A stretch of 64,000 bases of DNA from Thermoleophilia bacterium. GTDB lineage: Bacteria; Actinomycetota; Thermoleophilia; Gaiellales; F1-60-MAGs149. The notes beneath the pieces are model-generated. The model was given only the letters and a program-made list of their open reading frames with translations, was not told where the DNA came from and made no database searches. The stretch is taken from the NCBI GenBank assembly GCA_037133755.1, contig JBAXNN010000008.1:30245-94244 (forward strand). Reading direction: 5' to 3'. Shown here piece by piece: positions 1 to 64,000 of this stretch. Positions within the stretch are counted from its first letter, which is position 1, and every line of letters starts with the position of its first letter. The position numbers were made by a program, and so were the translations under genes.

Positions 1-595
1 GCGCGGCGAGCATCGGGCAGTTCGAGTCGATCGTGTGGTGCGGCTCGAGCTGCTCGCCCGGCGAGCGCAGCTCGTCGCCCGTGGGGATCACCGCGACGCG
101 CGGGCGGCGACGCACCTCGACAGTCGTGTGACCGGACGCGGCGAGCAGGCCGACATCGAAAGGCGAGAGCGCGTGGCCCGACTGCAAGAGGATCTCCCCC
201 ACCGGCACGTCCTCGCCGGCGGGTCGCACATCGGCACCCGCCTCGACGGTAACCGCAACCTCCGCGCTAGCGCCGTCGATCGAGACCTGCTCGCGCCGCA
301 CGACCGCATCGAAGCCCTCGGGGATAGGCGCGCCCGTGTCGACCGGTGCGAAGTCACTTCCGGCAATCAGCACCGGCGCACTGGCGGTGTCGGCGGCACG
401 GACGGCGATGCCGTCCATGGCGGCAACACGCACCGCTGGAACTGCGCGGACAGCCTCAACGGGGGCAGCGAGTACGCGACCCGCAGCATCGGCGATCGCG
501 ACCGGTTCAGCTGCGAGCGGCGTGAGCCACCCGGCCTCGGCCAGTGCAGCGAGCCAGCGGGCACGCGCCTCACGCGGTGTCGGCTCGGCGCTCAC
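1..595 (-). CDS. moeA: Molybdopterin molybdenumtransferase MoeA, 5' part (gene runs off the left edge)
   Basis: Not in the ORF track because it is open at the window edge. Manual minus-strand translation from GTG 595..593 gives VSAEPTPREARARWLAALAEAGWLTPLAAEPVAIADAAGRVLAAPVEAVRAVPAVRVAAMDGIAVRAAD..VDTGAPIPEGFDAVVRREQV..VRPAGEDVPVGEILLQSGHALSPFDVGLLAASGHTTVEVRRRPRVAVIPTGDELRSPGE. The blocks MDGxAV, TGAPxPxGxDAVV, GED and TGDEL are MoeA hallmarks. The GTG overlaps the fdhD TGA (GTGA). Confidence 0.8.
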   Translation of the reverse strand, partial: MSAEPTPREARARWLAALAEAGWLTPLAAEPVAIADAAGRVLAAPVEAVRAVPAVRVAAMDGIAVRAADTASAPVLIAGSDFAPVDTGAPIPEGFDAVVRREQVSIDGASAEVAVTVEAGADVRPAGEDVPVGEILLQSGHALSPFDVGLLAASGHTTVEVRRRPRVAVIPTGDELRSPGEQLEPHHTIDSNCPMLAA

Positions 596-1452
596 GCCTG
601 GCCGACGTCAATCCGCTCGGTGTGCGCGTAGACGTTGCAGCGATCGTCGCGGAGAAAGCCCACGAGCGTGACGCCGAGGCGCTTGGCGGCATCGACGGCA
701 ATACTCGACGGCGCGCCGACTGCCGCCAAGATCGGAATGCCAGCGACGGCAGCCTTCTGCACGAGCTCGAACCCGGCGCGGCCCGACACGAGCGCGACGT
801 AGCCGTTGAGAGGTGTCTCGCCCTGCATCAGCCGTGCGCCGATCGCCTTATCCATCGCGTTGTGCCGACCGATGTCCTCGCGCAACTCGACGAGCTTGCC
901 ATCGGGCGTGAAGAGCCCCGTGGCGTGGATGCCGCCCGTACGGTCGAACTGGCGCTGCTTGGCACGCAGGGTCTCCGGCAACTCGAGCAGCGTCTCGAAC
1001 GCGACAACCGGGCCGTCGGGGATCACGCGGCACGCCACCTCGATCATGTCGATCGATGCCTTGCCGCACACGCCGCAGCTCGACGACGCGAACATATTGC
1101 GCTGCAGCCCAGCCGCATCAAACGGCTTGCGCAGCCGCACGCTGAGCACGTTGTACTGCTGCGACGCGTCCTCGACGTCCTCGCAGTAGCGGATCTCGGC
1201 GATCTCGTGGTTGTCGGCAACGAGGCCCTCGGTCAGCAGGAAGCCCGCCGCGAGCTCGAAGTCGGCGCCCGGCGTGCGCATCGTCACTGCGACCTGCGTG
1301 AAGGCCTCCCCCGGTCCGCCCACGCGGATCTCGAGCGGCTCTTCACCCGCCACGCGATCGCGCTTCTCGACCGGCTTCTCCCCACGGGCTAGCCGGAGCA
1401 CGCCCACCTCGGCGGTGGGCCCGGCGAGCGGTGGTCGCTCGGCGGTGCCCAT
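592..1452 (-). CDS. fdhD: Formate dehydrogenase accessory sulfurtransferase FdhD
   Basis: ORF 592..1611 trimmed to ATG 1452 (MGTAERPP..), 4 nt after the upstream stop. FdhD blocks present: SSSCGVCGKASID cysteine pair, GGIHATGLF, GRHNAMDKAIG, VSGRAGFELVQKAAVAGIP. Confidence 0.88.
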   Translation of the reverse strand: MGTAERPPLAGPTAEVGVLRLARGEKPVEKRDRVAGEEPLEIRVGGPGEAFTQVAVTMRTPGADFELAAGFLLTEGLVADNHEIAEIRYCEDVEDASQQYNVLSVRLRKPFDAAGLQRNMFASSSCGVCGKASIDMIEVACRVIPDGPVVAFETLLELPETLRAKQRQFDRTGGIHATGLFTPDGKLVELREDIGRHNAMDKAIGARLMQGETPLNGYVALVSGRAGFELVQKAAVAGIPILAAVGAPSSIAVDAAKRLGVTLVGFLRDDRCNVYAHTERIDVGQA

Positions 1453-1456
1453 CGCG

Positions 1457-2391
1457 CTACTTCTTGGCTCCGTCGCGCGCCTGAGCGTGCTGGAAGCCGA
1501 AGCGGCCCTTGATGCAGAGGTTGCCGTGCGTGATCGAGTGCTCCGGCGGGCTCGTGACCTTGACGATCGAGTTGTCCTGCACGTGCAGCTCGAGGTTGCA
1601 GCCGACGCCACAGTAGGTGCAGATCGTCGTGGTGACCGTCTGCTCCTCCTCGCGCCACTCGCCCTCCTCGCGGAGGTCGTGCTCGCTCTTGAACATCAGG
1701 GCGCCCGTCGGGCAGACCTGGATGCAGTTGCCGCAGTAGACGCAGGCCGACTCGGGCAGCGGGACGACGAACTCGGTCGAGATGCGCGCATCGAAGCCAC
1801 GGCCCGCGACGCTGATCGCGAACGTGTTCTGCCACTGCTCGCCGCACGCGTCGACGCACTTGTAACAGAGGATGCACTTCGAGTAATCGCGCATGTAGAG
1901 CTCGTTGTCGATCTTCTTGCCCTGGTAGACCGTCGCGGCCAACTGGCCATCGGTCTCGGCGCTGTGGCCGGCGCGATGGTGGTCACGATGGGTGTCCGGC
2001 GGGGCCTGCGGACCGAACTTCTCGGGCCGGGCGTCGTACGCCGCGAGGTACTCGGGCGCGACCGACGTCGTCGAAAGGTCCACGCTCGAGGCAAGCAGCT
2101 CGAGCACCATGCGGCGGCTCGCGCGGACGCGCTCGGAGTTCGTGTGGACCTTCATGCCGGGCTCGGCCTTGCGCGAGCACGAGGGCTGCAGGACGCGGGC
2201 GCCCTCGACCTCGACCACGCAGACGCGGCAGGCGTTCTTGGGCGCAAGCGTCTCGCCGAAGCACAGGGTCGGCGTCTCGGTGCCGACCTTGGTGATCGCG
2301 TCGAGCAGCGTCTGGCCCTCGAAGACCTTGACGGCCTGGCCGTCGATCTCGAGCTCGACCATCCGCTTGGGGGTCATCATCACGGGATCGC

Positions 2392-2395
<4 letters not shown>
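1457..2395 (-). CDS. NuoG-like Fe-S subunit of formate dehydrogenase; ends with the molybdopterin-oxidoreductase FS0 4Fe-4S domain (N-terminal fragment of a split FdhA/FdsA)
   Basis: Part of ORF 1457..2620. The likely start is GTG 2395, which has GGAGG 6 nt upstream and overlaps the upstream TGA; ATG 2380 is the alternative. Motifs: 2Fe-2S region TLCFGETLAPKNACRVCVVEVEG..QPSC; ferredoxin motifs CILCYKCVDAC and CVYCGNCIQVCP; then TICTYCGVGCNLELHV..GNLCIKGRFGFQH, followed by a stop. Confidence 0.82.
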
Positions 2396-4250
<1,855 letters not shown>

Positions 4251-4251
<1 letters not shown>

Positions 4252-6209
4252 TAGTCGCCCGCCACCAGTTCGCGGTCGGCGTAGGCGGTCATGGTCTGCT
4301 CGCCCTTGGCGAGCTTCTCGACCTTGATCGCGCAGGCCTTGAACTCGGCGGTGCCACTCTTCTCGTCGACGGCGTCGATCGTCAGCTGGTTCACGTCGAC
4401 CTGGTCGGGGAAGTGGAACGTCATGAAGCCAAGACCAGGACGCAGCCGGACGTCGGTGCGGACCGGCGACTCGACGGTGCCACGGCGCGAGGAGACGCGC
4501 ACGATCTCGCCGTCTTCGAGGTTCATGCGCTCCATGTCCTCGGGGCACAGCTCGAGGAACTCGCCGGCGTGCAGCGGGCTCGTGAACTTCTCGGTCTGGA
4601 CGCCCGTGTTGTACGACTCGAGGCGACGACCCGTGGTGAGACGGATCGGGAACTCGGCGTCGGTCGCCTCGAACGGCGGGCGATCGTGCACCGGCACGAA
4701 CGGCGCGAGCATGCCCTGCACCGGGTCGGCCCAGAGACGCTCGTGCAGACGCGGCGAGCCAGCGTGGCCCTCCTCGGGGCACGGCCATTGGATGCCACCG
4801 AGCTCCTCGAGCCGCGCGTACGACATGCCGGTGTGCATCGGCGAGAGCGAGCGCAGCTCGTTCCAGATGTCCTCGCTGGTCGGGTAGTTCCAATCGAAGC
4901 CCAGGCGCTTGGCCAGCTCGGTGAGGATCCACTGGTCGTCCATGGCCTCGCCCGGCGGGTCGAGCGCCTTGCGCACGCGCTGGACGCGACGCTCGGAGTT
5001 CGTGACGGTGCCGTCGGACTCGCACCACGAGGCAGAGCCCGGCAGGATCACGTCGGCGAGCTCGGCCGTCTTCGTCGCGAAGATGTCCTGCACGACAAGG
5101 AAGTTGAGGCCGCCCAGCAGGGTGCGGATGCGGTTCGAATCGGCGTCGGACTGGGCCGGGTTCTCGCCGATGATGTAGCAGTACTTCAGCTCCCCGGTCT
5201 CCATGCCGTGGAACATCTGCGTGAGGTGCCAGCCGTAGCGATCACGGATCGGCACGCCGTAGGCCTGCGAGAACTTCTCGCGTGCCTCGTGGTTGTTCTC
5301 GATGTCCTGGAAGCCCGGCAGGCGATTCGGGATCGCGCCCATGTCGCCGCCGCCCTGCACGTTGTTCTGGCCGCGCAGCGGGTTGAGGCCCGAGCCGTAG
5401 CGCCCGACGTGGCCGCAGAGCAGGGCCAGGGAGATCAGGCTGAGGACGTTGTCGACGCCCGTGTGGTGCTCGGTGATACCGAGCGTCCACGAGATCATCG
5501 CGCGGTCGGCCTTGGCGTAGGCGTGGGCGACCTCGCGGATCGCCTCGGCCGGTACGCCGGTCAGCTCCTCGGCACGCTCGAGCGTGTACTCGGCGACGTG
5601 CTTTCGATAGTTCTCGAAGTTCTCCGTGGAGTGCTCGATGAAGGCCCTGTTGGCGAGACCCGCTTGGATGATCTCGTTGGCCATGGCGTTGGCGAGGGCG
5701 ATGTCCGAGCCGACGTTATTGCCGAGCCAGATGTCGGCCCACTGGGCGGTCTCAGAACGGCGGGGATCGACGACGAAGAGCCGCGCACCGTTGTGAATGC
5801 CCTTGAGGACGTGATGGAAGAAAATCGGATGTGCGTTGCGGGCGTTCGAGCCCCACAGCAGGATGACGTCGGTGTCGTGATACTCCTCATACGAAGAGGT
5901 TCCGCCACCCGCTCCAAAGACAGTCGCCAGACCGACGACGCTAGGAGCGTGTCAAGTTCTGTTACATGAGTCGACGTTGTTCGACCCCATCACCTGACGG
6001 GTGAACTTGCCGGCGAGGTAGTTGACCTCGTTGGAGGCCTTCGAGCACGAGAACATGCCGTAGCTCTTCGATGTGTCGAGGTCGCGCGCAGGCGCGAGGC
6101 CGGCGGCGGCGTAATCGAGCGCCTCCTCCCAGCTGGCGGGTCGGAACTCGCCGTTCTCCTTGATCCATGGGTGCGTCAGGCGCCCCTTGGGCAGTTTCGT
6201 CGTCGTCAT
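4251..6209 (-). CDS. fdhA: Formate dehydrogenase catalytic (molybdopterin) subunit, selenocysteine-containing; lacks its own FS0 domain
   Basis: ORFs 5952..6527 and 4251..5684 join in frame across TGA 5954..5952: ..NNVDSCNRT-U-HAPSVVGLATVFGAGGGTSSYEEY... ATG 6209 (MTTTKLPKGRLTHPWIKENGEFRPASWEEALDY) has GGAGG 9 nt upstream. Typical MopB and C-terminal barrel blocks are present: NPLRGQNNVQGGGDMG, IGENPAQSDAD, LTTGRRLESYNTG. Confidence 0.88.
5911..5954 (-). ncRNA. Sec UGA codon plus bacterial SECIS-like stem-loop inside the fdhA mRNA
   Basis: The mRNA reads UGA CAC GCU CCU AGC GUCGUC GGUCU GGCGAC UGUCUUU GGAGC. The upper 6-bp stem (5939..5923) closes a GGUCU loop that starts 12 nt after UGA. 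The lower stem pairs GCUCC with GGAGC. Register and loop resemble the E. coli fdhF SECIS core. Confidence 0.7.
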
Positions 6210-6294
6210 CGCAGCAGTCCTCCAGCGGATATGCGTGAACACCCCAATGATGACGGGGCACGAGCGCCGGCGAAACATGGCATTTCCACTCGTG

Positions 6295-6313
6295 TGATAG
6301 GCAACGGCTATCA
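6295..6313. promoter_or_regulatory. LysR-type T-N11-A palindromic box in the fdhA/lysR divergent region
   Basis: TGATAG-gcaacgg-CTATCA is a perfect 6-bp inverted repeat containing T-N11-A. It lies 8 nt upstream of the LysR ATG and about 86 nt upstream of the fdhA ATG. Confidence 0.5.
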
Positions 6314-6320
6314 TGGCGTC

Positions 6321-7202
6321 ATGCAGTTGCGGCAGTTGGAATACGTCATAGCGCTCGCTCGCGAACGGCACTTCGGCCGCGCTGCTGCTGCATGTCATGT
6401 CTCGCAGCCGTCCCTGAGCGGCGGCATTCGGGCCCTCGAGGCGGAATTGGGTGTGCCTATCGTGGTGCGCGGCCGCACCTACGGCGGCCTGACACCCGAG
6501 GGCGAGCGTGTGGTTGCCTGGGCGCACCGCCTGCTGGCCGACGCCGACGGCCTGCGCGAAGACCTCGCCGCCATGCGCGGCGCGCTTACCGGTCGCCTGC
6601 GCCTCGGCGCGATCCCGACCGCGCTGCCGATCGCCAGCGCGCTATCGGCGACCGTCGCCGCGCTCCACCCCGGCCTGTCGATCACCGTGCTCTCGCTCGC
6701 CAGCCGCGAGATCGAACGCCAACTGCTCGAGTTCGAGATCGATGCCGGCATCACGTACCTCGACAACGAGCCGCTGCACGGTGTGCGCGGTGTCCCGGTC
6801 GCGCAGGAGCGCTACGTCCTCTACGCCCACCAGGGCAGTCCCGAGGCGAGCCGGCCATCGCTGACCTGGCGCGAGGCCGCAGAGCTGCCGCTCGTGCTGC
6901 TCACGCAGACGATGCAGAACCGCCGCATCATCGACGCGGCCTTCACGACCGCTGGCTCCTCCCCCGCCCCACGCATCGAGTCGGACGACATCGTGCCGCT
7001 CTGGGAGCACGTGGCCGATGGCCGCTGGTACACGATCGGGCCGAGCTCGTGGCTCGACGGCGGCGCGCTGCCCGACGAGATCGTCGCCGTGCCACTGACC
7101 GACCCAACGGTGGAGCAACGCATCGGCGTCGTCGTCCCCGACCGCGACCCATTGCCGACGATCACGCGCGCGCTGCTCGACGCAGCCCGCGGCGACGACT
7201 AG
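6321..7202 (+). CDS. LysR-family transcriptional regulator
   Basis: ORF 6171..7202 trimmed to ATG 6321: MQLRQLEYVIALARERHFGRAAAACHVSQPSLSGGIRALEAELG (LysR wHTH) followed by a substrate-binding domain. Divergent from the fdh operon. Confidence 0.9.
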   Translation: MQLRQLEYVIALARERHFGRAAAACHVSQPSLSGGIRALEAELGVPIVVRGRTYGGLTPEGERVVAWAHRLLADADGLREDLAAMRGALTGRLRLGAIPTALPIASALSATVAALHPGLSITVLSLASREIERQLLEFEIDAGITYLDNEPLHGVRGVPVAQERYVLYAHQGSPEASRPSLTWREAAELPLVLLTQTMQNRRIIDAAFTTAGSSPAPRIESDDIVPLWEHVADGRWYTIGPSSWLDGGALPDEIVAVPLTDPTVEQRIGVVVPDRDPLPTITRALLDAARGDD

Positions 7203-7224
7203 CTCTCCACGCGCCCACCCTTCG

Positions 7225-9114
7225 TCAGGGCGTGAGTTCGATGCGGCGGCCGATCGCCGTCAAGAGCTCGGGTGGCACGCCGAAGAACTCGGGACGCCCC
7301 TGGGAGAAGCGATGCATGGCGGCGAACAGATACAGCGGGACCGAGCGCAGTCCCCTGCCCTTGACGGCCACGGAGTCGCGCCCGATGAGGTAATCGGCCA
7401 CCTGTGGATCGAATGGCTCGCCCAGCGCGAGTCGCCCCAGTGCCGCAGGCACGTCAGGTTGCTCGGTGAACCCGAAGCGAAGCGCAATGCGCTGCACGCC
7501 GTGCTGCAGCACAACAACCTCGGCGCGCTCCGCCTCCGGAACCACGGGAACCTCGGTTGTGCTGATCGAGACGATCAGCGTGCGCTCGTAGATGCCTCCG
7601 GTGCGATCGGCCAGTTTCATCAGCGTCCCAGGCGCCACCTCCGGCTCACGCACGAGGAAGACACCCGTACCACGCAACCGGCCGCGGGCCGATGGCGGCA
7701 ACGTGGCCAGGAATCCGTCCAGCGGCACGGCGTGAGCCGCCGCCTCGGCCAGCAAGCGATCACGCCCCGTCGACCACGAGCGGACGACGAAGAAGATCAC
7801 CACGGCGATGGAGACGGTGAACCACGCGCCGTGCACGATCTTGATCACGTTCGACGAGAAGAACAGGATGTCGACGACACCGAGCGGTACGTAGACGAGC
7901 GCCACGACCAGCGGCGACCAACGCCAGACCGTGCGAGCCACGATCGCCGCGAGGATCGTCGTGCAGATCAGGGTGCCAGTGACCGTCAGGCCGTACGCCA
8001 CGACGAGACGGGATGAGGACTGGAAGATCAGCACCGTCGCCGCCACGCCGATGAACATGATCAGCGTGATCACGGGGATGTTGATCTGCCCGCGGATCGT
8101 CTTCGAGGTGTGGACGATCGGCAGGCGCGGCAGAAATCCCATCTGCATCGCCTGCTGCGTCAGCGAGTACATGCCCGTGATGACCGCCTGCGACGCGATC
8201 ACCGTCGCCAGCGTGGCGAGCACGACCATCGGCAGCATCAGTCCGTCGGGAACCAGCGCGTAGAAGGGGTTGTTGATCTTACGCGGATCGTCCAGAACCA
8301 ATGCGCCCTGTCCGAGATAACACAGCACCAGTGCTGGGAAGACGATCACCGACCACGAGATCGTGATGGGTGGACGCCCGAAGTGCCCCATGTCGGCGTA
8401 CAACGCCTCGACACCGGTGATCGCGAGGGTGACCGCACCAAGCGCGAGGAACGTCATTGTCGGCTCGCGCAGCGCGAGGTCGATCGCATAGGTGGGACTG
8501 ATCGCCCGCAGCACCGAGGGGTTCTGCACGATCTGCACGATGCCGAGTGCCGAGATCACGGTGAACCAGAGAAGCATGATCGGCCCGAACACGCGCCCGA
8601 TGCTCCCTGTGCCCCAGCGCTGCATCATGAAGAGGAGCGTCAGGATGACCAACGCGATCTCGGTCTCGTACTCCTGCAATCCGCTATTGATGAGCGATGC
8701 TCCCTCGATCGCCGACAGCACCGACACGCTCGGCGTGAGTACCGCGTCGGCGGCGAAGAGCGCGATCGCGAGCATGCTGAGGAAGATGACCAGCGCCCGG
8801 CGTCGCCCCCGGACGAGAGGCTCAACGAGGGCGCCCAGCGCCAAGGTGCCGCCCTCGCCGTTGTTCGATGCCCGCATCACAACGATCACGTACTTGATGG
8901 TGACCACGATGATGAGCGCCCAGACGAACAGTGAGAGCGCACCAAGCACGGATGGCTCGTCGACGGTGAGGCCGATATCGGGGCCGAACGCGGCCTGGAA
9001 GGCGTAGAGCGGGCTGGTGCCGATGTCGCCGTAAATGACACCGAGCGCGGCGAGGACAAGCAGCGCGACCGCGCCGCGTCGCGGCGTGCCCTGGTGACGA
9101 TTCGCATGCGGCAT
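7225..9114 (-). CDS. kup: KUP/HAK/KT-family potassium uptake transporter
   Basis: 629 aa and polytopic. N-terminal signature GVIYGDIGTSPLYAF; GEGGTLAL; a C-terminal cytosolic domain. Confidence 0.9.
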   Translation of the reverse strand: MPHANRHQGTPRRGAVALLVLAALGVIYGDIGTSPLYAFQAAFGPDIGLTVDEPSVLGALSLFVWALIIVVTIKYVIVVMRASNNGEGGTLALGALVEPLVRGRRRALVIFLSMLAIALFAADAVLTPSVSVLSAIEGASLINSGLQEYETEIALVILTLLFMMQRWGTGSIGRVFGPIMLLWFTVISALGIVQIVQNPSVLRAISPTYAIDLALREPTMTFLALGAVTLAITGVEALYADMGHFGRPPITISWSVIVFPALVLCYLGQGALVLDDPRKINNPFYALVPDGLMLPMVVLATLATVIASQAVITGMYSLTQQAMQMGFLPRLPIVHTSKTIRGQINIPVITLIMFIGVAATVLIFQSSSRLVVAYGLTVTGTLICTTILAAIVARTVWRWSPLVVALVYVPLGVVDILFFSSNVIKIVHGAWFTVSIAVVIFFVVRSWSTGRDRLLAEAAAHAVPLDGFLATLPPSARGRLRGTGVFLVREPEVAPGTLMKLADRTGGIYERTLIVSISTTEVPVVPEAERAEVVVLQHGVQRIALRFGFTEQPDVPAALGRLALGEPFDPQVADYLIGRDSVAVKGRGLRSVPLYLFAAMHRFSQGRPEFFGVPPELLTAIGRRIELTP

Positions 9115-9160
9115 CGCAGCCGTATCCTAGAACAAAGATTTCGTATTCAGCGGCACATCG

Positions 9161-11071
9161 TCAGATCTCGACGCGCGCGCCCATCGTGACCGTGTGATCC
9201 GGGGGCACGTGGAAGAAGTCCGTCGAGACCTGTGCGTGGCGATGGAGCAGCGCGAAGACGCGGCGCGGGAAGCCGATGAAGCCGCGGGACGTGACAGCAA
9301 CGGTGTCGCGGCCAACGAAGTACGACGTCGTCTCCGGGTCGATGTGGGGTCCGATCGCGCTCGCCTCGAGCGCGACGGGGACGTTCGGCGACTCGGCAAA
9401 GCCGAAGCGCAGGAACACGCGCCACAGGCCCGGGCTGATCTCCGTCGCCTCAGAGCGATTGGCATCGGTCGCGTACGGCGTGTCAAGCGTCTGCACGGTC
9501 AGCAGCACAGTCAGCTCGTGGATGCGGCCGAAGTTGCGGATCGTGGCGATCAGCGGGCGTGGCACATGGGTGGACGAGGCGACGAGGAACACGCCGGTGC
9601 CCTCCGTGCGCTTGTACTTGCCGGCCGCGACCTTCTCGGTGAAGTCATCGGCCGGCACGGCCTCGCGCGAGAGCGCGCGCATCATCGCCGTGCGTCCCGT
9701 CGACCACGACGAGATGATGATGAACAGGATTGTCGCGACGACCAGCGAGAACCACGCGCCGTGCGGGATCTTCGACATGTTGGCAGTGAAGAACGCGACG
9801 TCGACGATGCCGAGCGGTCCGAAGATCAGCACGATGCGCCACTTCGGCCAGTGCCAGAGGTGGAAGGCGACGATCACGGCGAGGACCGTGGTGCACACCA
9901 ACGTACCGGTGACGGCGAGACCATAGGCCGCCGCGAGGTGCTCGGAAGACTTGAAGATCAGGATCGTCGCAACCACCGCGAGGTACTGGAACAGCGTGAT
10001 GACGGGCATGAAGATCTGGCCGCGCACCGTCGCCGACGTCTGCAGCACCTTCATGCGCGGCAGCAGGCCGAGCTGCATCGCCTGGCGCGTCACGGAATAG
10101 GCGCCCGAGATGACGGCTTGGGACGCGATCACCGTGGCGAGCGTGGCGAGGATCACGACCGGAATCTCGATCCCACCCGGCACGAGGTGGTAGAAGGGAT
10201 TGTCGATCAGCTGCGGATTCTCGAGCAGCAGCGCGCCCTGACCGAGGTAGCAGAGCGTGAGACTCGGGAAGACGATCAGCAGCCACGACAGCGTGATCGG
10301 CGGGCGGCCGAAATGCCCCATGTCCGCGTACAGCGCCTCGGCACCGGTGATCGCGAGCGTGACCGCACTGAGCGCGCCGAACGACAGCAGCGGATGGGCG
10401 ACGATGAACTCGAAGGCGTAGATCGGCAGGATCGCGCGCACCACGGTCGGGTTCTCGCGGATGCCGTTGATGCCAATACCCGCGATGACGAGAAACCAGA
10501 CGAGCATGATCGGGCCGAACAGGCGGCCGACCTTCTCCGTGCCGAAGCGCTGGCCGAGGAAGAGCGTCGTCAGAATCACGAGCGCGATCACGATCGCATA
10601 CCGCTCGATCTCGGGAAACTTGAGGCCTGCGCCTTCGACAGCTGACAGCACCGAGATGCTCGGTGTCAGCACCGCGTCGCTCATGAAGAGCGAGACCGCG
10701 AGGATGCCGACGATGATCACCATCGTGCGCGTCTTGTTCTGCACGAAGCGCAGCGCGAGCGACTGAAGCGCCAGATCGCCGCCCTCCCCCTTGTTGTTGG
10801 CGCGCGTCACGATGATCACGTACTTGATCGTCACGACGATGATCAGTGCCCAGATGAACATCGAGAGGAGGCCGAGGATGTCCTGCTCGTTCGGCTTCAT
10901 GCCGAACGTCGAGCTGAAGGCCACCTGCATCGCGTAGAGCGGGCTCGTGCCGATGTCGCCGTAGATCACCCCGAGCGCGCCGAGCGCGAGGAGTGGCAGT
11001 GGCCCGTGCGGGACATGGCTGCCTCCGGAGGTGGCGTGGTTCGAATCGGACAATGCAGTGCGGCGTCGCAT
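9161..11071 (-). CDS. kup: KUP/HAK/KT-family potassium uptake transporter (tandem paralogue)
   Basis: ORF 9161..11110. The start is uncertain (ATG 11071 MRRRTALSD.. or 11110). Motifs GVIYGDIGTSPLYAM and GEGGDLAL. Colinear with the downstream kup. Confidence 0.88.
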   Translation of the reverse strand: MRRRTALSDSNHATSGGSHVPHGPLPLLALGALGVIYGDIGTSPLYAMQVAFSSTFGMKPNEQDILGLLSMFIWALIIVVTIKYVIIVTRANNKGEGGDLALQSLALRFVQNKTRTMVIIVGILAVSLFMSDAVLTPSISVLSAVEGAGLKFPEIERYAIVIALVILTTLFLGQRFGTEKVGRLFGPIMLVWFLVIAGIGINGIRENPTVVRAILPIYAFEFIVAHPLLSFGALSAVTLAITGAEALYADMGHFGRPPITLSWLLIVFPSLTLCYLGQGALLLENPQLIDNPFYHLVPGGIEIPVVILATLATVIASQAVISGAYSVTRQAMQLGLLPRMKVLQTSATVRGQIFMPVITLFQYLAVVATILIFKSSEHLAAAYGLAVTGTLVCTTVLAVIVAFHLWHWPKWRIVLIFGPLGIVDVAFFTANMSKIPHGAWFSLVVATILFIIISSWSTGRTAMMRALSREAVPADDFTEKVAAGKYKRTEGTGVFLVASSTHVPRPLIATIRNFGRIHELTVLLTVQTLDTPYATDANRSEATEISPGLWRVFLRFGFAESPNVPVALEASAIGPHIDPETTSYFVGRDTVAVTSRGFIGFPRRVFALLHRHAQVSTDFFHVPPDHTVTMGARVEI

Positions 11072-11153
11072 ACGGCCGGCGCCGGCTGAGTATACCGCCG
11101 CTGCGAACAAACCCCTGCCATAGTTCAGCGATGGCGTTGAAAGGATTCACCCA

Positions 11154-12605
11154 GTGTTCGTGAACAAGACCCCGCGTTTCGAGCCCCTCTCCGAGGACGC
11201 ACTCGACACCATCGACCGAGGCTGGAAGCGCCTCGTCTCCGAGGTCGGGATCAAGTTCGTGCACGAGCCGTCGCTCGAGCTCTTTCGCCGCGAGGGCCAG
11301 CGCGTCGAGGACGAGGTGGTCTTCTTCGACCCCGAGTGGATTCTTGAGAAGATCAAGACGACGCCGACCGAGTTCCGCCTGATCTCGCGCAACCCGGACA
11401 AGAACGTGCAGTTCGGCCGCGACAACATGGTCTTCTGCACCGGCCAGTCGATGCCGTTCTGCGACGACGGCGTCACGGGCCGCCGCGACGGCACGCTCGC
11501 CGATGCCGTCCAGCTGCTGCGCGCCGCACAGATGACGCCCGAGATCGACACGCCCGGCTATCCGATCATCGAGGTCAACGACAAGCCGATCGATTCGCGC
11601 CATCTCGACCTGCAGCTCGCGATGTACGAGAACACCGACCTCCCCGTCGGCGCTGCGCAGATCCACCTCAACGGCGTGATCGACTCGATCGCGATGGCCG
11701 AGATGGTGCTCGGCGGCCCCGAGGTGCTCGAGAAGGACGCCGCGGTCTTCGGCACGATCAACGCGAACTCGCCGCTGATGTTCGATACGCGCATGCTCGA
11801 GTCGCTGTGGATGCTCGCCGAGCGCAATCAGATCGTCAACATCACGCCGTTCATCATGATGGGCGCGATGGGTCCGGTCGCCGTGCCGGCCGCACTCGCA
11901 CAGCAGACCGCCGAGTCGCTGGCGGGCATTGCGCTCGTCCAGGCGATCCGCCCGGGCTGCCCCGCGATCATGGGCTCGTTCGTCTCGAACACCGACATGA
12001 AGTCCGGCTCGCCCGGCTTCGGCGGCCCCGAGGCAGCACTTGGCATCCTCGCCACCGGCCAGATCGCGCGTCGCCACAACGTCCTGTGGCGCGCCGGCGG
12101 TGGTGGCCTCAACGCCAGCCCGGCCGTGGATGGACAGTCGGCCTTCGAGTCGCTCAACACGATGGCCCAGTCGTTTCTCGCCGGCGCCAACCTCCAGCTG
12201 CACACCACCGGCTGGCTCGAGGGCGGCCTCGTGCACTCGTTCGCCAAGGTCGCGATGGACACCGAGATGCTGCGCAACCTGATCGCGGAGTTCACGCCGA
12301 TCGAATGGACCGACGAGAACCTCGCCTTCGAGGCGCATGCCGAGGTTGGCCACGCCGGCCACTTCTTCGGTGCCGCGCACACGCTGGAGAACTTCCGCGA
12401 CTGCTTCTATCGCCCGACGGTCTGGACGACAGACAACTACTCGGCGTGGACGAAGAAGGGCGGCAAGAACGCCACCGAGCGCGCACTCGACGAGTTCAAT
12501 CGTTTGCAGGAGGCATGGGCAGAGAACCCGCCCACGCTCGACCCCGATCTTCACGCCGAGCTGAAGGCGTACACGGATCGGCGTCGCACCGAGCTCGGCG
12601 ACTAA
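11154..12605 (+). CDS. MttB-superfamily (COG5598) methyltransferase, non-pyrrolysine type (quaternary/tertiary amine methyltransferase candidate)
   Basis: 483 aa from a GTG start with no in-frame TAG. The length and blocks (NANSPLMFD, ITPFIMMGAMGPVAVPAALAQ, GSPGFGGPEAA, GANLQLHTTGWLEGGL, GHFFGAAHTLENF) fit my recollection of trimethylamine methyltransferase-family proteins. Confidence 0.75.
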   Translation: MFVNKTPRFEPLSEDALDTIDRGWKRLVSEVGIKFVHEPSLELFRREGQRVEDEVVFFDPEWILEKIKTTPTEFRLISRNPDKNVQFGRDNMVFCTGQSMPFCDDGVTGRRDGTLADAVQLLRAAQMTPEIDTPGYPIIEVNDKPIDSRHLDLQLAMYENTDLPVGAAQIHLNGVIDSIAMAEMVLGGPEVLEKDAAVFGTINANSPLMFDTRMLESLWMLAERNQIVNITPFIMMGAMGPVAVPAALAQQTAESLAGIALVQAIRPGCPAIMGSFVSNTDMKSGSPGFGGPEAALGILATGQIARRHNVLWRAGGGGLNASPAVDGQSAFESLNTMAQSFLAGANLQLHTTGWLEGGLVHSFAKVAMDTEMLRNLIAEFTPIEWTDENLAFEAHAEVGHAGHFFGAAHTLENFRDCFYRPTVWTTDNYSAWTKKGGKNATERALDEFNRLQEAWAENPPTLDPDLHAELKAYTDRRRTELGD

Positions 12606-12611
12606 CGCCTC

Positions 12612-13436
12612 ATGGTCGTCCTGTTCGGCTTGGTCACGGCCTTCTCGTGGGCGTTCGCCAACGTGTTCACGCAACAGGCGAGCCGGACCAAGACCAAGCC
12701 GGCGGTGATCATGTTCTGGGTCTTGATCGTGACGGCAGCAGTGGTGCTGCCCGTCGCACTGGTCGTCGATCGCCTCGAGGGCCCGTGGACCCCAGCCGGG
12801 TTGGGCTGGCCCATTCTCGCCGGCCTGCTCGCCACCGTCGGCTTCTTCCTGCTGCTGCGCGCGCTGACGAAGGGCAGCCTGAGCGTCGTCGCGCCGATCA
12901 TCGCCCTCGAGGGCGGTGTCGCGACGCTGCTGTCGATCGCGCTTGGTGAGCGCCCATCGGCCGTCCAGTACGTGTTGCTTGGCGTGGCGGTCGTCGGCGC
13001 CTTCCTCGTGGCGGTCGAGCCGGGCCGCCGCACGGCGGCTGGGGCTCCCGAAGCGGTACTCGCAGCGTTCGCCTACGCCGGCGTGCTGATCGCGCTCGGC
13101 CAGTCGAACCTGCCCGACCTGACCACCGTCGGCGTCACGCGAACCGTCAGCGTGCTCGCGATCCTGCCGGCGTTCCTCCTGGTACGCGAGCTGCCGAAGC
13201 GCACGAACGTCTACCCGATTCTCTGGTGCGGCCTGCTCGACGCGGTCGGCTTCGCCTTCTTCGCCTTTGCCGCGTCGATCGGTCCGCTCTCGGTCGCCTC
13301 GGTGACGGCCACGCAGTGGGGCACGGCCGCGGCGCTGATCGGCATCATCGGCATGCGCGAGCGGCTGTACACGAACCAGTACATCGGCATCGCGGTCACG
13401 CTCTTCGCAGTGACCGGGCTCGGGCTCTTGTCCTAG
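12612..13436 (+). CDS. EamA/DMT-family transporter
   Basis: 274 aa with about 10 hydrophobic helices in two EamA-like halves. Starts 6 nt after the mttB-like stop. Confidence 0.75.
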   Translation: MVVLFGLVTAFSWAFANVFTQQASRTKTKPAVIMFWVLIVTAAVVLPVALVVDRLEGPWTPAGLGWPILAGLLATVGFFLLLRALTKGSLSVVAPIIALEGGVATLLSIALGERPSAVQYVLLGVAVVGAFLVAVEPGRRTAAGAPEAVLAAFAYAGVLIALGQSNLPDLTTVGVTRTVSVLAILPAFLLVRELPKRTNVYPILWCGLLDAVGFAFFAFAASIGPLSVASVTATQWGTAAALIGIIGMRERLYTNQYIGIAVTLFAVTGLGLLS

Positions 13437-14185
13437 ACGCGACGCTGGAGCGCGGCGACCGAGGCGGTCGATAGCGGCTCGCGCGTGATGCCCGTCGTTC
13501 CGCCACGCGTGGCGAAGGCGGTGATGCGGCCGGCGCGCTCGCCGTGATGCGCGAGCAGGCGGTGACGGCGGATGTCGTGCACGAGGAAGTCGACGGTCGC
13601 GGCGAGGCCATCGACCACGGTGACGTCACCGGCCAGCTCGCGTACCTCATCGGCGTCGACGTACGCGCTCGGCGTGAGCAATAGGAGCACCGCTACCTCG
13701 GGCGCGTGCTTGCGGACGCGCATGAGCAGATCGCGGGCGGGATCGGTACCGCGCTCGATCAGCGTGACGCTACCGCCGCCGCGCAGCGTGCGGATCGCCT
13801 TGGCCAGCACCATCGTCTTGACCTCGTCGGACGAGAACACCGCGGCGATCGGGCGCCCCTTCGCCTCGGCCAGGGCCGCGCGCAGGCCGCACTCCAGTCC
13901 CCGTACGGAGATGCCCTCGAACTCGGGTCGCGCCTCGAAGGATGCGAAGCCGCCGGCGAGCAGCAGCGCCTTGGCGCCCTCATCGAGGAGCCCCGTCGCG
14001 AGATCGTGCACGCGCCGCGTCACCTGATCGGGCCGCCGGCCCGCGTACGGCGCGAACGCCTGGTCGGCGACGACGAGGATGTCCTCCTTCGGCAGTTGGG
14101 CGCGCAGGAGCTCGGCTCCGCGCACGCCCTCCCAGCCCTCGGCGACGACCCCGATCGAACCTGCCGGGTCGGCGCTCCAGGTCAC
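13433..14185 (-). CDS. Glutamate-racemase-like (Asp/Glu racemase fold) protein lacking both catalytic cysteines
   Basis: ORF 13433..14311 trimmed to GTG 14185, which overlaps the upstream TGA. SIGVVAEGWEGVRGAELLRAQLPKEDILVVADQAFAPYAGRRPDQV..AKALLLAGGFASFEA aligns by eye with MurI IGVxDSGVGGL..LP.E.IIYxGDTARxPYG..[12 protein letters not shown]. The CNTA motif is replaced by GGFA and GCTHYP by LTPSAY. Confidence 0.5.
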   Translation of the reverse strand: MTWSADPAGSIGVVAEGWEGVRGAELLRAQLPKEDILVVADQAFAPYAGRRPDQVTRRVHDLATGLLDEGAKALLLAGGFASFEARPEFEGISVRGLECGLRAALAEAKGRPIAAVFSSDEVKTMVLAKAIRTLRGGGSVTLIERGTDPARDLLMRVRKHAPEVAVLLLLTPSAYVDADEVRELAGDVTVVDGLAATVDFLVHDIRRHRLLAHHGERAGRITAFATRGGTTGITREPLSTASVAALQRRV

Positions 14186-15348
14186 GACCGCGGTCGCTTC
14201 TTCTCCGAGTCGTAGATTGGGAATGCAGCGGCCGTCGCCTCGGCGAGAGTCCCGTCGGGAAGCGCAACCTGTACACGCGTACCGGATGCGACGAGGTCTG
14301 CCTCGATGCACGCCATGCCGATCTGCAAATCGACGCTCGGCGAACGACCCGCCGACGGCGACAGCAACGTTCCGACATTCCGACCATCGACAAAGACCTC
14401 TGCCCCGTAATCCGGTGCCTCATCTCCGTCGACGACCAGCGTCGTGAGGCGGTGCGTGATGCCCGCGGCCAGCTCATCGACCAGCGCCTGCTTGCCAACG
14501 AAGTCACCCGTATCGAGACTGATGGTCCGATCCAGATTCATGTGGAACGGCGAAGTCTCGCCCACGAAATAGTCGTAGCCGATAAAGATCAGGCCCGACT
14601 CGATCCGCAGCGACTCAACCGCAGCCAGACCGTACGGACGGATTCCGTACGCTGCACCAGCCGCGAGCAGAGCCTCCCACAACATCTCGGCGCTGTCCTT
14701 CGGCACGTAGATCTCGTAGCCGAGCTCGCCCGAGTACCCCGTGCGAGCCAAGTAGCAGCCGGCAATACCCGCGACCGTGATCGGCTCCGTCGTGAAGCGG
14801 AAGTACTTGAGCGACGCGACCTCGAAGTCCGTGAGGCCATCGATCAGGTCACGCGACTTGGGACCCTGTACCTGGACGTGCGGCCACTCCTCGGTGCGAT
14901 CGAGGATTTCGACGTCGAAACCCTGCTGCGTCGAGACACGGCGAAAGTGATCGACGTCACTCGGCAGCGCGGTCACCACGAGGATGCCGGCACCCGTCTC
15001 ATCACCGGTGTTGAAGACCACACCGTCGCCGAGCATGCAGCCGTTCTCGTCGAGAAAGCACGAGTACCGGGCCTGTCCGACGGCAAGGTCAGACATGTCG
15101 TTGGCGAAGCAGAAGTCGACGGCCTTGATCGCGTCGTTGCCGCGGAAGATCCACTTCTGCAACGGCGACTCGTCCCAAACACCAACGGTCTCGCGAACCG
15201 CATGGTGCTCGGCAAGTGGATTGCCGAAGTCGGAGATCCAATCCCAGCCCTCCCACTCGGCAAAGGTGCCACCCTGACGACGCTGAATCGCGTCAAAGGC
15301 CGTCAACCGCAGGCCTTCAGCGCCGGCTGCGTTTTCCTGATCGCTCAT
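14182..15348 (-). CDS. GcvT-like aminomethyltransferase-family (folate-binding) protein
   Basis: Part of ORF 14182..16050. ATG 15348 overlaps the upstream TGA (ATGA). MSDQENAAGAEGLRLTAFDAIQRRQGGTFAEWEGWDW..ARTGYSGELGYEIYVP..YGLAAVESLRIESGL is typical of the GcvT/DmdA fold. Confidence 0.85.
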   Translation of the reverse strand: MSDQENAAGAEGLRLTAFDAIQRRQGGTFAEWEGWDWISDFGNPLAEHHAVRETVGVWDESPLQKWIFRGNDAIKAVDFCFANDMSDLAVGQARYSCFLDENGCMLGDGVVFNTGDETGAGILVVTALPSDVDHFRRVSTQQGFDVEILDRTEEWPHVQVQGPKSRDLIDGLTDFEVASLKYFRFTTEPITVAGIAGCYLARTGYSGELGYEIYVPKDSAEMLWEALLAAGAAYGIRPYGLAAVESLRIESGLIFIGYDYFVGETSPFHMNLDRTISLDTGDFVGKQALVDELAAGITHRLTTLVVDGDEAPDYGAEVFVDGRNVGTLLSPSAGRSPSVDLQIGMACIEADLVASGTRVQVALPDGTLAEATAAAFPIYDSEKKRPRS

Positions 15349-17342
15349 GACCGCGGTCTCCTCTTCTCGGGGTCGTAGATCGGGTACGTGTCGGTGTACG
15401 CCGGGACGAGACGGCCGTCGGGCAGCGCCACCTCGACGCGATTGCCCGGCTCGGCCAGCTCGGCCTCGATGCACGCCATGCCGATCAGGCGATCGACGCT
15501 CGGCGAGCGTCCCGCCGACGGCGACAGCAGCTTGCCGACACCGCGACCGTTGACGAAGACATCGGCGCCGTAGTCCGGCGCCTCGTTGCCCGCGACGACG
15601 AGCGTCGTGAGGCGATGCGTGATGCCCGCGGCCAGCTCGTCGACGAGCGCCTGCTTGCCGTTGAAGTCGCCCGTCTCCAGGTTGATCGTCCGGTCCAGGT
15701 TCATATGGAACGGCGAGGTCAGGCCCTGGAAGTAGTCGTAGCCGATGAAGATCAGGCCCGACTCGATGCGGAGCGACTCGACGGCGGCGAGGCCGTACTG
15801 ACGGATGCCGCGCGACGCGCCCTCGTTGAGGAGCTCCTGCCAGAGCGCTTCGGCGCCGGCCTTCGGCACGTAGATCTCGTAGCCGAGCTCGCCCGAGTAG
15901 CCAGTGCGGGCCAGGTAGCAGCCCGCGATGCCGCCGATCGTGATCGGCTCCGTCGTGAAGCGGAAGTACTTGAGCGAGTCGACGTCGAAGTCGGTCATCG
16001 CGCTGATCAGCTCGCGCGACTTCGGACCCTGCACCTGGATGTGCGGCCACTCCTCGGTGCGGTCGAGGATCTCGACGTCAAAGCCCTGCTGCTTCGAGAC
16101 GCGGCGGAACTGGTCCACGTCGCTCGGCAGTGCGGTCACCACGAGGATGCCGGCACCGGTCTCGTCGCCCGTGTTGAAGGCGACGCCGTCGCCGAGCATG
16201 CGACCGTACTCGTCGACGAAGCACGAGTAGCGGGCCTGGCCGACCTGCATCGAGGCCATGTCGTTGGCGAAGCAGTAGTCGACGGCCTTGAGCGCGTCGG
16301 GTCCGCGGAAGATCCACTTCTGCAGCGGTGACTCGTCCCAGATGCCGACGGTCTCGCGGACCGCGTGGTGCTCGTCGATCGGATCGCCGAAGTCAGAGAT
16401 CCAGTCCCAGCCCTCCCACTCGGCGAAGGTGCCGCCGTTGCGGCGCAGAATCGCGTCGAAGGCTGTCTTGCGCAGACCCTCGGTCGAGACCTGCGGGGCG
16501 GGCGCCTCGACGATCGCGATGCCGGCGGCCTCAGCGGGAGGTGAACCCTCCTGATCGGCGGCAGCGACCGGGGTGTCGACGGGGATGATCACGATCGGCG
16601 CCTGGCGCAGGTCCGGCGGCTGATGGCCCGGCGGCAGCACCTCGGACACGCCCAACAGAGCGCGCGCGGCGGCCGGATTCGGCAGCGTGCGGTACTCCTC
16701 GAGGCAGCGCATAGGCTCCTGGTCGAGGTTGCGGCGGATGCGGCGATAGCGGGCCTGCGCACCGGCACCGAGGCCCGGCGTCGAGAAGATCGCCTGCTCG
16801 ACGTACGACTCAATCACCTTGTTGCCGAGCAGCTTGACGTCGGCCTCGCGGGCCTTGCCCGTGAGCGGGTTGTACAGCACGACGCACTTGATGGTGTCGA
16901 GGAACGAGTTCCACGTCGACAGCACGACGGGACCACGGACGCGAATGCCTGTCTCGGGGATCGCGAGGTGCGTGATGCGGCGGTCATTGATCGTGTGGAT
17001 CAGCGACTCAGCGGTCGGCGACATGATGCTGACGAACTTGTGCATCGGCCACACGTCGAGCTGGTTCCAGTCGCCGGGCTCGCAATCGACGCCGATCATG
17101 TACGTGTCGGCGTAGCGGAAGAAGTTCGCATTGCCCCGCGTCTCGCGCAAGTGGTCGTAGAACAGCGTGTTCGTGCCGCCGATCAGGTTCGAGCAGCCAA
17201 CGGCGTCCATCGGCGTGCCCATCACCACGCAGAAGCGGTCGCCGTTCTTGTAGCCACCGGGCCAGAGGGTGTTCAGCGGAGCGGAAACGCCGTCGCGCTC
17301 GACGGAGAAGTCCTCGGAATTGAGTGCGTAGGACGAATGCAT
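15345..17342 (-). CDS. Fusion protein: unrecognised ~255-aa N-terminal domain, Pro/Ala linker, GcvT-like aminomethyltransferase domain
   Basis: 665 aa. Residues ~288-665 are colinear and highly similar to the downstream stand-alone GcvT-like protein. Residues 1-255 (MHSSYALNSEDFSVERDGVSAPLNTLWPGGYKNGDRFCVVMGTPMDAVGCSNLIGGTNTLFYDHLRETRGNANFFRYADTYMIGVDCEPGDW..) have no nucleotide-binding motif I recognise. Confidence 0.8.
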   Translation of the reverse strand: MHSSYALNSEDFSVERDGVSAPLNTLWPGGYKNGDRFCVVMGTPMDAVGCSNLIGGTNTLFYDHLRETRGNANFFRYADTYMIGVDCEPGDWNQLDVWPMHKFVSIMSPTAESLIHTINDRRITHLAIPETGIRVRGPVVLSTWNSFLDTIKCVVLYNPLTGKAREADVKLLGNKVIESYVEQAIFSTPGLGAGAQARYRRIRRNLDQEPMRCLEEYRTLPNPAAARALLGVSEVLPPGHQPPDLRQAPIVIIPVDTPVAAADQEGSPPAEAAGIAIVEAPAPQVSTEGLRKTAFDAILRRNGGTFAEWEGWDWISDFGDPIDEHHAVRETVGIWDESPLQKWIFRGPDALKAVDYCFANDMASMQVGQARYSCFVDEYGRMLGDGVAFNTGDETGAGILVVTALPSDVDQFRRVSKQQGFDVEILDRTEEWPHIQVQGPKSRELISAMTDFDVDSLKYFRFTTEPITIGGIAGCYLARTGYSGELGYEIYVPKAGAEALWQELLNEGASRGIRQYGLAAVESLRIESGLIFIGYDYFQGLTSPFHMNLDRTINLETGDFNGKQALVDELAAGITHRLTTLVVAGNEAPDYGADVFVNGRGVGKLLSPSAGRSPSVDRLIGMACIEAELAEPGNRVEVALPDGRLVPAYTDTYPIYDPEKRRPRS

Positions 17343-17384
17343 GAAGGGATCCTAGACCGAATCCGTCATCTCGTGCATGTGCGA

Positions 17385-18035
17385 CTAGTTCATACGCGCG
17401 CCGAGACGACGGTGCTCGAACTCCATCACCTTCATGTCGCGATCGCCGAGCGGCAACTCGAGCCGCAGCTGCGCGGCCTTGAGCGACCGCCCCACGTCGC
17501 CACGACGCTCATACGACGCAACGAGGTTCGACAGGATGCGCAGCGCCGTCAGGTGCACCGGCGTCTGCACGATGCGGCCCGGGGGCGGCGGATCGGCGAG
17601 CAGTACACCGCCCTTGAACGGGTCGAGCAGAATCGGATCGCCATCGCCGAACCAGCCCACGACGTAGTGCCCGGGCAGGCCGACGCCGCGGATCGGGATG
17701 CCGACGCGGCGTCCCACCTCGATCCAGACGACGCTGAGCAGGATGGGCAGGCCGCGCTTGCGTTCGAGCACCAGATCCAGCATCGAATTGTCGGGATGGT
17801 CGTAGTCCTCGACGTCGCCGAGGAAGCCCTCGCGGCGTCCCAGCACCGTGCGGAGCGCCTCGATCTGCTCGAGGCCGGTCTCCCCCACGCCGTTCAGCAC
17901 GACCTCGCCGGCCAGCCGGTCGAGCTCGGCCAGCGCCAGTTCCTGATCCACCTCGCGCAGCGCACCCGCGATCGCCAGCGCGAGCAGGTCGAGCGTGGGC
18001 GCGTCGGTGCGCGCGAGTTGTGCAAATCGGTTCAT
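17385..18035 (-). CDS. Transglutaminase-like/TPR (SirB1, UPF0162-type) protein
   Basis: ORF 17385..18086 trimmed to ATG 18035 (MNRFAQLARTD..). The block YDHPDNSMLDLVLERKRGLPILLSVVWIEVGRRVGIPIRGVGLPGHYVV matches my recollection of this family. Confidence 0.55.
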   Translation of the reverse strand: MNRFAQLARTDAPTLDLLALAIAGALREVDQELALAELDRLAGEVVLNGVGETGLEQIEALRTVLGRREGFLGDVEDYDHPDNSMLDLVLERKRGLPILLSVVWIEVGRRVGIPIRGVGLPGHYVVGWFGDGDPILLDPFKGGVLLADPPPPGRIVQTPVHLTALRILSNLVASYERRGDVGRSLKAAQLRLELPLGDRDMKVMEFEHRRLGARMN

Positions 18036-18125
18036 CTCTCGTATCTTCGCGCGTCTACCCGGCGCGAGACTGGCGCAACCCCACATCAGGGGATCCAGAC
18101 CAGCTCGGCGATCAGCGTCGATTTG

Positions 18126-18153
18126 GACACCATGGGCCCGGGCCCATCGTGTC
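18126..18153. repeat. GC-rich palindromic repeat, family 1 (core ATGGGCCCGGGCCCAT)
   Basis: GACACcATGGGCCCGGGCCCATcGTGTC is a 28-nt palindrome with one mismatch. It is intergenic. Confidence 0.85.
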
Positions 18154-18315
18154 AGGAGTGCTGCGTGATCGTTCTGCGCGCTGCACGCGCGTTCCGATGC
18201 GTCCCGCGCCTGCCGCTCCGTCGCTGAACGCGCAACGCCTGTATTGACCGGTGAGGAATCGGCCTGAGTGTCCGAGTCTTCGGTCGCAATTGCGTGCGCG
18301 TTTCACCACAGATCA

Positions 18316-18349
18316 CCTGACACAGTGGGCCCGGGCCCATCGTGTCAGG
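18316..18349. repeat. GC-rich palindromic repeat, family 1, second copy
   Basis: CCTGACACagTGGGCCCGGGCCCAtcGTGTCAGG. The 26 nt TGGGCCCGGGCCCATCGTGTCAGGAG are identical to 18133..18158, 193 nt away. Confidence 0.85.
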
Positions 18350-18392
18350 AGAGCCAATGCAGCGGGCTGAAGCGGTGCCTGATGGCAGCGCG

Positions 18393-19541
18393 TCAGAGGC
18401 CGATGCGCGCGCCCATCGGCGTCTCGACGAGCGCGAAGGGCGTGTCGGGTGCCATGCGGTCGATGCCGAAAATGTCGGCCTCGGGCCAGGCGGGCTTGCC
18501 TTCGGCGATATCGCCGATCAGCTCGCCCATGATCGGCATGAACTTAAAGGCGTGGCCGCTACAACCGGTCGCAACGGTGATGGCGCCGCGTCGCTCGATG
18601 AAGTACTCACCATCGGGCGTCATCGTCCACGGACACGATTCGGTCAGGTGCGGCCCGTCCGAGGCGAGGCCCGGTGCGTGGCTGATGACCCAGTCGCGAT
18701 TGCACTCCTCTTCGAAGCCGCGATGGGGCCACGCCGCAGCGTCAGGATCCCACGTGTCCTCGCAGCCGTAATCGAGGCCGATCTTGTAGCCCTTGCCCGG
18801 GGTCGGCAGGCCGTAAACGCCGATCTTGTCGGGCGCGTAGAAGTCGACGAGCGAAGGGCGGCGCTGCCACGCGCCGCCACCACGCCAGTACGAGACCTGG
18901 CCGATGGCGGGAGCAAGCGGCAGGCGGATGCCCAGCGGCTCGAGCAGCGTCGTAGCCCACGGACCAACCGCCAGCACGGCGATGTCCGCGTCGATCACAC
19001 GTCGATTCGTCGTCACGCGCACACCGGCTGGGGTCTCATCGACCTCGAGCATGCGCTCCGGGGTCGACAGCTCGGCGCCGGCGCTGCGCGCGGCATCGGC
19101 CATCGCGGCGAGGCCCTTGGCGGCGAACAGCACGCCATCGTCGGGCACAAACGCAGCAGCCTCCTGCGGCCGGTACGACAGTTCTGGAAAGGCGCGCTGC
19201 ACGCCATCGGCATCGAGTTCCTCGACGGGCACGCCAGCGTCGCGCATGGCGGCAACCCACGCGGGGACCGGATCGCCCCGCAACACCAGGCCCACGTGGT
19301 CGAGCAGCTGCTCACCCGACAGCGCCTCGAGCTCGCGCCATTTATCGAGCGCCTTGCGAGCCAACACGATGTCTCCGGGGCGCTCGTGCGCCAGGCGGAA
19401 GATGCGGGTAGCACCCGCCGACGAGCCCGCGGGGGCCGAGATGCCGTGGCGATCGATACCGATCACCTCGTGGCCGCGCTCGGCGAGCGCACGCGCCGTC
19501 GGCAGCCCCATCACGCCCAGCCCGACCACGACGGCCTTCAT
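18393..19541 (-). CDS. FAD-dependent oxidoreductase, monomeric sarcosine oxidase / N-methyl amino acid oxidase-like (DAO family)
   Basis: ORF 18393..19769 trimmed to ATG 19541. MKAVVVGLGVMGLPTARALAERGHEVIGIDR contains the GxGxxG motif. TGCSGHAFKFMPIMGELI resembles the MSOX/MTOX covalent-flavin cysteine region. Confidence 0.75.
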   Translation of the reverse strand: MKAVVVGLGVMGLPTARALAERGHEVIGIDRHGISAPAGSSAGATRIFRLAHERPGDIVLARKALDKWRELEALSGEQLLDHVGLVLRGDPVPAWVAAMRDAGVPVEELDADGVQRAFPELSYRPQEAAAFVPDDGVLFAAKGLAAMADAARSAGAELSTPERMLEVDETPAGVRVTTNRRVIDADIAVLAVGPWATTLLEPLGIRLPLAPAIGQVSYWRGGGAWQRRPSLVDFYAPDKIGVYGLPTPGKGYKIGLDYGCEDTWDPDAAAWPHRGFEEECNRDWVISHAPGLASDGPHLTESCPWTMTPDGEYFIERRGAITVATGCSGHAFKFMPIMGELIGDIAEGKPAWPEADIFGIDRMAPDTPFALVETPMGARIGL

Positions 19542-19545
19542 CGAT

Positions 19546-20781
19546 TCAGACCTTCGCCGCGACAGTGGCGGCGATGACGAGATCAGCGGCGCGGCGGCCA
19601 GAGCGCAGCGCGCCGTCGATCGAGGCGTTCTCGGTGCCGTCGCCCGAGAGGATGACCTTGTCGCGCAGCCAGCGCACGCCACTCGACAGCGACCCCGGCG
19701 GCTGCGCGTGCTGCGCCCACTCGATGCGATCCACGCGCAGGAGGCGCCACGTGTGCACGCGGCTGCCAAACCAGGGAGTTAGCTGCGCACGCGCCGCGGC
19801 GTCAAGCGCCGCATCGTCCCCGGCGGGCAGACCCACGCACGAGGCGGCAATCAGCGCCTGACCGGCCGGCGCGTACGACGGCGCGACGGCGCTCATCACG
19901 GCGACGTTGTTGACCGGTCCGGTGCCATCACCATCGAGCACGATGCGCTTGCCCGCGGGGGCTTCGACGGCGGCGTACCAGAGGCACGTCGAGCCGCGCG
20001 GCTCGGGCGCCGGAATGCCGGCAAGCGCGCAGGCATCGACGGTGCCAGCGGCGATCACCACAGCGTGCTTGGCCTTCAGCGTCTTGCCGGAGGCGAGCGT
20101 GACGCTGGCCTTGCCGACCTTGGTGACGCGCTCGTGTAGGTGAATGCTGCCCCCTGGCAGGCGTGCGGCAAGCTGGTCGGCGATCGCGCCCATGCCGCGT
20201 GCTGGCACGACCGTGCGGCCGGAGGCCATCTGGCTGAAGACCTGGTCGATCAGATGGCTCGAGACGTTGAGCTCGGGATCGAGGAACACGCCGCGGTAGA
20301 GCGGGCGCAGCAGACGCTCGCGGACCGACTCGGAGAAGCCGAGATCGCGCAGGCGCTGGTCTGCTGTGGTCTCCGGTGCCGTTGCGGTGGCGAGTGGCTT
20401 GGCCTGCAGCAGCCACGTGGCTGCCGCCTTGATGTCTGCTGGGCCGCCGATACCGGCCTTGACGGCCTGCGGCACAGAACGCGGATCGCGCAGCGGATGG
20501 CCGATCGTCCGCATGCGGCCGTCCCACCAGATGTCGGCGCCAGGCTGGAAGGCCTTCAGGTCGAGGGCGTCGAGATCGAGCGCGCGCTTGGCCTCGGGGT
20601 ACCCGTCAAACAGCACCTGGAAGCCGCGGTCGAGCAGAAAGCCGTCGACGTGGTCGGTACGGACGCGGCCACCGACGCCATCGGACGCCTCCACGACTTC
20701 GACGTCGATGCCGTGCTCGCGCAGCAGCGCCGCGCAGTTGAGCCCGGCGAGTCCTGCTCCGATGACGACGACGTCGGCCAT
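19546..20781 (-). CDS. NAD(P)/FAD-dependent oxidoreductase, flavin amine oxidase family
   Basis: MADVVVIGAGLAGLNCAALLREHGIDVEVVEASDGVGGRVRT is the classic amine-oxidase dinucleotide fold. There is a 4-nt gap to the downstream oxidase. Confidence 0.8.
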   Translation of the reverse strand: MADVVVIGAGLAGLNCAALLREHGIDVEVVEASDGVGGRVRTDHVDGFLLDRGFQVLFDGYPEAKRALDLDALDLKAFQPGADIWWDGRMRTIGHPLRDPRSVPQAVKAGIGGPADIKAAATWLLQAKPLATATAPETTADQRLRDLGFSESVRERLLRPLYRGVFLDPELNVSSHLIDQVFSQMASGRTVVPARGMGAIADQLAARLPGGSIHLHERVTKVGKASVTLASGKTLKAKHAVVIAAGTVDACALAGIPAPEPRGSTCLWYAAVEAPAGKRIVLDGDGTGPVNNVAVMSAVAPSYAPAGQALIAASCVGLPAGDDAALDAAARAQLTPWFGSRVHTWRLLRVDRIEWAQHAQPPGSLSSGVRWLRDKVILSGDGTENASIDGALRSGRRAADLVIAATVAAKV

Positions 20782-20837
20782 GCCGGAAAGGGTGCCATGA
20801 CTCGCGCCGCCGCGGGGCGCAGCGCGAAAGACCGGAC

Positions 20838-21602
20838 ATGCCGGAACTCCCCGAAGCCGAGAAGGCGCGCCGCACGCTCGAGCGGCTCTGCGTTGGGCTG
20901 CGTATCGCTGCCGTCGAGGACAGCGATACGTGGGTCTGCCGCCCGCACGCTCCCGGCGAGCTCAACGAGGCGCTGCGCGGCTCGATCGTCACCGCCGCCT
21001 GCCGCCACGGCAAGTTCCTCTGGCTCGAGACCGACACCGGCCACGAGCTCGGACTGCACCTGGGGATGGGCGGCTCGATCCGCGCCGCGCAGGAGGTCGC
21101 GCCACGCGGCTGGGACCGTGTCGCACTGGTCTTCGAGGACGAGTCGCGCGTGGCGCTCCGTGACAAGCGGCGCCTCTCGCGCGCACACCTTGGTGCTGGC
21201 ATCGACCACCTCGGTCCCGACGCGCTGACGATCACACCGAAGGCCTTTCGCGAACGCGTCGGCACGGGGCGTGCGCCGATCAAGGCGCGCATCCTCGATC
21301 AGGCCGTCCTCGCCGGCGTGGGCAACCTGCTCGCCGACGAGGCGCTCTTTGATGCGCAGATCGATCCGCGCCGTCCGGCCGGATCGCTCTCCGCCGACGA
21401 GCTCGACCAGCTACGGTCGTCGCTCCGGTTCGCGATGCGCGAGGCGCTCAAGTCGACCGGTGGCTCGGGCCGAGGACGCTTTGCACGGGCGCGACGCGGT
21501 GCGCAGTGTCCGCGCTGCGGCTGCGCGCTCGAGCGCGCGACGGTTGGTGGGCGCACCACGTGGTGGTGCCCCGACGAGCAGGTCGCCGAGCCCACCGCAT
21601 GA
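20838..21602 (+). CDS. Fpg/Nei-family DNA glycosylase/AP lyase
   Basis: MPELPEAE N-terminus with the catalytic Pro2/Glu3; H2TH block LDQAVLAGVGNLLADEALF; C-terminal zinc finger CPRCG..WWCP. Confidence 0.88.
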   Translation: MPELPEAEKARRTLERLCVGLRIAAVEDSDTWVCRPHAPGELNEALRGSIVTAACRHGKFLWLETDTGHELGLHLGMGGSIRAAQEVAPRGWDRVALVFEDESRVALRDKRRLSRAHLGAGIDHLGPDALTITPKAFRERVGTGRAPIKARILDQAVLAGVGNLLADEALFDAQIDPRRPAGSLSADELDQLRSSLRFAMREALKSTGGSGRGRFARARRGAQCPRCGCALERATVGGRTTWWCPDEQVAEPTA

Positions 21603-23149
21603 CACGAGTCGTCTGGATTCAGGGCACGCAGCTGACGTTGGCAAACAGCGCGCTCGCCGTGGCCGACCGCGCGACCGATCGAGTCCTGCTCGTGGAGTCG
21701 CTGCCGCACATCGCCCGCGGACGGCTGCACCGCCACAAGGTCGCGCTGGTCCTCACCGCCCTGCGGCGCTTCGCCGAAGAGCTGCGCGCCGACGGGTGGC
21801 AGGTCGACGAGTGCCGCCTCGAGCGGGGACTCGCCTTCGACGCGGCGATCGCCGAGCAGGTGCGCGCGCACGATGCGACCGAGGTCGTGACGATGGCGCC
21901 GTGTGGGTGGCAGGCGCAGGCTGCGCTGCCACGACTCGAGGCCACCGTCGGTGTGCCCGTGCGCGTCACCGACGACACGCAGTTTCTCTGCAGTCGCGAG
22001 GCCTTCGCGGACTGGGCGGGCACACGGCGCCGGCTGCGCATGCAGGAGTTCTACGCGTGGATGCGCCGCACCCACGCCGTCTTGATGGACGGCGACCAAC
22101 CCGCCGGTGGCCAATGGTCATACGACCCCGATAACCGCGAGACGTTCGCCGCGTGGAAGCGGAGCGGCGAGCGCGAGCACCCCACGCCGCCACCCGCGAT
22201 CGATCGCGACGACCCGGTTCTGATGACCGTCCAGGCCGACATCGACCGCCTGCTGCCTGGCCTGCCCGGGCGGGCGGAGGACTTCTGGCTGCCCACGACG
22301 CGAGCCGAGAGCGAGCAGTGGCTCGCCGACTTCATCGAGCACCGACTCGCGGGCTTCGGACCCTACGAGGACGTCAGCGATCCAGCCGACCCGTGGCTGC
22401 GGCACGCCACGATCGCGCCGCTGCTCAACATCGGGCTGCTTGAGCCACTCGCGTGCATTCGCGCTGCCGAAGCGGCCTGGCGGGACGGTCGCGTGCCTCT
22501 GGCCTCGGCCGAGGGCTTCATCCGCCAGGTGCTCGGCTGGCGCGAGTACGTCAACGGCATCTACTGGCGCGAGATGCCCGACTACGCCGCACGCAACGAG
22601 CTGGCGGCATACGGGCCGGTACCGCCGGCGCTGACGGGCGAGGCCCGCACCGAGCTGGCCTGCGTGCAGCACGTCGCCGACGTCGTCGACCGCTACGCGT
22701 GGACGCACCACATCGATCGCCTGATGGTGCTCGGCAACCTCATGCTTCTGCTCGGCACCGAGCCACAGGCTGCCAACGCATGGTTCCGCGAGCGCTTCGC
22801 CGATGGCTACGACTGGGTGATGCAGGCGAACGTGACGGGTATGGCGCTGCACGCCGATGGCGGTCTGATGGCGACAAAGCCCTACGCCGCCGGTGGCGCG
22901 TACCTCAAGCGCATGACCGGTCATTGCAACGGGTGCCGGTTCGATCCGCGCAAGCGCACCGGCGATGACGCCTGCCCGTTCACCACGCTCTACTGGGACT
23001 TCACCGCCCGGCACCACGCGCGCCTCGTCGCCAACCCCCGCACGGCACAGGCGGCACGTGGTTGGGAGCGGTTTGCCGACGACGAGCAGGCTGCCATCCG
23101 TGCCCGTGCCGCGACCGTTGCGCAGGGGATCGTCGCCGGCACGTTGTGA
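21599..23149 (+). CDS. Cryptochrome/photolyase-family protein of the Fe-S bacterial type (FeS-BCP, (6-4) photolyase-like)
   Basis: ORF 21506..23149 trimmed to ATG 21599, which overlaps the nei TGA (ATGA). Cys pattern C-x87-C-x2-C-x12-C (ELACVQHV..GHCNGCRFDPRKRTGDDACPFTTLYW). Confidence 0.8.
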   Translation: MTRVVWIQGTQLTLANSALAVADRATDRVLLVESLPHIARGRLHRHKVALVLTALRRFAEELRADGWQVDECRLERGLAFDAAIAEQVRAHDATEVVTMAPCGWQAQAALPRLEATVGVPVRVTDDTQFLCSREAFADWAGTRRRLRMQEFYAWMRRTHAVLMDGDQPAGGQWSYDPDNRETFAAWKRSGEREHPTPPPAIDRDDPVLMTVQADIDRLLPGLPGRAEDFWLPTTRAESEQWLADFIEHRLAGFGPYEDVSDPADPWLRHATIAPLLNIGLLEPLACIRAAEAAWRDGRVPLASAEGFIRQVLGWREYVNGIYWREMPDYAARNELAAYGPVPPALTGEARTELACVQHVADVVDRYAWTHHIDRLMVLGNLMLLLGTEPQAANAWFRERFADGYDWVMQANVTGMALHADGGLMATKPYAAGGAYLKRMTGHCNGCRFDPRKRTGDDACPFTTLYWDFTARHHARLVANPRTAQAARGWERFADDEQAAIRARAATVAQGIVAGTL

Positions 23150-23159
23150 GAAGCGGCGT

Positions 23160-23720
23160 ATGCTCTCCCGCATGGAGGGCTCGCTGCAAGGTCGGCTGTT
23201 GATTGCCACGCCGACGCTCGGCGATCCGAACTTCGCCGGTTCCGTCGTGCTGATCGCCGAGCACGACGAGCAGGGCGCGATGGGTCTGGTGCTCAATCGC
23301 CCGCTCGACGTCACGGTTGCCGAGGCTGTCCCGATGCTGAGTGGCTTCGTCAGTGCGGCTGAGCCCGTGCACCAAGGTGGCCCCGTGCAGCCCGAGGCCG
23401 TGATGGCGCTCGGCGACTTCGTCGATGGCAACCGCTCCGCCGCGATCGCGTTCGGCACCGTTGGGTTCCTGCCCGCCGATGCCGACGAGACGCTCGACCC
23501 CGCGACCGTCATTCGAGCCCGCGTCTTCGCCGGCTACGCCGGGTGGGGCGCCGGGCAGTTGGAAAGCGAGCTCGACGAAGAGGCGTGGGTCGTCATCCCC
23601 GCCCACATCGATGACTGCTTCACCGAGCGCCCGGAGGAGCTGTGGAAGCAGGCGCTGCGCCGCCACGGCGGACACCTTGCGATGTTCTCGCTGCAGCCGG
23701 AAGATCCGTCGCTGAATTGA
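23160..23720 (+). CDS. YqgE/AlgH-family protein (UPF0301)
   Basis: ORF 22965..23720 trimmed to ATG 23160 (or 23172). GRLLIATPTLGDPNFAGSVVLIAEHDEQGAMGLVLNRP is the family N-terminal block. Confidence 0.8.
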   Translation: MLSRMEGSLQGRLLIATPTLGDPNFAGSVVLIAEHDEQGAMGLVLNRPLDVTVAEAVPMLSGFVSAAEPVHQGGPVQPEAVMALGDFVDGNRSAAIAFGTVGFLPADADETLDPATVIRARVFAGYAGWGAGQLESELDEEAWVVIPAHIDDCFTERPEELWKQALRRHGGHLAMFSLQPEDPSLN

Positions 23721-24979
23721 GTATCGAGACCAGCAGCAAGCCGCACATCCCACGGCGCATCTCGCAGTGGACGCTACGCCTCGCCTGTGGACAGGCTGCG
23801 ACGAGCGCCGCGATCCCCCTCAACGCGAGCGTCGGTGCGGTCGCCACGGCCGAGCTTTCGCACCACGCGAGCATGGCCGGGACAAGCGTCGGCGTGGCGA
23901 TGCTGTCGAGCGTTACCGCGTTGTTCGTCGCGGGTCGCGTGAGCGATCGTCACGGCCGACGCCCGGTCCTGATGGGCGGACTCACTCTGCTCACCGTCGG
24001 TGCGATTCTCTGTGCGTTCGCGATCTTCACCTCGTCGTACTGGCTGCTCGTCGCCGGTACCATCCTGTTCGGCTGCGGCCAGGGGCCGGCGATGATGCAC
24101 CGCGCCGCGGCTGCCGACCTCTACCCCATCGAGCAGCGCGCACACGGGGTTGGTCTCGTCGCCTCGGCGGGCGCAATCGGCAGCATCATCGGCCCGCTCC
24201 TTGGCTCTGGCCTCGTCCTCATCGCGGTCGCGTTTGGCATCAAGGAGGCCGCTGCACCTTGGTTTCTCGTGCCGCTCACGGCGATTCCGGCAATCCTCCT
24301 CGTGCGGAGCATCACCGTCGATCCGCGCGACGTCGCTCAACATCTCGACGAGTACTTTCCCGGCGCACCACCCGAGCCCGAGCACGGCGAGCCGCGGTCG
24401 CGTCGCGAGCTGCTGGCCCTGAGACCCGCGCGCGCCGCCGTCACCTCGGCCGCACTGATTCAGGCGGCGATGGTCGGCGTCATGGGCGTCACCGCCGTCG
24501 TGCTGCACCGCGGCGGCATGAGCACCGCCGTCGTCGGGCTCTTCATCTCGGCCCACTTCCTCGGCATGTTCGGCCTCGCTGCCCCGCTGGGCAAACTCAC
24601 GGACCGCATGGGGCGACGGCGGATGGTGCTCACCGGCGTCATCGTCACCGGTGTCGGCGCGGTCGGCACGTCGTTGCTCGGCAGCAGCGTCTTCATCCTG
24701 CCGTTCTTCTTCCTGCTCGGCCTGGGCTGGTGCGCCTCGTGGGTAGCTGGCACGACGATCCTCGCCGACGTCACCACGCCGCAGGAGCGCGGCCGGCTGA
24801 CGGCATCGAACGACCAGATCGTGGCCCTGTGCGGCGCCACGGCGGTGATCAGCGCCGGGTTCGTGCTCGACCGCTTCGGGTTCCCCGCCGTGGGCCTCAG
24901 CCTGACTGCGCTCCTCGCGCTCGGCCTGATACCGATGCTGCGGCTGAAGGAGCCGCAGATCGGCGTCTACGCAGATTGA
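23717..24979 (+). CDS. MFS transporter
   Basis: ORF 23642..24979. The start is uncertain; TTG 23717, overlapping the upstream TGA, is proposed. MFS motif A GRVSDRHGRRPV; about 12 helices. Confidence 0.8.
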   Translation: MSIETSSKPHIPRRISQWTLRLACGQAATSAAIPLNASVGAVATAELSHHASMAGTSVGVAMLSSVTALFVAGRVSDRHGRRPVLMGGLTLLTVGAILCAFAIFTSSYWLLVAGTILFGCGQGPAMMHRAAAADLYPIEQRAHGVGLVASAGAIGSIIGPLLGSGLVLIAVAFGIKEAAAPWFLVPLTAIPAILLVRSITVDPRDVAQHLDEYFPGAPPEPEHGEPRSRRELLALRPARAAVTSAALIQAAMVGVMGVTAVVLHRGGMSTAVVGLFISAHFLGMFGLAAPLGKLTDRMGRRRMVLTGVIVTGVGAVGTSLLGSSVFILPFFFLLGLGWCASWVAGTTILADVTTPQERGRLTASNDQIVALCGATAVISAGFVLDRFGFPAVGLSLTALLALGLIPMLRLKEPQIGVYAD

Positions 24980-25013
24980 CCAGGCCGTCGAACCCCGGCA
25001 CACTCTGCGCATC

Positions 25014-26045
25014 GTGAGCACGGAGAATGCAGTCACCCTTGAGGACCTGACGAAGCGCTTCGGCGCCGTCACCGCAGTCGACGACATCAGCTTGTCGATC
25101 GCTGCCGGCGAGTTCTTCACGCTCCTCGGCCCTTCGGGCTCGGGCAAGACGACGACGCTGCGCATGATCGCTGGCTTCGACCAGCCGACGGCCGGCCGTG
25201 TCCTGCTCCACGGCGAGGACGTGACGGAGCTGCCGCCGTTCGACCGCGACACCAACACCGTCTTCCAGGACTACGCGCTCTTCCCGCACATGAGCGTGCG
25301 CGACAACGTTGCCTATGGCCTCAAGGTGCGTGGTACATCGAAGAACGAACGACGCACTGCCGCCGAGGAGGCGCTTGAGCACGTGCGCCTCGGCGGCTAC
25401 GGCGACCGCAAGCCGTCGCAGCTCTCCGGTGGCCAGCGGCAACGCGTCGCGCTCGCTCGCGCACTCGTGCTGCGCCCCAGCGTGCTGCTCCTCGACGAAC
25501 CGCTCGGCGCGTTGGATCAGCAGCTGCGCGAGGAGATGCAACTCGAACTGAAGTCGCTTCAGCGCGACGTCGGGATCACGTTCATCCTCGTCACGCACGA
25601 TCAGGGCGAGGCGCTGGCGATGAGCGACCGCATCGCGATCTTCGATCAGGGCCGCATCGTTCAGACCGGCACGCCGCGCGAGGTCTATGACCAGCCGATG
25701 ACGCGCTTCGTCGCGGACTTCGTCGGCGCAGCGAACATCCTGTCGGGCGCTTTGGCTGAGCAACTGCTCGGTCATGCCGGCACCTGCACGATCCGCGCGG
25801 AGCACATCACGCTTGGCGCCGGTGACGGCATCCAACTCGAGGGCACGGTTCGCGAGGTGGCCTTCATGGGCGCCTCCACCCGCATTCTCGTCGACGTGGC
25901 CGGCGGCGAGACCGTGATGATCGACCGGCCCAGCACGGAGACCGCCGAACCGCTTCGGCTTGGCGATCGCACCACGCTCGTGATCGATCGTTCGCGCATC
26001 CGCGAACTGGACAACGCACACGCACCACAAGGGGAGGACCAATGA
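25014..26045 (+). CDS. ABC transporter ATP-binding protein (PotA/spermidine-putrescine type)
   Basis: Walker A GPSGSGKTT; signature LSGGQRQRVALARAL; Walker B LLLDEPLGALD; C-terminal TOBE-like tail. Confidence 0.9.
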   Translation: MSTENAVTLEDLTKRFGAVTAVDDISLSIAAGEFFTLLGPSGSGKTTTLRMIAGFDQPTAGRVLLHGEDVTELPPFDRDTNTVFQDYALFPHMSVRDNVAYGLKVRGTSKNERRTAAEEALEHVRLGGYGDRKPSQLSGGQRQRVALARALVLRPSVLLLDEPLGALDQQLREEMQLELKSLQRDVGITFILVTHDQGEALAMSDRIAIFDQGRIVQTGTPREVYDQPMTRFVADFVGAANILSGALAEQLLGHAGTCTIRAEHITLGAGDGIQLEGTVREVAFMGASTRILVDVAGGETVMIDRPSTETAEPLRLGDRTTLVIDRSRIRELDNAHAPQGEDQ

Positions 26046-27247
26046 GGAAACTGATCGCACTGATCACGATCGCCCTGGTCGCCGCAGTCGCGGCAGCCTG
26101 CGGCGGCTCGTCGAGCTCGTCGTCGAGCGGTGGCGGAGACGCCAACGCCGGGCAGTTCACGGCACCAGACGTGCCGATGCAGGACAAGCTCGGTGCCGGC
26201 GAGGGCGCGCTCAACCTGATCGCCTGGGCCGGCTATGTCGAGGACGGCTCGACCGACCCGGCAGTCGACTGGGTCACGCCGTTCGAGAAGAAGACGGGGT
26301 GCCAGGTCAGCACGAAGACGGCCAACACCTCGGACGAGATGGTCACGCTGATGAAGACGGGCGAGTACGACGGCGTGTCCGCCTCGGGCGACGCGACGCT
26401 GCGCCTGATCGCCGCCGGCGATGTGGCTCCTGTCAACACCGACCTGGTGCCGAGCTACGCGGACATCTTCCCGGACCTGAAGATGCAGTCGTTCAACTCC
26501 GTCAACGGTGTTGCGTACGGCATCCCGCACGGCCGCGGCGCCAACATCCTGATGTCGTTGCCGGGCGTTGTGAAGCCCGCACCGACCAGCTGGAGCGTCG
26601 TCTTCGACGAGAACAGCCCGTACAAGGGCAAGGTCACGGCCTACGACAGCCCGACCTACATCGCCGACGCGGCGCTGTACCTGATGAAGACCCAGCCCGA
26701 CCTCGGGATCACCAACCCGTACGAGCTGGACGACAAGCAGTTCCAGGCCGCGATCGACCTGCTCAAGAAGCAGCGCACGATCATCGGCGAGTACTGGTCC
26801 GACTACACCAAGGAGCAGGCGGCGTTCACGTCCGGCGACTCCGTGGTCGGCACCTCGTGGCAGGTGATCGCGAACCTGCTCGATGCCGACGGCGTCAAGG
26901 TCGACACCACGGTGCCCGAGGAGGGCGCGACCGGGTGGTCCGACACGTGGATGATCGCCACCAAGGCGAAGAACCCCAACTGCATGTACATGTGGATGGA
27001 CTGGATCGCCTCGCCTGAGGCGAATGCGCAGGTCGCGGAGTGGTTCGGCGAGGCGCCGTCCAACGCGAAGGCCTGTGATCTGACGAGCGACAAGGCGTTC
27101 TGCGACACGTACCACGCGGGAGACACGGCGTACTGGAAGAACGTGTACTTCTGGACGACGCCGATCGCCCAGTGCGGTGATGATCGCGGGGCGGTCTGTA
27201 AGGACTACTCCGCTTGGGTCCAAGGTTGGACCGAGGTGAAGGGCTAG
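26042..27247 (+). CDS. ABC transporter substrate-binding lipoprotein (PotD/PotF-like)
   Basis: ATGA overlap with the ATPase gene. Signal peptide plus lipobox (LVAAVAAAC) and a Ser/Gly linker. Family-1 solute-binding protein size and composition. Confidence 0.8.
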   Translation: MRKLIALITIALVAAVAAACGGSSSSSSSGGGDANAGQFTAPDVPMQDKLGAGEGALNLIAWAGYVEDGSTDPAVDWVTPFEKKTGCQVSTKTANTSDEMVTLMKTGEYDGVSASGDATLRLIAAGDVAPVNTDLVPSYADIFPDLKMQSFNSVNGVAYGIPHGRGANILMSLPGVVKPAPTSWSVVFDENSPYKGKVTAYDSPTYIADAALYLMKTQPDLGITNPYELDDKQFQAAIDLLKKQRTIIGEYWSDYTKEQAAFTSGDSVVGTSWQVIANLLDADGVKVDTTVPEEGATGWSDTWMIATKAKNPNCMYMWMDWIASPEANAQVAEWFGEAPSNAKACDLTSDKAFCDTYHAGDTAYWKNVYFWTTPIAQCGDDRGAVCKDYSAWVQGWTEVKG

Positions 27248-27257
27248 AAGCGCGCCT

Positions 27258-27286
27258 CCGCCCGCCGGGTTGATCCCGGCGGGCGG
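27258..27286 (+). other. Perfect 12-bp intercistronic hairpin between the binding-protein and permease genes
   Basis: CCGCCCGCCGGG ttgat CCCGGCGGGCGG, 11 nt after the SBP stop and 17 nt before permease ATG 27303. Confidence 0.7.
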
Positions 27287-27302
27287 AACCGCCGCCCGTC
27301 CG

Positions 27303-28184
27303 ATGGCCACGGCCGCGACACCCACCCCGCGTCGCCGCGGGAACTTCCTCTGGCGTCATCCGTACGCCCGGCTCGCACTGCTCCTTGCGCTGCCGGTGGC
27401 ATGGCTCGTGTTCGTCTACTTGGGCTCGCTCGCGGTCTTGTTCGTCAACGCCTTTTGGCGCCTCGACCCCTTCACGGCCGAGATCGTGCGCGAGTGGGGC
27501 TTCTGGAACTTCCAGACGCTGTGGGACGGCGAGGTCTACCGCACGATTGTCTTCCGGACCGTCTCCGTCGCGGCGATCGTGACCGTCGTCGATGCGATCC
27601 TCGCGCTGCCGATCGCCTTCGCGATGGCACGCCTGATCCGCCCTGCTCGACGCGCGGTCATGGTCGTACTCGTGCTGCTACCGCTGTGGTCGAGCTACCT
27701 CGTCAAGGTCTACGCCTGGCGCGTGATGCTCGGCGAGCAGGGCATCCTCAACAGCATCCTCTCGCCCTTCGGCCTGCACGGCCCGGGCTTCGGCACGACC
27801 GCTGTGACCATCGTGCTCGCCTACCTGTGGCTGCCGTTCATGATCCTCCCCGTCTACGCCGGCATGGAGCGCATTCCGAACGGCCTGCTCGAGGCCTCCG
27901 GCGACCTCGGCGCCAAGCCGCTGCGCACGTTCACCTCTGTCGTCATCCCCCTCGCCTTCCCGGCGATCGTGGCTGGCTCGATCTTCACCTTCTCGCTGAC
28001 GCTCGGCGACTACATCGCCGTGCAGCTCGTCTCGAGCACGCAGTTCATCGGCAGCGTGGTCTACGCCAACGTCGGCACGGCGAACAACCTGCCGCTCGCC
28101 GCGGCCTTCGCACTCGTGCCTGTCGCGATCATGATTGTCTACCTCTTCGTCGCCCGCCGACTTGGCGCCTTCGAGGCCCTCTGA
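27303..28184 (+). CDS. ABC transporter permease (PotB-like)
   Basis: ORF 27270..28184. The track start is a TTG inside the hairpin loop, so ATG 27303 is preferred. Six TM helices and the EAA-type loop (LLEASGDLGAKPLRTF). Confidence 0.85.
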   Translation: MATAATPTPRRRGNFLWRHPYARLALLLALPVAWLVFVYLGSLAVLFVNAFWRLDPFTAEIVREWGFWNFQTLWDGEVYRTIVFRTVSVAAIVTVVDAILALPIAFAMARLIRPARRAVMVVLVLLPLWSSYLVKVYAWRVMLGEQGILNSILSPFGLHGPGFGTTAVTIVLAYLWLPFMILPVYAGMERIPNGLLEASGDLGAKPLRTFTSVVIPLAFPAIVAGSIFTFSLTLGDYIAVQLVSSTQFIGSVVYANVGTANNLPLAAAFALVPVAIMIVYLFVARRLGAFEAL

Positions 28185-29011
28185 TGCGCCTCTCCGGACT
28201 GTCCCGCGGGCTGATCCTCGCCGCCTCCGGCCTCGTGCTGGCGATCCTCTGGGCACCGCTGTTCGTGATCGCGCTGTACGCCTTCAACGACCGCCGCGTG
28301 CAGTCGTGGCCGATCAAGGGCTTCTCGCTGCAGTGGTTCGGCAAGGCGATCGACAACCCCGGCGTGCGCCACGCGCTGCTGACGTCGCTGGAGATCGCGG
28401 TCTGCGCGGCGGCGGTCGCACTCATCCTCGGCACGCTGCTGTCGCTCGCCGTGCACCGCTTCTCGTTCTTCGGGCGCACCGCGCTGTCGTTCGTCGTCGT
28501 CCTGCCGATCGCCCTACCCGGCATCGTCACCGGCATGGCGCTCAACGCGACCTTCCGTACGGAGGTGTTCGGCGTGAGCCTCAAGCTCGGCCTGCTCACC
28601 GTGATCATCGGCCACGCCACGTTCTGCATCGTGATCCTCTTCAACAACGTGATCGCACGCATGCGCCGCGTGCAGGGGTCGCTCGAGGAGGCCGCGATGG
28701 ACCTCGGTGCCGGCGAGACGCGAGCGTTCCTCGATGTCACCCTGCCGCAGCTGCGGGGCGCACTGCTCGCTGGCGCGCTCCTGGCCTTCGCACTGTCCTG
28801 GGACGAGATCGTCGTGACGACCTTCACCGCAGGCGTCGGCATCGAGACGCTCCCGCAGTGGATCCTCAACAACCTGTCCCGCCCGAACCAGCTGCCGATC
28901 GTCAACGTCGTCGCGCTGGGCACGATTCTGCTGTCGGCAATTCCGGTCTATCTGGCGACGCGACTGTCGGCAGATGCGGGTGCACCGCTCAGCGCGATCG
29001 ATGAGCCGTAA
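28184..29011 (+). CDS. ABC transporter permease (PotC-like)
   Basis: In-frame tail of ORF 27401..29011. ATG 28184 overlaps the upstream TGA (TGATG). EAA loop LEEAAMDLGAGETRAF. Confidence 0.85.
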   Translation: MRLSGLSRGLILAASGLVLAILWAPLFVIALYAFNDRRVQSWPIKGFSLQWFGKAIDNPGVRHALLTSLEIAVCAAAVALILGTLLSLAVHRFSFFGRTALSFVVVLPIALPGIVTGMALNATFRTEVFGVSLKLGLLTVIIGHATFCIVILFNNVIARMRRVQGSLEEAAMDLGAGETRAFLDVTLPQLRGALLAGALLAFALSWDEIVVTTFTAGVGIETLPQWILNNLSRPNQLPIVNVVALGTILLSAIPVYLATRLSADAGAPLSAIDEP

Positions 29012-29020
29012 ACTCTCCGC

Positions 29021-29091
29021 GGGCCGGTAGCTCGAAGGTCGAGCAGGAGACTTTTAATCTCTCGGTCAGGGTTCGATTCCCTGTCGGCCCA
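29021..29091 (+). tRNA. tRNA-Lys (anticodon UUU)
   Basis: Hand-folded cloverleaf. Acceptor stem GGGCCGG/TCGGCCC (one G-U); U8; D stem GCTC/GAGC with a GG loop; anticodon stem GGAGA/TCTCT; loop CT-TTT-AA; T arm CAGGG-TTCGATT-CCCTG; discriminator A. No encoded CCA. Confidence 0.9.
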
Positions 29092-30162
29092 TCAGGTGCC
29101 GCGCAGCGGATCCGCGTCGATGCGCGTGTACCCGATGAAGGCCGCCGTGATGGCGATCGCCCCTGCGATCAGCGTCGCCCCCACGCGCGCCTCGGCCAAC
29201 ATGACGATCGCCTGGCCGTTGATCGCGAGGCCCGACAGAATCCCGAGCGTGATGCCGAAGACCGTCAGCGAGTAGTTGACGCTCGAGAGCGCGATCATGA
29301 CCAGCGCGCCAATCGCGTACGAGATGACGAGCGCGTACGCCCCCGGATGCAGCACCTCGACGTAGGCGACCATCACTCCGACGCCGATCAGCGTGCCGAG
29401 GACGCGTTCGGCCACGTGGTGCACCGTGCCGGTGCGGTCGGGCTGCAGGACGAAGACGAGGGTCAGCGGAATCCAGTACTCATGCGGCAACCCATCGACC
29501 CGCGATAGCAGCGAGCCGATCACGAGCGCGATGGCGAGGCGGATGGCGTGGCGCAGGAACGGATCGCGTCGATGGAAGTGCATGCGCAGGCGCTGCGGAA
29601 CCGGCACCGCGCTGTCGCCCGGAGCGGGCACGCGCGAGGGTCGCAGCAGCATGATCGGCACGAGCACGATCGCGCAGAGCGCAAAGCCGGAGCCGCCCAC
29701 GATCAAGACGACGTCGATCACGCCATGCGGCGGTTGCGGCTGCCCCGATTGGACCGCGAACTGCGCCATCGACGTCGTGCCGATCGCCACCCAGCGTGGT
29801 CCGATCGCCCCGACGTACCCGCCGACCAGCGCGACAGGCACGAGCGTGAGGCACACCCAGACGCCGAGCGGCGCAACCGCCGCGCCGGCGGCGGAGGTGA
29901 CGGTCATGAACAGCGCGGCGAGGAGCATCGTGATCCCCATGCGCTCCGATGGCACCGCGCCGCCGACGAGGCCGACGAAGGCGGCCGTCATGCCGATCGG
30001 GAAGGCGTAGCGCTCGAGGCCGACGGCGATCGCGGCAGCGACGAACGCCGCCACCGCCGCCATCTCGAGCAGCGGCAGACGCCAGTGGATCTCGCGCCAG
30101 TCCCAGGTGGAGCCGAACAGCACGAGCCGCCGACCCGCCCGCTGCACGTGGCCGGAGTTCAC
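29092..30162 (-). CDS. FUSC/ArAE-like integral membrane protein
   Basis: 356 aa and polytopic. The RHAIRLAIALVIGSLL..EYWIPLTLVFVLQP..RVLGTLIGV block fits my recollection of the FUSC family. The stop codon abuts the tRNA 3' end. Confidence 0.55.
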   Translation of the reverse strand: MNSGHVQRAGRRLVLFGSTWDWREIHWRLPLLEMAAVAAFVAAAIAVGLERYAFPIGMTAAFVGLVGGAVPSERMGITMLLAALFMTVTSAAGAAVAPLGVWVCLTLVPVALVGGYVGAIGPRWVAIGTTSMAQFAVQSGQPQPPHGVIDVVLIVGGSGFALCAIVLVPIMLLRPSRVPAPGDSAVPVPQRLRMHFHRRDPFLRHAIRLAIALVIGSLLSRVDGLPHEYWIPLTLVFVLQPDRTGTVHHVAERVLGTLIGVGVMVAYVEVLHPGAYALVISYAIGALVMIALSSVNYSLTVFGITLGILSGLAINGQAIVMLAEARVGATLIAGAIAITAAFIGYTRIDADPLRGT

Positions 30163-30217
30163 GAAGCCATCCTCACGCCGGAGACGGTAGCGTCACTCCG
30201 GTGCGAGCGAACCGCTG

Positions 30218-30700
30218 CTACGCGACGCTCGGCTGGTCGCGGCCCGACGTCGACCCGGCGGCCTGACCGCCTTCGCCCAGGAGCTCGTCGTAGCGGCGCT
30301 GACTGGCCGTGATCGCATCGTGGTTGACGATGGCCCAGTCGGCGAGTGCCATCACCGGGTCGATCAGCGTCTGCCCCAGCGGCGTGAGTTGGTATTCGAC
30401 CCTGGGCGGGACCTCCGGGAAGACCGTGCGCTGCACCACGCCGTCGCGCTCGAGCTTGCGCAGGGTCAGGGTCAGCATGCGCTGCGAGATCCCGACGACG
30501 CCGTACTTGAGGCCGGTGAACCGCTGCGGTCCGTAGCTGAGGATGACGATCACGAGCAGGCTCCATTTGTCACCGACCCGGCTGAAGGTCTCGCGCACGA
30601 CGCGGCAGTGCTCGGAGTCGGCGTACTGCGCGATCAGCCCGAATGGCGTTTCCTCCACGCTGCAGTCATCGACCGCAACGCCCTTCCTGGTAGCAGCCAT
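30218..30700 (-). CDS. HxlR-family winged-helix transcriptional regulator
   Basis: CRVVRETFSRVGDKWSLLVIVILSYGPQRFTGLKYGVVGISQRMLTLTLRKLERDGVVQRTVFPEVPPRVEYQLTPLG. Confidence 0.88.
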   Translation of the reverse strand: MAATRKGVAVDDCSVEETPFGLIAQYADSEHCRVVRETFSRVGDKWSLLVIVILSYGPQRFTGLKYGVVGISQRMLTLTLRKLERDGVVQRTVFPEVPPRVEYQLTPLGQTLIDPVMALADWAIVNHDAITASQRRYDELLGEGGQAAGSTSGRDQPSVA

Positions 30701-30814
30701 GTGGTTCCCTCCGTGTGCCTAGGGCAGTTGAACGTGCCTTCTTGTACGCCCTCCGATTGTTACGTATGGTCGGGTCAGGCACAAGAAGTAACCGATAACG
30801 CCCCAGGAGCTCTC

Positions 30815-31309
30815 ATGGCACTACTCACCCCCAGTCCCCTCGTCCGCACACCGGCCAAGATCGGCGCCGGCTTCTTCCTCCTCTGGAGCGTCCTGCACAT
30901 CTACGTCGGCATCGCGGGCCTGGTGGAGTACCTCACGGGAGATGCGAAGAGCCAGTGGACGATGCTGATTGGCGGCGCCAACGCACCCGTCAGCGGGTTC
31001 CAGTTCCCGACCGACGCACTCACCGCGAACGCCCAGTCCCACTTCATCCTCAACTTCTGCCTCGACGTCGGCGGCTACGGCGTGCTCGGCATCATCGTCG
31101 CGTGGATGATCTGGAGCCGCGCGTCGTGGACCGGCTACCTGATCGGCCTCGTGGCCATCGGCATCGCCGACCTGAGCTTTCTCTTCGCGATGGTGACGAG
31201 CGGGATCATCGTGGCCGACGTCGCCACGGTCGCCGGGCCGATCATCTGGTTCATCGCCATCATCGTCACCCCACTCGGGCTGCCGCGTCAGGCCAAGACG
31301 AGGATCTGA
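30815..31309 (+). CDS. Small integral membrane protein, unknown function
   Basis: In-frame tail of ORF 30320..31309. ATG 30815 has CAGGAG 6 nt upstream. Four hydrophobic helices. Divergent from HxlR. Confidence 0.6.
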   Translation: MALLTPSPLVRTPAKIGAGFFLLWSVLHIYVGIAGLVEYLTGDAKSQWTMLIGGANAPVSGFQFPTDALTANAQSHFILNFCLDVGGYGVLGIIVAWMIWSRASWTGYLIGLVAIGIADLSFLFAMVTSGIIVADVATVAGPIIWFIAIIVTPLGLPRQAKTRI

Positions 31310-33180
31310 TCGTTCTCGGCGAAGGCGACGAGGCGGCTCTTCGGCGGGTTGAGCACGACGCCACCACCGAGCGCACCGTCGGCATCCTCGTCGGTGCCGC
31401 GTCGGTACCCCACACAGACATGGCCTCGTCGTCGTGCGGCAGCGACGACATCGGCATACGACTGCTCCGCTCCTATGGCCAGGTAGCGCGATGCCGGTAC
31501 GAGCACGAGTTCGACACCCTCGGCATCGAAGAGGTCGGCGAAGACGCCCCGAAGTTCGGCGTTCTCCGACAGCTGCGCGAGCATGAGGCTCGTCAGGCGC
31601 TCACTCACGACAAAGTCATCGGGATTCGCGATGCGCGCAAGCTCAACGTCGCGGGCATCGAGGAGCTCGGCCACGAGACGCACGCCGTGATTGGGGCTGG
31701 CCTCGTCCTCCGTCACCTGCCGGATCTGAAGCAGTGTGAGCAGTGTCCGCGCGTCGCTCGCTGCAGCGTCATCGCCGCGGTAGCAGAGGATGATGACCTG
31801 GTCGTACCCGCGACGCCCCAGCTCGACCGCGAGCAGATTCCCATCGACCGTATCCATTTCGATGAATTCAAGATCGAGAGAACCCACTGCCGTCGCCCGC
31901 GACATTCCCCCGGCTCGCACCGGATCGAGCAGCACACGCACGGTCGATCCGGCGGAGACGTACCGATCGAGCTCATTGAGAATCCGTGGGCCCATCGCGT
32001 TCCAGCCGACGACAAGCGTGTGCTCAACCTTCAGTTCGAGCGGCGGCTCGGATGCTGTCGCAGCTGCCTGCCCTGCGATGACCTCACCGTCAAGCACCAC
32101 GGTGTCGTCATCCGCGGAGATCGCAATCACCTGATCGCCGTCGGCGAATACGCGCAACATCGACGGGCTCAGCGTGATGGTGCCGTCAGCGGCGCGGACA
32201 CCGATCACCGAGGACGATTCGTACAGCGTCAGACAGTCACCGAAGGTGTGCCCGGTCAGCCGTGGCTCTGCCTGAAAGTAGATCTCGTCGCCATCAAAAT
32301 CGAGGAGGTCCTGGAAGACGAAGCTGAGGCCAGCCTGACGGCAGACCTGTGCCGTGATGCGCGAGATCACATCGTTGGAGACAACGACGCCGAGCCGCCC
32401 GCGCGCGGCACGTTCTAGTGCAGTCGCCGAGTCGGACTCGAGAAACTCCGCCGTCACCTTGAGCTTCTCGAAATCGCGATCAAAGCCCATCAGCGCGAGG
32501 ACCGTTTTGACGGTCTGCGGGTCGCCGGCGTCCTGATCGGCCAGGACGAGCACGGACTTCGCCTCCAGCGGGCGTACCAACTCGAGGTCCGCCGGGTCGG
32601 ACGGGTCGCCAGATCGGCAGATCACGCGCGTGCGCCGCGGGCCACTGGCGCGAGCCTTCACCTCGTCTTCCATGTCCACCTTGTCGTGCGACGCGAGAAT
32701 CACCACGCTCGGGTGACGCTGATTCTCGTTGGCGATCTCGATCTCGTCGAGGATCTGATGGATCTTCGGCGACCAGCCCAGAATCAGTGTGTGCCCCTCC
32801 TCGACAACGAGTGACCGGCCCTTGCGCAACTCGTCCACGGTGCGGTCGATGCCACTCGAGATGAGACCGATCAGCGTCGACACGATGAAAATGCCGATGA
32901 TCGTGATGCCAAGAGCGATGAAGCGGAAGCGCCAGCCGGCATCACCGCCCATCGTGCCGGGGTCGAGCGTGCGGAGCAGACTGAGCCAGACTCCCTCGAT
33001 GAACGACGTCTGCGTCTCACCGTCGGCACGGATCCCGAGCAAGACGATCAGCACACCCGCGATCATCACGAAGATGAACGTGACGATCGCGAGCCACCCG
33101 ATGATGCCGATGGTCCCGCGCGACAGGGTCGCATCGAAGCGGTAGCGCAGGCGGTCACGCGTTGTGATCTGCCGCGTCAT
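31288..33180 (-). CDS. Two-TM pore plus tandem RCK-domain ion channel (CASTOR/POLLUX-related type)
   Basis: ORF 31288..33210 trimmed to ATG 33180. TM1, then pore region VWLSLLRTLDPGTMGGD, then TM2. Two RCK-like modules follow, starting HTLILGWSPK and HTLVVGWNAMG. Confidence 0.7.
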   Translation of the reverse strand: MTRQITTRDRLRYRFDATLSRGTIGIIGWLAIVTFIFVMIAGVLIVLLGIRADGETQTSFIEGVWLSLLRTLDPGTMGGDAGWRFRFIALGITIIGIFIVSTLIGLISSGIDRTVDELRKGRSLVVEEGHTLILGWSPKIHQILDEIEIANENQRHPSVVILASHDKVDMEDEVKARASGPRRTRVICRSGDPSDPADLELVRPLEAKSVLVLADQDAGDPQTVKTVLALMGFDRDFEKLKVTAEFLESDSATALERAARGRLGVVVSNDVISRITAQVCRQAGLSFVFQDLLDFDGDEIYFQAEPRLTGHTFGDCLTLYESSSVIGVRAADGTITLSPSMLRVFADGDQVIAISADDDTVVLDGEVIAGQAAATASEPPLELKVEHTLVVGWNAMGPRILNELDRYVSAGSTVRVLLDPVRAGGMSRATAVGSLDLEFIEMDTVDGNLLAVELGRRGYDQVIILCYRGDDAAASDARTLLTLLQIRQVTEDEASPNHGVRLVAELLDARDVELARIANPDDFVVSERLTSLMLAQLSENAELRGVFADLFDAEGVELVLVPASRYLAIGAEQSYADVVAAARRRGHVCVGYRRGTDEDADGALGGGVVLNPPKSRLVAFAENDQILVLA

Positions 33181-33184
33181 GGCG

Positions 33185-33862
33185 TTACCACAGGACCCCG
33201 AGCCCAACACCGGCCGGATTGCCCAGGTTAATCAGACGGATGATCGAGAAGATCAGGAGAATGCTGCCGACGATGCCGAGCCCGATCTTGATCGGCACTT
33301 GGCGCACCAAGCTCGCGACGCCGAACAGGAAGAGGCCAATCGCGATGATGATGGAAAGAATGTCGAAGGCGGCCGCGAGCGCGTCGAAGTGGTCCGCCTC
33401 CACGAACAACGCCTCCGCCTTGGCGTCACGCGCCTTCGCGGCGTCGTAGAGCGGCGAGGACCAGTGCGGATTGTCATCCGTGAACGGGGTCTTGGCCCCG
33501 CCCGTGTGCGGCTGCTCTTCCCACCAATCGACCGAGGCCGCGAGCTCCGGCGACATCAGCGACTCATGCACGTAGGTCGCCAGTGGCTTCTGCCCGGTGT
33601 GCAGCGCCTTGGTGTATTCGAGGAAGATCGCTTCGTCCGCCACGGCGACGGCCGTCGCGTCGTTGTAGTCCTGCGACGCCGCGTCGGCCGCGCGAATGCC
33701 CTGGCTGTACAGACCCGCCACCGATCCACTCAATTCCGAACTCTGGAACGTCGCCCAGGCCGTCAGGATGGCCGCAATGCCAAGCAGTATCGCAATGACG
33801 ATCTCGATGCGATCCAGCCTCCGCTGGTTCCGCTCCTCATCCCTCTGCTCCACACTCGCCAC
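33185..33862 (-). CDS. Hypothetical membrane protein (terminal TM helices, DUF4337-like topology)
   Basis: 225 aa. N-terminal TM IVIAILLGIAAILTAWATF and two C-terminal TMs. There is a 4-nt gap to the channel gene start. Confidence 0.5.
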   Translation of the reverse strand: MASVEQRDEERNQRRLDRIEIVIAILLGIAAILTAWATFQSSELSGSVAGLYSQGIRAADAASQDYNDATAVAVADEAIFLEYTKALHTGQKPLATYVHESLMSPELAASVDWWEEQPHTGGAKTPFTDDNPHWSSPLYDAAKARDAKAEALFVEADHFDALAAAFDILSIIIAIGLFLFGVASLVRQVPIKIGLGIVGSILLIFSIIRLINLGNPAGVGLGVLW

Positions 33863-33979
33863 TGCTACCTCATGAGCTCCCGCAAACGCGAAGACGTTCG
33901 CGTTGCACTACCGATCCATACGGGCGGGAACCATACAGCCGTGCACCGGTTACAGCAATGCCGTGCAGGTGGCGGAGCG

Positions 33980-35191
33980 TCAGTCGCCGGAGGGAGCGGC
34001 AGCGCCGCTCTCGGCCTGCTGCGCGCGGCGGCCGAGGATCAGGATCATCAGGCGGTTCGCGGCGAGTGCCAGCAGGAGCACGGCCACGACGAGGATGAAG
34101 AGATCCACGATCAGGTTCCACTTGAAAAGGATCAGCAGCGCGACGACGATCAGGGCCACGAACTGCAGGACCTTGCCCGACGTCGAGTCGGCTGGCGTGA
34201 TGGCCTTGCTCCCCCACGCCTTGGCGACGGCCCAGACGTCCATGACCTCGAGCTTGCGGCCACCGGCAGCGGCTGCAGCGTCGGAGTCGAGCGCCTTATC
34301 CGCTGCGCTGGCGGCCAGCGGCGCGGTCCAGCGGAGCGACCACACGATCACGGCGGCGATGACGCCGACGATGGCGATCACGTGCGAGATGTGAATCAGG
34401 TCGCTGAACAGGCCGTCGAAGATGCCCTGCGCGGCCTGATTGAGCACGAAATCGTTGGCGGTGGCCGAGTCGAGGCCCCAGTTAACGAGGTTCAGCACGA
34501 TCGCGAGCGTGATGCCCGTGATGCCGAAGGTCAGGCAGCCCGCGATCACGCCCTTGCGCCGCACGGGTGCGATCAGCGCCGCGACGGCGAGCAGGATGAG
34601 GCCAAGGATCACGACGATGTACGAGACCGGACCGAGATCGGCTCCCAGCTGGATCACCCGGAAGGCCGGACCGAGGTTCGGGATCTCCGCCAGCTTGGCA
34701 TCAGCCGCAGCGCCCACCTTCGCGGCAATCTCCGCGTCGTAGGGCTCAATCGTCTGCTGCAGCAGCTGCGGCAGACCCTCGACCTTGAAGACCAGGTTGG
34801 CGGTCTCGGGATTGAGCAGCGCCTGGTGGAGTTTGCCGAGCGCCGCGACGATGATCGTGGTGAACGCGGGCTCTGCGACGACCGTCTCGGCCGCCGACTG
34901 GATGATCGGGCGTGCGATGACGGCCTTCGGTACTTGCTTGATGACGACGTTGGTCACCTCGGTGGCGATCGCAGTCTGCGTGGCCGGCTGCTCGATCACC
35001 GACGTCATGCGCTGGGTGAAGACCTCTTGGTTGTAGAGCGTGCGGTGCAGGTAGATGCCGAGCACACCGAGCAGCAGGAAGAGCCACGCGACAATCAGGA
35101 TGACGACGACGCCAGCCCACGCGCCCTTCGTCCCCTTCTTGGTCTCCTCACCAGCGGCCATGCGCGGGACGGTACCAGAATCGCCCTGCAC
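33980..35191 (-). CDS. Hypothetical polytopic membrane protein
   Basis: 403 aa (the start may be ATG 35161). N-terminal TM, a long extracytoplasmic segment, then several TM helices. No motif recognised. Confidence 0.5.
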   Translation of the reverse strand: MQGDSGTVPRMAAGEETKKGTKGAWAGVVVILIVAWLFLLLGVLGIYLHRTLYNQEVFTQRMTSVIEQPATQTAIATEVTNVVIKQVPKAVIARPIIQSAAETVVAEPAFTTIIVAALGKLHQALLNPETANLVFKVEGLPQLLQQTIEPYDAEIAAKVGAAADAKLAEIPNLGPAFRVIQLGADLGPVSYIVVILGLILLAVAALIAPVRRKGVIAGCLTFGITGITLAIVLNLVNWGLDSATANDFVLNQAAQGIFDGLFSDLIHISHVIAIVGVIAAVIVWSLRWTAPLAASAADKALDSDAAAAAGGRKLEVMDVWAVAKAWGSKAITPADSTSGKVLQFVALIVVALLILFKWNLIVDLFILVVAVLLLALAANRLMILILGRRAQQAESGAAAPSGD

Positions 35192-35225
35192 ACTCGTTGC
35201 ACATTGCGCCGAGGGCGCTACCCGT

Positions 35226-36362
35226 CTAGCTGGTCTTGAACGCGCCGAACTTGCCGCCCGTCACCTGCTGCACCAGCACCGGCGAGACGCCATTGCGGTT
35301 GGCGTCGAACGAGAAGTTCCCGAGCAGCGTCTTGGCGTTCTTGACGGTGGCCAGGTTCGCAGCCATCGCGTCCTGCGTGGCGGCCTTGCCGTTCTTGGCG
35401 GCGGTCGCCAGCACGTACGTGTACGCGTAGGCCGTGGCGGCGAACTGGTCTGGCGTGCTCTTGTACGCCTTCTTGAAGGCCTTGATGAAGGTCTTGTTGG
35501 CGGGCGTCTGGTTCCACGAGGCCCACGCGGTGCCGACGATCAGGCCGTTGGCTGCAGCACCGGCGCCCTTAATGACGGCACCGGAGTTGAGGCCGTTGGA
35601 GCCGATGATGGCCTTCTTGTAGCCCGCGTTGCGGAGCGCCTGCAGGAGCGGCACGCCCTCGGGAGCGAGCGCGCTGATCGCGACGATGTCGGGATCGTTG
35701 GCCTTGACGTCCGCCGCGATGGCCGAGAAGTCGGTGGTGCCGGCCGGCACGATCTCGGTCTTCTTGACGCTGATAGCGTTGGCCGTCAGCGCGGTGGCAA
35801 GCAACGGACCAGAGGTGGCAGCGAACGTGTCGCTGCCCTGAATCACGACAGCGGTCTTCGGCAGGAGCTTCGAGGTTGCGACCGTCTTGACGACCTGCGG
35901 GAGCACGTACTCCTCGGTGAGCGCCGGGCGGAAGATGAAGTTGCCGATCTCGGTGATGCCGGGCTGCGTGTTCGAGATGCCCAGCACCGGGATGCGCGCG
36001 GCCTGCGCAAACGGATCAACGTCGAGTGCCACGGACGACAGCGTCGGCCCCACGATCGTGGAGACGCCGTCACGGAAGAACACGCCGTAGGCGGCAGCGG
36101 CCCCCGCCGTCGTGCTGAGGTCGTCGATCGTCTTGACGTTCACCTTCACGCCGGAGATCGCGCCGCCGTTGATCTCCTTGGCAGCCATGTCGATGCCCTT
36201 GCGCGAACTGAGGCCGTAGGCCGCCGCATCGCCGGTGAGCGACAGAGCAGCGCCGACGTTGACGGTGATCGGCGCAGCCGAAGCGGTCGGGATCGCGATC
36301 GCCAAGGCGGCGATGGCGATCAGAACGGCGAAGATGCGGGAAAGCTGACGGGGCGCGTGCAT
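35226..36362 (-). CDS. Periplasmic binding protein, branched-chain amino acid (LivK/type I) family, orphan
   Basis: ORF 35226..36380 starts at a TTG; ATG 36362 is preferred. Signal peptide ..AIPTASAAP. GAALSLTGDAAAYG..GISNTQPG is typical of LivK-like SBPs. No adjacent permease or ATPase. Confidence 0.75.
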   Translation of the reverse strand: MHAPRQLSRIFAVLIAIAALAIAIPTASAAPITVNVGAALSLTGDAAAYGLSSRKGIDMAAKEINGGAISGVKVNVKTIDDLSTTAGAAAAYGVFFRDGVSTIVGPTLSSVALDVDPFAQAARIPVLGISNTQPGITEIGNFIFRPALTEEYVLPQVVKTVATSKLLPKTAVVIQGSDTFAATSGPLLATALTANAISVKKTEIVPAGTTDFSAIAADVKANDPDIVAISALAPEGVPLLQALRNAGYKKAIIGSNGLNSGAVIKGAGAAANGLIVGTAWASWNQTPANKTFIKAFKKAYKSTPDQFAATAYAYTYVLATAAKNGKAATQDAMAANLATVKNAKTLLGNFSFDANRNGVSPVLVQQVTGGKFGAFKTS

Positions 36363-36386
36363 TGGCTCAGAGTAGGGCAAATCCGC

Positions 36387-36398
36387 GCGAAATGGCGA
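36387..36398. promoter_or_regulatory. Shared 12-nt motif GCGAAATGGCGA, copy 1 (upstream of the SBP gene)
   Basis: An identical 12-mer recurs at 37398..37409. On the coding (minus) strand it reads TCGCCATTTCGC, 25 nt before ATG 36362. Confidence 0.4.
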
Positions 36399-36410
36399 AG
36401 CGGCGATCGT

Positions 36411-37376
36411 CTAGCGCTTGGTGCCGACGAGCAGCGTCGCGCCGATCGCGCCACCCTTGTCGCCGAGCGCGGCGGTGACCACCGGCGGGGGCTTGTCCGG
36501 CTGGAAGAGAAATGGCGTCATTGCCGCGCCAATGCGGTCCGCCATCGGCTGTCCGAAGCGCGTGCCGAGTCCGCCGCCGAGGATGATCGCCTCGACGTCC
36601 AGGATGTTGATCACGTTCGCTGCGGCCGCGGCGATCGCGTCGACGCCCTCGCCAATCAACTGCGTCGCGAGAGGGTCGCCCTGCTCGAGCGCCTTGCTCC
36701 AAATGCTCGACGACAGTCGATCCTTGCCGGCCTGCTCCATCAGCTCGAACAACACGGACTGCTGACCGGCGGCGACCGCTTCGCGCGCCCGTGTCTCCAT
36801 GTTGCGGCGTCCGGCGTAGGCCTCCATCGTGCCGACCATGCCGTTCGGCTCGGCGAGGCCACCACGCTGGATGACGGTGTGGCCGAGCTCGCCAGCCGCG
36901 CCGCGCCCGTGCCACATCTTGCGGTTGAGCACGATGCCACTGCCGACGCCGGTGCCCCACCAGATGCCGACGAAGTTCTGGAGCTTGCGACCTGCACCGA
37001 GCTCGAGCTCGCCGAGCACTGCCACGCCGACGTCGTTGCCGAGCTTGACCTTCGCGCCACAGGCCTTGCCGACGACGTCGGCCAAGGGAAATGCGTCGGC
37101 AAATCCAGACAGGTTCGGCGCGTGCGAGAGCAGGCCACGGTCGGCGTTGACCGCACCGGGCGCCCCGATGCCAATGCCCTTGAGGGCCTTCGTCGAGCAG
37201 CCAGCGTCCTTACAGGCCGCCTCAATCGCTCCGACGATCGCATCGACGACGCTCTGCGGCCCACCGTCCTGCGGCGTGGGCACACGACACTGGCCGCGCA
37301 GCTTCCGCTCGGCGTTGACGACGACGACCTCGATCTTGGTGCCACCGAGGTCTACTCCACAGATGCGCTCGCTCAT
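36411..37376 (-). CDS. ROK-family sugar kinase (glucokinase-like, no HTH domain)
   Basis: In-frame tail of ORF 36411..37715 from ATG 37376. MSERICGVDLGGTKIEV; GIGAPGAV; GNDVGVAVLGE; GAAGELGH. Confidence 0.85.
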   Translation of the reverse strand: MSERICGVDLGGTKIEVVVVNAERKLRGQCRVPTPQDGGPQSVVDAIVGAIEAACKDAGCSTKALKGIGIGAPGAVNADRGLLSHAPNLSGFADAFPLADVVGKACGAKVKLGNDVGVAVLGELELGAGRKLQNFVGIWWGTGVGSGIVLNRKMWHGRGAAGELGHTVIQRGGLAEPNGMVGTMEAYAGRRNMETRAREAVAAGQQSVLFELMEQAGKDRLSSSIWSKALEQGDPLATQLIGEGVDAIAAAAANVINILDVEAIILGGGLGTRFGQPMADRIGAAMTPFLFQPDKPPPVVTAALGDKGGAIGATLLVGTKR

Positions 37377-37394
37377 GGTGGACGAGCCTACCAC

Positions 37395-37423
37395 GTTGCG
37401 AAATGGCGACGAATCCTCGCAAC
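37395..37423. promoter_or_regulatory. Inverted repeat GTTGCGA-N15-TCGCAAC containing copy 2 of GCGAAATGGCGA, in the ROK/SIS divergent region
   Basis: 7-bp perfect arms. The 12-mer occupies 37398..37409, 22 nt before the ROK ATG on the minus strand. Confidence 0.4.
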
Positions 37424-37451
37424 GACAGGCGTCTGACGTAGACTCGCCTGC

Positions 37452-38606
37452 ATGAGCACTCCGCAATGGCATGAGGACTGGTTTCCCGAACTGCGCGATG
37501 AGCGCCCGTGGGTGATGGAGGAGATGATCGACTCCGAGCCGCCGCTTGCCGCACGGATCGCGTCGAACAAGAAGCTCGGGCAGACGGCTGCGCGGATTGC
37601 GAAGAAGGTTGTCGAGGCACACGCCGCGGGCACGTCGATCAGCGTGGTGGGTTGCGGCACGAGTGAGCACGGCGCACGAGCAGTTGCCATCCAGCTCGAC
37701 GAGGCGCTCGGCCATCGTGGCGTGCGCGTCGCCGGCCGTCAGGCGCTTGAGGCCGCGATCGACACGGCTCCGGCCGGCATCACGATCGGGATCTCACACG
37801 ACAACGGCACGCGCGCGACGATGCTGGCGTTGAAGGCCGCACGCGAGGCTGGACAGACCACCGCGCTGATTACGGCCAACAACGAGGGTGGGTGCTCCGA
37901 GTTCGCCGACATCGTGTTGGTCACACCAGAGAAGGACAAGAGCTGGTGCCACACCGTCGGCTACATCTCGCCGATGGTCGCCGGCGCGGTGATCGCCGCT
38001 CATGTGTCGGGCAAGGATTTGGACGCGGCCGCGCTCGAACTGCACCTCGACGAATGCCGCGGGCTCAAGCCGCAGGCCACCGAGATCGCCAAGAACTTCC
38101 GCGACATCGAGCGGCTGATCGTGGTGGGTGGCGGCTACGACCGCATCACCGCCGACGAGCTCGTGCTGAAGGTCGAGGAGGGACTGCACCTCCCCTCCGC
38201 CGCCCGCGATCTGGAGACGTTCACGCATGGCCACCTGCCGGCGTGCGACGAGAAGACCGGACTCGTCGTCGTCGCGACGGAGCACCATGGTCGCGCCCGT
38301 CGCACCGACCGCGGTCGCCTGCTGCTGCGCGCCGCGCGCCACGTCGGCATGCCGTGTGCCGCCATCCTCGTCCCCGCCGTCGAGGGCAGCTGGGGCCGCG
38401 AGCTCACCAACGCTGGCCGCATGATTCTGCCCCACGCCGCCAAGCTGACGCCGACCACGAGCGCGCTGACGGCCTCGGCGATGGCGCTCCAGGTGCTCAC
38501 GCTCGAACTGGTGCACGACCGCGGCACCTATCCTGATCTGATCCGCCGCGAGCAGGCGCCGTGGCGTGAGGCCGCAGCCATCCTCGAAGGCACCGAGGAG
38601 TGGTGA
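37452..38606 (+). CDS. SIS-domain sugar-phosphate isomerase/aminotransferase-like protein (GlmS C-terminal / FrlB / AgaS type)
   Basis: 384 aa with two SIS-like halves; VVGCGTSEHGA in the first. Confidence 0.7.
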   Translation: MSTPQWHEDWFPELRDERPWVMEEMIDSEPPLAARIASNKKLGQTAARIAKKVVEAHAAGTSISVVGCGTSEHGARAVAIQLDEALGHRGVRVAGRQALEAAIDTAPAGITIGISHDNGTRATMLALKAAREAGQTTALITANNEGGCSEFADIVLVTPEKDKSWCHTVGYISPMVAGAVIAAHVSGKDLDAAALELHLDECRGLKPQATEIAKNFRDIERLIVVGGGYDRITADELVLKVEEGLHLPSAARDLETFTHGHLPACDEKTGLVVVATEHHGRARRTDRGRLLLRAARHVGMPCAAILVPAVEGSWGRELTNAGRMILPHAAKLTPTTSALTASAMALQVLTLELVHDRGTYPDLIRREQAPWREAAAILEGTEEW

Positions 38607-38607
38607 C

Positions 38608-38790
38608 ATGAGTAGCGAGATGACCCCAGCCGCCCAGGAGCTCGTGACCGCCATGCAGCACCTGCGCGGGGCCGACCACGCCCTCAAGCAGTGCGTCACG
38701 CTGCTCCGCCAGACCGAGCAGCCGGTACCCGACACGGTCGAGGACGCACTCTCGCTGGTCGAAGACGCGATCAGCTCGCTCGAGTCGTGA
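38608..38790 (+). CDS. 60-aa acidic helical protein, unknown function
   Basis: In-frame tail of ORF 38566..38790. ATG 38608 has GAGGAG 7 nt upstream and lies 1 nt after the SIS stop. Its TGA overlaps the next GTG. Confidence 0.45.
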   Translation: MSSEMTPAAQELVTAMQHLRGADHALKQCVTLLRQTEQPVPDTVEDALSLVEDAISSLES

Positions 38791-39635
38791 CGCCCGAGCA
38801 GGCGGTCGCCATCGCCTGCACCGCGCTCGGTGCGGATCCCGCCGACGCACAGGTTCTGCGCGCCGCCGACGCCATCACCGTGCAGCTTGACGCCGAGCGG
38901 GTCGCGCGCGTGATTCCCGACGCCGATGCCGACACGCTGCGCGTGCTCGCGGCGATTGCCGCGCTCGACGGCCACGTGCTCGAGCCGCTGGGAGAGCCGA
39001 TCGCGCTCGACGGCGCCCTCGTCGTGCCCTACCCGCGCGTTACGCCGAACGGCGATGCGCATCGCGACCTCGGCATCGCCGGTGCGTGCCTGGCCGGCCT
39101 GCACGCCCGCGGCCGGGCCGCGCTCGAGCGCGGCGACATCGATCTGCCTGAGTTCTCGCCGTCTGCCATTGCGACGCGGTGGCTTGATCGGGCTGACGCC
39201 GTGTTCACCCGCGACGAGCGCGCGCGGTTGCTCGACGCGATCGACACTGCGTGGCCCGAGGTGGCGGGCTCGCCAACCGTGATCCACGGCGATGCGCACC
39301 TCGGCAACTGGTGGCCGGCGACCAACGACTGGTGGGTGCTGATCGACCCTGAGTTCCTCTCGATCGGACCAGCTGTCTACGACCTAGCCCCGCTTGAGGT
39401 CGTCGAGCGCCGGCTCGGCACGCCCCCATCGCGCTTCCCGTCGTTCCTGGCCGGCTACGAGTCGGCCGACGGCGCGGTCGATCGGCGCTCGCTGGCGTCT
39501 GCCATCCACGTGCGCGAGTTGCTCTCCGTCGCGTGGCTTGCCTCGCGTTCGGGCGACGACTCCGAGCTGGCGTTGCGCACGCGCCGACGTCTCGTCGATG
39601 CCCTCGAGCGCCGCGAGGGCTCGTGGCTCGCATAG
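38787..39635 (+). CDS. Aminoglycoside-phosphotransferase/choline-kinase-fold kinase (APH family)
   Basis: In ORF 38691..39635. GTG 38787 overlaps the upstream TGA. Catalytic loop VIHGDAHLGNWW followed by LIDPEF (Brenner/APH motif). Confidence 0.7.
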   Translation: MTPEQAVAIACTALGADPADAQVLRAADAITVQLDAERVARVIPDADADTLRVLAAIAALDGHVLEPLGEPIALDGALVVPYPRVTPNGDAHRDLGIAGACLAGLHARGRAALERGDIDLPEFSPSAIATRWLDRADAVFTRDERARLLDAIDTAWPEVAGSPTVIHGDAHLGNWWPATNDWWVLIDPEFLSIGPAVYDLAPLEVVERRLGTPPSRFPSFLAGYESADGAVDRRSLASAIHVRELLSVAWLASRSGDDSELALRTRRRLVDALERREGSWLA

Positions 39636-40471
39636 CCGCGGTCGAGCGCGGCCGCTCGCCGATCGACATCCCTGGCACGCTCGCGTGGCTCGGCCAGCGG
39701 ACCGTCGTCGGCATCGACGACTGGGACGGCACCACCTACACACGCACAGCGGCGCTTGGCCGGGGCACAGGACGAATCACGCTGCGCGCCACCGGCAAGG
39801 CGGGCGTCGAGGTGACGGCGTGGAACGAGCGCGCGCTCGCCGCCATCCGCCCGCGCGTCCGGCACTTGCTCGGCCTCGATGACGATCCGCGACCCTGGCT
39901 GGCGGCGTTCGCCGACGACCCGGTACTCGGGCCGCGCGTTGCGGCACACCCGGGGCTGCGTATGCCCGGCTCGTGGGATGCGTGGGAGATGTGCGCCCGA
40001 GCGGTGCTCGGGCAGCTCGTGTCCGTCGCCGCGGCGCGCACGCTCACCATGCGCCTCGCCGAGCGCCATGGCCGTCGGTTGGCCGATGGCGGCATCGTCT
40101 TTCCCGACGCGGCCACGGTCGCAGCGGGCGACCTCGATGGTCTCGGTCTACCGGCTGCACGCCGCGATGCGTTGCGGGCGATCGCCGAACTCGTTGCGTC
40201 CGGCGGTGTCGACCTATCGCCTGCCGCCGACCCGGAGGCAGCACAGGCCGCGCTCGTCGCACTCAAGGGCATCGGGCCATGGACCGCGATGTACGTGCGC
40301 ATGCGCGCCATCCGCGATCTCGATGCATTTCCCGCTGCAGACCTCGGCGTGTTGATCGCGCTGGCCGATGCGCACGGCAAGCGACCGACCGAGGCCGAGG
40401 CCCGTCGCCGCGGCGAGGTCTGGCGTCCGTACCGCGGTGTCGCCACGATGCACCTCTGGGGCCTCGCCTAG
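39623..40471 (+). CDS. HhH-GPD DNA glycosylase, AlkA-like (3-methyladenine glycosylase II family)
   Basis: In ORF 39533..40471. The start is uncertain (GTG 39623 proposed). AVLGQLVSVAAARTLTMRL.., LKGIGPWTAMYVRMRA (HhH) and ..FPAADLGV. Confidence 0.7.
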   Translation: MARIAAVERGRSPIDIPGTLAWLGQRTVVGIDDWDGTTYTRTAALGRGTGRITLRATGKAGVEVTAWNERALAAIRPRVRHLLGLDDDPRPWLAAFADDPVLGPRVAAHPGLRMPGSWDAWEMCARAVLGQLVSVAAARTLTMRLAERHGRRLADGGIVFPDAATVAAGDLDGLGLPAARRDALRAIAELVASGGVDLSPAADPEAAQAALVALKGIGPWTAMYVRMRAIRDLDAFPAADLGVLIALADAHGKRPTEAEARRRGEVWRPYRGVATMHLWGLA

Positions 40472-40563
40472 CTGTTCTGCCTATGGGCCTGTGAGACGCT
40501 TAACGTCGTGCGGTGGTGCGAGGACTTCGCCGTGACGAGCGGACGTCGAGGTGGTAATGCGCG

Positions 40564-40602
40564 GTGGATGTCCCAAAGGGGTCAGACCTTTTTGGGACAT
40601 GG
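40564..40602 (+). repeat. Palindromic repeat family 2, copy A1
   Basis: GTGGATGTCCCAAAGGGGTCAGACCTTTTTGGGACATgg. It is a near-palindrome; the outer right arm is degenerate. Confidence 0.85.
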
Positions 40603-40631
40603 CTGCGTTCCGCTGCAGATCGACTCCGCCC

Positions 40632-40670
40632 TGATGTCCCAAAAGGGTCTGACCCCTTTGGGACATCCAC
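40632..40670 (-). repeat. Palindromic repeat family 2, copy A2 (inverted relative to A1)
   Basis: tgATGTCCCAAAAGGGTCTGACCCCTTTGGGACATCCAC. Its reverse complement matches A1 except for one base in the core. The 25 outer nt of A1 and A2 are perfect reverse complements. Confidence 0.85.
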
Positions 40671-40758
40671 CCTCCACGGCCACGCCGATCGCGCCCAACG
40701 CCACGGCTTCATCCCGCACCGTCGCACAGACCCATCGGCAGAACACGTGGGTGCAACG

Positions 40759-40777
40759 GCGCCGAGCGCGTCGGCGC
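40759..40777 (-). terminator. GC hairpin immediately after the DUF3891-like gene stop
   Basis: GCGCCGA gcgcg TCGGCGC, a 7-bp stem directly adjoining stop codon 40778..40780. No U tract. Confidence 0.35.
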
Positions 40778-41479
40778 TCAGGCCACGGCGACGAGCGAGA
40801 GCGTGCGCACCGACGTACCCACAATGGGAAACGGCGCCGATCCCGCCACCGACACGACGGGGACCATCAGCTCGCAGCTGGCCGGCAGCAGCCCGACGGG
40901 CATACGGACGACATCACCATCGCGCTCGACGTCGGTGTCCTCACCGCTCGGGCGCTCGAGCGCCAGCTCGTCGCCGTCGGGCCAGCCGCAGAGCCAGAGC
41001 GACATGAAGTCGACCATCGCGCACAGGCGCTGGTCGTGGTGCAGGTCGGCCGACGAGACGCCCAGCTCTTCGGCACGCTGCTCGGCGAGCGTGCGCCACG
41101 AGCCGATCACGGCGTCGCGCTGCTCCGCCAGGTGCGGGTCTTGGACGACGCGCGCGCCATGCAGCCACGCCCCATGCAGCGCCACGATCGCCTCGGCGTA
41201 CGGATGCAGATCACCGGCCAACCGCACCGACTCGCCGGAGACGTCGAGGTGCTCGGCCAACGACAGCTCGAGGAAGGACTCGGGACCGTCGCCGTCGCCG
41301 CTGCGCGGCTCGTGATCACGCTCGGCCCAGCCGTCATCGTGGTGCGCGACGGCGAGCCGAAAGCCTTCGAGCGGTCCTCGCGGCGCGTCGGCGATGGCGT
41401 CGAGAAGCGTGCACGCGAGCACGCCGTGATCAGGCTGGCGCACCAGCTCCCACCCCTGGCCAGACGAACGGCAGATCAT
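40778..41479 (-). CDS. DUF3891-like protein
   Basis: In-frame tail of ORF 40778..41695 from ATG 41479. MICRSSGQGWELVRQPDHGVLACTLL.. resembles my recollection of the DUF3891 N-terminus. Confidence 0.5.
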   Translation of the reverse strand: MICRSSGQGWELVRQPDHGVLACTLLDAIADAPRGPLEGFRLAVAHHDDGWAERDHEPRSGDGDGPESFLELSLAEHLDVSGESVRLAGDLHPYAEAIVALHGAWLHGARVVQDPHLAEQRDAVIGSWRTLAEQRAEELGVSSADLHHDQRLCAMVDFMSLWLCGWPDGDELALERPSGEDTDVERDGDVVRMPVGLLPASCELMVPVVSVAGSAPFPIVGTSVRTLSLVAVA

Positions 41480-41514
41480 GCTGCGGACGATAGCCGCCGG
41501 ATAGACTGCCGCGC

Positions 41515-42939
41515 GTGATGACCAGCCTGCTGCCCGGACTCCCCCACGCCTCGCTCGAGATCGGTGGTGTGCGCCTCGACGGCGACGAGCTGGCCGGTGC
41601 GGTCGGTGCGGTCGCGGTTTCGCTCGCCGATCACACCCGCGTGGCACTGTGGTGCACCTCGGAGCTCGTAACGGGACTCGGCATTGCCGGCGCACTGATC
41701 GCTGGCGTGACGGTCGTGCCGATCAACCCCGCCTCGGGCGATCGCGAGCTCGCGCACGAGACCGGCGACAGTCGGCCAGAGGCCGTTCTGGCTTCGGCCA
41801 CCGCAGAGTTGCCGCCGACACTCGCCGCGCTGCCCCGCATCGTGATCGACCCCGCGGCCCGCGCACCGCTCCCGTCGATCGACACCCCGCCCGATGTGGC
41901 CGCGCTGATCGTCTACACGTCGGGCACCACCGGCGCCCCCAAGGGCGTCGTGATGTCGCGCCGCGCCGTCGCCGCGAACCTCGACGCCCTCGCCGACGCC
42001 TGGGCGTGGACGAGCGCTGATGTCGTGGCGCAGGCGCTGCCGCTCTTTCACGTGCACGGTCTCGTGCTCGGCACCGTCGGCCCGCTCCGGCTCGGCGGCG
42101 GCGTACGGCACGTCGGCCGCTTCTCGCCGGAGGCGATCGCCGCAGCGTTCGCAGACGACGCCACGATGCTCTTCGCCGTGCCAACCATGCACGGGCGTCT
42201 GCTCGCCGCCGCTGAGGCGGACCCGGCTGTCGCCAACGCCCTGCGCAGCGCACGCCTGATTGTCTCTGGCTCCGCCGCGCTGCCGGCCCGCGTCCACGAG
42301 GCGTACACCGCGGCCACGGGCCAGCAGATCGTCGAGCGCTACGGCATGAGCGAGGCGCTGATGATCGCGAGCGCCCGCCACGACGGCCCACGCATCCCCG
42401 GCGCGGTCGGCACGGCCCTGCCCGGCGTCGAGATCCGCATTACCGATGACGCCGGTGTCGTGATGCCCGTCGGCGACACCGACACGATCGGCAACGTCGA
42501 GATCAAGAGCGCGTCGCTGTTCGATGAGTACCTCGGGCGCCCTGACGCGACGGCCGAGGCCTTCAACGACGGCTGGTTCCGTACGGGCGACGTCGGCTCG
42601 CTCGACAACGATGGCGTGCTCCGTCTGGTCGGGCGCAGCTCGACCGACCTGATCAAGACCGGCGGGTATCGCGTCGGCGCTGGCGAGATCGAGGCCGCGA
42701 TGCTCGAGCACCCCGACGTCGTCGAGGTGGCCGTGCTCGGCATCCCCGACGACGACCTCGGCGAGCGCATCGCCGCCTGGGTGGTGATCACCCCCGGCAG
42801 CGACCTCACCGACGATGTGCTCGTGCAGCACGTCGCCGACCTCCTCGCACCGCACAAGCGCCCGCGCGTGATCACCCGCGTCGACGAGCTACCGCGCAAC
42901 GCGCTCGGCAAGGTGCAGAAGAAGCGGCTGCTCGGATGA
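41515..42939 (+). CDS. AMP-dependent acyl-CoA synthetase/ligase (MatB-like size)
   Basis: IVYTSGTTGAPKGVVMS (AMP-binding motif I), FRTGDVG, GRSSTDLIKTGGYRV, and a terminal LPRNALGKVQKK. Confidence 0.88.
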   Translation: MMTSLLPGLPHASLEIGGVRLDGDELAGAVGAVAVSLADHTRVALWCTSELVTGLGIAGALIAGVTVVPINPASGDRELAHETGDSRPEAVLASATAELPPTLAALPRIVIDPAARAPLPSIDTPPDVAALIVYTSGTTGAPKGVVMSRRAVAANLDALADAWAWTSADVVAQALPLFHVHGLVLGTVGPLRLGGGVRHVGRFSPEAIAAAFADDATMLFAVPTMHGRLLAAAEADPAVANALRSARLIVSGSAALPARVHEAYTAATGQQIVERYGMSEALMIASARHDGPRIPGAVGTALPGVEIRITDDAGVVMPVGDTDTIGNVEIKSASLFDEYLGRPDATAEAFNDGWFRTGDVGSLDNDGVLRLVGRSSTDLIKTGGYRVGAGEIEAAMLEHPDVVEVAVLGIPDDDLGERIAAWVVITPGSDLTDDVLVQHVADLLAPHKRPRVITRVDELPRNALGKVQKKRLLG

Positions 42940-43691
42940 GCACCGGCGCACACGCCGGTCGCGACCACATCACGTGGGTCGGGCACGGCACGGTCGTCAT
43001 CGCCATGGGCGGCACGCGGGTGATCGTCGACCCTGTGCTGCGCCCCCGTGTGCTGCATCTCAAGCGCTTCCACCCGGTGCCCAAGCATGCGCTGCGCTCG
43101 CTCGACGCGGCACTGATCACCCACCAGCACCACGACCATCTCGACCCGCCGTCGCTCGAGAGTCTCGGCAAGGAGCTGCCGATCATCGTCCCGGCGGGCG
43201 CCGCCGGGACGTTGCGCCGCAAGAAGTTCACCCACGTCGTCGAGATCGACGAGGGCGAGCGCATCCAGATCGGCGCGCTGCGTGCCACCGCAACGCCGGC
43301 CGACCACGACGACAAGCGCGACCACCCGCTCGGTCCGACCGCCACGCCGATCGGGTACCTGTTCGAGGGTTCCAAGCGCATCTACGTGGCCGGCGACACC
43401 GACCTGTTCGACGAGATGGAGCTGATTGGTCCAGTCGACTACGCGCTGCTGCCGATCTTCGGCTGGGGTCCGGGCCTCGGCCCCGGCCACATGGATCCGG
43501 AGCGCGCCGCCGAAGCGGCGCGACGTCTGCAGGCGAAGGTCGCGATCCCGATCCACTGGGGCACGCTCTGGCCGATCGGCCGCGGCGAGCCGCCGCACGC
43601 GCCGGCCGACGAGTTCATCGAGCACTGCGCGCGCCTTGCACCCGACAGCCAAGCGAGATTGCTCGAGCCTGGCTCGACCGTCGAGTTCTAA
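42936..43691 (+). CDS. MBL-fold metallo-hydrolase
   Basis: ATGA overlap with the upstream gene. ITHQHHDHLD zinc motif. Confidence 0.8.
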   Translation: MSTGAHAGRDHITWVGHGTVVIAMGGTRVIVDPVLRPRVLHLKRFHPVPKHALRSLDAALITHQHHDHLDPPSLESLGKELPIIVPAGAAGTLRRKKFTHVVEIDEGERIQIGALRATATPADHDDKRDHPLGPTATPIGYLFEGSKRIYVAGDTDLFDEMELIGPVDYALLPIFGWGPGLGPGHMDPERAAEAARRLQAKVAIPIHWGTLWPIGRGEPPHAPADEFIEHCARLAPDSQARLLEPGSTVEF

Positions 43692-43704
43692 GCCCCGACC
43701 GTCG

Positions 43705-46116
43705 TTAGACGAGTCGTTGTAACTCGATTTCGGTCAGACCCGGATTGGCATCCCGTAGCGCCTGCACCTGTTCGGGATGGCAGGTGAAGTACAAGACCTG
43801 ATGCCGCGTGGCGAGGTCGGCGATGACCGCCGCTGCGCCCGCACGGCGCTCGGGGTCGAGGTGCGTGAGGACGTCGTCCATCAGCACCGGTAGCTCGGGG
43901 CCGCCGTCATCGTGCATCTCGTCGACGAGGCCTGCGCGCAGACAGAGGTAGACGAGACCGACGGTGCCCTCCGACAGCTCGGCGAACGGCGTGCGCGCAC
44001 CGTCGCGGCCGACGATCTCGGAGCGCGCGCCGGCCTTCTCGCCGTCGGGCATACGGACGGTCACCCAGGAGCCGTTCGTCGCGGTCGCGATCTGCGTGGC
44101 AGCGCGCTCGAACACGCCCGGCTGATGCTCCTCGACGAACCGATCACGAGCCTGCTCGACGATCGTGTGAGCCAGTTGCAACGTGAGCCACTCGTCGGCG
44201 ACCGCGCGGAGATCGGCCTCTGCGTCGGCGGCGCTCTGGGCGAGCATGGCAAGGTCGGTGGAGTCCTCCGCGTTCTCGATCAGCGCGCGCGTGCCGCCGA
44301 GCGCCGCGATGGCCTCGGTGTGCTCCCCCCGCGCCGCGTCGACCTGACCGTCGAGCACATCGCGCTGTGCCTCCGCCTGCTCCAGATCGAGCGCCTCCGC
44401 GGCAGCGACGAGTGCTGCGTCACCACGCGAGAGATCGTCTACGTGAGCTTGGGCGAGCTCGCGACGGTGCTGCCAGGCCTGCACGTCGGTGCGGTGCGTG
44501 GCGGCAATCTCGCGCTGTGCGTCGAAGTCGTGCAGCGCCCGATCGACGGCAGTGCGCAGCTGCTCCAGTTCGGTCGGCGCACCCTCGCCAAGCGCCGCGA
44601 TAGCGCGCGCAACGATGGCGTCGGCAGTGGCTGTGTCCGCCTGGGCCAGTGCAGCCGAGCGAGCGGCGGCATCGTCGGCCGTGCGGATCACGCCGAACGT
44701 CGCCAACACGTCGTCGAGTTGATCCACGCGCAGCTCGGCGGCGAGCCCGCTGGCCACAAGAGACGCACGCCATGCGGCTCGCGCCTGCTCCGCCACGGCT
44801 TCGGCCTGTGCGGCGGCGGCCTGGTGTTGGTCCGCGGCGGTGGCGTGAAGCTGCGGGCCTGCGGGGCGGGAGCCGGCGCCCAATCCGCCGAGGATCGCGG
44901 CGCCGACGGCAACGCCGAGAATCCCGCCGATGATCGTGGCGGTGATACCCACGAACCACCCGATGCCAATCGCGATGAGGCTGACGGCGATCAGTGCCGC
45001 GCCAAGGCCGCGGCGTGGCGTCGGGGCCGCGACCTCGACCGGGGCCGGCAGCTGCGTCGCCGCGCTGCGGGCGACATCGCCCAGGCGCGTCGCCTCGCGT
45101 TCGGCTTCGCGCACGGCCTCAGCGGCGGCACGCAATCCGGACTCGTCGGCGATCGACGGCACGGGTGCGGTCCCCGCAAGCCCCACGCGCTCGCGGGCGC
45201 GCACTGCGCGCTCACGTTCGCCCGCCGCATCGGCCTCGTGCTGCGTGGCGCGACGCCGGGCGTCGATCGCCACGGGCAGGTCGGTCAGGATCGCGCGGTA
45301 CTCGCTGACGACCTCGACGGACGGCTCCTCCACACCAGTCGCCTCGGGCCGCTGGGCGTCGACGGCAGTGGCCTCGACCAGCGCCGCGCGCAGCTGCACC
45401 AGGCGGTCGAGGCGCTGGAGGTCTTGCGTGGCGGCAACCAACTGCTCGTTGGCACGAGCCACCCGCGCCTCGGCCTCGGCGAGTGCGTCGGCAGAGCGAT
45501 CGGCCGCACCGGCGTCCTTCTCGGCTTCGCGCAGTGCACGCCGCGCCGCAGTCACGGCCTTGAGCGCATGCGCGTACGGCTGGTTCTCGCCCTGCTTCTT
45601 GTACAGCGCGTCGGCGCGCTTCTGCAGCGCGCTCAAGACCGGCTCGGCGCCAGCGCCCCCACCCAGCACCGCGGAGGCGAGCACGCCGGCGCGCACCGAG
45701 GGGTCGTCGAGCAGTCCCATCGAGGCGAGGTCCCGCGAATCGAAGGTCTGGACACGGTCGAAGAGGTCAACGCTCGTGATGCCCAGCGCGCGCATGAGTG
45801 CGGCATCGCCGACCGGCTCGCCGTGCTCGTCGGTGATCACGACGCTCGAGCCGTGCGTCCGTTCGACGCGGAAGCGGCGCCCATCGTCGGCCACGATGTC
45901 CACGCGCCCAGAGCGCTGGCCGCCACCCTTGGGCTCGCGCCGCGGGCCCTCGCCGCGCAGCGCCGGAAACCCGAACAGCACGCCGCGGATCAGCTGCATG
46001 GTCGAGCTCTTGCCCGACTCGTTGGGGCCATGGATGACAGTCAGGCCCGGCTCTGGCTCGACGACACGGCCGCCGATTGCGCCATAGGCGATCGCCTCGA
46101 TGCGCGCGATTCTCAT
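43705..46116 (-). CDS. Rad50/SbcC-like AAA ATPase (YhaN type) with a central hydrophobic hairpin
   Basis: Walker A GPNESGKSS; long Ala/Glu/Arg-rich coiled-coil segments; C-terminal Walker B LPVLMDDVLTHLD. Residues 371-415 are LGAALIAVSLIAIGIGWFVGITATIIGGILGVAVGAAILGGLGAG. No CxxC hook. Confidence 0.8.
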   Translation of the reverse strand: MRIARIEAIAYGAIGGRVVEPEPGLTVIHGPNESGKSSTMQLIRGVLFGFPALRGEGPRREPKGGGQRSGRVDIVADDGRRFRVERTHGSSVVITDEHGEPVGDAALMRALGITSVDLFDRVQTFDSRDLASMGLLDDPSVRAGVLASAVLGGGAGAEPVLSALQKRADALYKKQGENQPYAHALKAVTAARRALREAEKDAGAADRSADALAEAEARVARANEQLVAATQDLQRLDRLVQLRAALVEATAVDAQRPEATGVEEPSVEVVSEYRAILTDLPVAIDARRRATQHEADAAGERERAVRARERVGLAGTAPVPSIADESGLRAAAEAVREAEREATRLGDVARSAATQLPAPVEVAAPTPRRGLGAALIAVSLIAIGIGWFVGITATIIGGILGVAVGAAILGGLGAGSRPAGPQLHATAADQHQAAAAQAEAVAEQARAAWRASLVASGLAAELRVDQLDDVLATFGVIRTADDAAARSAALAQADTATADAIVARAIAALGEGAPTELEQLRTAVDRALHDFDAQREIAATHRTDVQAWQHRRELAQAHVDDLSRGDAALVAAAEALDLEQAEAQRDVLDGQVDAARGEHTEAIAALGGTRALIENAEDSTDLAMLAQSAADAEADLRAVADEWLTLQLAHTIVEQARDRFVEEHQPGVFERAATQIATATNGSWVTVRMPDGEKAGARSEIVGRDGARTPFAELSEGTVGLVYLCLRAGLVDEMHDDGGPELPVLMDDVLTHLDPERRAGAAAVIADLATRHQVLYFTCHPEQVQALRDANPGLTEIELQRLV

Positions 46117-47357
46117 GCCGCACCGTCCTGCTCGAGCAGCAGTCCGAGCGCGAGCTCGCGGGCGGTTGCGAGGCGACCCGCGGCATCCTCCTCTGACAGG
46201 CCGGCCAGCGCCGTGTCGGTAAACGATTTGGCGAGCCCGTCGAGCTGGCGCTGCAGCTCGGCGGGATCTGCGGCGAGCGTGTCGAAGGCGCCGAGCACCT
46301 CGGCAGCGAAGGCGTTGGATTGGCGTAGCTCGTCGAGGTCAACGGCGGGACCGGCGGTCGAGACGATGCGTTCCCAGACGAGGTCGTCGCCCTCCTGATC
46401 GTCGAGAGCGCTGCGTAGGCCAGTGAGGTACTCGTCGCGCACGAGCAGTTCGTGCACCGGGCCACGCCCGGTCAGCGTGGCCCGCAGCAGCACGACCCGG
46501 CCATCGGCCTGTACGACGACCGCGGCAGCGGCGTTGCGGAGCGCACGCTCGAGGTCGGCCTCATCGCCCAAGCCCTCGATGGGCACCTCGACGGCCTCGA
46601 AACGCACGCGGTCGAGCTCGACGCGACGATGCGCCACGACGCGGTCGCCTTCGAATTCGACGACGACGGCACCGTGCGGCCCGCGTTCGCCGGGCTTCGG
46701 CGAGCGGCCCTGCAGCGTGCCGGCGTAGATGATCGGCGGCTCGGCGTGCTCCTCGGAGTACGCGTGGATGTGCCCGAGCGCCCAGTAATCCATACGGGCG
46801 GCGACAAGGTCGCCGACGGTGCACGGCGCGTACGTCCCGTGCCCTTCGCGCTCGCCGAGTGAGCAGTGAAGGACGCCGACATGCAGGCCCGGTGCATCGC
46901 CGCGCTCGAACTTGAGCGCCAGATTCTCGGTCACCTCGCGCTTGCCGAACGAGACCCCGTGCACGGTCACCGGCCCGGCCGGCAGGTCGATCGTCTCGCT
47001 GGTCGGCACGTCCTTGCGAAACACGTGCACGCCCTCGAGCCCGGCCAGCGGCGAGCGCCCGCTGAGCGGATCGTGGTTGCCGTGCACGGCGAAGACGCGG
47101 ATACCGCGCTCCTGCAGGCGCTCGATGCCGCGGCGCACGCGCGAACGCCCACGCGGCGTGCCGTCAGCGCGATCAAAGAGGTCGCCACTGATCACCAGAA
47201 ACTCGGCCTCCTCGTCGAGGCAGCAGTCGATCAGCGCGTCCCACGCATCGAGTGACGCGTCACGCATCACGTCAGCGAAGCCCTCCCGCAACGACCCGAC
47301 GCCCGCAAACGGGCTGTCGAGGTGCAGATCGGCGGCGTGGATGAAGCGTCGTGGCAT
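46113..47357 (-). CDS. SbcD/Mre11-like metallophosphoesterase DNA-repair exonuclease (YhaO type)
   Basis: MPRRFIHAADLHLDSPF, ISGDLFD, GNHD, GHIH. ATGA overlap with the ATPase gene. Confidence 0.85.
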   Translation of the reverse strand: MPRRFIHAADLHLDSPFAGVGSLREGFADVMRDASLDAWDALIDCCLDEEAEFLVISGDLFDRADGTPRGRSRVRRGIERLQERGIRVFAVHGNHDPLSGRSPLAGLEGVHVFRKDVPTSETIDLPAGPVTVHGVSFGKREVTENLALKFERGDAPGLHVGVLHCSLGEREGHGTYAPCTVGDLVAARMDYWALGHIHAYSEEHAEPPIIYAGTLQGRSPKPGERGPHGAVVVEFEGDRVVAHRRVELDRVRFEAVEVPIEGLGDEADLERALRNAAAAVVVQADGRVVLLRATLTGRGPVHELLVRDEYLTGLRSALDDQEGDDLVWERIVSTAGPAVDLDELRQSNAFAAEVLGAFDTLAADPAELQRQLDGLAKSFTDTALAGLSEEDAAGRLATARELALGLLLEQDGAA

Positions 47358-47369
47358 GCGTGAGGCTCA

Positions 47370-47408
47370 GGCGAGAGGCGGACGACGTGCTGTCGTGCGC
47401 CCCTCGCC
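47370..47408 (-). terminator. Imperfect 15-bp GC hairpin downstream of hdeD-like gene
   Basis: GGCGAGaGGCGgACGAC gtgct GTCGTgCGCCcCTCGCC, 38 nt after the stop at 47446. No U tract. Confidence 0.35.
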
Positions 47409-47445
47409 GAACCTTACGCAGGAGTCCGGCTTGCGCCGGGAAGCG

Positions 47446-48024
47446 CTAGACCGTGCCGCCCTCGAAGAGCTTCTTGGCGGCCATACCGGCGGCGATCATC
47501 ATGATGCCGTCGAACAAGAGCTGGATGCCGACGAGCAGGCCGATCGCCCACGCGGCCGACGACGGCAGGTTGGCGATCACGAGTGCCGCGATGACTACGG
47601 CGAGGATGCCGTTGACGATCGTCCAGCCGGCGTTCGGGACCTTCCCGCGGGCCTGGATGCCGGCGAGGATGCGAAAGATGCCGATCACGAGGAAAAAGAT
47701 CGCGAGCACCCACGTCAGGGTGATCGTGCCTTCAGCCGGGTTGACGATCAGCCACACGCCAGCGATCACGTAGATGATCGCGACGATGAAGCTCCAGATG
47801 CGATGGCTGGTCGTGCCGCGCGAGATCGCCTCGGCGACGTAGGCCACGGCGCCGACCAGCAGCAGGATGCCGACAAGCAGCGTGATCGTCACCGACGCCA
47901 GCGGCGGGATGATGATCGCGATTGCGCCGAGAATGGCGCTGATGATGCCCGCGGTGAGCAGGAGCTTCCAGCTCTTCGCGAGGGCGGTCTTCAGTTCGGG
48001 GGGCATTCCGGGCACGGCAGACAT
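47446..48024 (-). CDS. HdeD-family (DUF308) membrane protein
   Basis: Only the last 192 codons of the 870-aa ORF 47446..50058. ATG 48024 has AGGAGG upstream. Six helices with the repeated GIxxIILGxxxL pattern. Confidence 0.75.
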   Translation of the reverse strand: MSAVPGMPPELKTALAKSWKLLLTAGIISAILGAIAIIIPPLASVTITLLVGILLLVGAVAYVAEAISRGTTSHRIWSFIVAIIYVIAGVWLIVNPAEGTITLTWVLAIFFLVIGIFRILAGIQARGKVPNAGWTIVNGILAVVIAALVIANLPSSAAWAIGLLVGIQLLFDGIMMIAAGMAAKKLFEGGTV

Positions 48025-48060
48025 ACAGGGTTCCTCCTGGGGTTGGTCTATCCTTGTCGT

Positions 48061-48088
48061 ACGGCGGATTCGCCGCGAATCCTGCCGT
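48061..48088. promoter_or_regulatory. Palindrome ACGGC-GGATTCG-ccg-CGAATCC-t-GCCGT in the hdeD/isochorismatase divergent region
   Basis: 7-bp perfect inner arms plus 5-bp outer arms. The core GATTCG-NCG-CGAATC recurs at 62234..62248. Confidence 0.4.
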
Positions 48089-48111
48089 TCGGTGTCGGCT
48101 ACGGTTCCCGT

Positions 48112-48690
48112 ATGCGACACGTCCCCGACCGCCTCGATCAGGACCGCGCGCTGCTGCTCGTCGTCGACGTACAGGAGGCCTTCCGGGCGCACATCGACGG
48201 CTGGGGCGCGATGGTCGCCCACTGCGACGCGCTGATCCAAGGCTGCGTCGCGCTCGACGTGCCGATCATCGTCACCGAGCAGTACCCGAAGGGCCTCGGC
48301 CACACGGTCGCGGAGCTCGCAGAGGGGCTGGCCGGCGTCACGCCGATTGAGAAGCGCTCGTTCTCGTCGCTCGGGGCGCCCGAGACGGTCGCTCAGCTCG
48401 ACCAGTTCGGTCGCGACCAGATCATCGTCTGCGGCATCGAGGCCCACGTCTGCGTGCAGCAGTCGGTCGCCGACATTCTGCGCGGCGGCCGCCAGGCGCA
48501 CGTGGCGCTCGACGCGATCGCGAGCCGCACGACCTCGAGCCGCGAGGTTGGCGTGCGCCGCATGCGCGCGGCCGGGATGGTGCCGAGCGGCGTCGAGCTG
48601 GCGCTGTTCGAGATGATGGTCGGCGCCGACCATCCGCAGTTCAAGACGATCTCGGGCCTCGTCCGCGATCTCCCCCAGTCCTTCTCCTGA
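48112..48690 (+). CDS. Isochorismatase-family cysteine hydrolase
   Basis: In-frame tail of ORF 46912..48690 from ATG 48112. ALLLVVDVQEAF, IIVCGIEAHVCVQQS (catalytic Cys block). Confidence 0.8.
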   Translation: MRHVPDRLDQDRALLLVVDVQEAFRAHIDGWGAMVAHCDALIQGCVALDVPIIVTEQYPKGLGHTVAELAEGLAGVTPIEKRSFSSLGAPETVAQLDQFGRDQIIVCGIEAHVCVQQSVADILRGGRQAHVALDAIASRTTSSREVGVRRMRAAGMVPSGVELALFEMMVGADHPQFKTISGLVRDLPQSFS

Positions 48691-48699
48691 GGAGTTCCG

Positions 48700-49350
48700 A
48701 TGAGCATCACCCTGCATACCCACCCGTTCTCGTCGAACGGGCAGAAGGCGCAGCTGATGCTCGACGTCGTGGGCCTCGACTTCACGGTGCTCGAGGTGCC
48801 GTTCGAGGTCGAGCGCGCCGAGTGGCACCTGGCCGTCAATCCGATGGGTGGGATTCCGGCACTCGTCGACGACGGCTTTCACCTCGCCGAGTCGAACACG
48901 ATCCTGCGGTACCTGGCCGATCGCGAGGGCCGCGCGGACCTGTATCCGCGTGACGCCAAGGAGCGCGCGACGATCGACTGGGTGCTCGATCTGTGGGCGC
49001 TGGTCGTGCGGCCGGCGCTGTTCTCGTACGAGGCGGCGCAGTACGGCATCGTGCTCGGCACCGGCGCGTTCTCGAAGGACGCGGCGCCGGAGGATGAGGT
49101 GCAGAAGAAGTTCGACGCCGTGGTGCCGAAGCTGAACCAGGCGATGCAGGTGCTCGACCCGGTCGGCCCGTGGGCGTGCCTCGGCCGTCGCACGATCGCC
49201 GACATCGCGGCAACGCCGGTACTCCACCGTGTTGCCAATGCGCCGGTCGATCTCGGCCAGGTGCCGCGGCTCCAGGCCTGGGCCGAGGTCTGCCTCGCGA
49301 TGCCGGAATGGCAGGCGCTGATTCCGACGAGCGGCGTACCCGCCCGGTAA
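48700..49350 (+). CDS. Glutathione S-transferase family protein
   Basis: 216 aa. N-terminal thioredoxin-like fold: HPFSSNGQKAQLML..NPMGGIPALVDDGFHLAESNTILRYL. Confidence 0.8.
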   Translation: MSITLHTHPFSSNGQKAQLMLDVVGLDFTVLEVPFEVERAEWHLAVNPMGGIPALVDDGFHLAESNTILRYLADREGRADLYPRDAKERATIDWVLDLWALVVRPALFSYEAAQYGIVLGTGAFSKDAAPEDEVQKKFDAVVPKLNQAMQVLDPVGPWACLGRRTIADIAATPVLHRVANAPVDLGQVPRLQAWAEVCLAMPEWQALIPTSGVPAR

Positions 49351-49359
49351 CGTCTCGGC

Positions 49360-50370
49360 ATGAACGGCGCGCCCCGACGACACCCCCGGTTGCGTCTCGC
49401 CGCGATCGTGATCGGCGCGGTGCTCGGCGTCGTCATCGTGCTCGCGCTTGCTCTCGCGCTGATCCCGGAGTCGCCGGGTGACGTTGCCTCGCATCCCAAT
49501 CCGGCAGCCGACTACGCAACGGCGGTCAAGCGCTTCGATGCGCTCGCAGCAGTCGAACAGCACGGCGTGTTCGCGCCGTGCAAGTCCCGCCTGCTGACAC
49601 ACGGCAGCCAGACCGAGGTGTCGGTCGTGCTCTTCCACGGCTGGTCGAACTGTCCCAAGCAGTTCCTCGAGCTCGGGCAGCAGCTGTACGACAAGGGCGC
49701 CAACGTCCTGATCCTGCGCGAGCCGCACCATGGCTTCGCCGATGCCTCCGGCACGAAGATCGGCTCGATTGACAACCTCGGCGGCATCACGGCCGAGGGC
49801 CTGCGTCAGTACACCGAGCAGGCCGTTGACATCGCCGACGGCCTCGGTCGCAAGCGGCGCGTCATGGGCCTCTCGATGGGTGGCGTCCTGGCCGCGTGGG
49901 TCGCGCAGAACCGCCCTGACGTCGAGCGTGTGGTCGCAATCGCACCGGCACTGCAACTGGCGGCCATTCCGGGTTTCGCCAATCCGCTGTTCGCCAACGC
50001 CTTCGGCCGCCTGCCCGACATCTCGATCGCCGGCAGCGACCCCGACACCCTCAACCACGCCTACTCGGGTACCTCAACGCATTCGCTGGCCTCGATGCTT
50101 CTGCTCGGGCGGTCGGTCCGCGAGCAGGCGGCGACCACTGCGCCGGCCGTGCACACGATCGCCGTCGACACGAATGCCAACGACGAGGTGATCATCAACA
50201 CCGCGGTGGATCAGCTGGCCGCCGACTGGAGCGCCCACGGCGCCGCCGTCGAGACGTACGTCTTCCCCAAGTCTGACGGCCTGCCACACGACGTGATCGA
50301 CCCGGCGCAACGGCTTGCCAATACGAAGCTCGTCTACCCGATCTTGCTCACGCAGCTCGGGTTCGGCTAG
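49360..50370 (+). CDS. Alpha/beta hydrolase with an N-terminal membrane anchor or signal
   Basis: The hydrophobic N-terminus is followed by VVLFHGW and the nucleophile elbow GLSMGG. Confidence 0.7.
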   Translation: MNGAPRRHPRLRLAAIVIGAVLGVVIVLALALALIPESPGDVASHPNPAADYATAVKRFDALAAVEQHGVFAPCKSRLLTHGSQTEVSVVLFHGWSNCPKQFLELGQQLYDKGANVLILREPHHGFADASGTKIGSIDNLGGITAEGLRQYTEQAVDIADGLGRKRRVMGLSMGGVLAAWVAQNRPDVERVVAIAPALQLAAIPGFANPLFANAFGRLPDISIAGSDPDTLNHAYSGTSTHSLASMLLLGRSVREQAATTAPAVHTIAVDTNANDEVIINTAVDQLAADWSAHGAAVETYVFPKSDGLPHDVIDPAQRLANTKLVYPILLTQLGFG

Positions 50371-52022
50371 GAAGCGCAGGTCGCGTCGGTCGCCGGCGCG
50401 TCCAGGATGCGCTCGACCAGTAGATCGGCGCGCTCCGGAGCCTTCAGCGCGAACCCACCCGGCGCCGCGGTACGGACGATGGTCTGGCCGTTGGGGCCTG
50501 GCGCAACACAATCGGCCACGCCGGCGAGCTGCCAGTACGGCATCCACCGCACCCGCAAAACGTAGCGACCCGGTTCGGTCACCGTGCCGACCAGCGTCGA
50601 GTGCCCCTGCTCCGTGATCGTCGCCTGCCCCGGCCCCGTCATCAGCGGAGTGGCATTCGGTAGCTCATAGATCGTCCAGTCACCCATCCGCGCGACAATG
50701 GCAAGGCCGGACGTGCCGGAGCGCAGGAGCTGTGCTTCAGCCTTCGCGCCATCCGTGTCGAGTGGCGTGTTCGGCAGGAGGACGTAGCGCACTGCGCGCG
50801 ACCGGAGCCACGCTTGGAACTCCCGTGGCGTGATCGTCTCCTGGTAGAGCACGGGGTTGTCGACGAGGTCGAACTGGCGGAACCAGCCGCGCACGAGGGC
50901 GAAGCCGGCCTGCGGGATCCAGTAGGCCTCCCATCGTCCCGCGGTCTGCACGACCTCCACGCGGTAATCCGGCGTCTGGTGCTGGTTGAGGAAGGCGATC
51001 GCGGGCTGCCAGAATGCGGGCGTGGTCGGGCGAGCATCGGTACGGAACATGGCGGCGCTCAGGTCCGGCACCGCCCCGTACGCGAACGAGCCGGCGAGCG
51101 CCAGTGCGACCAAGATCCGTGGCCGCCACGACGTGAGCATCACCGCGATCAGCAGCACGGGAAAGAGGAAGTAGCGCAACCGTACGAGGTTGTCGCCGAT
51201 CGGTGTGGGCACGGCAAACAGCACGATTGAGCCGATCGCCCAGACGATCAGGAGCCACATGATCAAGTGCGTTTCGGGACGCCGCCGTGCAATCGCTACG
51301 CCGACGACTGACAGACTCAGAACGGCGATCAAGTGTGAAAAGAGGAAGGGGTACACCCCCTCCGACGGAAACAGCCAGCCGATGGCAAGTTGGACGACGA
51401 CGAGCACTCCGAGCCACGCCGCCACCACGAACGTGCGCGGTTCGAAGCGTCGGTGCTCGAGCCAGACGGCCGTCAGAATCAAACCGAGGAAGGCGAAGGC
51501 GAGCGGACTCAGGCCGAGTGTCAGCGCTCCGAGCAGACCCGCAACCACGAGCCGGTGGTACTGCAACGCAACGAGGCACGTGAGCAGAGCCGCAGCGCCG
51601 ATCGCGTAGGCATACCCGCCGGTGAACAACGGGCCAAGCACGAGCAACGCCGCGATTCGGGAGCCCCACGCGGCGCGATACCCCCAGCGCTTGACGACCA
51701 GCCACGCGAACAGCCCAGCGGTCGCGATCACGGACAGCGCTGCCAGCATCGCCGGTCCAATCACGCGCTGTGGCAGATACGCGAGCAGAGAATACGACGC
51801 CAGCGGATAGTCCCCGCCGTACCAATAGTTATCCCACAGCGTCGCGTTACGCGCGACGAGGAGCGCCCGGTAGAGATGCGCCGAGGCATCGTCTGGCTTG
51901 GGGAGGGCATGGGTGACGATCACAACGCCGATAGCGGCGATGATCAGAGCGAACGCGACCTCTCGCACGAGCGTCGGCACGCGCAGATACCACCCGCGCG
52001 AGGTCTCGAGGTAGGCGCTCAT
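50367..52022 (-). CDS. Large polytopic membrane protein with a C-terminal soluble domain (GT-C-like topology, function unknown)
   Basis: 551 aa. About 9-11 TM helices in the first ~330 aa, then a ~200-aa hydrophilic domain. Converges on and overlaps the hydrolase gene by 4 nt. Confidence 0.45.
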   Translation of the reverse strand: MSAYLETSRGWYLRVPTLVREVAFALIIAAIGVVIVTHALPKPDDASAHLYRALLVARNATLWDNYWYGGDYPLASYSLLAYLPQRVIGPAMLAALSVIATAGLFAWLVVKRWGYRAAWGSRIAALLVLGPLFTGGYAYAIGAAALLTCLVALQYHRLVVAGLLGALTLGLSPLAFAFLGLILTAVWLEHRRFEPRTFVVAAWLGVLVVVQLAIGWLFPSEGVYPFLFSHLIAVLSLSVVGVAIARRRPETHLIMWLLIVWAIGSIVLFAVPTPIGDNLVRLRYFLFPVLLIAVMLTSWRPRILVALALAGSFAYGAVPDLSAAMFRTDARPTTPAFWQPAIAFLNQHQTPDYRVEVVQTAGRWEAYWIPQAGFALVRGWFRQFDLVDNPVLYQETITPREFQAWLRSRAVRYVLLPNTPLDTDGAKAEAQLLRSGTSGLAIVARMGDWTIYELPNATPLMTGPGQATITEQGHSTLVGTVTEPGRYVLRVRWMPYWQLAGVADCVAPGPNGQTIVRTAAPGGFALKAPERADLLVERILDAPATDATCAS

Positions 52023-52076
52023 CCGTGCAAAGGGTACGCGCCAAGGCTGGCGGCCCCGCTGGTCTTCACCGATTGG

Positions 52077-52724
52077 TCACGGAGCGCTGAGCGGGCCGCC
52101 CTCGTCCTCGACGGCCTTGCGGCACCCCGGGCGAGCCAGCACGGCGTCGTAGTGCGCGGCGAGCGACGGCACCTTCCACCAGTTTGCGTCGCCCTCGAGT
52201 TCGGTACCCCACGACGACAGCATCGCGAGGTAGATGTCGGCGATCGTGAACGTCTGCCCGAGCAAGAAGGGGCCGTTGCCGAGCTGCTTGGCGATCTCGT
52301 CGCGCAGCGCCGTCAACTCGACGACGGCCGCGGCAACGACGGCGTCGGCACCGTTGGCATCGGCCGTGTGTCGCGCCGGATAGAAGAAGCGTAGGTACGC
52401 CGCCTGCACGGTGTTCGTCAGGAACATCAGCCAGCGCACGGCCTCAGCCCGCTCGGGCGTGCCGACCTTCGGGATCAGGTCGTGATCGGGAAACGCGTCC
52501 GCGAGGTGCAGGCAGATCGCCGCCGACTCGGTCAGCACGAGCTCGTTGTGCTTAAGCACCGGCACCTTGCCGAACGGACTCATCTCCAGGTAGCCGGCGG
52601 GCGATGTCGGCACGCCGTCCTCGGTGCGCTCGACCAACACGAAGTCGTAGAGCGTGCCGATCTCCTCCAAGACCATGTGGGGAGCGGAGGTGGCGGTACC
52701 GGGGATGCCGTAGAGGGTGATCAT
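52077..52724 (-). CDS. Glutathione S-transferase family protein
   Basis: MITLYGIPGTATSAPHMVLEEIG..SPFGKVPVLKHNELVLTESAAICLHL. Confidence 0.8.
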   Translation of the reverse strand: MITLYGIPGTATSAPHMVLEEIGTLYDFVLVERTEDGVPTSPAGYLEMSPFGKVPVLKHNELVLTESAAICLHLADAFPDHDLIPKVGTPERAEAVRWLMFLTNTVQAAYLRFFYPARHTADANGADAVVAAAVVELTALRDEIAKQLGNGPFLLGQTFTIADIYLAMLSSWGTELEGDANWWKVPSLAAHYDAVLARPGCRKAVEDEGGPLSAP

Positions 52725-52761
52725 GGGCGAAGCGTAGCGCCGCCCATGATCACCCTCTACG
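52709..52761. promoter_or_regulatory. Perfect 21-bp inverted repeat (11-nt spacer) enclosing the GST start codon
   Basis: Left arm CGTAGAGGGTGATCATGGGCG (52709..52729) covers 5 nt of leader, the ATG and codons 2-5 plus part of codon 6. Right arm CGCCCATGATCACCCTCTACG (52741..52761) is its exact reverse complement in the 5' leader. Confidence 0.8.
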
Positions 52762-52799
52762 TGGATGTTCCAAAGGGGTCAGACCCTTTTGGAACATCG
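52761..52799 (+). repeat. Palindromic repeat family 2, copy B1
   Basis: GTGGATGTTCCAAAGGGGTCAGACCCTTTTGGAACATcg. Confidence 0.85.
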
Positions 52800-52829
52800 A
52801 TCCCGCCCGCCGAACCTCCCGCTTCGCGC

Positions 52830-52870
52830 GTGGATGTTCCAAAAGGGTCTGACCCCTTTGGAACATCCAC
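52830..52870 (-). repeat. Palindromic repeat family 2, copy B2 (inverted relative to B1; full 41-nt near-palindrome)
   Basis: GTGGATGTTCCAAAaGGGTCtGACCCcTTTGGAACATCCAC. 14-bp perfect outer arms and an inner GGGTC/GACCC stem. Confidence 0.85.
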
Positions 52871-52872
52871 GC

Positions 52873-52910
52873 CCAGTCGGGTGGAGGCCTAAAGGCCTCC
52901 ACCCGACTGG
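52873..52910 (-). terminator. Perfect 17-bp hairpin with the glxD-like stop codon in its loop
   Basis: CCAGTCGGGTGGAGGCC taaa GGCCTCCACCCGACTGG. TAG (52891..52889) spans the loop/stem junction. The last six codons form one arm. Confidence 0.55.
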
Positions 52911-54247
52911 CCAGGAATCCAGTCGGTGCCGGCCAGCGGCACCTGCGCCATCGCGGCCGACTCGATCGTCAGCGCCACGAGGTCCTCGGGCTCGAGGTTA
53001 TGGATGTTGCTCTTGCCTGCAGCACGCGCGAGCGTCTGGATCTCGAGCGTCATCGTCTTCAGGTAGTTGTTGAGCCGGCGTCCACCCTGCTCCGGGTCGA
53101 AGCGCGCGGCGAGCTCCGGATCCTGCGTCGAGATGCCCGTGGGGTCCTTGCCCTCGTGCCAGTCGTCGTAGAAGCCGGCGGCCGAGCCGATCTTGGCGTA
53201 CTCGTCCGCGTAGGCCGGGTCGTTGTCGCCGAGGGCGATCATCGCCGCGACGCCAACCGACACCGCGTCCGCACCGAGTGCGAGCGCCTTGGCGGCGTCG
53301 GCACCGTTGCGAATACCGCCAGAGACGATCAGCTGCACCTCGCGGTGCATGCCCATCTCCTGCAGCGCCGTCACGGCCTGGCGGATGCACGCGAGCGTCG
53401 GCAGGCCGACGTGCTCGATGAACACATCCTGCGTGGCGGCCGTGCCGCCCTGCATGCCGTCGAGGACGATCACGTCGGCACCGGCCTTTACGGCCAGCTG
53501 CGTGTCGTAGTACGGGCGGCTCGCACCGATCTTGATGTAGATCGGCTTCTCCCAGTCGGTAATCTCGCGGATCTCCTGGATCTTGATCTCGAGATCGTCC
53601 GGGCCGGTCCAGTCGGGGTGACGGCACGCGGAGCGCTGGTCGATGCCCTTCGGCAGGTTGCGCATCTCGGCGACGCGATCCGAGATCTTCTGGCCGAGCA
53701 GCATGCCGCCGCCGCCGGGCTTCGCGCCCTGGCCGACGACGACCTCGATCGCGTCAGCGCGACGCAGATCGTCGGGGTTCATGCCGTAGCGCGACGGGAG
53801 CAGCTGGTAGACGAGGAGCTCGGAGTGGCCGCGCTCCTCCTCCGTCATGCCGCCGTCGCCGGTGGTCGTCGACGTGCCCGCCATCGTCGCGCCACGACCG
53901 AGGGCCTCCTTGGCCGGACCCGACAGGGCGCCGAAGCTCATGCCGGCGATCGTGACGGGGATCTTCAGATGGATCGGCTTCTTCGCGAAGCGCGTGCCGA
54001 GCACGACGTCGGTCGAGCACCGCTCGCGATAGCCCTCGAGGGGATAGCGCGACATCGAGGCGCCGAGAAACAGCAGGTCGTCGAAGTGCGGCAGCTTGCG
54101 CTTGGCGCCGAAGCCGCGGATGTCGTAGATGCCCTGGCTCGCCGCGCGACGGATCTCATGGATCGTGTTGCGATCGAAGATGTAGGACTCGCGGAGCCCC
54201 GGATGCCAGTTGGTGCCGTTCGGGCCCGTGGGATCGAAATCAGTCAT
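52889..54247 (-). CDS. FMN-binding glutamate-synthase-family protein (GltB domain 2; GlxD/MgsC-like)
   Basis: ORF 52889..54346 trimmed to ATG 54247 (GGGAG upstream). IAGMSFGALS, VVVGQGAKPGGGG, LDGMQGGTAA, VSGGIRNGADAAKALALGADAV. Confidence 0.85.
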   Translation of the reverse strand: MTDFDPTGPNGTNWHPGLRESYIFDRNTIHEIRRAASQGIYDIRGFGAKRKLPHFDDLLFLGASMSRYPLEGYRERCSTDVVLGTRFAKKPIHLKIPVTIAGMSFGALSGPAKEALGRGATMAGTSTTTGDGGMTEEERGHSELLVYQLLPSRYGMNPDDLRRADAIEVVVGQGAKPGGGGMLLGQKISDRVAEMRNLPKGIDQRSACRHPDWTGPDDLEIKIQEIREITDWEKPIYIKIGASRPYYDTQLAVKAGADVIVLDGMQGGTAATQDVFIEHVGLPTLACIRQAVTALQEMGMHREVQLIVSGGIRNGADAAKALALGADAVSVGVAAMIALGDNDPAYADEYAKIGSAAGFYDDWHEGKDPTGISTQDPELAARFDPEQGGRRLNNYLKTMTLEIQTLARAAGKSNIHNLEPEDLVALTIESAAMAQVPLAGTDWIPGQSGGGL

Positions 54248-54257
54248 CGTCAGCTCC

Positions 54258-54956
54258 CTAGTACGCGCCGGCGTTGTCGATGTTGAAGTTATAAAGCTGG
54301 CGGGCCGAGCCGTAGCGCTTGAACTCGTCGACCTTCGCGTCGGCACCCGACACCTCGAGCAGTCGGCCGAGCTCTTCGCGATGGAAGTCCTTCAGCTCCT
54401 TCTCGATGCAGTCTGCGCCCAGGCCCTTGACGGAGCCGCGCACGTAGATGTGCGTCTCGTAGATCGAATCACCGAGCGCGTCGCCGGCGTCGCCGCACAC
54501 GACCAGCGTGCCCGACTGCGCCATGAATGCGCTCATGTGGCCGATGTCGCCCTTGACGACGATCTCGACGCCCTTCATGGAGATGCCGCAGCGCGCGGCC
54601 GCGTCACCGTCGACGACCACCAGGCCACCGCGACCCGTCGCCGCGCACGCCTGCGAGGCGTTCCCGGAGATGCGGATCGTGCCGCTCATGATGTTCTCGC
54701 CCACACCGACGCCGGCGTTGCCGTCGATCGTCACGTTGGCGTGCTTGTTCATGCCGGCGGTGTAGTAGCCCGTGTGGCCCTCGATCAGCACGTCGAGCTC
54801 GGCGTCGATGCCGACGGCGAGTGCGTGCGCGCCGTTCGGGTTGACGATCTTCCAGCTCTTGGGGCCGCCGTTCTTCGCGTCGTGCAGCCGCTGATTCAGT
54901 TCGCGCAGCGGCGTGACGGCGAGGTCGACGACCTCGATGTCGGTCGCAGTCGTCAT
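54258..54956 (-). CDS. GXGXG-motif protein (GltB C-terminal domain; GlxC/MgsB-like)
   Basis: ORF 54258..55106 trimmed to ATG 54956, which overlaps the upstream TGA. Repeated beta-helix G-x-G pattern: IDGNAGVGVGENIMSGTIRISGNA, VVKGDIGHMSAFMAQSGTLVVCGDAG. Confidence 0.85.
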   Translation of the reverse strand: MTTATDIEVVDLAVTPLRELNQRLHDAKNGGPKSWKIVNPNGAHALAVGIDAELDVLIEGHTGYYTAGMNKHANVTIDGNAGVGVGENIMSGTIRISGNASQACAATGRGGLVVVDGDAAARCGISMKGVEIVVKGDIGHMSAFMAQSGTLVVCGDAGDALGDSIYETHIYVRGSVKGLGADCIEKELKDFHREELGRLLEVSGADAKVDEFKRYGSARQLYNFNIDNAGAY

Positions 54957-55861
54957 CAGACCTTCTCCTTCTCCCACGCGTAGATCGTCGCGGGAGCGGG
55001 CTCCCACGTCTGCGCCTTCTCGGCGCCCGGCAACGTCGCGATCGAGCGGTACTCGGACGACATGGCGACCCACTCGTCTGTCTCGGCGATCACGGCCGGC
55101 TTGCACGCGATCGGGTCGCGCACCACGGCGAAGCCGTCGCGCGTGCCGATCAGGAACGTGTAGAAGCCGTCCAGATCCTCGAAGGCGTTGTCCATCATCT
55201 GCTGCATGGAGTCACCCTCGCGCTGGCGCCACATCATGTAGCCGGCGGCGACTTCGGTGTCGTTCTCGGTCTGGAAGCGGATCCCCTCGCGGCGCAGCAT
55301 GCGGCGCAGGCCGTTGTGGTTCGACAGCGAGCCGTTATGGACGAGACAGAGGTCGAGGCCCGTCGAGAACGGATGCGAGCCGGCGGTCGTCACCTTCGAC
55401 TCGGTCGCCATGCGCGTATGGCCGAGCGCATGCGTGCCGTTGAGAGACTTGATGTCGAACGTCTCGATGAACTGCTCGGGGCGGCCGGTCTCCTTGTAGA
55501 TCTCAATCGCCTCACCGGCGCTCATGATCTTGACGTCGGGGTACTGCTCCTCGATCCAGGCCTCGACCGGGGCCGCGTCATCGTGCGCCACGAGGACGGC
55601 ATGGTTGGCGCGGCGGACGACGTCGTTGTCGGCACCGAAGCGGTCGGCCAGCGCGTCGCGCATCAGCTCCCAATCGTGATGCGGGTCGTCGCACTGCAGC
55701 GTCAGCTTCGTGTTGCCAGACGCGACGGGATTGCGGTAGAAGGCAACGCCGGCACTGTCTGGCCCACGGTCGCTCATCTCGTACAGCATTGGCGCCAGGA
55801 GCGCCCCCAGGTTCGCCTCGACCTCAGGGGTCTTGGCGAACAGTCCCACGATTCCGCACAT
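54956..55861 (-). CDS. Class II (Ntn) glutamine amidotransferase (GlxB/MgsA-like)
   Basis: Only the last 301 codons of ORF 54956..56875. ATG 55861 has GGAGG upstream. MCGIVG N-terminal nucleophile; GHTRMATES; HNGSLSN. Confidence 0.85.
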   Translation of the reverse strand: MCGIVGLFAKTPEVEANLGALLAPMLYEMSDRGPDSAGVAFYRNPVASGNTKLTLQCDDPHHDWELMRDALADRFGADNDVVRRANHAVLVAHDDAAPVEAWIEEQYPDVKIMSAGEAIEIYKETGRPEQFIETFDIKSLNGTHALGHTRMATESKVTTAGSHPFSTGLDLCLVHNGSLSNHNGLRRMLRREGIRFQTENDTEVAAGYMMWRQREGDSMQQMMDNAFEDLDGFYTFLIGTRDGFAVVRDPIACKPAVIAETDEWVAMSSEYRSIATLPGAEKAQTWEPAPATIYAWEKEKV

Positions 55862-56041
55862 CTGTCGGCCTCCAAAACGTGTAGTCAGAGCGCACGGCAG
55901 GCGTCCCTGCCGGCATAGGCGGTAATGGTACAGACATTGGGCCTTTAGGGAAGGGAGAAGGGTGGTTCTCGTTGGACCGTCTTCGCGCGCCCCGTGTGTC
56001 AGGTGCACACATACGGCCCGCGAGCAGATACCGTGCAGCCT

Positions 56042-57592
56042 ATGTCGTACGACGTCGTCATCGTCGGCGGAGGCCACAACGGCCTGACCGCCGCTGCCTA
56101 TCTCGGCCTCGCCGGCCGCCGCGTGCTCGTCCTCGAACGGCTCGACGAGACCGGGGGCGCTGCGGTCTCCGAGCGCCCCTTCAAGGGCGTTGACGTGCGC
56201 GTCTCGCGCTACGCGTACCTCGTTTCCATGATGCCGCGCGAGCTGATCAGCGAGCTCGACCTCGATCTCGACCTGCGCTCGCGTGAGATCTCGTCGTACA
56301 CGCCGACCCACCGCGATGGCCGCGACACCGGCCTGCTCGCCGCCCGCCACGACGCGACGACCGCGCTGTCGATGCGGTCCCTCACGGGGACCGATAAGGC
56401 GTGGGCGCAATGGCAGGCGTTCTACGGCGACGCGCAGGAAATCGCCACGCGCCTCGCCCCCACCCTGCTCGGCACGCTGCCGTCGAAGGACGAGGCACGC
56501 GCGCTGTTCAGCGACATCCCTCATGTCTGGGAGGCGTTTGCCGAGCGCCCGCTGGGCGACTGGATCGAGCGTTCGATCGACGACGACCTGCTGCGCGGTG
56601 TGGTCCTGACCGATGGTCTGATCGGCACCTTCGCCTCGGCCAATGACCCGTCGCTGCAGCAGAACCGGTGTTTCCTCTACCACGTGGTCGGCGACGGCAC
56701 GGGTGACTGGAAGGTCCCCGCCGGCGGCATGGGCGCGGTCTCCGGTGCGCTCGACCGCGCAGCACGCAAGGCCGGCGCCGAGATCCTGACCGGCGCCGAT
56801 GTCGTTGCGATCCGCGAGACGCCCGATGGCGCCGAGGTGACGTGGCGCGACGCCACGGGCGAGCACACCACACACACGCCAACCGTCCTCGCGAACGTCG
56901 CTCCGACTGTCCTCGCGCGCCTGATGGGCGACGAGCCGCCGCAGCCAAAGCCCGTCGGCCCCCAGCTGAAGGTCAACATGGTGCTCAGGCGCCTACCGAA
57001 GTTGAAGAGCGGCCGTGATCCGCGAGAGGCCTTCGCTGGCACGTTCCACGTCGACGAGGGCTACGCCGAACTCGAGACCGCGTACCGCGAGGCCAAGAGT
57101 GGCAAGCTGCCCTCGAAGCCGCCGAGCGAGCTGTACTGCCACACGCTGACCGACCCCTCGATCCTCTCGGCCGAACTCCAGGCGAAGGGCTACCAGACGC
57201 TCACGCTGTTCGGTCTCCACGCCCCCGACGCGCTCTTCGCGGACGATCCGAAGGGCACCACTGCCGAGTATCTCGCACGCACGATCAGTGGCTTTGAGGC
57301 GCATCTCGCCGAGCCGCTGATGGACGTGATCGCGCTTGATCAGGATGGCCAGCCCTGCATCGAGGCCAAGTGCCCCCTCGACCTCGAGGACGCGCTCGGC
57401 CTGCCCGGCGGCAACATCTTCCACCGCGACCTGCAATGGCCGTGGGCGGAGTCGCCCGAAGAGGTCGGCACCTGGGGCGTCGCCACGCAGTACGACCGCG
57501 TGCTGCTCTGCGGATCGGGTGCTCGCCGCGGTGGCGCGGTCTCTGGCATCGCCGGCCGCAGCGCCGCGATGCACCTGCTCGGTCGCCGCTAA
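56042..57592 (+). CDS. Phytoene-desaturase-family (CrtI-like) NAD(P)/FAD-dependent oxidoreductase
   Basis: ORF 55994..57592 trimmed to ATG 56042. MSYDVVIVGGGHNGLTAAAYLGLAGRRVLVLERLDETGGAA; C-terminal GSGARRGGAVSGIAG. Confidence 0.8.
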   Translation: MSYDVVIVGGGHNGLTAAAYLGLAGRRVLVLERLDETGGAAVSERPFKGVDVRVSRYAYLVSMMPRELISELDLDLDLRSREISSYTPTHRDGRDTGLLAARHDATTALSMRSLTGTDKAWAQWQAFYGDAQEIATRLAPTLLGTLPSKDEARALFSDIPHVWEAFAERPLGDWIERSIDDDLLRGVVLTDGLIGTFASANDPSLQQNRCFLYHVVGDGTGDWKVPAGGMGAVSGALDRAARKAGAEILTGADVVAIRETPDGAEVTWRDATGEHTTHTPTVLANVAPTVLARLMGDEPPQPKPVGPQLKVNMVLRRLPKLKSGRDPREAFAGTFHVDEGYAELETAYREAKSGKLPSKPPSELYCHTLTDPSILSAELQAKGYQTLTLFGLHAPDALFADDPKGTTAEYLARTISGFEAHLAEPLMDVIALDQDGQPCIEAKCPLDLEDALGLPGGNIFHRDLQWPWAESPEEVGTWGVATQYDRVLLCGSGARRGGAVSGIAGRSAAMHLLGRR

Positions 57593-57599
57593 TCGCAGC

Positions 57600-58838
57600 T
57601 CAGCGAAAGCGACTCGGGTCGAGCAGCGGGTCGGTGGTATCCGCATCGCCCGTGATGCAATCGGCGACGAGCTCGCCCGTCACCGGCGCGAGCGTGATGC
57701 CGAGGGTGCCGTGGCCCGACGCGATGATCACGCGCGGATCGCCCGGCAGCGGGCCGATCAGCGGCATCGAGTCGGAGCTGAGCGGGCGCTGCCCCATCCA
57801 GATGTGGGAGGCCTCGTCCGGCACGCCATCGAGGTTGCGCTGGCCGGCCTCGCGCAGTGCGTCGACGCGGCGCATGTCGATCGTGTCGGGGTCCGTGCCG
57901 ATCTCGAGCGTGCCGGCGATGCGGATGCGCCCGTCGAGCGGTGTGGCGACGCAGTGTGCCTCGCTGAAGTAGATCGGGCGCTGCGCATCGGAGACGGCGC
58001 CCTCAAATTCGACGTGGTAGCCCTTCGCCGGTGTGATCGGCAGCGACGTGCCGACGTCCTCCGCGAAGCGACGCGTCCAGACGCCGGCGGCGACGACCAC
58101 GCGCTCGCACGTGATCGCCCCTTGCGTGGTGGCGAGACGGATGCGCGGTCCGGAGCGATCGATGCGTAGCACCTCGACGCCCTCGACGATCGTGCCGCCG
58201 TTGGCACGCACGCCCTCGCCGACGCACTCGGTGAAACGCAGCGAATCGACGTGCCCATCATCGGTGGCCAGTGCCCCGTGCGTCGCACCGCGCACCGACG
58301 GCTCAAGCGCCGCGATCTGCGTGGCGTCGAGCTCCTCGATCGCGAGCCCGGCATGGCGCGCCTCGGCAACCACCGCGGCGCGCTGCGCATCCGCATCGGG
58401 GCCGGACCAGAGGTTGAGCGTGCCGTTCATCACCAGACCCGTACCGAGCTCGTCGCTCCACTCACGATGCAGCTGCGTGCTGCGAAGCGCGAGCTCGCGC
58501 AGCAGCACCGTCCCCTCCTCCGCCCGCTCCTCGCTGAGCGATGACGCAGTGAAGCGCGCGACCCAGGCGAGCTCACTCGGCTTCGGTCGCAGCTTCAACG
58601 GCGCCTTCGGATCGAGCAGGAAGCGGAGCCCGCTCTTGAGCGCCGCAGGCGAAGCCGTGCGGTCCGAATGACTCGGCGTGATCATGCACGCCGTGCCCGC
58701 CGAGGCACCGCTGCCGATGTGGTTGCGCTCGAGCACCACTGTGTCGACGCCGCGCTTAGCAAGCAGATACGCCGCGCTGAGCCCGACGGCACCACCGCCA
58801 ATCACGACAACCTCAGCTGTGGTCGGAACCTCGTTCAC
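57600..58838 (-). CDS. FAD-dependent oxidoreductase, D-amino-acid dehydrogenase (DadA)-like DAO family
   Basis: VVVIGGGAVGLSAAYLLAKRGVDTVVLER..GSGASAGTACMITPSH..PLKLRP. This is the DadA-type N-terminal layout. Confidence 0.75.
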   Translation of the reverse strand: MNEVPTTAEVVVIGGGAVGLSAAYLLAKRGVDTVVLERNHIGSGASAGTACMITPSHSDRTASPAALKSGLRFLLDPKAPLKLRPKPSELAWVARFTASSLSEERAEEGTVLLRELALRSTQLHREWSDELGTGLVMNGTLNLWSGPDADAQRAAVVAEARHAGLAIEELDATQIAALEPSVRGATHGALATDDGHVDSLRFTECVGEGVRANGGTIVEGVEVLRIDRSGPRIRLATTQGAITCERVVVAAGVWTRRFAEDVGTSLPITPAKGYHVEFEGAVSDAQRPIYFSEAHCVATPLDGRIRIAGTLEIGTDPDTIDMRRVDALREAGQRNLDGVPDEASHIWMGQRPLSSDSMPLIGPLPGDPRVIIASGHGTLGITLAPVTGELVADCITGDADTTDPLLDPSRFR

Positions 58839-58890
58839 GCCCAGCAGGGTACTGGCGTTTTACGCCCAGCCGAAATGCGGCTGACGATGA

Positions 58891-59469
58891 TTAGCCGCGC
58901 AGCTTGGAGACCAGCCGCCACGCACCCGGCAGCAGAGCACCGGCCAGGTAGAGCTTCAGCAGGTCGCCCGGCACGAACGGGTACAGGCCGTACTCGAGCG
59001 TCGTCGCGACGTCGAGGCCCTGATCGTGCTTGAGCCAGACAAGGCCACAGGCGTAGATGATCACGGTGCCGGTCAGCATCGCGGTGACGGCCGACGAGAA
59101 TCGGCGGTCCCACTTGCGCTGGGCCAGAAGACCGACGACGACAGCCGCGAGGATGAAGCCGACGAGATAGCCACCCGTCGCGCCGATCACGACGTCGAGC
59201 CCGTGGGTACGATCCGCGAAGACCGGCAGGCCGACGATGCCCATCAGCAGGTAGACCGCAGCCGTGAGGCCACCGCGCACGGCGCCGTACGACGCGCCGA
59301 TCAGCAGCACGCCGAACGTCTGGAGCGTGATCGGCACCGGCGTAAACGGCAGCTCGAACGAGATCTGCGCGCACAGGGCGAGGAAGAGCGCGCCGCCGAG
59401 AATCAGCAGGGCGTCAGTGAGGATGCCGGTGCGCGGGACAACGGCAAGGCGAAGGGTTGCGGCGTTCAT
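58891..59469 (-). CDS. bioY: BioY-family biotin transporter S component
   Basis: ORF 58891..59610 trimmed to ATG 59469. PFTPVPITLQTFGVLLIGASYG..GATGGYLVGF..PFVPGDLLK. Confidence 0.85.
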   Translation of the reverse strand: MNAATLRLAVVPRTGILTDALLILGGALFLALCAQISFELPFTPVPITLQTFGVLLIGASYGAVRGGLTAAVYLLMGIVGLPVFADRTHGLDVVIGATGGYLVGFILAAVVVGLLAQRKWDRRFSSAVTAMLTGTVIIYACGLVWLKHDQGLDVATTLEYGLYPFVPGDLLKLYLAGALLPGAWRLVSKLRG

Positions 59470-59557
59470 AGCGAGCAGGGTACCAGCGTGGCGACCTGCT
59501 CGCAGGGGTGGTTCCCTCGCGTCTGCCGACCGCACGGGCCGACTACCACTGGATCCC

Positions 59558-60013
59558 TCAGGTATCGCAGGCAAGATCGACCTCGTCGACCCAGTCCAGT
59601 TCGGGCGCAACGGCCAGCAGGACGTGCTTCACACGTTTGACGTGCGGATTGCGGTTGAAGCGCAGCTCCGCCCCATCGGCACGTATGAAGGCGATCGCAT
59701 TGCGGCGCTCGGCGACTCGCGCAATGTCGTCGATGCCGAGTTCGAACATCGCACCGTCGGCATGGACGATCACTGCCGACGTCTCCGTGATCAGCTGGTC
59801 CTCGATCCACAAGCGCTCCCGCCCCAGCCAGCCAAGCGCCACGGCGCCGACAGCAGCGAGCAAAAGCACGGCCTGCCAGAGGTGACTCGACGTCGTGAAC
59901 GCACCCGCGACCAGGAAGGCGCCGCCGATCAGTCCAAAGTGAATCGCCGGCGGGCGTCGTCGATGCCGAAATCGCACGGCGGTCTGCGGCGGGGCTGCCT
60001 TTGCAACGCTCAT
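59558..60013 (-). CDS. Hypothetical membrane protein (two TM helices plus a small soluble domain)
   Basis: 151 aa with coding-like composition. No motif recognised. Confidence 0.45.
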   Translation of the reverse strand: MSVAKAAPPQTAVRFRHRRRPPAIHFGLIGGAFLVAGAFTTSSHLWQAVLLLAAVGAVALGWLGRERLWIEDQLITETSAVIVHADGAMFELGIDDIARVAERRNAIAFIRADGAELRFNRNPHVKRVKHVLLAVAPELDWVDEVDLACDT

Positions 60014-60076
60014 GCCGCCACCCTAGTGCATGCCCGAAGTGGCTTCGGTGACCGCGCCCACGCTACGGTTCTCCGC

Positions 60077-61486
60077 ATGAGCAACGCGATCTGGCAGCTG
60101 TCCGCAGTCGAGCAGGCGGCGCGCATCGCCGGCGGCGACCTCTCCCCCGTCGAGGTCGTGCAGAGCTCGCTCGACCGCATCGCCGAGGTCAACCCGCAGC
60201 TCAACTGCTTCTGCTTCACGTTTCCCGAGCGCGCGCTCGAGCAGGCTCGTGCCGCCGAGCAGGCTGTCGCTACCGGCGCGCCCCTTGGCCCGCTGCATGG
60301 CGTGCCGATTGCGATCAAGGACCTGACCGCGACCAAGGGTGATCGCACGACGCTCGGGTCGTACTCCCACGAGCATCACGTGCCCGACTACGACAGCGTG
60401 ATCGTGGAGCGACTGCACGCGGCAGGCGCGATCGTGGTCGGCAAGACGACGACGCCGGAGTTCGCGTACTCGAGCTTCACCCGCAGCCCCCTGTGGGGTC
60501 CGACCCGCAACCCGTGGAACCCGGCGCTCAACCCGGGCGGCTCGTCCGGCGGCTCGGCCGTTGCCGTCGCGACCGGCTGCGTGCCGCTCGCCGAGGGCAC
60601 CGACATGGGTGGCTCGGTCCGCATCCCCGCGAGCTACTGCGGCCTGGTAGGCCTCAAGCCCGCGTTCGGTCGCATTCCGCTCGACGTCGTGCCGTCGAGC
60701 TGGGACACGATCCACCACTTCGGCCCACTCGCCCGCACGATCGACGATGCGCGGCTGTTCCTCCTCGCGGCGGCCGGCTACGACGATCGCGACGCGCTGT
60801 CGCAGACGGCGACACTCGATTGGACGACACCGATCCCGAGCGATGTGCGCGGGCTGCGACTGGCGCTCGACGTCGATCTCGGCGACTACGTCGTCGATCC
60901 GCAGGTCGAGCGCGAAGTGCGTGCGGCCGCGGCGGCACTGGCCGAGGCCGGAGCGATCGTCGAAGAGGTAGACCTCGGCTGGACGCGCGAGGTGGCCGAC
61001 GCCTGGGGCGAGCATTGGAGTGTCTACCTCGCCGCGTGGTTCGGCGACACGCTGCCGGAGTACGGGGACAAGATGGACCCGACCGTCAAGCGCCTGATCG
61101 AGCACGGCCTGAAGCTGGACGCCGTCACGTTCAAGCGCCTCGAGCTCGTGCGCCAAAAGGCGTGGTCGCAGCTTGCCGCCGTGCACCGCGACTACGACGC
61201 GCTGCTCTGCCCGACGATGGCGCAGCTGCCGCTGCCGATCGATACCGATGAGTACGCGCACTACCGCACGCAGGACGACGGCCGCTACTACGCGCTCGAC
61301 ATAACGAGCCAGTTCAACTTCACGAGCCCGTGCCCCGCGCTGAGCGTGCCGGCTGGCTGGTCCGACGAGGGACTGCCCGTCGGCCTGCAGATCATCACGC
61401 GCAAGGATCGCGACGACGTCGCGCTGCGCATCGGCGCGGCCGTCGAGGCCGTCCGCCCGTGGGCGGATCGCCGCCCCGCGATCTAG
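60077..61486 (+). CDS. Amidase (amidase-signature family)
   Basis: In-frame tail of ORF 59264..61486 from ATG 60077. GVPIAIKD, GGSSGGSAVAVATG, GTDMGGSVRIPASYCG. Confidence 0.88.
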   Translation: MSNAIWQLSAVEQAARIAGGDLSPVEVVQSSLDRIAEVNPQLNCFCFTFPERALEQARAAEQAVATGAPLGPLHGVPIAIKDLTATKGDRTTLGSYSHEHHVPDYDSVIVERLHAAGAIVVGKTTTPEFAYSSFTRSPLWGPTRNPWNPALNPGGSSGGSAVAVATGCVPLAEGTDMGGSVRIPASYCGLVGLKPAFGRIPLDVVPSSWDTIHHFGPLARTIDDARLFLLAAAGYDDRDALSQTATLDWTTPIPSDVRGLRLALDVDLGDYVVDPQVEREVRAAAAALAEAGAIVEEVDLGWTREVADAWGEHWSVYLAAWFGDTLPEYGDKMDPTVKRLIEHGLKLDAVTFKRLELVRQKAWSQLAAVHRDYDALLCPTMAQLPLPIDTDEYAHYRTQDDGRYYALDITSQFNFTSPCPALSVPAGWSDEGLPVGLQIITRKDRDDVALRIGAAVEAVRPWADRRPAI

Positions 61487-61489
61487 GCG

Positions 61490-62062
61490 CTACGCGCCAC
61501 CGAGCCCCGGCCCGGGGTTGGGGCCCCACGGGTCGGCTCCATCGCTGGGCAGCGGCACGTCGATCGACGCGAGGTAGCCGGCGATCATCCGATAGACGCC
61601 GGCCAGCACGCTCAGCTCGAGCAGCCCCTCCACGCCCCACGTCGCGATCACGCGCTCCTGCAGGTCGGCGGGAATCGAGTGAAGCGCGAGCGCCTCGAGC
61701 GCGACCGCCACGGCATCGCGCTCCTCGCCCGACAGCGAAGCGTCGTCGTAGCGGCCGGCGCGCAGCGCCTCGATCGCCTCCTGCGGCATGCCAGCGCTCC
61801 GTGCCGTCGGCTCGTGCTTCGACCACACGTACGCGCACTTCGTCTCGTTGGCCACGGCCAGCGTTGCCGCCTCGCGGTAGCGATCGGGCACGGTCGCGGC
61901 GGTCCGGTAAAACCGTCCGATCTCGAGCATCATCTCGGCCAACCCGCGATGGAGCGTCAGCGTGCCGTACAGGCCATCGAGGCGCCCACGCTGCTCTTTC
62001 AGCTGCGCGTAGTGCGCCTCTTGGTCTGCATTCCGAATGCCGTGTTCGCCGAGGTCAGCCAT
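61490..62062 (-). CDS. Carboxymuconolactone decarboxylase (AhpD-like) family protein
   Basis: 190 aa. Helical CMD-like blocks (REAATLAVANETKCAYVWSKHE). Assigned from memory of the family. Confidence 0.6.
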   Translation of the reverse strand: MADLGEHGIRNADQEAHYAQLKEQRGRLDGLYGTLTLHRGLAEMMLEIGRFYRTAATVPDRYREAATLAVANETKCAYVWSKHEPTARSAGMPQEAIEALRAGRYDDASLSGEERDAVAVALEALALHSIPADLQERVIATWGVEGLLELSVLAGVYRMIAGYLASIDVPLPSDGADPWGPNPGPGLGGA

Positions 62063-62118
62063 GCGGAGAGCCTACTCGGCAGCGCCGTCCAGTCCCACCG
62101 GATTTCGCAACCCACCTG

Positions 62119-62160
62119 CTGACGTGATGGACGTGATGGGCCCGGGCCCATCACGTCAGG
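62119..62160. repeat. GC-rich palindromic repeat, family 1, third copy (arm variant)
   Basis: GACGTGATGGGCCCGGGCCCATCACGTC is a perfect 28-nt palindrome (62130..62157). It is preceded by a 9-nt direct duplication of GACGTGATG. Confidence 0.85.
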
Positions 62161-62233
62161 CAATTCGCCCTGGATCCCGCATGGTTACGTGTGCCGACTT
62201 CGTCACGTCCCCAAGGCTCTCGCAAATTGCGGA

Positions 62234-62248
62234 GATTCGACGCGAATC
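62234..62248. promoter_or_regulatory. Palindrome GATTCG-acg-CGAATC (second occurrence of the 48.07-kb core)
   Basis: Perfect 6-bp arms inside the 330-bp non-coding stretch 62063..62390. Confidence 0.3.
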
Positions 62249-62390
62249 CCGGCATGCGCGGCGCGCCGTCTGGCTTGGCCGACCGCGTTCCGTCAGTGTG
62301 CCGGTGCGGGCTCGCACAGGTTCGCATGAAACGAGCCAGCAATCACGTGGGTGCGCGCGCAGGTGCGTCCAAGCGCGATGCGACGCGCAC

Positions 62391-62948
62391 TCAGCCGCGC
62401 GGGAAGCGCATCAGGCCCGCCGAGGGCGTGATGACGGCGGCGACCGGTAGGTCGTGCGGCTCGGTCGGGACGGAGTCAAGAAGCTCGTCGTCGGCGACGA
62501 TCGCGATCACCTCGCCGGAGGCGCGCGGGAGCGAGCGGTCGTAGCAGCCGCCACCTTGTCCGAGGCGCTGGCCCATCCGATCAACGGCGAGCGCCGGCGC
62601 GAGAATGGTGTCGGCGTCGGCAATTGCGTCGAGGCCGAGGCGGGGCGCCGTGGGTTCAAAGAGACCACGCGCGACGGAGACGAGCCCGTCGGCGCCGGTG
62701 TACTCCGCCCAATCAAGGTTCATGTCGTCGAGCGTGATGGGCAGCAGCACGCGGCGGCCGTCCGCAACGAGCGCGTCGAGGAGCGGCAGCGTGGGCACCT
62801 CGCCCCCCGCACCCACGAAGGCCGTCAGCGTTTGGCCGGGGATGCTCGCCACGTGCGCAGCGAGGAGCGTGCCCCAGGCCTCGAGATCGGCATCGGAGCG
62901 TGTTCGACGACGAGCGCGGAGCTCGGTGCGCAGCGCCTGCTTATCCAT
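62391..62948 (-). CDS. 5-formyltetrahydrofolate cyclo-ligase
   Basis: 185 aa. ..GEVPTLPLLDALVADGRRVLLP.., LAPALAVDRMGQRLGQGGGCYDR (MTHFS G-x-G-G-G-Y-Y/F-D-R block). The ATG overlaps the upstream TGA. Confidence 0.85.
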   Translation of the reverse strand: MDKQALRTELRARRRTRSDADLEAWGTLLAAHVASIPGQTLTAFVGAGGEVPTLPLLDALVADGRRVLLPITLDDMNLDWAEYTGADGLVSVARGLFEPTAPRLGLDAIADADTILAPALAVDRMGQRLGQGGGCYDRSLPRASGEVIAIVADDELLDSVPTEPHDLPVAAVITPSAGLMRFPRG

Positions 62949-64000
62949 CAGACGACCGTTTCGACCGACGGCACCGTGTCGAGCGGGTCGCCCTCGGGCT
63001 CCGGCGAATCAGCGTCGGGATACTTCGCCCGCAGCGCACGCACGCTTGGCGTCCCGAGCACGATCGCGGCGTTCACGAGAACGGCGACGAAGGCGAGAAT
63101 CTCGGCACCGGTGTTCGAGAACGCGCCGGTGATCGGGCCGACGAGGATCATGCCGACAGGCAGCATCGCGACGCTGCCGAGCGTGCGAAACGAGCCAACG
63201 CGCGACCGGAGGTCCGCGGGCACCTCGCGGGTGATGGTGGTCTCGAGCAACGTGCCGGAGATGGAGATCACCGAGCCGGCGATGATCGCCGCGAGCGCCA
63301 GCACGATCACCGGAGGCGCGAGCGCGAGCGCGATGAAGAAGAACGCGAAGGGGATGCAGAGGATGTACGCGAGGATCAACGGGCGCTGCGGACGCAACTT
63401 CATCGCGGTCAGGCCGCCGACCAGGAACCCGATCCCGAAGCCCGAGACGACGGCTGCCCACGAGCTCGCGCCACCGAGCTTCTCGTCGGCGATCGCGGGG
63501 CCGACGGCGTAGATCGAGGGCATCACGAAGAGCGCATAGAGCACCTCGCCGATCACGACGACGACCAGCCAATGCCGCGACGAAAACGCCGTCCAGCCCT
63601 CGCTCAGATCGTGCCGGAAGTTGCGGTTCTTCCACGGACTCGGCGAGCCCTGTGTCTGCATCAGCGCGAGACAGATGGCGCTGACGCCAAACGACGCGGC
63701 GTCCACGGCAATGGCGCCAGCCGGGCTGATCAGCGCCACCAGCGCACCGCCAATTGCGCCGCCGACCGCAATGCCGAGCGCCGGCGTCGTGGCGAGCAGC
63801 CCGTAGGCCTCCTGCAGCCGCTCCGCCGACACCGTCTGCGGGATGATCCCGGACAGCGCCGGCCGGAAGAACGCCTCGCCGATGCCGTAGATCGCCATCA
63901 GCCCGACGAGCACCCAGATCGAGCCGTGGCCGGAGACCAGCGCGGCGAAGGTGAGCAGCATGATCACGCCGCGGATCAGATCACTCGTCAGCATCACGAG
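62948..64000 (-). CDS. MFS transporter (EntS/MFS_3-like), 3' part; the N-terminus lies beyond the right edge
   Basis: ORF 62948..63997 is open to the window end and consists of multiple TM helices. The listed Met is internal, since the MFS fold needs about 90 more N-terminal residues. Confidence 0.75.
   Translation of the reverse strand, partial: LVMLTSDLIRGVIMLLTFAALVSGHGSIWVLVGLMAIYGIGEAFFRPALSGIIPQTVSAERLQEAYGLLATTPALGIAVGGAIGGALVALISPAGAIAVDAASFGVSAICLALMQTQGSPSPWKNRNFRHDLSEGWTAFSSRHWLVVVVIGEVLYALFVMPSIYAVGPAIADEKLGGASSWAAVVSGFGIGFLVGGLTAMKLRPQRPLILAYILCIPFAFFFIALALAPPVIVLALAAIIAGSVISISGTLLETTITREVPADLRSRVGSFRTLGSVAMLPVGMILVGPITGAFSNTGAEILAFVAVLVNAAIVLGTPSVRALRAKYPDADSPEPEGDPLDTVPSVETVV

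Follow-up and report, generated by a model that had tools for sequence, protein, structure and literature searches.

Results

Organization of the fdh operon

The analysed stretch of DNA, which comprises 64 kb from a metagenome-assembled genome and is referred to as the window, contains at its left end an operon on the minus strand and a divergently transcribed regulator, with the following features:

4251..6209, minus strand: fdhA coding sequence, predicted catalytic Mo/W-bis-pterin subunit of formate dehydrogenase (translation, Pfam, TIGR01591, FdhH alignment)
5952..5954, minus strand: in-frame TGA, putative selenocysteine (Sec) codon for residue 86 (alignment with Sec140 of FdhH, codons of relatives)
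6218..6223, minus strand: Shine-Dalgarno-like GGAGGA, 8 nt upstream of the ATG at 6209 (read from the sequence)
2392..4251, minus strand: nuoE-nuoF fusion, NAD(H)/FMN module with 2Fe-2S and 4Fe-4S clusters (PF01257, PF01512, PF10531, PF10589)
1457..2395, minus strand: NuoG-like Fe-S subunit, whose C-terminus is an FS0 4Fe-4S domain (PF13510, Fer4 families, PF04879)
592..1452, minus strand: fdhD, sulfurtransferase needed for formate dehydrogenase maturation (NF001943, 314.3 bits with a cutoff of 269; PF02634)
1..595, minus strand: moeA (molybdopterin molybdenumtransferase), 5' part, cut by the left edge of the window (open frame)
6321..7202, plus strand: LysR-type regulator, divergently transcribed (PF00126, PF03466)

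The fdhA gene extends over 652 codons from the ATG at 6209 to a TAG at 4253..4251 and contains a single internal stop, which is located at codon 86. Gene callers split it into two separate genes, and the open reading frames 5952..6527 and 4251..5684 of the minus strand are both present, with a gap of 267 nt between them. The initial annotation had joined these two fragments into one FdhA by reading through the TGA, and the coordinates, the gap, the readthrough frame and the peptide that it quoted are all exact. Its assignment to a single gene is equally borne out, with the frame staying open through the TGA and the molybdopterin domain PF00384 (residues 10-435, 223 bits) crossing codon 86, followed by PF01568 at residues 523-627 (87 bits). 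Positions 51-672 of the Fdh-alpha profile TIGR01591 match FdhA with a score of 659.9 bits, compared to an NCBIfam equivalog cutoff of 666.25, and the shortfall corresponds to profile positions 1-50, which are matched instead by the C-terminus encoded in the operon's third gene. The solved structures closest to FdhA are all formate dehydrogenases. Its sequence is 38% identical to residues 52-689 of E. coli FdhH, where U86, H87 and R279 align with U140, H141 and R333, the metal ligand, the adjacent histidine and the catalytic arginine, and the predicted tryptic peptide across residue 86 reads T-U-HAPSVVGLATVFGAGGGTSSYEEYHDTDVILLWGSNAR.

Automatic annotation of nearly all relatives would instead imply that two chains are made, the first an N-terminal peptide of 85 residues and the second a C-terminal protein with its own downstream start, with the second piece often initiated at a GTG in the sequence ..ATV-FGAGGG... 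However, the codon found at this place in the window is GTC, which is no start, and the first in-frame start, an ATG at 5684, is located 89 codons past the UGA and would delete conserved residues including His87. As the break interrupts a single domain at the metal-ligand position and Cys-type homologues are single chains, we regard separate translation of the two pieces as exceedingly unlikely. A single fdhA gene with Sec at the UGA codon 86 and a downstream SECIS element is in our assessment the very probable reading of the encoded sequence. UGA is at the same time the commonest ordinary stop codon in the window, terminating 19 of 34 genes, and its decoding as Sec must therefore depend on context. 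A scan of the window for other coding frames that are interrupted by TGA returned only two adjacent genes sharing a frame by chance (48688..48690).

The GTG start of the nuoE-nuoF fusion overlaps the stop codon of fdhA; its product matches TIGR01959 with 471 bits, and the same 619-residue gene is called on loci L081 and L087. In the NuoG-like gene (2395..1457), the translation contains the motif CTYCGVGC..NLCIKG and residues 257-308 match positions 1-52 of TIGR01591. On L081, an identical fdhD is followed by a called full MoeA of 390 residues, the LysR-type regulator is syntenic in the closer relatives L087, L090 and L092, and the gene order of the operon is kept in about 55 related loci. As judged from its NuoF-, NuoE- and NuoG-like parts and from the presence of FdhD, the operon is predicted to encode an NAD-linked formate dehydrogenase of the Fds/NuoEFG-module type.

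FdhA lacks a 4Fe-4S domain of its own; the operon carries this domain in its third gene, and there is no counterpart in FdhA to Cys8, Cys11, Cys15, Cys42 and Lys44 of FdhH. The predicted catalytic subunit is split, such that the FdhA polypeptide constitutes its Mo/W-pterin part and the enzyme as a whole contains the FS0 domain. A limited check of the literature, which included one 2026 review, returned no description of such a split alpha-subunit and is too thin to base a claim of novelty on.

A SECIS-like hairpin downstream of the UGA codon

The RNA 3' of the UGA reads CAC GCU CCU AGC GUC GUC GGU CUG GCG ACU GUC UUU GGA GCG and harbors the following elements, with positions in the hairpin counted from the U of UGA as 1:

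5910..5949, minus strand: entire putative SECIS hairpin, positions 6-45 (RNAfold minimum-energy structure, covariance model R1, Rfam SECIS_3 alignment)
5934..5939, minus strand: 5' arm of the apical stem, GUCGUC, positions 16-21 (RNAfold, pairing in relatives)
5929..5933, minus strand: apical loop GGUCU, positions 22-26, with equivalents of G23-U24 of the E. coli SelB contact
5923..5928, minus strand: 3' arm of the apical stem, GGCGAC, positions 27-32 (RNAfold, pairing in relatives)
5944..5948, minus strand: 5' arm of the lower stem, GCUCC, positions 7-11 (RNAfold minimum-energy structure)
5911..5915, minus strand: 3' arm of the lower stem, GGAGC, positions 40-44 (RNAfold minimum-energy structure)

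The apical element, a 6-bp stem that closes a GGUCU loop, follows 12 nt past the UGA and places G22 and G23 of the loop 19-20 nt after the A of the UGA. Its stem, loop and spacing had all been proposed in the initial annotation, and each is present in the minimum-energy structure calculated by RNAfold, which comprises the apical (GUCGUC/GGCGAC) and the lower stem (GCUCC/GGAGC). With an in-frame UGA and a hairpin starting immediately downstream, the geometry is in accordance with the rule for bacterial SECIS elements, which describes a stem of 6-8 bp and, about 20 nt past the UGA, a conserved G in the loop (PMC4605307). The folding energy is unexceptional for a sequence of 68% G+C (z = -0.9), with 33 of 200 shuffled sequences folding equally well in RNAfold. 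The fraction of G+C at third codon positions is 0.90 for the whole of fdhA and reaches its minimum of 0.43 in a stretch of 21 codons beginning at codon 81, which illustrates that a constraint at the nucleotide level overrides codon bias exactly at the hairpin. A covariance model (R1) of 58 other Sec-type sequences, from which the window was left out, matches 5904..5954 with 74.4 bits (E ~5e-16); it finds this one hit only and no second SECIS in the window. For comparison, the same model assigns 19.5-40.4 bits to Cys-type sites and 20.2 bits to the true SECIS of E. coli fdhF.

In a simple pattern scan, the apical hairpin together with the subsequent UGUCUUUGG is flagged as terminator-like, as would be expected if it were an intrinsic terminator or attenuator instead of a SECIS. 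However, the T-rich tail consists of Val-Phe-Gly codons and contains fewer T in relatives, and the hairpin is found inside a conserved coding region, at SECIS distance from the UGA, and is confined to genes bearing the TGA. On the basis of this coding context, spacing and restriction, we have rejected a role in termination, whose probability we consider negligible.

Conservation of the UGA codon and the hairpin in relatives

The comparison encompassed 80 related loci from other species, 79 of which could be scored at the column of codon 86. At this column, for which the initial annotation had suggested a check of orthologues for Sec or Cys, we found TGA in 62 and TGT or TGC in 17 of the 79 species and no other codon. 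Among the best 120 protein hits, 100 are truncated just past this site, and all 20 full-length sequences carry Cys.

The presence of the hairpin closely follows the codon. All six apical pairs are formed in 61 of 63 Sec-type and in none of 17 Cys-type genes, the apical stem with its GGUCU loop is complete in 60/63 compared to 0/17, and the GGTCT sequence of the loop itself is found in 62/63 and 4/17 of the respective genes. Within the Sec-type set, pair 18-30 is encountered as CG (45), GC (14), UA (2) or GU (1) and never unpaired, and the compensatory changes in the hairpin fall at synonymous sites. The covariation of the Sec-type set was surpassed by none of 500 shuffles, whereas that of the Cys-type set is at background. 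G22 and G23 are invariant (63/63), U24 is found in 62 of the 63 sequences, and the UGA is in each of the 63 followed by a C. The Gly codon of the loop is GGT in 62 of 63 Sec-type sequences, compared to GGC as the usual Gly codon of the gene (43/57). Hence, the hairpin is conserved and covaries only in TGA-bearing genes, which supports the Sec interpretation put forward in the initial annotation. The comparative sequence evidence is in our view decisive for the TGA column and the hairpin over chance, and it indicates that the SECIS structure is kept by selection.

The lower stem, which had been proposed as part of the same element, pairs in the sequence of the window but finds modest support in the near clade and none in distant relatives, where it is not conserved. 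In the near clade, four of the five base pairs involve codon positions 1-2 and are thereby fixed, and the third-position pair 9-42 is formed in 63% of cases compared to 40% expected (p ~0.001).

The TGA is kept in six closer-relative assemblies (L087-L092; GCA_964588635.1, ERZ925110, SRR11536955, ERZ27280294, ERZ27280309 and ERZ25039600), which are independent, originate from six different samples and share 74-96% protein identity. A sequencing or assembly error could in principle have converted a TGC or TGT, which is one base from the observed codon, in a window that originates from a metagenome-assembled genome. The recurrence of TGA and hairpin in six assemblies from other samples and of the TGA in 62 other species stands against such a miscall, and so does the hairpin of the window, which Cys-type genes do not have. 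The error, which had been named as a possible refutation at the outset, is thus ruled out by the independent assemblies for all practical purposes, and we consider its likelihood to be vanishingly small.

The same relatives bear on the possibility that a nonsense mutation or a recent loss of the Sec trait has inactivated fdhA and left its SECIS behind as a fossil. Such a pseudogene would conform with a window in which the Sec machinery was not found, with gene callers treating the two pieces as separate genes, and with the formate dehydrogenase pseudogenes of some mycobacteria, which retain a SECIS (PMC13449736). However, purifying selection is strong on both sides of the stop. In three assemblies of about 95% nucleotide identity, the codon differences in the whole gene amount to 74-80 synonymous compared to 17 non-synonymous changes, those upstream of the UGA to 7 compared to 0, and the sole change within the hairpin affects an unpaired position. 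TGA and hairpin are both retained in relatives whose proteins are 81% and 74% identical, and the same TGA recurs in the 62 other species. With no frameshifts and no further stops in fdhA, a hairpin that is intact against the opposing codon bias, and an intact downstream operon including fdhD and moeA, a dead gene appears very unlikely.

Selenocysteine machinery

Searches of the 64-kb window detected neither selA, selB or selD (Pfam on about 40 open reading frames and tblastn with E. coli SelA, SelB and SelD in six frames) nor a tRNA-Sec (ARAGORN, Rfam), and the only Rfam match in the window at the gathering threshold is a tRNA-Lys. The approximately 5 kb past its left edge, as covered by Logan contigs of 9-10 kb (L081), comprise moeA and two further genes, neither sel genes nor a tRNA being present there, and no sel genes were found in the flanks of the closer relatives L087, L090 and L092. 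In contrast, selA, selB, selD and tRNA-Sec flank the orthologous operon in a Thermoleophilaceae metagenome-assembled genome (L018), where the tRNA-Sec beside the operon scores 60.6-77.9 bits with Rfam RF01852. All four genes are also present in L015, and a tRNA-Sec in L020. We infer that selA, selB, selC and selD are located elsewhere in the genome that is represented by the window.

Recoding of the UGA to a residue other than Sec could proceed via a SelB-dependent tRNA-Cys(UCA), termed selC*, which reads Sec codons as Cys in other phyla (PMC5389517), or via near-cognate readthrough of a leaky UGA-C, which would insert Trp, Cys or Arg. The UGA-C context is shared by all 63 sequences, and the inserted residue cannot be told from sequence alone. 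Still, no selC* has been reported in Actinobacteria (PMC5389517), the Thermoleophilaceae operon is flanked by tRNA-Sec and the corresponding sel genes, and a conserved SECIS is predicted by SelB-dependent decoding, whereas passive readthrough needs none. We thus attribute a very low probability to an amino acid other than Sec at this position.

Comparison with known systems

The sequence of E. coli fdhF, which the initial annotation had used for its comparison, was checked on NC_000913.3 and reads ..NNVDCCARV-U140-HGPSVAGL.., with the RNA UGA CAC GGC CCA UCG GUU GCA GGU CUG CAC, which locates GGU CUG at the same codon offset in the window and in E. coli. In both genes, the UGA occupies the homologous metal-ligand position within the common motif NNVD.C.R.-U-H.PSV.GL, and the lower helix begins a few nucleotides past the UGA. 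Equally shared is the location of GGU CUG at codons +7/+8, with G23 and U24 of the GGUCU loop in identical register (PMC8659212). The elements differ in their stems, GUUGCA/..GCAC in E. coli and GUCGUC/GGCGAC in the window, the E. coli element scores only 20 bits with the clade model, and FdhH differs by its own 4Fe-4S domain and by working in formate hydrogenlyase, whereas the formate dehydrogenase of the window has an NADH module. A bulged U17, described as a determinant specific to the E. coli fdhF SECIS (PMC8659212), is not seen in this clade: all 63 sequences contain U17, but the predicted structures pair it with A31 or G31 in every case. Since the general definition of the bacterial element does not demand a bulge (PMC4605307), this result counts against identity with the E. 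coli element but not against a bacterial SECIS.

The Rfam family SECIS_3 (RF01989), with the consensus UGA CaC Ggc CCa ACG GUg GCc AGU CUg GCc, corresponds to the fdhA-type SECIS and aligns with the window over its full length, such that the two UGA codons coincide and the loops occupy equivalent positions. The match emerges at a permissive threshold, with 16.6 bits compared to a gathering score of 63, and the threshold was reached by none of six relatives tested. As relatives with an adjacent tRNA-Sec fail as well, the limit lies in the coverage of this clade by the model.

The hairpin of Moorella thermoacetica fdhA, which we take to be GUUGCC-GGUCU-GGCAAC, would share the loop of the window and combine it with an uninterrupted stem of 6 bp that lacks a bulged U; the Moorella SECIS is the one used in the SelB-RNA crystal structures 1WSU and 2UWM. 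This stem sequence is also found in the relatives L059 and L069. The Moorella protein is a Firmicute enzyme.

With respect to its catalytic domain, FdhA is homologous to FdsGBA of Rhodobacter capsulatus (6TG9/6TGA) and Cupriavidus necator and to FoDH1 of Methylobacterium (7E5Z), with E-values of 4e-125 to 5e-131. These enzymes resemble the system of the window in their NuoE-, NuoF- and NuoG-like module partners and in the presence of FdhD. FdsGBA and FoDH1 use Cys, and their NuoG-like Fe-S domains and FS0 are fused to the N-terminus of the alpha-subunit. The window, in contrast, combines Sec with a fused NuoE-NuoF and a split alpha-subunit, whose Mo part is encoded by the first and whose Fe-S part by the third gene.

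By description, the gene also resembles the Sec-containing formate dehydrogenases of mycobacteria, which are likewise found in high-G+C Actinomycetota, where UGA is the commonest stop, where annotation routinely fails and where the enzyme is often the single selenoprotein of a genome (PMC13449736). The mycobacterial proteins belong to Actinomycetes and not to Thermoleophilia, and their genes are annotated as fdhA/fdoG-type.

Discussion

In the mechanism that we propose for this locus, the fdhA product of this uncultured Thermoleophilia bacterium would constitute the catalytic molybdo- or tungstopterin subunit of a formate dehydrogenase linked to NAD, with the UGA of codon 86 being decoded as Sec and the resulting residue ligating the metal. 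The signal directing this event would be contained in the mRNA directly past the UGA, in form of the 6-bp helix and its GGUCU loop, which in this sequence would sit on the lower helix. By analogy to E. coli and Moorella, SelB loaded with both GTP and Sec-tRNA(Sec) would bind the loop via its C-terminal winged-helix domains, and it would hand the tRNA over to the UGA at the ribosomal A site, where it competes against release factor 2. SelB binding and Sec insertion at the UGA of fdhA would, as in these analogous systems, underlie the synthesis of the full-length protein. We have also considered that UGA and SECIS are decoded in a noncanonical way, either by a SelB-dependent tRNA-Cys(UCA) as in selC* systems or by a SelB with a novel mode of recognising a bulge-less hairpin, and, as a separate possibility, that the split alpha arrangement, with a Mo/Sec subunit, a NuoE-NuoF fusion and FS0 supplied in trans by a NuoG-like subunit, defines an undescribed architectural class of soil formate dehydrogenases; we deem such readings very improbable.

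The known mechanism of Sec insertion is left unchanged by our finding. Its consequences concern the detection of such genes. The contrast between Sec- and Cys-type sequences, with hairpins in 60/63 and 0/17 cases, provides a set suited to training detectors of bacterial SECIS elements, which is useful in view of the failure of the Rfam model throughout the clade. In public protein sets, this fdhA and at least 100 close relatives are recorded as two fragments or as N-terminally truncated 'molybdopterin oxidoreductase', and as a consequence of such split or truncated annotation, a Se-dependent formate dehydrogenase with a wide distribution in soil Thermoleophilia and in many other phyla is missed by function-based surveys. 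With FdhA, a protein from the metagenome-assembled genome of an uncultured Thermoleophilia joins the most widespread family of bacterial selenoproteins, which extends the documented use of Sec to this uncultured lineage.

One fdhA gene with an in-frame UGA

The initial annotation had interpreted TGA 5954..5952 on the minus strand as a selenocysteine (Sec) codon that joins two ORFs into a single FdhA. Both ORFs (5952..6527 and 4251..5684) are present in the ORF list as claimed, separated by a 267-nt gap that exists because the first in-frame ATG, GTG or TTG after the TGA is encountered only at 5684. Their union into one gene is borne out by a frame that stays open through the TGA, by a protein domain extending across the stop and by selection on both pieces. 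The frame, as read from the sequence, contains the following features:

Features of the fdhA reading frame
8-nt spacing before ATG 6209, minus strand: Shine-Dalgarno-like sequence GGAGGA
ATG 6209 to TAG 4253..4251, minus strand: fdhA, 652 codons
5954..5952, minus strand: TGA, codon 86, the sole interruption of the frame

When translated with Cys replacing the stop, FdhA shows one Pfam Molybdopterin domain at residues 10-435, spanning the interruption, and a Molydop_binding domain at residues 523-627, and it scores 659.9 bits against the NCBIfam formate dehydrogenase alpha model TIGR01591. The closest solved structures are all formate dehydrogenases, with matches to FdhF of the T. kivui HDCR, methanogen Fdh, E. 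coli FdhH (the fdhF product) and the NAD-linked enzymes of Methylobacterium and Rhodobacter. The proposed alignment with the E. coli active site holds, with NNVDSCNRT-U-HAPSVVGL in the window facing NNVDCCARV-U-HGPSVAGL around Sec140 of K-12 fdhF. By pairwise alignment, Sec140, His141 and Arg333 of FdhH correspond to residues 86, 87 and 279, and Sec86 would act as an active-site ligand of Mo or W.

Conservation of the codon and selection across it

In a scan of relatives comprising one genome per species, 79 of 80 related loci were scorable at the aligned column, and the orthologue alignment suggested by the initial annotation returned a Sec or Cys codon in all 79, as TGA in 62 (Sec-type) and as TGT or TGC in 17 (Cys-type), with no other codon or stop among them. 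The Cys form is held by Streptomyces, Nonomuraea, Nocardiopsis, Amycolatopsis and a few distant lineages. A miscall of TGC or TGT as TGA is rejected, as closer relatives with 74-96% protein identity retain the TGA in six assemblies that derive from six separate samples. Relative to three genomes of ~95% nucleotide identity, codon differences in fdhA are synonymous in 74-80 cases and non-synonymous in 17, with 7 and 0, respectively, in the 85 codons 5' of UGA, and this synonymous excess on both sides of UGA indicates that both pieces are under protein-level selection as one gene. Such selection and the retention of TGA in relatives also lead us to reject a pseudogene. No other normal stop is as common in the window as UGA, which ends 19 of 34 genes; recoding therefore has to depend on its context rather than on a reassigned code.

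A conserved hairpin downstream of UGA

The apical stem GUCGUC/GGCGAC, described as closing a GGUCU loop and starting 12 nt after UGA, was reproduced exactly by RNAfold. Because its folding energy is unremarkable (z = -0.9), the hairpin was assessed by comparison. With the U of UGA numbered 1, G22 and G23 are invariant in Sec-type sequences and U24 is found in 62 of 63. Pair 18-30, which links the third positions of a Val and an Ala codon, occurs in these sequences as CG (45), GC (14), UA (2) or GU (1) and is never unpaired. Covariation lies above 500 of 500 shuffles and above every slid register in the Sec set and stays at background level in the Cys set. Of the 63 Sec genes, 60 combine all six apical pairs with the GGUCU loop, and none of the 17 Cys genes does so. 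When 58 other Sec-type sequences were used to build a covariance model, the site was its sole match in the window (74.4 bits, E ~5e-16); homologous Cys sites reached 19.5-40.4 bits, and the true E. coli fdhF SECIS was detected at its correct position with 20.2 bits. Our comparisons thus establish the cis elements, UGA and hairpin, and the selection on them.

The proposed lower stem GCUCC/GGAGC is a less secure prediction, which is formed by RNAfold in the window but absent from distant relatives. Four of its pairs are dictated by codon positions 1 and 2, and the free pair 9-42 is formed in 63% of near relatives compared to 40% expected.

At residue 14 after Sec (codon 100, 5913..5911, minus strand), most near relatives of the Sec type have Ala (FGAGG), and those of the Cys type have Ser (FGSGG). 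The Ala codon GCN occupies positions 43-44 of the lower stem, with pair 8-43 formed in 44/46 Sec and 0/17 Cys sequences, and the contrast could reflect an RNA constraint shaping the protein or mere lineage.

The hairpin constraint shows in this genome as a codon-bias anomaly: fdhA has a GC3 of 0.90, and its lowest 21-codon stretch (0.43), starting from codon 81, includes both ACT, both GGA, the sole AGA and the sole TCA of the gene. The five codons before UGA (5969..5955, minus strand: TCA TGT AAC AGA ACT) also display A/T endings, with a possible upstream context effect on recoding. In a simple terminator scan, the apical hairpin (5923..5939, minus strand) and the subsequent UGUCUUUGG were flagged as terminator-like; the T-rich tail probably reflects just Val-Phe-Gly codons.

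Relation to known SECIS elements and Sec machinery

Bacterial SECIS elements contain a 6-8 bp stem and a conserved loop G ~20 nt past UGA (PMC4605307), a general rule satisfied by the window hairpin. In E. coli, 11 nt separate UGA from the upper stem-loop, whose key bases are U17, G23 and U24 (PMC8659212). The claimed identity with the E. coli fdhF register and loop stands in part, with G23 and U24 in register and GGU CUG constituting codons +7/+8 in both, whereas U17, which is bulged in E. coli, is predicted to be paired in the window. Rfam SECIS_3 aligns over its full length, UGA on UGA, but with 16.6 bits compared to a gathering score of 63, and relatives with an adjoining tRNA-Sec likewise fall below this score; the curated model simply does not extend to the clade of the window.

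Standard bacterial Sec insertion at UGA 5954..5952 is the best-supported reading. The window contains one tRNA, for Lys, and a six-frame search found no SelA, SelB or SelD within it; no Sec machinery was detected in ~5 kb past its left edge, nor a Sec toolkit near fdhA in contigs of its own lineage (L087, L090, L092). In three related loci, tRNA-Sec adjoins fdhA, with ARAGORN and Rfam RF01852 in agreement:

Sec machinery beside related fdh operons
L018 5443..9175 and 15071..15163, Thermoleophilaceae MAG: whole toolkit (selA, selB, selD, tRNA-Sec) flanking the operon
L015 4363..8179 and 6942..7040, Chloroflexia MAG: whole toolkit flanking the operon
L020 9775..9868, Geodermatophilaceae MAG: tRNA-Sec ~130 nt upstream of fdhA

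In L018, selA, selB and selD are located immediately upstream of fdhD and fdhA, and the class therefore possesses the Sec trait. We infer that the genome of the window encodes the Sec machinery, with the trans factors and the identity of the inserted residue presumably as in standard Sec insertion.

An operon with a split alpha subunit

Four genes follow fdhA with overlapping stops and starts, and a regulator diverges from it:

Genes surrounding fdhA
4251..2392, minus strand: NuoE-NuoF fusion, downstream of fdhA
2395..1457, minus strand: NuoG-like Fe-S protein, third gene
1452..592, minus strand: fdhD
running past the left edge of the window, minus strand: moeA
divergent from fdhA: LysR regulator
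7225..20961, upstream of LysR: two tandem KUP potassium transporters, MttB-family methyltransferase, EamA exporter, 668-aa GcvT-domain protein, FAD amine oxidases

The operon comprises the set of modules found in NAD-linked formate dehydrogenases. In textbook enzymes the alpha subunit carries the 4Fe-4S domain FS0, whereas here alpha is split: FdhA starts at TIGR01591 position 51 and lacks counterparts of the FS0 residues Cys8/11/15/42 and Lys44 of FdhH, and FS0 instead forms the C-terminus of the NuoG-like protein, a region matching positions 1-52. Among L001-L080, ~55 loci from many phyla, both Sec- and Cys-type, retain the Mo-subunit, NuoEF and NuoG-like genes in this order, and a clade of 41-45% identity has the NuoG-like part fused in frame ahead of the Mo domain. 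A limited literature check including a large 2026 review found no description of this split.

The genes at 7225..20961, whose synteny is retained in L087 and L090, suggest that methylated amines or glycine betaine are catabolized, a process that would supply C1 units to the dehydrogenase; the MttB-family gene contains no in-frame TAG.

Distribution, annotation and significance

Among loci L001-L060, FdhA proteins 60-67% identical to that of the window are found in MAGs labelled Spirochaetia, Chloroflexia, Acidobacteriota, Planctomycetota, Gemmatimonadota, Verrucomicrobiia, Eremiobacterota and even as a Micrarchaeaceae archaeon, a scattering that points to extensive horizontal operon transfer, binning errors or both.

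Gene callers systematically split this family into an 82-86-aa 'Molybdopterin' piece and a 477-558-aa piece (P0001-P0120, the best protein matches; contigs L082, L087-L092), with the false start of the second set by the chance place of the next ATG or GTG. Among the 120 best matches, 100 are N-terminally truncated within ~10 residues past the Sec site, typically starting at V/M-FGAGGG, and the 20 full-length proteins all contain Cys. Rfam SECIS models fail to rescue these annotations. In Actinomycetota, Sec-containing formate dehydrogenases are often misannotated because UGA is the common stop (PMC13449736).

The Sec codon and SECIS in fdhA are real, as initially interpreted, and of an ordinary kind: no bacterial selenoprotein is more widespread than FdhA, which was present in 89% of surveyed Sec-using bacteria (PMC1794560), and Sec-containing formate dehydrogenases with SECIS are already documented in Actinomycetota (PMC13449736). 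The chief value of the finding lies in the correction of the annotation and in a clean set of sequences for comparison in SECIS modelling.

Follow-up and report, generated by a model that had tools for sequence, protein, structure and literature searches.

The mttB gene described here, from an uncultured freshwater Thermoleophilia (Actinomycetota), quite probably encodes a satellite methyltransferase of ordinary gene layout, whose shared corrinoid partner would be encoded elsewhere in the genome. The initial annotation of the window, i.e. the whole 64,000-nucleotide stretch of DNA analysed, had read the lack of a corrinoid gene beside mttB as the sign of an unusual methyl-transfer step, with either a remotely encoded corrinoid protein or corrinoid-independent transfer. 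The remote protein is strongly favoured by the core genes of the sister clade, the unlinked orphans with altered pockets and the literature; the unusual step finds no support, as dispersed MttB paralogues with one remote core have been documented in aerobic bacteria (PMC12478193). The absence of a corrinoid gene next door is not evidence of unusual methyl transfer, because dispersed paralogues and a remote core are normal for the superfamily. Hence the locus reveals no new methyl-transfer chemistry. The closest relatives of the window MttB are found in lake MAGs, and the relatives are MAGs of Thermoleophilia and Gaiellales. The genes around mttB are as follows.

7225-9114 and 9161-11110 (7225..11110), minus strand: tandem Kup K+ transporter genes (PF02705 and PF22776), divergent from mttB
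11154..12605, plus strand: mttB, 483 aa, uninterrupted; non-pyrrolysine MttB superfamily, putative satellite (orphan) paralogue
12612..13436, plus strand: EamA/DMT-family transporter gene, 274 aa (PF00892, E 2e-23)
13433..14185, minus strand: MurI-like protein, 250 aa, similar to glutamate racemase in its N-terminal half
14182..15348, minus strand: GcvT-only protein, 388 aa (PF01571 and PF08669)
15345..17342, minus strand: X-GcvT fusion, 665 aa; domain X at residues 1-235 (window 16638-17342), a Pro/Ala-rich linker, GcvT at 288-665
17385..18086, minus strand: Transglut_core2 transglutaminase-like protein (PF13369, E 6e-33)
18393..19769, minus strand: FAD-dependent oxidase (MTOX-like DAO; PF01266, E 1e-40), start probably near 19550
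19546..20781, minus strand: flavin amine oxidase (PF01593, E 2.5e-40), first gene of the conserved cluster

The membership of the window MttB in the non-pyrrolysine branch of the PF06253 superfamily, which had been proposed from the sequence, is confirmed by profile, codon and structure-homology evidence. The protein matches PF06253 at full length (E 3.2e-150; 501 bits vs a cut-off of 25; profile positions 25-500 of 500; Pfam), there is no in-frame TAG across 11154-12605, and the stop codon is TAA. The score with the pyrrolysine-type family TIGR02369 (NCBIfam) is 221 bits, under the cut-off of 525. Whole-chain homology to solved TIM-barrel methyltransferases was found, which include MtgB of D. 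hafniense (PDB 2QNE/9YCE; E 1e-90 over residues 4-483) and PDB 4YYC (E 1.5e-84). D. hafniense MtgB is a biochemically proven corrinoid-dependent enzyme (PMC13080624), and the window MttB retains 100 of the 137 columns (73%) in which that enzyme is identical to 95% or more of the core-linked homologues from Thermoleophilia. The dN/dS of mttB is 0.05-0.19, and mttB is an intact gene under selection.

No corrinoid partner was found in the window, just as the initial annotation had stated. Pfam scans of all plausible genes of the 64-kb window gave no B12-binding domain. HMMs for MtgC, the pterin-binding methyltransferase, RACo, DUF1638 and MTHFR, built from Thermoleophilia sequences, had no match at E<=10 in the six-frame window, and the same five corrinoid-pathway genes were not found at this threshold in eight close-clade loci of up to 17 kb each. 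Neither a cobalamin riboswitch nor the motif DxHxxG..SxL..GG occurs in the window; the motif is too strict, as it misses genuine MtgC of Thermoleophilia, which has SAF in place of SxL. The clustering of the MtgBCD type, with MtgC, MtgD/MtgA and an activase beside the methyltransferase, is thus missing from the window and the close-clade loci, but it is not obligatory for the function of the system (PMC12478193). For example, the MtgB genes SPO2108 and SPO2134 of Ruegeria pomeroyi are served by a remote MtgC (SPO2160) and MtgD (SPO1863), and the window likewise has its methyltransferase gene distant from any corrinoid protein gene. A genome can have as many as seven pfam06253 paralogues, and the MtgC/MtgD core of marine bacteria also serves as a split methionine synthase (PMC12478193). 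The MttB paralogues of Eubacterium limosum, with varied quaternary-amine specificities, all use one corrinoid protein and one THF methyltransferase (PMC12478193); unlike the window MttB, they are enzymes of a strict anaerobe and their substrates are known. In aerobic bacteria of soil, fresh water and the sea, few groups of unassigned methyltransferase genes are as large as the MttB family, whose members mostly lie far from corrinoid genes.

Pocket residue and gene neighbourhood are correlated among the homologues, which include a sister clade with 49-56% identity to the window MttB. At 53 of the 62 sister-clade loci that keep Tyr97 (D. hafniense numbering), at least two core genes (MtgC, MetF, the pterin-binding methyltransferase, RACo, DUF1638) lie within 10 kb, and eight of the nine Tyr97 loci without core linkage are short or truncated. 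None of the 18 non-Tyr loci (14 Gln-type and four others) has core genes (Tyr97 vs core linkage, Fisher p = 1.3e-11). MtgC was detected at 44 and RACo at 50 of 83 loci. The core locus L016, for example, carries IclR, a corrinoid protein with PF02607 and PF02310 (best NCBIfam match MtgC), an MTHFR with DUF5981, and a Pterin_bind protein, then RACo and DUF1638; its Pterin_bind protein scores above the methyl-THF:corrinoid methyltransferase cut-off (326 vs 259 bits). The core-linked type is monophyletic in the tree, the orphans including the window clade fall outside it, and the window clade and all other orphan paralogues are without Tyr97. A rule for Thermoleophilia, a large actinobacterial class, emerges, in which the homologues that keep Tyr97 lie inside a corrinoid/folate core cluster and the paralogues with other residues are dispersed satellites. 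The rule separates the probable glycine betaine enzymes from paralogues that may act on other substrates. Gaiellaceae sequences dominated a search for RACo orthologues on the contigs that bear an orphan MttB.

The substrate pocket of the window MttB reads Q-R-H-W-G at the positions of Y97, R312, H348, I352 and F356 of D. hafniense MtgB (DSY3156). The betaine-binding aromatic pair Y97/F356 is therefore missing, being replaced by Gln and Gly, with a Trp four residues before the Gly, and the carboxylate-binding R312 and H348 are retained both in the window MttB and across its entire close clade. In D. hafniense MtgB, the changes Y97A and F356L raise the Km several hundred-fold, and the retention of R312 and H348 with altered aromatics is the pattern reported for the non-betaine members of the family (PMC13080624). 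Similarly, MtpB, MtcB, MtyB and MthB of E. limosum keep R312 and vary in the aromatic pair (PMC13080624, PMC8604678, PMC12478193). The window MttB resembles MtgB in superfamily, full-length alignment, non-pyrrolysine type and R312/H348; unlike MtgB sensu stricto, it has Gln and Gly in place of the pair and branches outside the core-linked Tyr clade. Because of these differences the substrate is probably not glycine betaine, and the gene most plausibly encodes a satellite methyltransferase, whose predicted substrate is a non-betaine compound with an acidic group.

The start codon of the EamA gene (ATG at 12612) lies 6 nt past the mttB stop, in agreement with the earlier reading. The gene adjoins mttB in every close-clade locus and has a tandem duplicate in L012. 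The two genes are probably co-transcribed, and EamA may serve for uptake of the substrate or efflux of the product.

In the mechanism that is proposed, the enzyme would bind a methylammonium compound with an acidic group, other than glycine betaine, and would present one of its N-methyl groups to the Co(I) of an MtgC-type corrinoid protein, which would be encoded elsewhere in the genome and be common to other MttB paralogues. A pterin-binding methyltransferase would then move the methyl to tetrahydrofolate for oxidation by MetF, the RACo and DUF1638 proteins would re-reduce inactivated cofactor, and the co-transcribed EamA would carry the substrate or product across the membrane. The GcvT operon would at most take part in the later oxidative removal of the remaining methyls, with C1 captured as methylene-THF, much as dimethylglycine dehydrogenase acts after MtgB in betaine catabolism. 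The rule for Tyr97 and core linkage points to a use of methylated amines that depends on B12 in freshwater Thermoleophilia.

The mttB-EamA pair is faced by a minus-strand operon, and the stop codons of the MurI-like and EamA genes overlap. The order on the minus strand is amine oxidase, MTOX-like DAO, Transglut_core2, the 665-aa X-GcvT, the 388-aa GcvT-only protein and the 250-aa MurI-like protein. The initial annotation had described a convergent three-gene operon of two GcvT-like proteins and a MurI-like protein; its gene types and convergence hold, but the operon is longer, with six genes listed. The flavin amine oxidase is conserved in L008, L009 and L012. The DAO at 18393 is related to N-methyl-L-tryptophan oxidase (NCBIfam, E 1e-59; 202 bits vs a cut-off of 257) and to monomeric sarcosine oxidase. 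The Transglut_core2 gene lies directly upstream of X-GcvT, an arrangement kept in close relatives.

At its start, the MurI-like gene overlaps with the stop codon of the GcvT gene that lies upstream. The N-terminal half of its product aligns with glutamate racemase MurI; unlike in MurI, the match is half-length and low-scoring (NCBIfam, E 2e-9; 37 bits vs a cut-off of 328), and among the PDB glutamate racemases, with several solved MurI structures, the best E is 6e-8, again for the N-terminal half alone. The first catalytic Cys of MurI is replaced by Gly (ACNTAS aligned to AGGFAS). The region of the second motif, GCTHYP, which HMMER leaves unaligned, reads LLLLTPSAY by eye in the ortholog alignment and has no Cys. 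The same alignment shows a conserved C-terminal tail. Its identity as a true glutamate racemase, which would have two catalytic Cys and a full-length match, was rejected.

Both GcvT proteins carry the GCV_T folate-binding domain and the C-terminal barrel (PF01571, E 1e-60; PF08669, E 1e-10), with GCV_T at residues 298-551 of X-GcvT (Pfam, E 8e-60). The GcvT-only protein shares 82% identity with residues 288-665 of X-GcvT and is a paralogue of the fusion's C-terminal half; its gene occurs in the window, in L001 and in L012, and is missing from L002, L008 and L009. Both proteins miss the curated cut-offs of the GcvT subfamily (227-235 vs 300 bits), Tdm (228-238 vs 1100 bits) and DmdA (117-137 vs 410 bits), by which true orthology to GcvT, DmdA or Tdm was rejected for either. 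The best NCBIfam match of X-GcvT is the C-terminal half of the TMAO demethylase Tdm (NF053776; positions 382-762, E 3e-67, 228 bits).

In Tdm and DMGDH/DMGO a catalytic domain at the N-terminus precedes a THF-binding domain of the GcvT type at the C-terminus, and X-GcvT resembles them in layout. However, its own N-terminal domain has no match to the corresponding part of the Tdm model or to a DAO flavin domain, and X-GcvT lacks the N-terminal catalytic domain of the Tdm type by which it could be called Tdm. Domain X, i.e. the N-terminal 235 residues, has no Pfam, NCBIfam or PDB-sequence match, an AF2 pLDDT of 96 and a weak match to an LmbE/PIG-L-like fold. It is a previously unannotated N-terminal domain and the newest item at the locus; its fusion to a THF-binding domain offers a modest side lead to what may be a new type of demethylase. 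GcvT neighbours of MttB genes are normal, as a DMGDH-like (DAO-GcvT) gene is found in eight core-linked loci (e.g. L016). The GcvT-like genes of the window probably serve separate oxidative demethylation steps and are no substitute for the corrinoid step.

There is about an even chance that the MttB-EamA and GcvT units are unrelated neighbours, held together by recent common ancestry, which is compatible with a satellite MttB and a remote partner. The MttB/GcvT arrangement was found only in close relatives (80-98% MttB identity), and conservation of the neighbourhood, whose lack in related genomes the initial annotation had named as evidence against its reading, fails beyond the immediate lineage. 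The units are convergent, which implies separate transcripts; L012 has unrelated insertions between them, namely a toxin-antitoxin-like pair and the extra EamA gene; and X-GcvT stands alone, with no MttB, in L005 and L006. Against mere neighbourhood, the pairing persists at dS 0.7-1.3, and MttB genes adjoin GcvT-domain demethylases in the bona fide betaine loci of Thermoleophilia. A pathway link between MttB and the GcvT operon is a somewhat weaker prospect, and it is suggested tentatively. The neighbours of other orphan MttB genes are unrelated to those seen here. The tight adjacency to THF-binding proteins that is conserved in the close clade would also suit a direct functional link.

It is unlikely that the enzyme, while being corrinoid-dependent, uses the cobalamin domain of a classical MetH or of another B12 protein in a lineage without the MtgC/MtgD/RACo cluster of soil Thermoleophilia. 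No core genes lie on the available freshwater close-clade contigs, and the split methionine synthase role of MtgC/MtgD (PMC12478193) implies that the module can be exchanged with that of methionine synthesis. However, no documented case has an intact MetH in this role, and among the Thermoleophilia loci surveyed the core-linked sister clade has dedicated MtgC, MtgD and RACo, which makes inheritance of that core the simpler assumption.

The GcvT, DMGDH, Tdm and DmdA families accept C1 at the formaldehyde level, giving methylene-THF. It is very unlikely that the lineage is without a corrinoid protein, pterin-binding methyltransferase or cobalamin supply, with the Gln-type MttB, X-GcvT, GcvT and MurI-like proteins forming a B12-free methyl-to-folate system. 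A relay in which MttB gives its methyl directly to THF on the GcvT-like proteins or domain X, as a new B12-free route, is likewise very unlikely: the absence of corrinoid machinery from the window and close-clade loci, the convergent MttB-EamA/MurI-like-GcvT-X-GcvT arrangement in all close relatives and the purifying selection on all these genes would suit it, but GcvT-fold domains take aminomethyl or iminium C1 rather than a methyl cation, X-GcvT occurs apart from MttB, no GcvT gene adjoins the other orphan MttB genes, most positions common to the proven and core-linked enzymes are retained, a literature search found no paper pairing MttB with 'corrinoid-independent', and Co(I) is the nucleophile in every characterised MttB member (PMC13080624, PMC8604678).

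Other genes of C1 metabolism lie further from mttB.

592-6209: formate dehydrogenase genes
52889-56005: GlxBCD-like trio
62391-62948: 5-formyl-THF cyclo-ligase

These genes and a sarcosine-oxidase-like flavoenzyme had been listed from the sequence, and all are confirmed; two DAO flavoenzymes are present in the window. The parts of the suggested route from methylated amine through folate to formate are present, but the route is loose, with its genes scattered over 64 kb among unrelated genes and no FolD, PurU or FTHFS-type step found in the window. The Kup pair upstream of mttB is context, and it is partly kept in relatives (L001, L008, L012 and L013).

Genes in this G+C-rich window (~68%) were accepted as real by their third-position G+C. 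The methyltransferase gene mttB and its neighbours are arranged as follows:

11154-12605, plus strand: MttB-family ORF, 483 aa, matching PF06253 nearly end to end (E 3e-150)
from 12612, plus strand: EamA-family transporter gene (Pfam scan)
19546-20781, minus strand: flavin amine oxidase, first in the order of the facing cluster
18393 to ~19550, minus strand: oxidase related to N-methyltryptophan oxidase and sarcosine oxidase, second
17385-18086, minus strand: transglutaminase-like protein, third
15345-17342, minus strand: X-GcvT fusion protein, 665 aa, fourth
14182-15348, minus strand: GcvT-only protein, 388 aa, fifth
13433-14185, minus strand: MurI-like protein, 250 aa, last

The PF06253 match and the absence of an in-frame TAG (the stop codon is TAA) bear out the initial annotation of a non-pyrrolysine member of the MttB superfamily. 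The intact ORF and the purifying selection acting on it (dN/dS 0.05-0.19) rule out a pseudogene or relic. The EamA gene does follow 6 nt later, as had been noted, and the pair is convergent with the minus-strand cluster, the EamA and MurI-like stop codons overlapping. The facing operon had been described as three genes; the convergence with the MurI-like and GcvT genes stands, but the cluster is longer, with six genes listed. By their coordinates, the start codons of its last two genes (GcvT-only and MurI-like) overlap the preceding stops, which suggests translational coupling. Divergent from mttB lies a tandem pair of Kup K+ uptake genes (7225-11110, minus strand), which is partly conserved among relatives. 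One Kup gene of the related locus L002 is only a remnant, next to a transposase fragment.

Pfam scans detected no B12-binding domain in any plausible gene of the window, and the motif DxHxxG..SxL..GG had no match in the window, nor in related loci totalling 1.5 Mb. The motif is too strict a test, as the MtgC proteins of the related loci, which are true Thermoleophilia corrinoid proteins, read SAF where it demands SxL and hence escape it. Lineage-specific HMMs were therefore built from Thermoleophilia MtgC, pterin-binding methyltransferase, RACo, DUF1638 and MTHFR proteins, and none of them matched the six-frame translation of the window at E<=10. The earlier statement that the window holds no corrinoid-protein ORF is thus upheld by both the Pfam scans and the lineage HMMs. 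No cobalamin riboswitch was found in the window by the Rfam scan; the sole Rfam or ARAGORN match is a tRNA-Lys with anticodon TTT (29021-29091, plus strand).

The closest database proteins belong to MAGs labelled Thermoleophilia, Gaiellales, or merely Actinomycetota/actinobacterium. The names of the nearest relatives (86-98% identity) point to lakes (Lac Pavin, La Plata, Lake Superior, ELA), and below these the identity falls to 49-57% in soil Solirubrobacterales, Gaiellaceae and Thermoleophilaceae. Eighty loci around homologues were fetched, one genome per species, and their predicted proteins were clustered. A divergent operon recurrently adjoins the MttB gene in the 49-56% clade. For example, Pfam and NCBIfam assign to the operon of locus L016 an IclR regulator, a 221-aa corrinoid protein at 8465-9130 (B12-binding_2 plus B12-binding, with MtgC as the top NCBIfam match), an MTHFR carrying its C-terminal domain, a pterin-binding protein above the curated cut-off for methyl-THF:corrinoid methyltransferase, a RACo-type reductive activase and a DUF1638 protein. 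The compact aerobic cluster of mtgB, IclR, mtgC, metF, pterin-binding methyltransferase, RACo and DUF1638 genes spans 3925-11440 in L016 and is found in ~50 loci more (L017-L087), its carriers being soil Thermoleophilia, Gaiellaceae and Solirubrobacterales. Genes for a DMGDH-like DAO-GcvT protein, a GMC oxidoreductase and an aldehyde dehydrogenase frequently accompany such MttB genes. Judged by its domain matches, this sister-clade operon is the aerobic MtgBCD glycine betaine system as described in Ruegeria pomeroyi (PMC12478193). For a Gaiellaceae RACo query against the protein database (at least 120 matches), the 120 matches listed were all Gaiellaceae orthologues of 82-100% identity, and none of those listed matched the contigs of orphan MttB genes, i.e. 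those without corrinoid genes nearby.

D. hafniense MtgB binds glycine betaine through Y97, R312, H348 and F356 (PMC13080624), and these positions were mapped onto all homologues. The proteins linked to the core genes (MtgC, MTHFR, pterin-binding methyltransferase, RACo, DUF1638) have Y-R-H at the first three positions, residue 352 being Trp and residue 356 Gly. The signature of the window's MttB and its close clade is Q-R-H-W-G. Two or more core genes lie within 10 kb in 53 of the 62 Tyr-type loci, and all but one of the remaining nine loci are short or truncated; core genes were found near none of the 14 Gln-type and none of the four other non-Tyr loci (Fisher p = 1.3e-11). Among the Thermoleophilia loci surveyed, a Tyr at the MtgB-Y97 position is a predictor of linkage to the compact mtgB cluster. 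The Tyr type is monophyletic in a neighbour-joining tree, and the orphan lineages, including the clade of the window, branch outside it. The proven D. hafniense enzyme and the core-linked clade agree at 137 positions, and at 100 of these the MttB of the window has the same residue. Across paralogues R312, and less so H348, is conserved, and the residues of the aromatic pair depend on the substrate (PMC13080624).

The pfam06253 genes of R. pomeroyi are dispersed and depend on an MtgC and an MtgD that are encoded remotely, and a genome can hold up to seven paralogues; likewise, one corrinoid protein is common to E. limosum paralogues with different quaternary-amine substrates (PMC12478193). The layout of the window locus matches this organisation of dispersed paralogues with a remote or shared corrinoid protein. 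The mttB product is most likely a satellite, corrinoid-dependent methyltransferase, a reading that the sequence comparisons support with good confidence. Its substrate would be a methylated amine with an acidic group, not glycine betaine, and genes in another part of the genome would supply its corrinoid protein, THF methyltransferase and activase. A remote partner was one option of the initial annotation, and in all likelihood the right one in view of the core genes of the sister clade and the dispersed paralogues (PMC12478193). The other option, an unusual methyl-transfer step, is not supported, as the orphan layout is that of the published dispersed paralogues. The C1 units that GcvT-fold domains take up are at the formaldehyde level, which makes these domains unlikely substitutes for Co(I) as a methyl acceptor, and the literature searched gave no pairing of MttB with corrinoid-independent transfer; both points count against a corrinoid-free relay to the neighbouring GcvT-type proteins, which is rated very improbable. 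The locus adds a further member of a known superfamily, with new methyl-transfer chemistry not supported.

The order MttB-EamA / MurI-like-(GcvT)-X-GcvT-transglutaminase-oxidase is kept in every close relative (loci L001, L002, L008, L009, L011, L012 and L013); among these there are insertions, and the GcvT-only gene is present in some and missing from others. Neighbourhood conservation, to which the initial annotation had pointed as a check, thus holds within the close lineage but is lost outside it: the neighbours of other orphan MttB genes are unrelated, and at L005 and L006 X-GcvT is not accompanied by MttB. GcvT-domain dehydrogenases beside bona fide betaine MttB genes act downstream. Since GcvT folds are also unlikely to stand in for Co(I), a link of the GcvT operon to MttB by sequential demethylation is put forward tentatively as possible. 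The GcvT-only protein is 82% identical to residues 288-665 of X-GcvT; its gene is present in L001 and L012 and absent from L002, L008 (MttB 98% identical) and L009. The L012 copy has diverged (dS ~1.1); the duplication is therefore an old one, followed by repeated loss or exchange of the copy. Positions 6900-9793 of L012 also hold a tandem pair of EamA genes after mttB and, between EamA and the MurI-like gene, a two-gene insert of toxin-antitoxin or nucleotidyltransferase-type appearance.

The most novel item at the locus is domain X, the N-terminal 235 residues of X-GcvT (16638-17342, minus strand), fused to a GcvT THF-binding domain. It has no match in Pfam, NCBIfam or PDB sequences, the last also searched with a profile. 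The fusion form is rare (81 matches among 5.8 billion proteins), and the few with a known source come from Thermoleophilia-type MAGs. A profile search with domain X returned 413 cluster representatives. Most of them are free-standing proteins, 220-280 aa long, in which an N-terminal Met-His is conserved; the neighbourhood of one such homologue (L007) was uninformative. The AlphaFold (AF2) model is confident (pLDDT 96), and its top solved-structure matches are LmbE/PIG-L-like deacetylases, a weak resemblance (E 6e-3, TM 0.38-0.46). By eye, the alignment has no His in the region corresponding to HPDD, the metal motif of LmbE-type proteins. A hidden corrinoid-binding domain is rejected, the fold matching LmbE-like proteins rather than a capped B12-binding Rossmann domain, with no B12-binding Pfam match. 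X-GcvT parallels TMAO demethylase and DMGDH in placing a catalytic domain before a THF-binding domain, but here the putative catalytic domain is itself new. The family may represent a new THF-linked demethylase type.

The MurI-like protein aligns with glutamate racemases over their N-terminal half only. It has Gly instead of the first catalytic Cys (ACNTAS), and by eye the orthologue alignment has no Cys at the expected second motif site. Its C-terminal tail is nearly invariant across orthologues (ATRGGTTG..REPLSTAS.AALQRR). It may be a ligand-binding or scaffolding subunit rather than a racemase. A single-sequence AlphaFold model was set aside (pLDDT 42).

A wider route from methylated amines through folate to formate had also been proposed. 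Its components (formate dehydrogenase genes, DAO oxidases, a GlxBCD-like trio and 5-formyl-THF cyclo-ligase) are all present in the window, but they are interspersed with DNA-repair, transport and unrelated genes, the window showed no FolD, PurU or FTHFS-type step, and together with mttB they do not form a defined pathway. The formate dehydrogenase genes (592-6209, minus strand) have an unusual split layout:

~4251-6209, minus strand: molybdopterin catalytic part, first
2392-4101, minus strand: NuoE/NuoF-like fusion, second
1457 to ~2390, minus strand: separate ~300-aa Fer2/4Fe-4S/Mo-Fe4S4 protein, third
within 592-6209, minus strand: FdhD, last

The third part corresponds to the N-terminus of the catalytic subunit in FdsA-type enzymes. 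The catalytic subunit gene contains an in-frame TGA (5949-5951, minus strand) within SCNRT-[TGA]-HAPSVVGL, at the active-site selenocysteine or cysteine position of formate dehydrogenases; the subunit is probably a selenoprotein, as predicted from this codon. The GlxBCD/MgsABC-like trio (GATase class II, GXGXG, Glu_synthase) adjoins two FAD oxidoreductases, a BioY protein and an amidase, and this group (52889-61486) may be a separate methylamine or amide-utilisation module.

Follow-up and report, generated by a model that had tools for sequence, protein, structure and literature searches.

At one locus in a 64,000-nucleotide stretch of Thermoleophilia DNA (the window), a gene whose product resembles glutamate racemase (MurI) lies downstream of two genes for GcvT-like proteins. 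The question is what a racemase homologue without the racemase residues does in that position. The features considered here are as follows.

13433..14185, minus strand: MurI-like, racemase-dead gene (250 aa plus stop; two-domain Asp/Glu-racemase fold according to homology searches, AF2 and Foldseek)
14182..15348, minus strand: GcvT-B, 388 aa, GcvT-only (PF01571 and PF08669 in Pfam), with 4-nt overlaps at both ends (ATGA, GTGA)
15345..16472, minus strand: C-terminal GcvT-type tetrahydrofolate-binding domain of the long GcvT (665 aa), the conserved partner
16473..17342, minus strand: N-terminal 290-aa orphan domain of the long GcvT and Pro/Ala-rich linker, with no database match
17385..18086, minus strand: transglutaminase-like protein (Transglut_core2), syntenic in the freshwater Gaiellales clade
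18393..19535, minus strand: FAD oxidase of the DAO family, resembling monomeric sarcosine oxidase and N-methyltryptophan oxidase, syntenic in the freshwater clade
19546..20781, minus strand: flavin amine oxidase (PF01593), syntenic in the freshwater clade
12612..13436, plus strand: EamA-family transporter, convergent with the MurI-like gene
11154..12605, plus strand: non-pyrrolysine MttB-superfamily methyltransferase, syntenic in the freshwater clade

The MurI-like gene is read from the minus strand, from a GTG start at 14185 to a stop codon at 13433-13435. Its GTG shares the four nucleotides GTGA with the TGA stop of the 388-aa GcvT-like gene upstream, and that gene overlaps the 665-aa GcvT-like gene by ATGA; the translational coupling to GcvT-like genes proposed in an earlier note on this DNA is thus seen at both junctions. 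At the other end, the stop codons of the MurI-like gene and the EamA transporter gene have the sequence CTAG in common.

The earlier note had aligned the N-terminal half of the protein with MurI by eye. The homology is real and is not limited to that half: hhalign against a canonical MurI profile covered residues 3-228, which is the whole protein (99.9%, E=1.1e-32, 225 columns), a significance that answers the concern that profile homology might be lacking. A phmmer comparison with MurI of the PDB gave E=6.5e-8, and the profile of the MurI-like family matched PDB MurI 5w16 over residues 5-226 (E=1.6e-16). The structure prediction called for in that note was confident (AF2, pLDDT 86.8, pTM 0.85), and the top 46 Foldseek matches to the model were all MurI (best E=8e-14, TM about 0.7). 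In a search of the window protein with Pfam PF01177, no match was found at E<=10. The bridge to the superfamily is provided by the aligned sequences, 10 of 23 of which are matched by PF01177 on their own. Four of these ten are canonical MurI and the remaining six, by subtraction, are most likely soil-clade partners; a PF01177 match is on record for one soil-clade partner, P0119, and a protein search with the same sequence returned only seven matches, uninformative as to taxonomy. In a neighbour-joining tree, the partner MurI-like proteins form one clade that adjoins canonical MurI. The protein is a divergent member of the Asp/Glu/hydantoin racemase superfamily (PF01177). It has the same two-domain alpha/beta fold as MurI/RacE (EC 5.1.1.3; TIGR00067, NF002035, PF01177), and it retains the structural invariants LPxE, the Asp36 equivalent (D41), the Pro46-Tyr47 loop, Lys72, the Glu152 equivalent (E144) and the C-terminal strand.

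The residues that were not retained are those of the active site. Three motifs could be located by alignment:

14126..14143, minus strand: AEGWEG loop (residues 15-20), replacing MurI DSGVGG
13940..13957, minus strand: AGGFAS (residues 77-82), replacing MurI ACNTAS
13661..13681, minus strand: LLTPSAY (residues 169-175), replacing MurI LGCTHYP

This residue-by-residue alignment agrees with the mapping made earlier by eye (DSGVGG to AEGWEG, CNTA to GGFA, GCTHYP to LTPSAY), and with the claim that both catalytic cysteines are replaced, to which the helper residues can be added: Gly78 and Thr171 occupy the cysteine positions, and Ala15 and Ser173 those equivalent to Asp10 and His186. For the remaining positions we used as reference the sites that we take to be those of B. 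subtilis RacE in approximate numbering (Asp10-Ser11, Asn75-Thr76, Thr118/Thr121 and Thr186-His187). The helper Asp and the substrate-binding Ser are Ala15 and Glu16; Asn-Thr after the first cysteine is Gly79-Phe80; Thr118/Thr121 are Ser/Ala118 and Glu121; and the Thr of the third motif is Pro172. In total, each of the catalytic and substrate-binding invariants of canonical MurI (D,S,C,N,T,T,T,C,T,H), as judged on 20 canonical sequences, is replaced. Additionally, nine residues of the CPGLV loop are deleted ahead of the Glu152 equivalent. The earlier note had also raised the possibility of a catalytic Cys in another alignment register. The only Cys of the window protein is C99, which is not conserved in the family, and alignment revealed no conserved Cys in the family or in the window's clade; hence no alternative register restores a two-thiol mechanism. 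The shift by one or two residues that hmmalign introduces in the third motif of some family members is immaterial for the same reason.

These replacements bear directly on the reading that the protein serves the organism as its actual glutamate racemase and provides the D-glutamate of peptidoglycan by an unusual cysteine-free mechanism. The protein is indeed the nearest thing to MurI in the window, where no canonical murI was found, and a 94%-identical protein has been named 'glutamate racemase' by JGI. However, the residues of the two-base mechanism (the cysteines of the ACNTA and GCTH motifs) and the helper and glutamate-binding residues are all gone, and the positions concerned vary among orthologues. 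Moreover, the curated family models remain far below their cut-offs: NF002035 matches with E=1.9e-9 and 37.5 bits, against a cut-off of 328, and TIGR00067 with 21.5 bits, against 146.65. Unlike murI, the gene lies in a catabolic operon, linked to an amine/C1 module and not to cell-wall or division genes. With every catalytic and substrate residue replaced, a genuine MurI was rejected, and we regard this reading as very improbable.

A decaying remnant or an annotation artefact without function would also account for lost catalytic residues and for evolution faster than that of the neighbours. The pattern of substitution argues against it, since dN/dS is 0.09-0.30 in comparisons with seven relatives, and 0.50 only with the eighth and most distant one (L002). 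About 35 homologues, down to 56% identity, have a constant length of about 250 aa with no frameshifts; the predicted fold is confident; and deep clades share both the position and the translational coupling. Purifying selection acts on the gene, and a pseudogene was rejected on the dN/dS values and the conserved length, leaving this reading with hardly any credit. Loss of catalytic residues together with purifying selection is the combination that characterizes a pseudoenzyme.

If the gene is maintained, the constancy of its neighbourhood may indicate with what it works. Metagenome loci were retrieved with the N-terminal domain of the long GcvT alone, and at 39 of 40 informative loci the MurI-like gene was found directly downstream; in the exception, L073, the long GcvT is present and the MurI-like partner is absent. 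In the reciprocal direction, the long GcvT gene precedes the MurI-like gene at every locus retrieved with the MurI-like protein. A 4-nt [AG]TGA overlap is present at 42 of 66 junctions, and the genes of the remaining junctions lie within about 200 nt of each other. In the divergent loci L004-L006 and L048-L050, the pair of long GcvT and MurI-like gene is all that is conserved. A locus search with a narrower MurI-like alignment reached only the freshwater clade and unrelated canonical MurI genes. The 665-aa long GcvT is therefore the conserved partner of the MurI-like gene, in near-obligate adjacency, a coupling to a specific catalytic partner of the kind expected of a pseudoenzyme subunit. The co-occurrence with the pair of GcvT-like genes, a check proposed in the earlier note, stands for the 665-aa gene two positions upstream, and not for the adjacent 388-aa copy: GcvT-B, an insertion that separates the MurI-like gene from the long GcvT gene, is present only in a few close relatives and is a lineage-specific duplicate, not a conserved partner.

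Both GcvT-like genes contain the domains that define a GcvT/aminomethyltransferase, PF01571 (E=2.9e-61 and 8.2e-60) and PF08669 (E=7.4e-11 and 2e-9), and both proteins score below the NCBIfam cut-offs for genuine GcvT, Tdm, SoxA and DmdA. The best solved relatives of the GcvT domain are TMAO demethylase 9q5a and GcvT 1yx2. The N-terminal domain of the long GcvT is 60-99% identical across all loci. Searches of Pfam, of NCBIfam and, with both the single sequence and a profile, of the PDB returned nothing for this domain, and no relatives were detected outside the long GcvT family. Its AF2 model, built from a 21-sequence alignment, was unusable (pLDDT 42, pTM 0.37).

A MurI fold devoid of catalytic residues, in a near-constant place after the gene of a conserved folate enzyme, points most likely to a partner subunit and not to a racemase. 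We consider it probable that the MurI-like protein is a racemase-fold protein without racemase chemistry, retained as a co-translated partner subunit of the 665-aa enzyme. For the pair as a whole, the best reading is a new two-component folate-dependent enzyme of amine catabolism, its biochemical role being an inference. The two proteins would form a stoichiometric complex; an amine or N-methyl compound would give up a C1 unit to the N-terminal domain, possibly acting with the nearby amine oxidases, for transfer to tetrahydrofolate by the GcvT domain. These steps are proposed on the model of TMAO demethylase, dimethylglycine oxidase and the sarcosine oxidase alpha subunit. The MurI-like subunit may then be a structural, regulatory or small-ligand-binding module, whose hinge-closing two-domain cleft would abstract no proton. 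Binding of the polyglutamate tail of folate by its Arg-rich motifs (R132/R135 and R217-x-G-R220) was considered as pure speculation and was not adopted. Some observations run counter to the partner-subunit reading: locus L073 lacks the partner, most soil relatives carry a Cys/Cys/His triad that looks functional, and the freshwater clade conserves pocket-equivalent residues.

Whether the cleft still performs some chemistry depends on how its residues vary within the family. Across orthologous partners, position 171 is C/T/D/S, position 78 is S/G/A/T, position 121 is C/E/T/S/G and position 16 is E/S/A/T. The freshwater clade, to which the window belongs, strongly conserves AEGWEG, Asp41, Pro-Tyr, Glu121, Glu144 and Thr171-Pro172. 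The triad, Cys121/Cys171/His173, occurs in 26 of 36 soil-clade sequences in an all-or-none fashion and is absent from the freshwater clade; in the neighbour-joining tree, several branches have lost it while the linkage to the long GcvT persists. A covariation of the triad with Cys55/Cys135 of the N-terminal domain of the partner was considered and rejected: both sets are missing from the freshwater clade, but soil members without the triad keep the N-terminal cysteines, so that the pattern is one of clades only and gives no evidence of a shared site.

The main competing account takes these residues as parts of an enzyme of altered chemistry, in which the racemase-fold cleft would bind a substrate or intermediate of the pathway and catalyse a different step beside the GcvT enzyme, such as a one-base isomerisation, a decarboxylation or a hydrolysis. 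The residues involved would be Glu16, Glu121, Glu144 and Thr171 in the window protein, and Cys121/Cys171/His173 in the soil relatives. The strong conservation of the cleft-equivalent positions in the freshwater clade and the co-varying triad of the soil clade both speak for it, and the fold is known to support non-racemase chemistry: another member of the superfamily, arylmalonate decarboxylase (AMDase), is active with Gly at the first-Cys position. AMDase 3dtv was recovered at Foldseek rank 47, and the window protein has Gly78 at that position. Nevertheless, the partner family as a whole conserves no residue capable of acting as a general base or nucleophile (positions 171, 121 and 16 vary as given above), the second Cys that defines AMDase is absent, the loop before the Glu152 equivalent is short by nine residues, and identity falls to 30-35% where that of the partner enzyme stays at 64-73%. 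We hold this account to be rather doubtful.

For the window's clade we favour a non-catalytic subunit, as judged from sequence comparison, because the positions that were once catalytic are variable and because the protein is the faster-evolving member of the pair, with a dN 2-4 times that of the partner gene. The conservation of pocket-equivalent residues in the freshwater clade would also be compatible with a genuine pocket, ligand-binding or catalytic, of new chemistry. A bolder proposal, which we advance tentatively, is that the long GcvT and the MurI-derived protein constitute an undescribed two-component folate-dependent enzyme of Thermoleophilia/Gaiellales that releases C1 units from an amine or N-methyl compound, and that the MurI-derived subunit would be integral to it and bind substrate or metal, at a re-invented Cys/Cys/His site in the soil clade and, in the freshwater clade, through an acidic pocket free of cysteine (Glu16, Glu121, Glu144). 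If so, a cell-wall racemase scaffold would have been recruited into C1/amine catabolism.

The family described here is a clade of the glutamate racemase lineage without racemase chemistry that is conserved and tied to one partner. Such a clear case of a pseudoenzyme or of neofunctionalisation is of consequence, MurI being both a target of antibiotics and a standard marker in annotation; under the 'glutamate racemase' label assigned by public pipelines, D-glutamate synthesis would be falsely attributed to these genomes. The partner, for its part, is a strongly conserved enzyme whose gene is surrounded by those of amine oxidases, an MttB-type methyltransferase and transporters in Actinomycetota that are abundant in fresh water and soil. 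Elucidation of the pair could uncover a new path from methylated and other amines to the folate C1 pool of lakes and soils. A literature search for a racemase-like GcvT partner or a glutamate racemase pseudoenzyme returned nothing relevant, and neither a racemase nor a GcvT component is mentioned in a study of how marine bacteria demethylate glycine betaine (PMC12478193).

The MurI-like protein and AMDase 3dtv have the same superfamily fold (Foldseek E=2.5e-6) and Gly at the first-Cys position. However, the second Cys, essential in AMDase, is Thr171 in the window protein, in which no dioxyanion-hole residues of the AMDase kind were identified; an AMDase-like one-Cys enzyme was accordingly rejected, and MurI is by far the nearer relative. 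In the window proteins, the GcvT domain stands as close to Tdm as to genuine GcvT. The N-terminal domain of the long GcvT is without a Pfam match, and its alignment to the Tdm model was confined to the C-terminal GcvT portion of that model. Sarcosine oxidase also uses small accessory subunits, and none of Tdm, dimethylglycine oxidase and heterotetrameric sarcosine oxidase is known to have a subunit of MurI fold. In Tdm, a tunnel leads the formaldehyde made in the catalytic core to the tetrahydrofolate site (PMC13619132). The long GcvT shares with Tdm (PDB 9q5a, NF053776), dimethylglycine oxidase and the sarcosine oxidase alpha subunit the arrangement of a putative catalytic module followed by a C-terminal GcvT-type tetrahydrofolate domain.

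The MurI-like gene is the last in a chain of three minus-strand genes, since neighbouring coding sequences overlap by 4 nt at both junctions: the ATG of the 388-aa gene overlaps the stop codon of the 665-aa gene as ATGA, and the GTG of the MurI-like gene overlaps the TGA stop of the 388-aa gene as GTGA. Coordinates and overlaps thus agree with the layout described in the earlier note, including the coupling to GcvT-like genes; both upstream products carry GCV_T and GCV_T_C domains (E=2.9e-61 and 8.2e-60). The features discussed are:

15345-17342, minus strand, long GcvT, 665 aa
16473-17342, minus strand, N-terminal 290-aa orphan domain of the 665-aa protein
14182-15348, minus strand, GcvT-B, 388 aa, GcvT-only, with a 4-nt overlap at each end
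13433-14185, minus strand, MurI-like gene, 250 aa, GTG start at 14185 and stop codon at 13433-13435
11154-12605, plus strand, non-pyrrolysine MttB-superfamily methyltransferase (PF06253, E=3e-150), conserved beside the cluster in freshwater Gaiellales

A shared CTAG at 13433-13436 ends both the MurI-like gene and a convergent EamA transporter gene on the plus strand; because the two stop codons overlap, there is no room for an intergenic terminator.

The MurI-like protein is a glutamate racemase homologue along its entire length. The earlier note had recognized the similarity in the N-terminal half; the homology stands, the restriction to one half does not, as hhalign against a profile of 20 canonical MurI proteins covers residues 3-228 (225 columns, probability 99.9%, E=1.1e-32). 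Pfam PF01177 gave no match to the protein, and NCBIfam NF002035 (glutamate racemase) matched residues 10-135 with E=1.9e-9, at 37.5 bits against a curated cut-off of 328. A phmmer search of the PDB returned MurI structures only (top hit 5w16, E=6.5e-8), and a profile built from 19 family members matched this Thermus MurI over residues 5-226 with E=1.6e-16. The structure prediction suggested earlier gave a confident AlphaFold2 model (pLDDT 86.8, pTM 0.85) that is poor only at residues 229-250; its Foldseek matches in the PDB at ranks 1-46 are all MurI (top 5hj7, E=8e-14, TM about 0.7), followed by arylmalonate decarboxylase, aspartate racemase and hydantoin racemase.

The HMM alignment also suggested earlier maps the catalytic residues as replaced, and three independent alignments (MAFFT, HMMER against the PDB, and hhalign) are concordant on the following correspondence between canonical MurI and the window protein:

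DSGVGG, Asp-Ser: Ala15-Glu16
ACNTAS, Cys-Asn-Thr: Gly78-Gly79-Phe80
xCPGLVxxVE loop: nine residues deleted, with the last Glu retained as Glu144
GCTHYP, Cys-Thr-His: Thr171-Pro172-Ser173

In a joint alignment, the chemistry and substrate-contact columns invariant in 20 canonical MurI proteins (D, S, C, N, two Thr, C, T, H) are all replaced in the family, and the structural invariants LPxE, Asp41, Pro46-Tyr47, Lys72, Ala77 and Glu144 are retained. In some members hmmalign places the third motif one or two positions away, a shift that is immaterial because C99, the sole cysteine of the window protein, is not conserved (C/A/R/T in the family); for the same reason a two-thiol mechanism is impossible in any alignment register. 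The claim that both catalytic cysteines are replaced, here by Gly78 and Thr171, therefore holds, and the search for an alternative register, named in the earlier note as a possible refutation, speaks for it. That the gene is a genuine housekeeping MurI is effectively excluded, with only a very slight probability left to it; no canonical murI is present within the 64-kb window.

Around 35 homologues, mostly from lake metagenome-assembled genomes of Gaiellales/Thermoleophilia, are each close to 250 aa long and 56-94% identical to the window protein. Pairwise dN/dS was 0.09-0.30 for seven of eight relatives; the eighth and most distant gave 0.50, at a dS close to saturation. For the same genome pairs, dN of the MurI-like gene was 2-4 times that of both domains of the partner protein. 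These values show that the gene is under purifying selection, yet under looser constraint than its neighbour; a decaying remnant, the least probable of the readings, is effectively excluded as well.

All loci retrieved via the MurI-like protein carry upstream a long GcvT of 661-665 aa, made up, from the N-terminus, of a region of about 290 aa, a Pro/Ala-rich linker and the GcvT domain. An exhaustive representative search added distant MurI-like proteins (P0036 and P0116-P0133, 26-35% identity). The genomic contexts of six were inspected: a GcvT gene lies directly upstream in four (P0036, P0116, P0122 and P0128), only the final 60 codons of the upstream gene are present on the P0117 contig, and an 18-nt gap precedes the MurI-like gene of P0119. 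The upstream GcvT proteins of these relatives are 64-73% identical to that of the window, and the surrounding genes are wholly different. In the reverse test, 79 metagenome loci were retrieved by the N-terminal orphan domain only, and in 40 the GcvT domain was complete and was followed by at least 400 nt; a MurI-like ORF follows directly in 39 of these (frameshifted in one, L126), although some loci represent the same population in different samples and the counts are not fully independent. The remaining locus, L073, could be a natural knockout or a rearrangement. In its region 4890-6000, an unrelated ORF, nuclease- or helicase-like by eye, follows the long GcvT. An exact GTGA or ATGA overlap occurs at 42 of 66 junctions, again not fully independent as some loci share a population, and the others lie within about 200 nt. 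With adjacency nearly constant, the conserved, near-obligately linked unit is the pair of long GcvT and MurI-like protein. The coupling to both GcvT-like genes is real in the window, but only that to the long GcvT is conserved: GcvT-B, which shares about 82% identity with the long GcvT over its C-terminal part, was found only in the window and in the close relatives L016, L020, L055 and probably L017, and arose by a lineage-specific duplication that placed a second GcvT module between the two partners.

In a neighbour-joining tree with motif columns masked and no bootstrap support, the partner family forms one clade beside canonical MurI and splits into a freshwater Gaiellales clade, with the window, and a broader, mostly soil clade. 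The Asp-Ser pair and the first catalytic Cys are absent from the whole family; in place of that Cys there is Ser in every soil-clade member, and Gly, Ser, Ala or Thr in the freshwater clade. Most soil-clade members (P0036, P0116-P0133, L083-L129) have a triad of Cys121, Cys171 and His173 (window numbering), in which position 121 is a new Cys replacing a MurI-invariant Thr, and 171 and 173 are the second MurI Cys and the MurI His. Over 57 unique sequences the triad is essentially all-or-none (all three residues in 26, none in 29, Cys171 only in 2), a pattern which suggests one functional unit, perhaps for metal binding or as a reinvented catalytic site. Triad-less sequences fall at four or more separate points of the soil clade, in a tree without support values, and throughout the freshwater clade (Glu121/Thr171/Ser173); this distribution suggests loss in several lineages, that of the window included. 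Several triad-less soil members were retrieved via the N-terminal domain, so linkage to the long GcvT persists in them, and the triad would be dispensable for whatever holds the MurI-like gene beside its partner. The clade of the window would then be the most stripped-down form of the family. Its N-terminal domains also lack the cysteines at positions 55 and 135 (Gly and Val in the window), in parallel with the triad loss; soil-clade domains always have Cys135, and Cys or Ser at position 55. Co-variation between these cysteines and the triad was considered and rejected, because triad-less soil members retain them.

The main rival explanation, that the old cleft now hosts a new enzymatic chemistry, draws on the soil-clade triad, on the AMDase precedent and on the strong conservation within the clade of AEGWEG, Asp41, Glu121, Glu144 and Thr171-Pro172, but the candidate catalytic residues are not conserved across orthologues and the CPGLV loop is partly deleted; we regard it as rather unlikely. 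We favour, with some reservation, a racemase-dead MurI-fold subunit, which translational coupling would supply in a fixed ratio to the long GcvT enzyme, presumably in a physical complex, and which may serve as a structural, regulatory or ligand-binding module.

The fold and descent of the protein place it in the MurI branch of the Asp/Glu racemase superfamily. It lacks every functional attribute of a glutamate racemase that was tested, and should therefore not carry a MurI annotation. The JGI name "glutamate racemase" of P0001, a 94% identical homologue, is doubtful because the catalytic residues are missing, and is probably an over-annotation that will spread. The full-text literature, at incomplete coverage and hence as absence of evidence only, yielded neither a racemase-like partner of a GcvT enzyme nor a glutamate-racemase pseudoenzyme. 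Of greater novelty is the two-gene module, with its orphan domain. This N-terminal region has no relative in Pfam, NCBIfam or the PDB, and AF2 fails on it (pLDDT 42). Its copies in freshwater and soil lineages (L001-L129) nevertheless share 60-99% identity, with conserved motifs that include PMDAxGCSNLI, GNFFRYxDTY, CEPGDxNQLDVWPxHK and VGNxVxESYVEQAIFSTPG, and it probably forms the catalytic domain of an enzyme not described before.

In freshwater genomes the gene order is amine oxidase, DAO/MSOX-like FAD oxidase, transglutaminase-like protein, long GcvT, GcvT-B where present, and MurI-like gene, then one or more convergent EamA transporters and the non-pyrrolysine MttB-family methyltransferase; it is conserved in roughly 20 species-level genomes. 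In divergent loci the neighbours are others: the pair adjoins a copper amine oxidase in L049; L050 has a flavin amine oxidase beside it, together with an amino-acid permease, and L048 an EamA transporter plus an ABC transporter whose binding protein is of the SBP_bac_8 type; in L004 it lies directly beside a GNAT acetyltransferase, with an ABC transporter similar to that of L048 a few genes away. Farther along in the window are two tandem paralogous minus-strand ORFs, at 9161-11110 (a Kup-type K+ transporter by Pfam) and 7225-9114 (Kup-like by eye).

The GcvT domain of the long GcvT scores below every curated cut-off; genuine GcvT (1yx2) is no closer to it than the tetrahydrofolate domain of TMAO demethylase (9q5a, E=7e-46; NF053776), the two being equally near. 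In TMAO demethylase, the catalytic core makes formaldehyde, which is tunnelled to a GcvT-like tetrahydrofolate site (PMC13619132). By analogy, an amine or N-methyl compound may be stripped of a C1 unit by the long GcvT, which would hand that unit to tetrahydrofolate.
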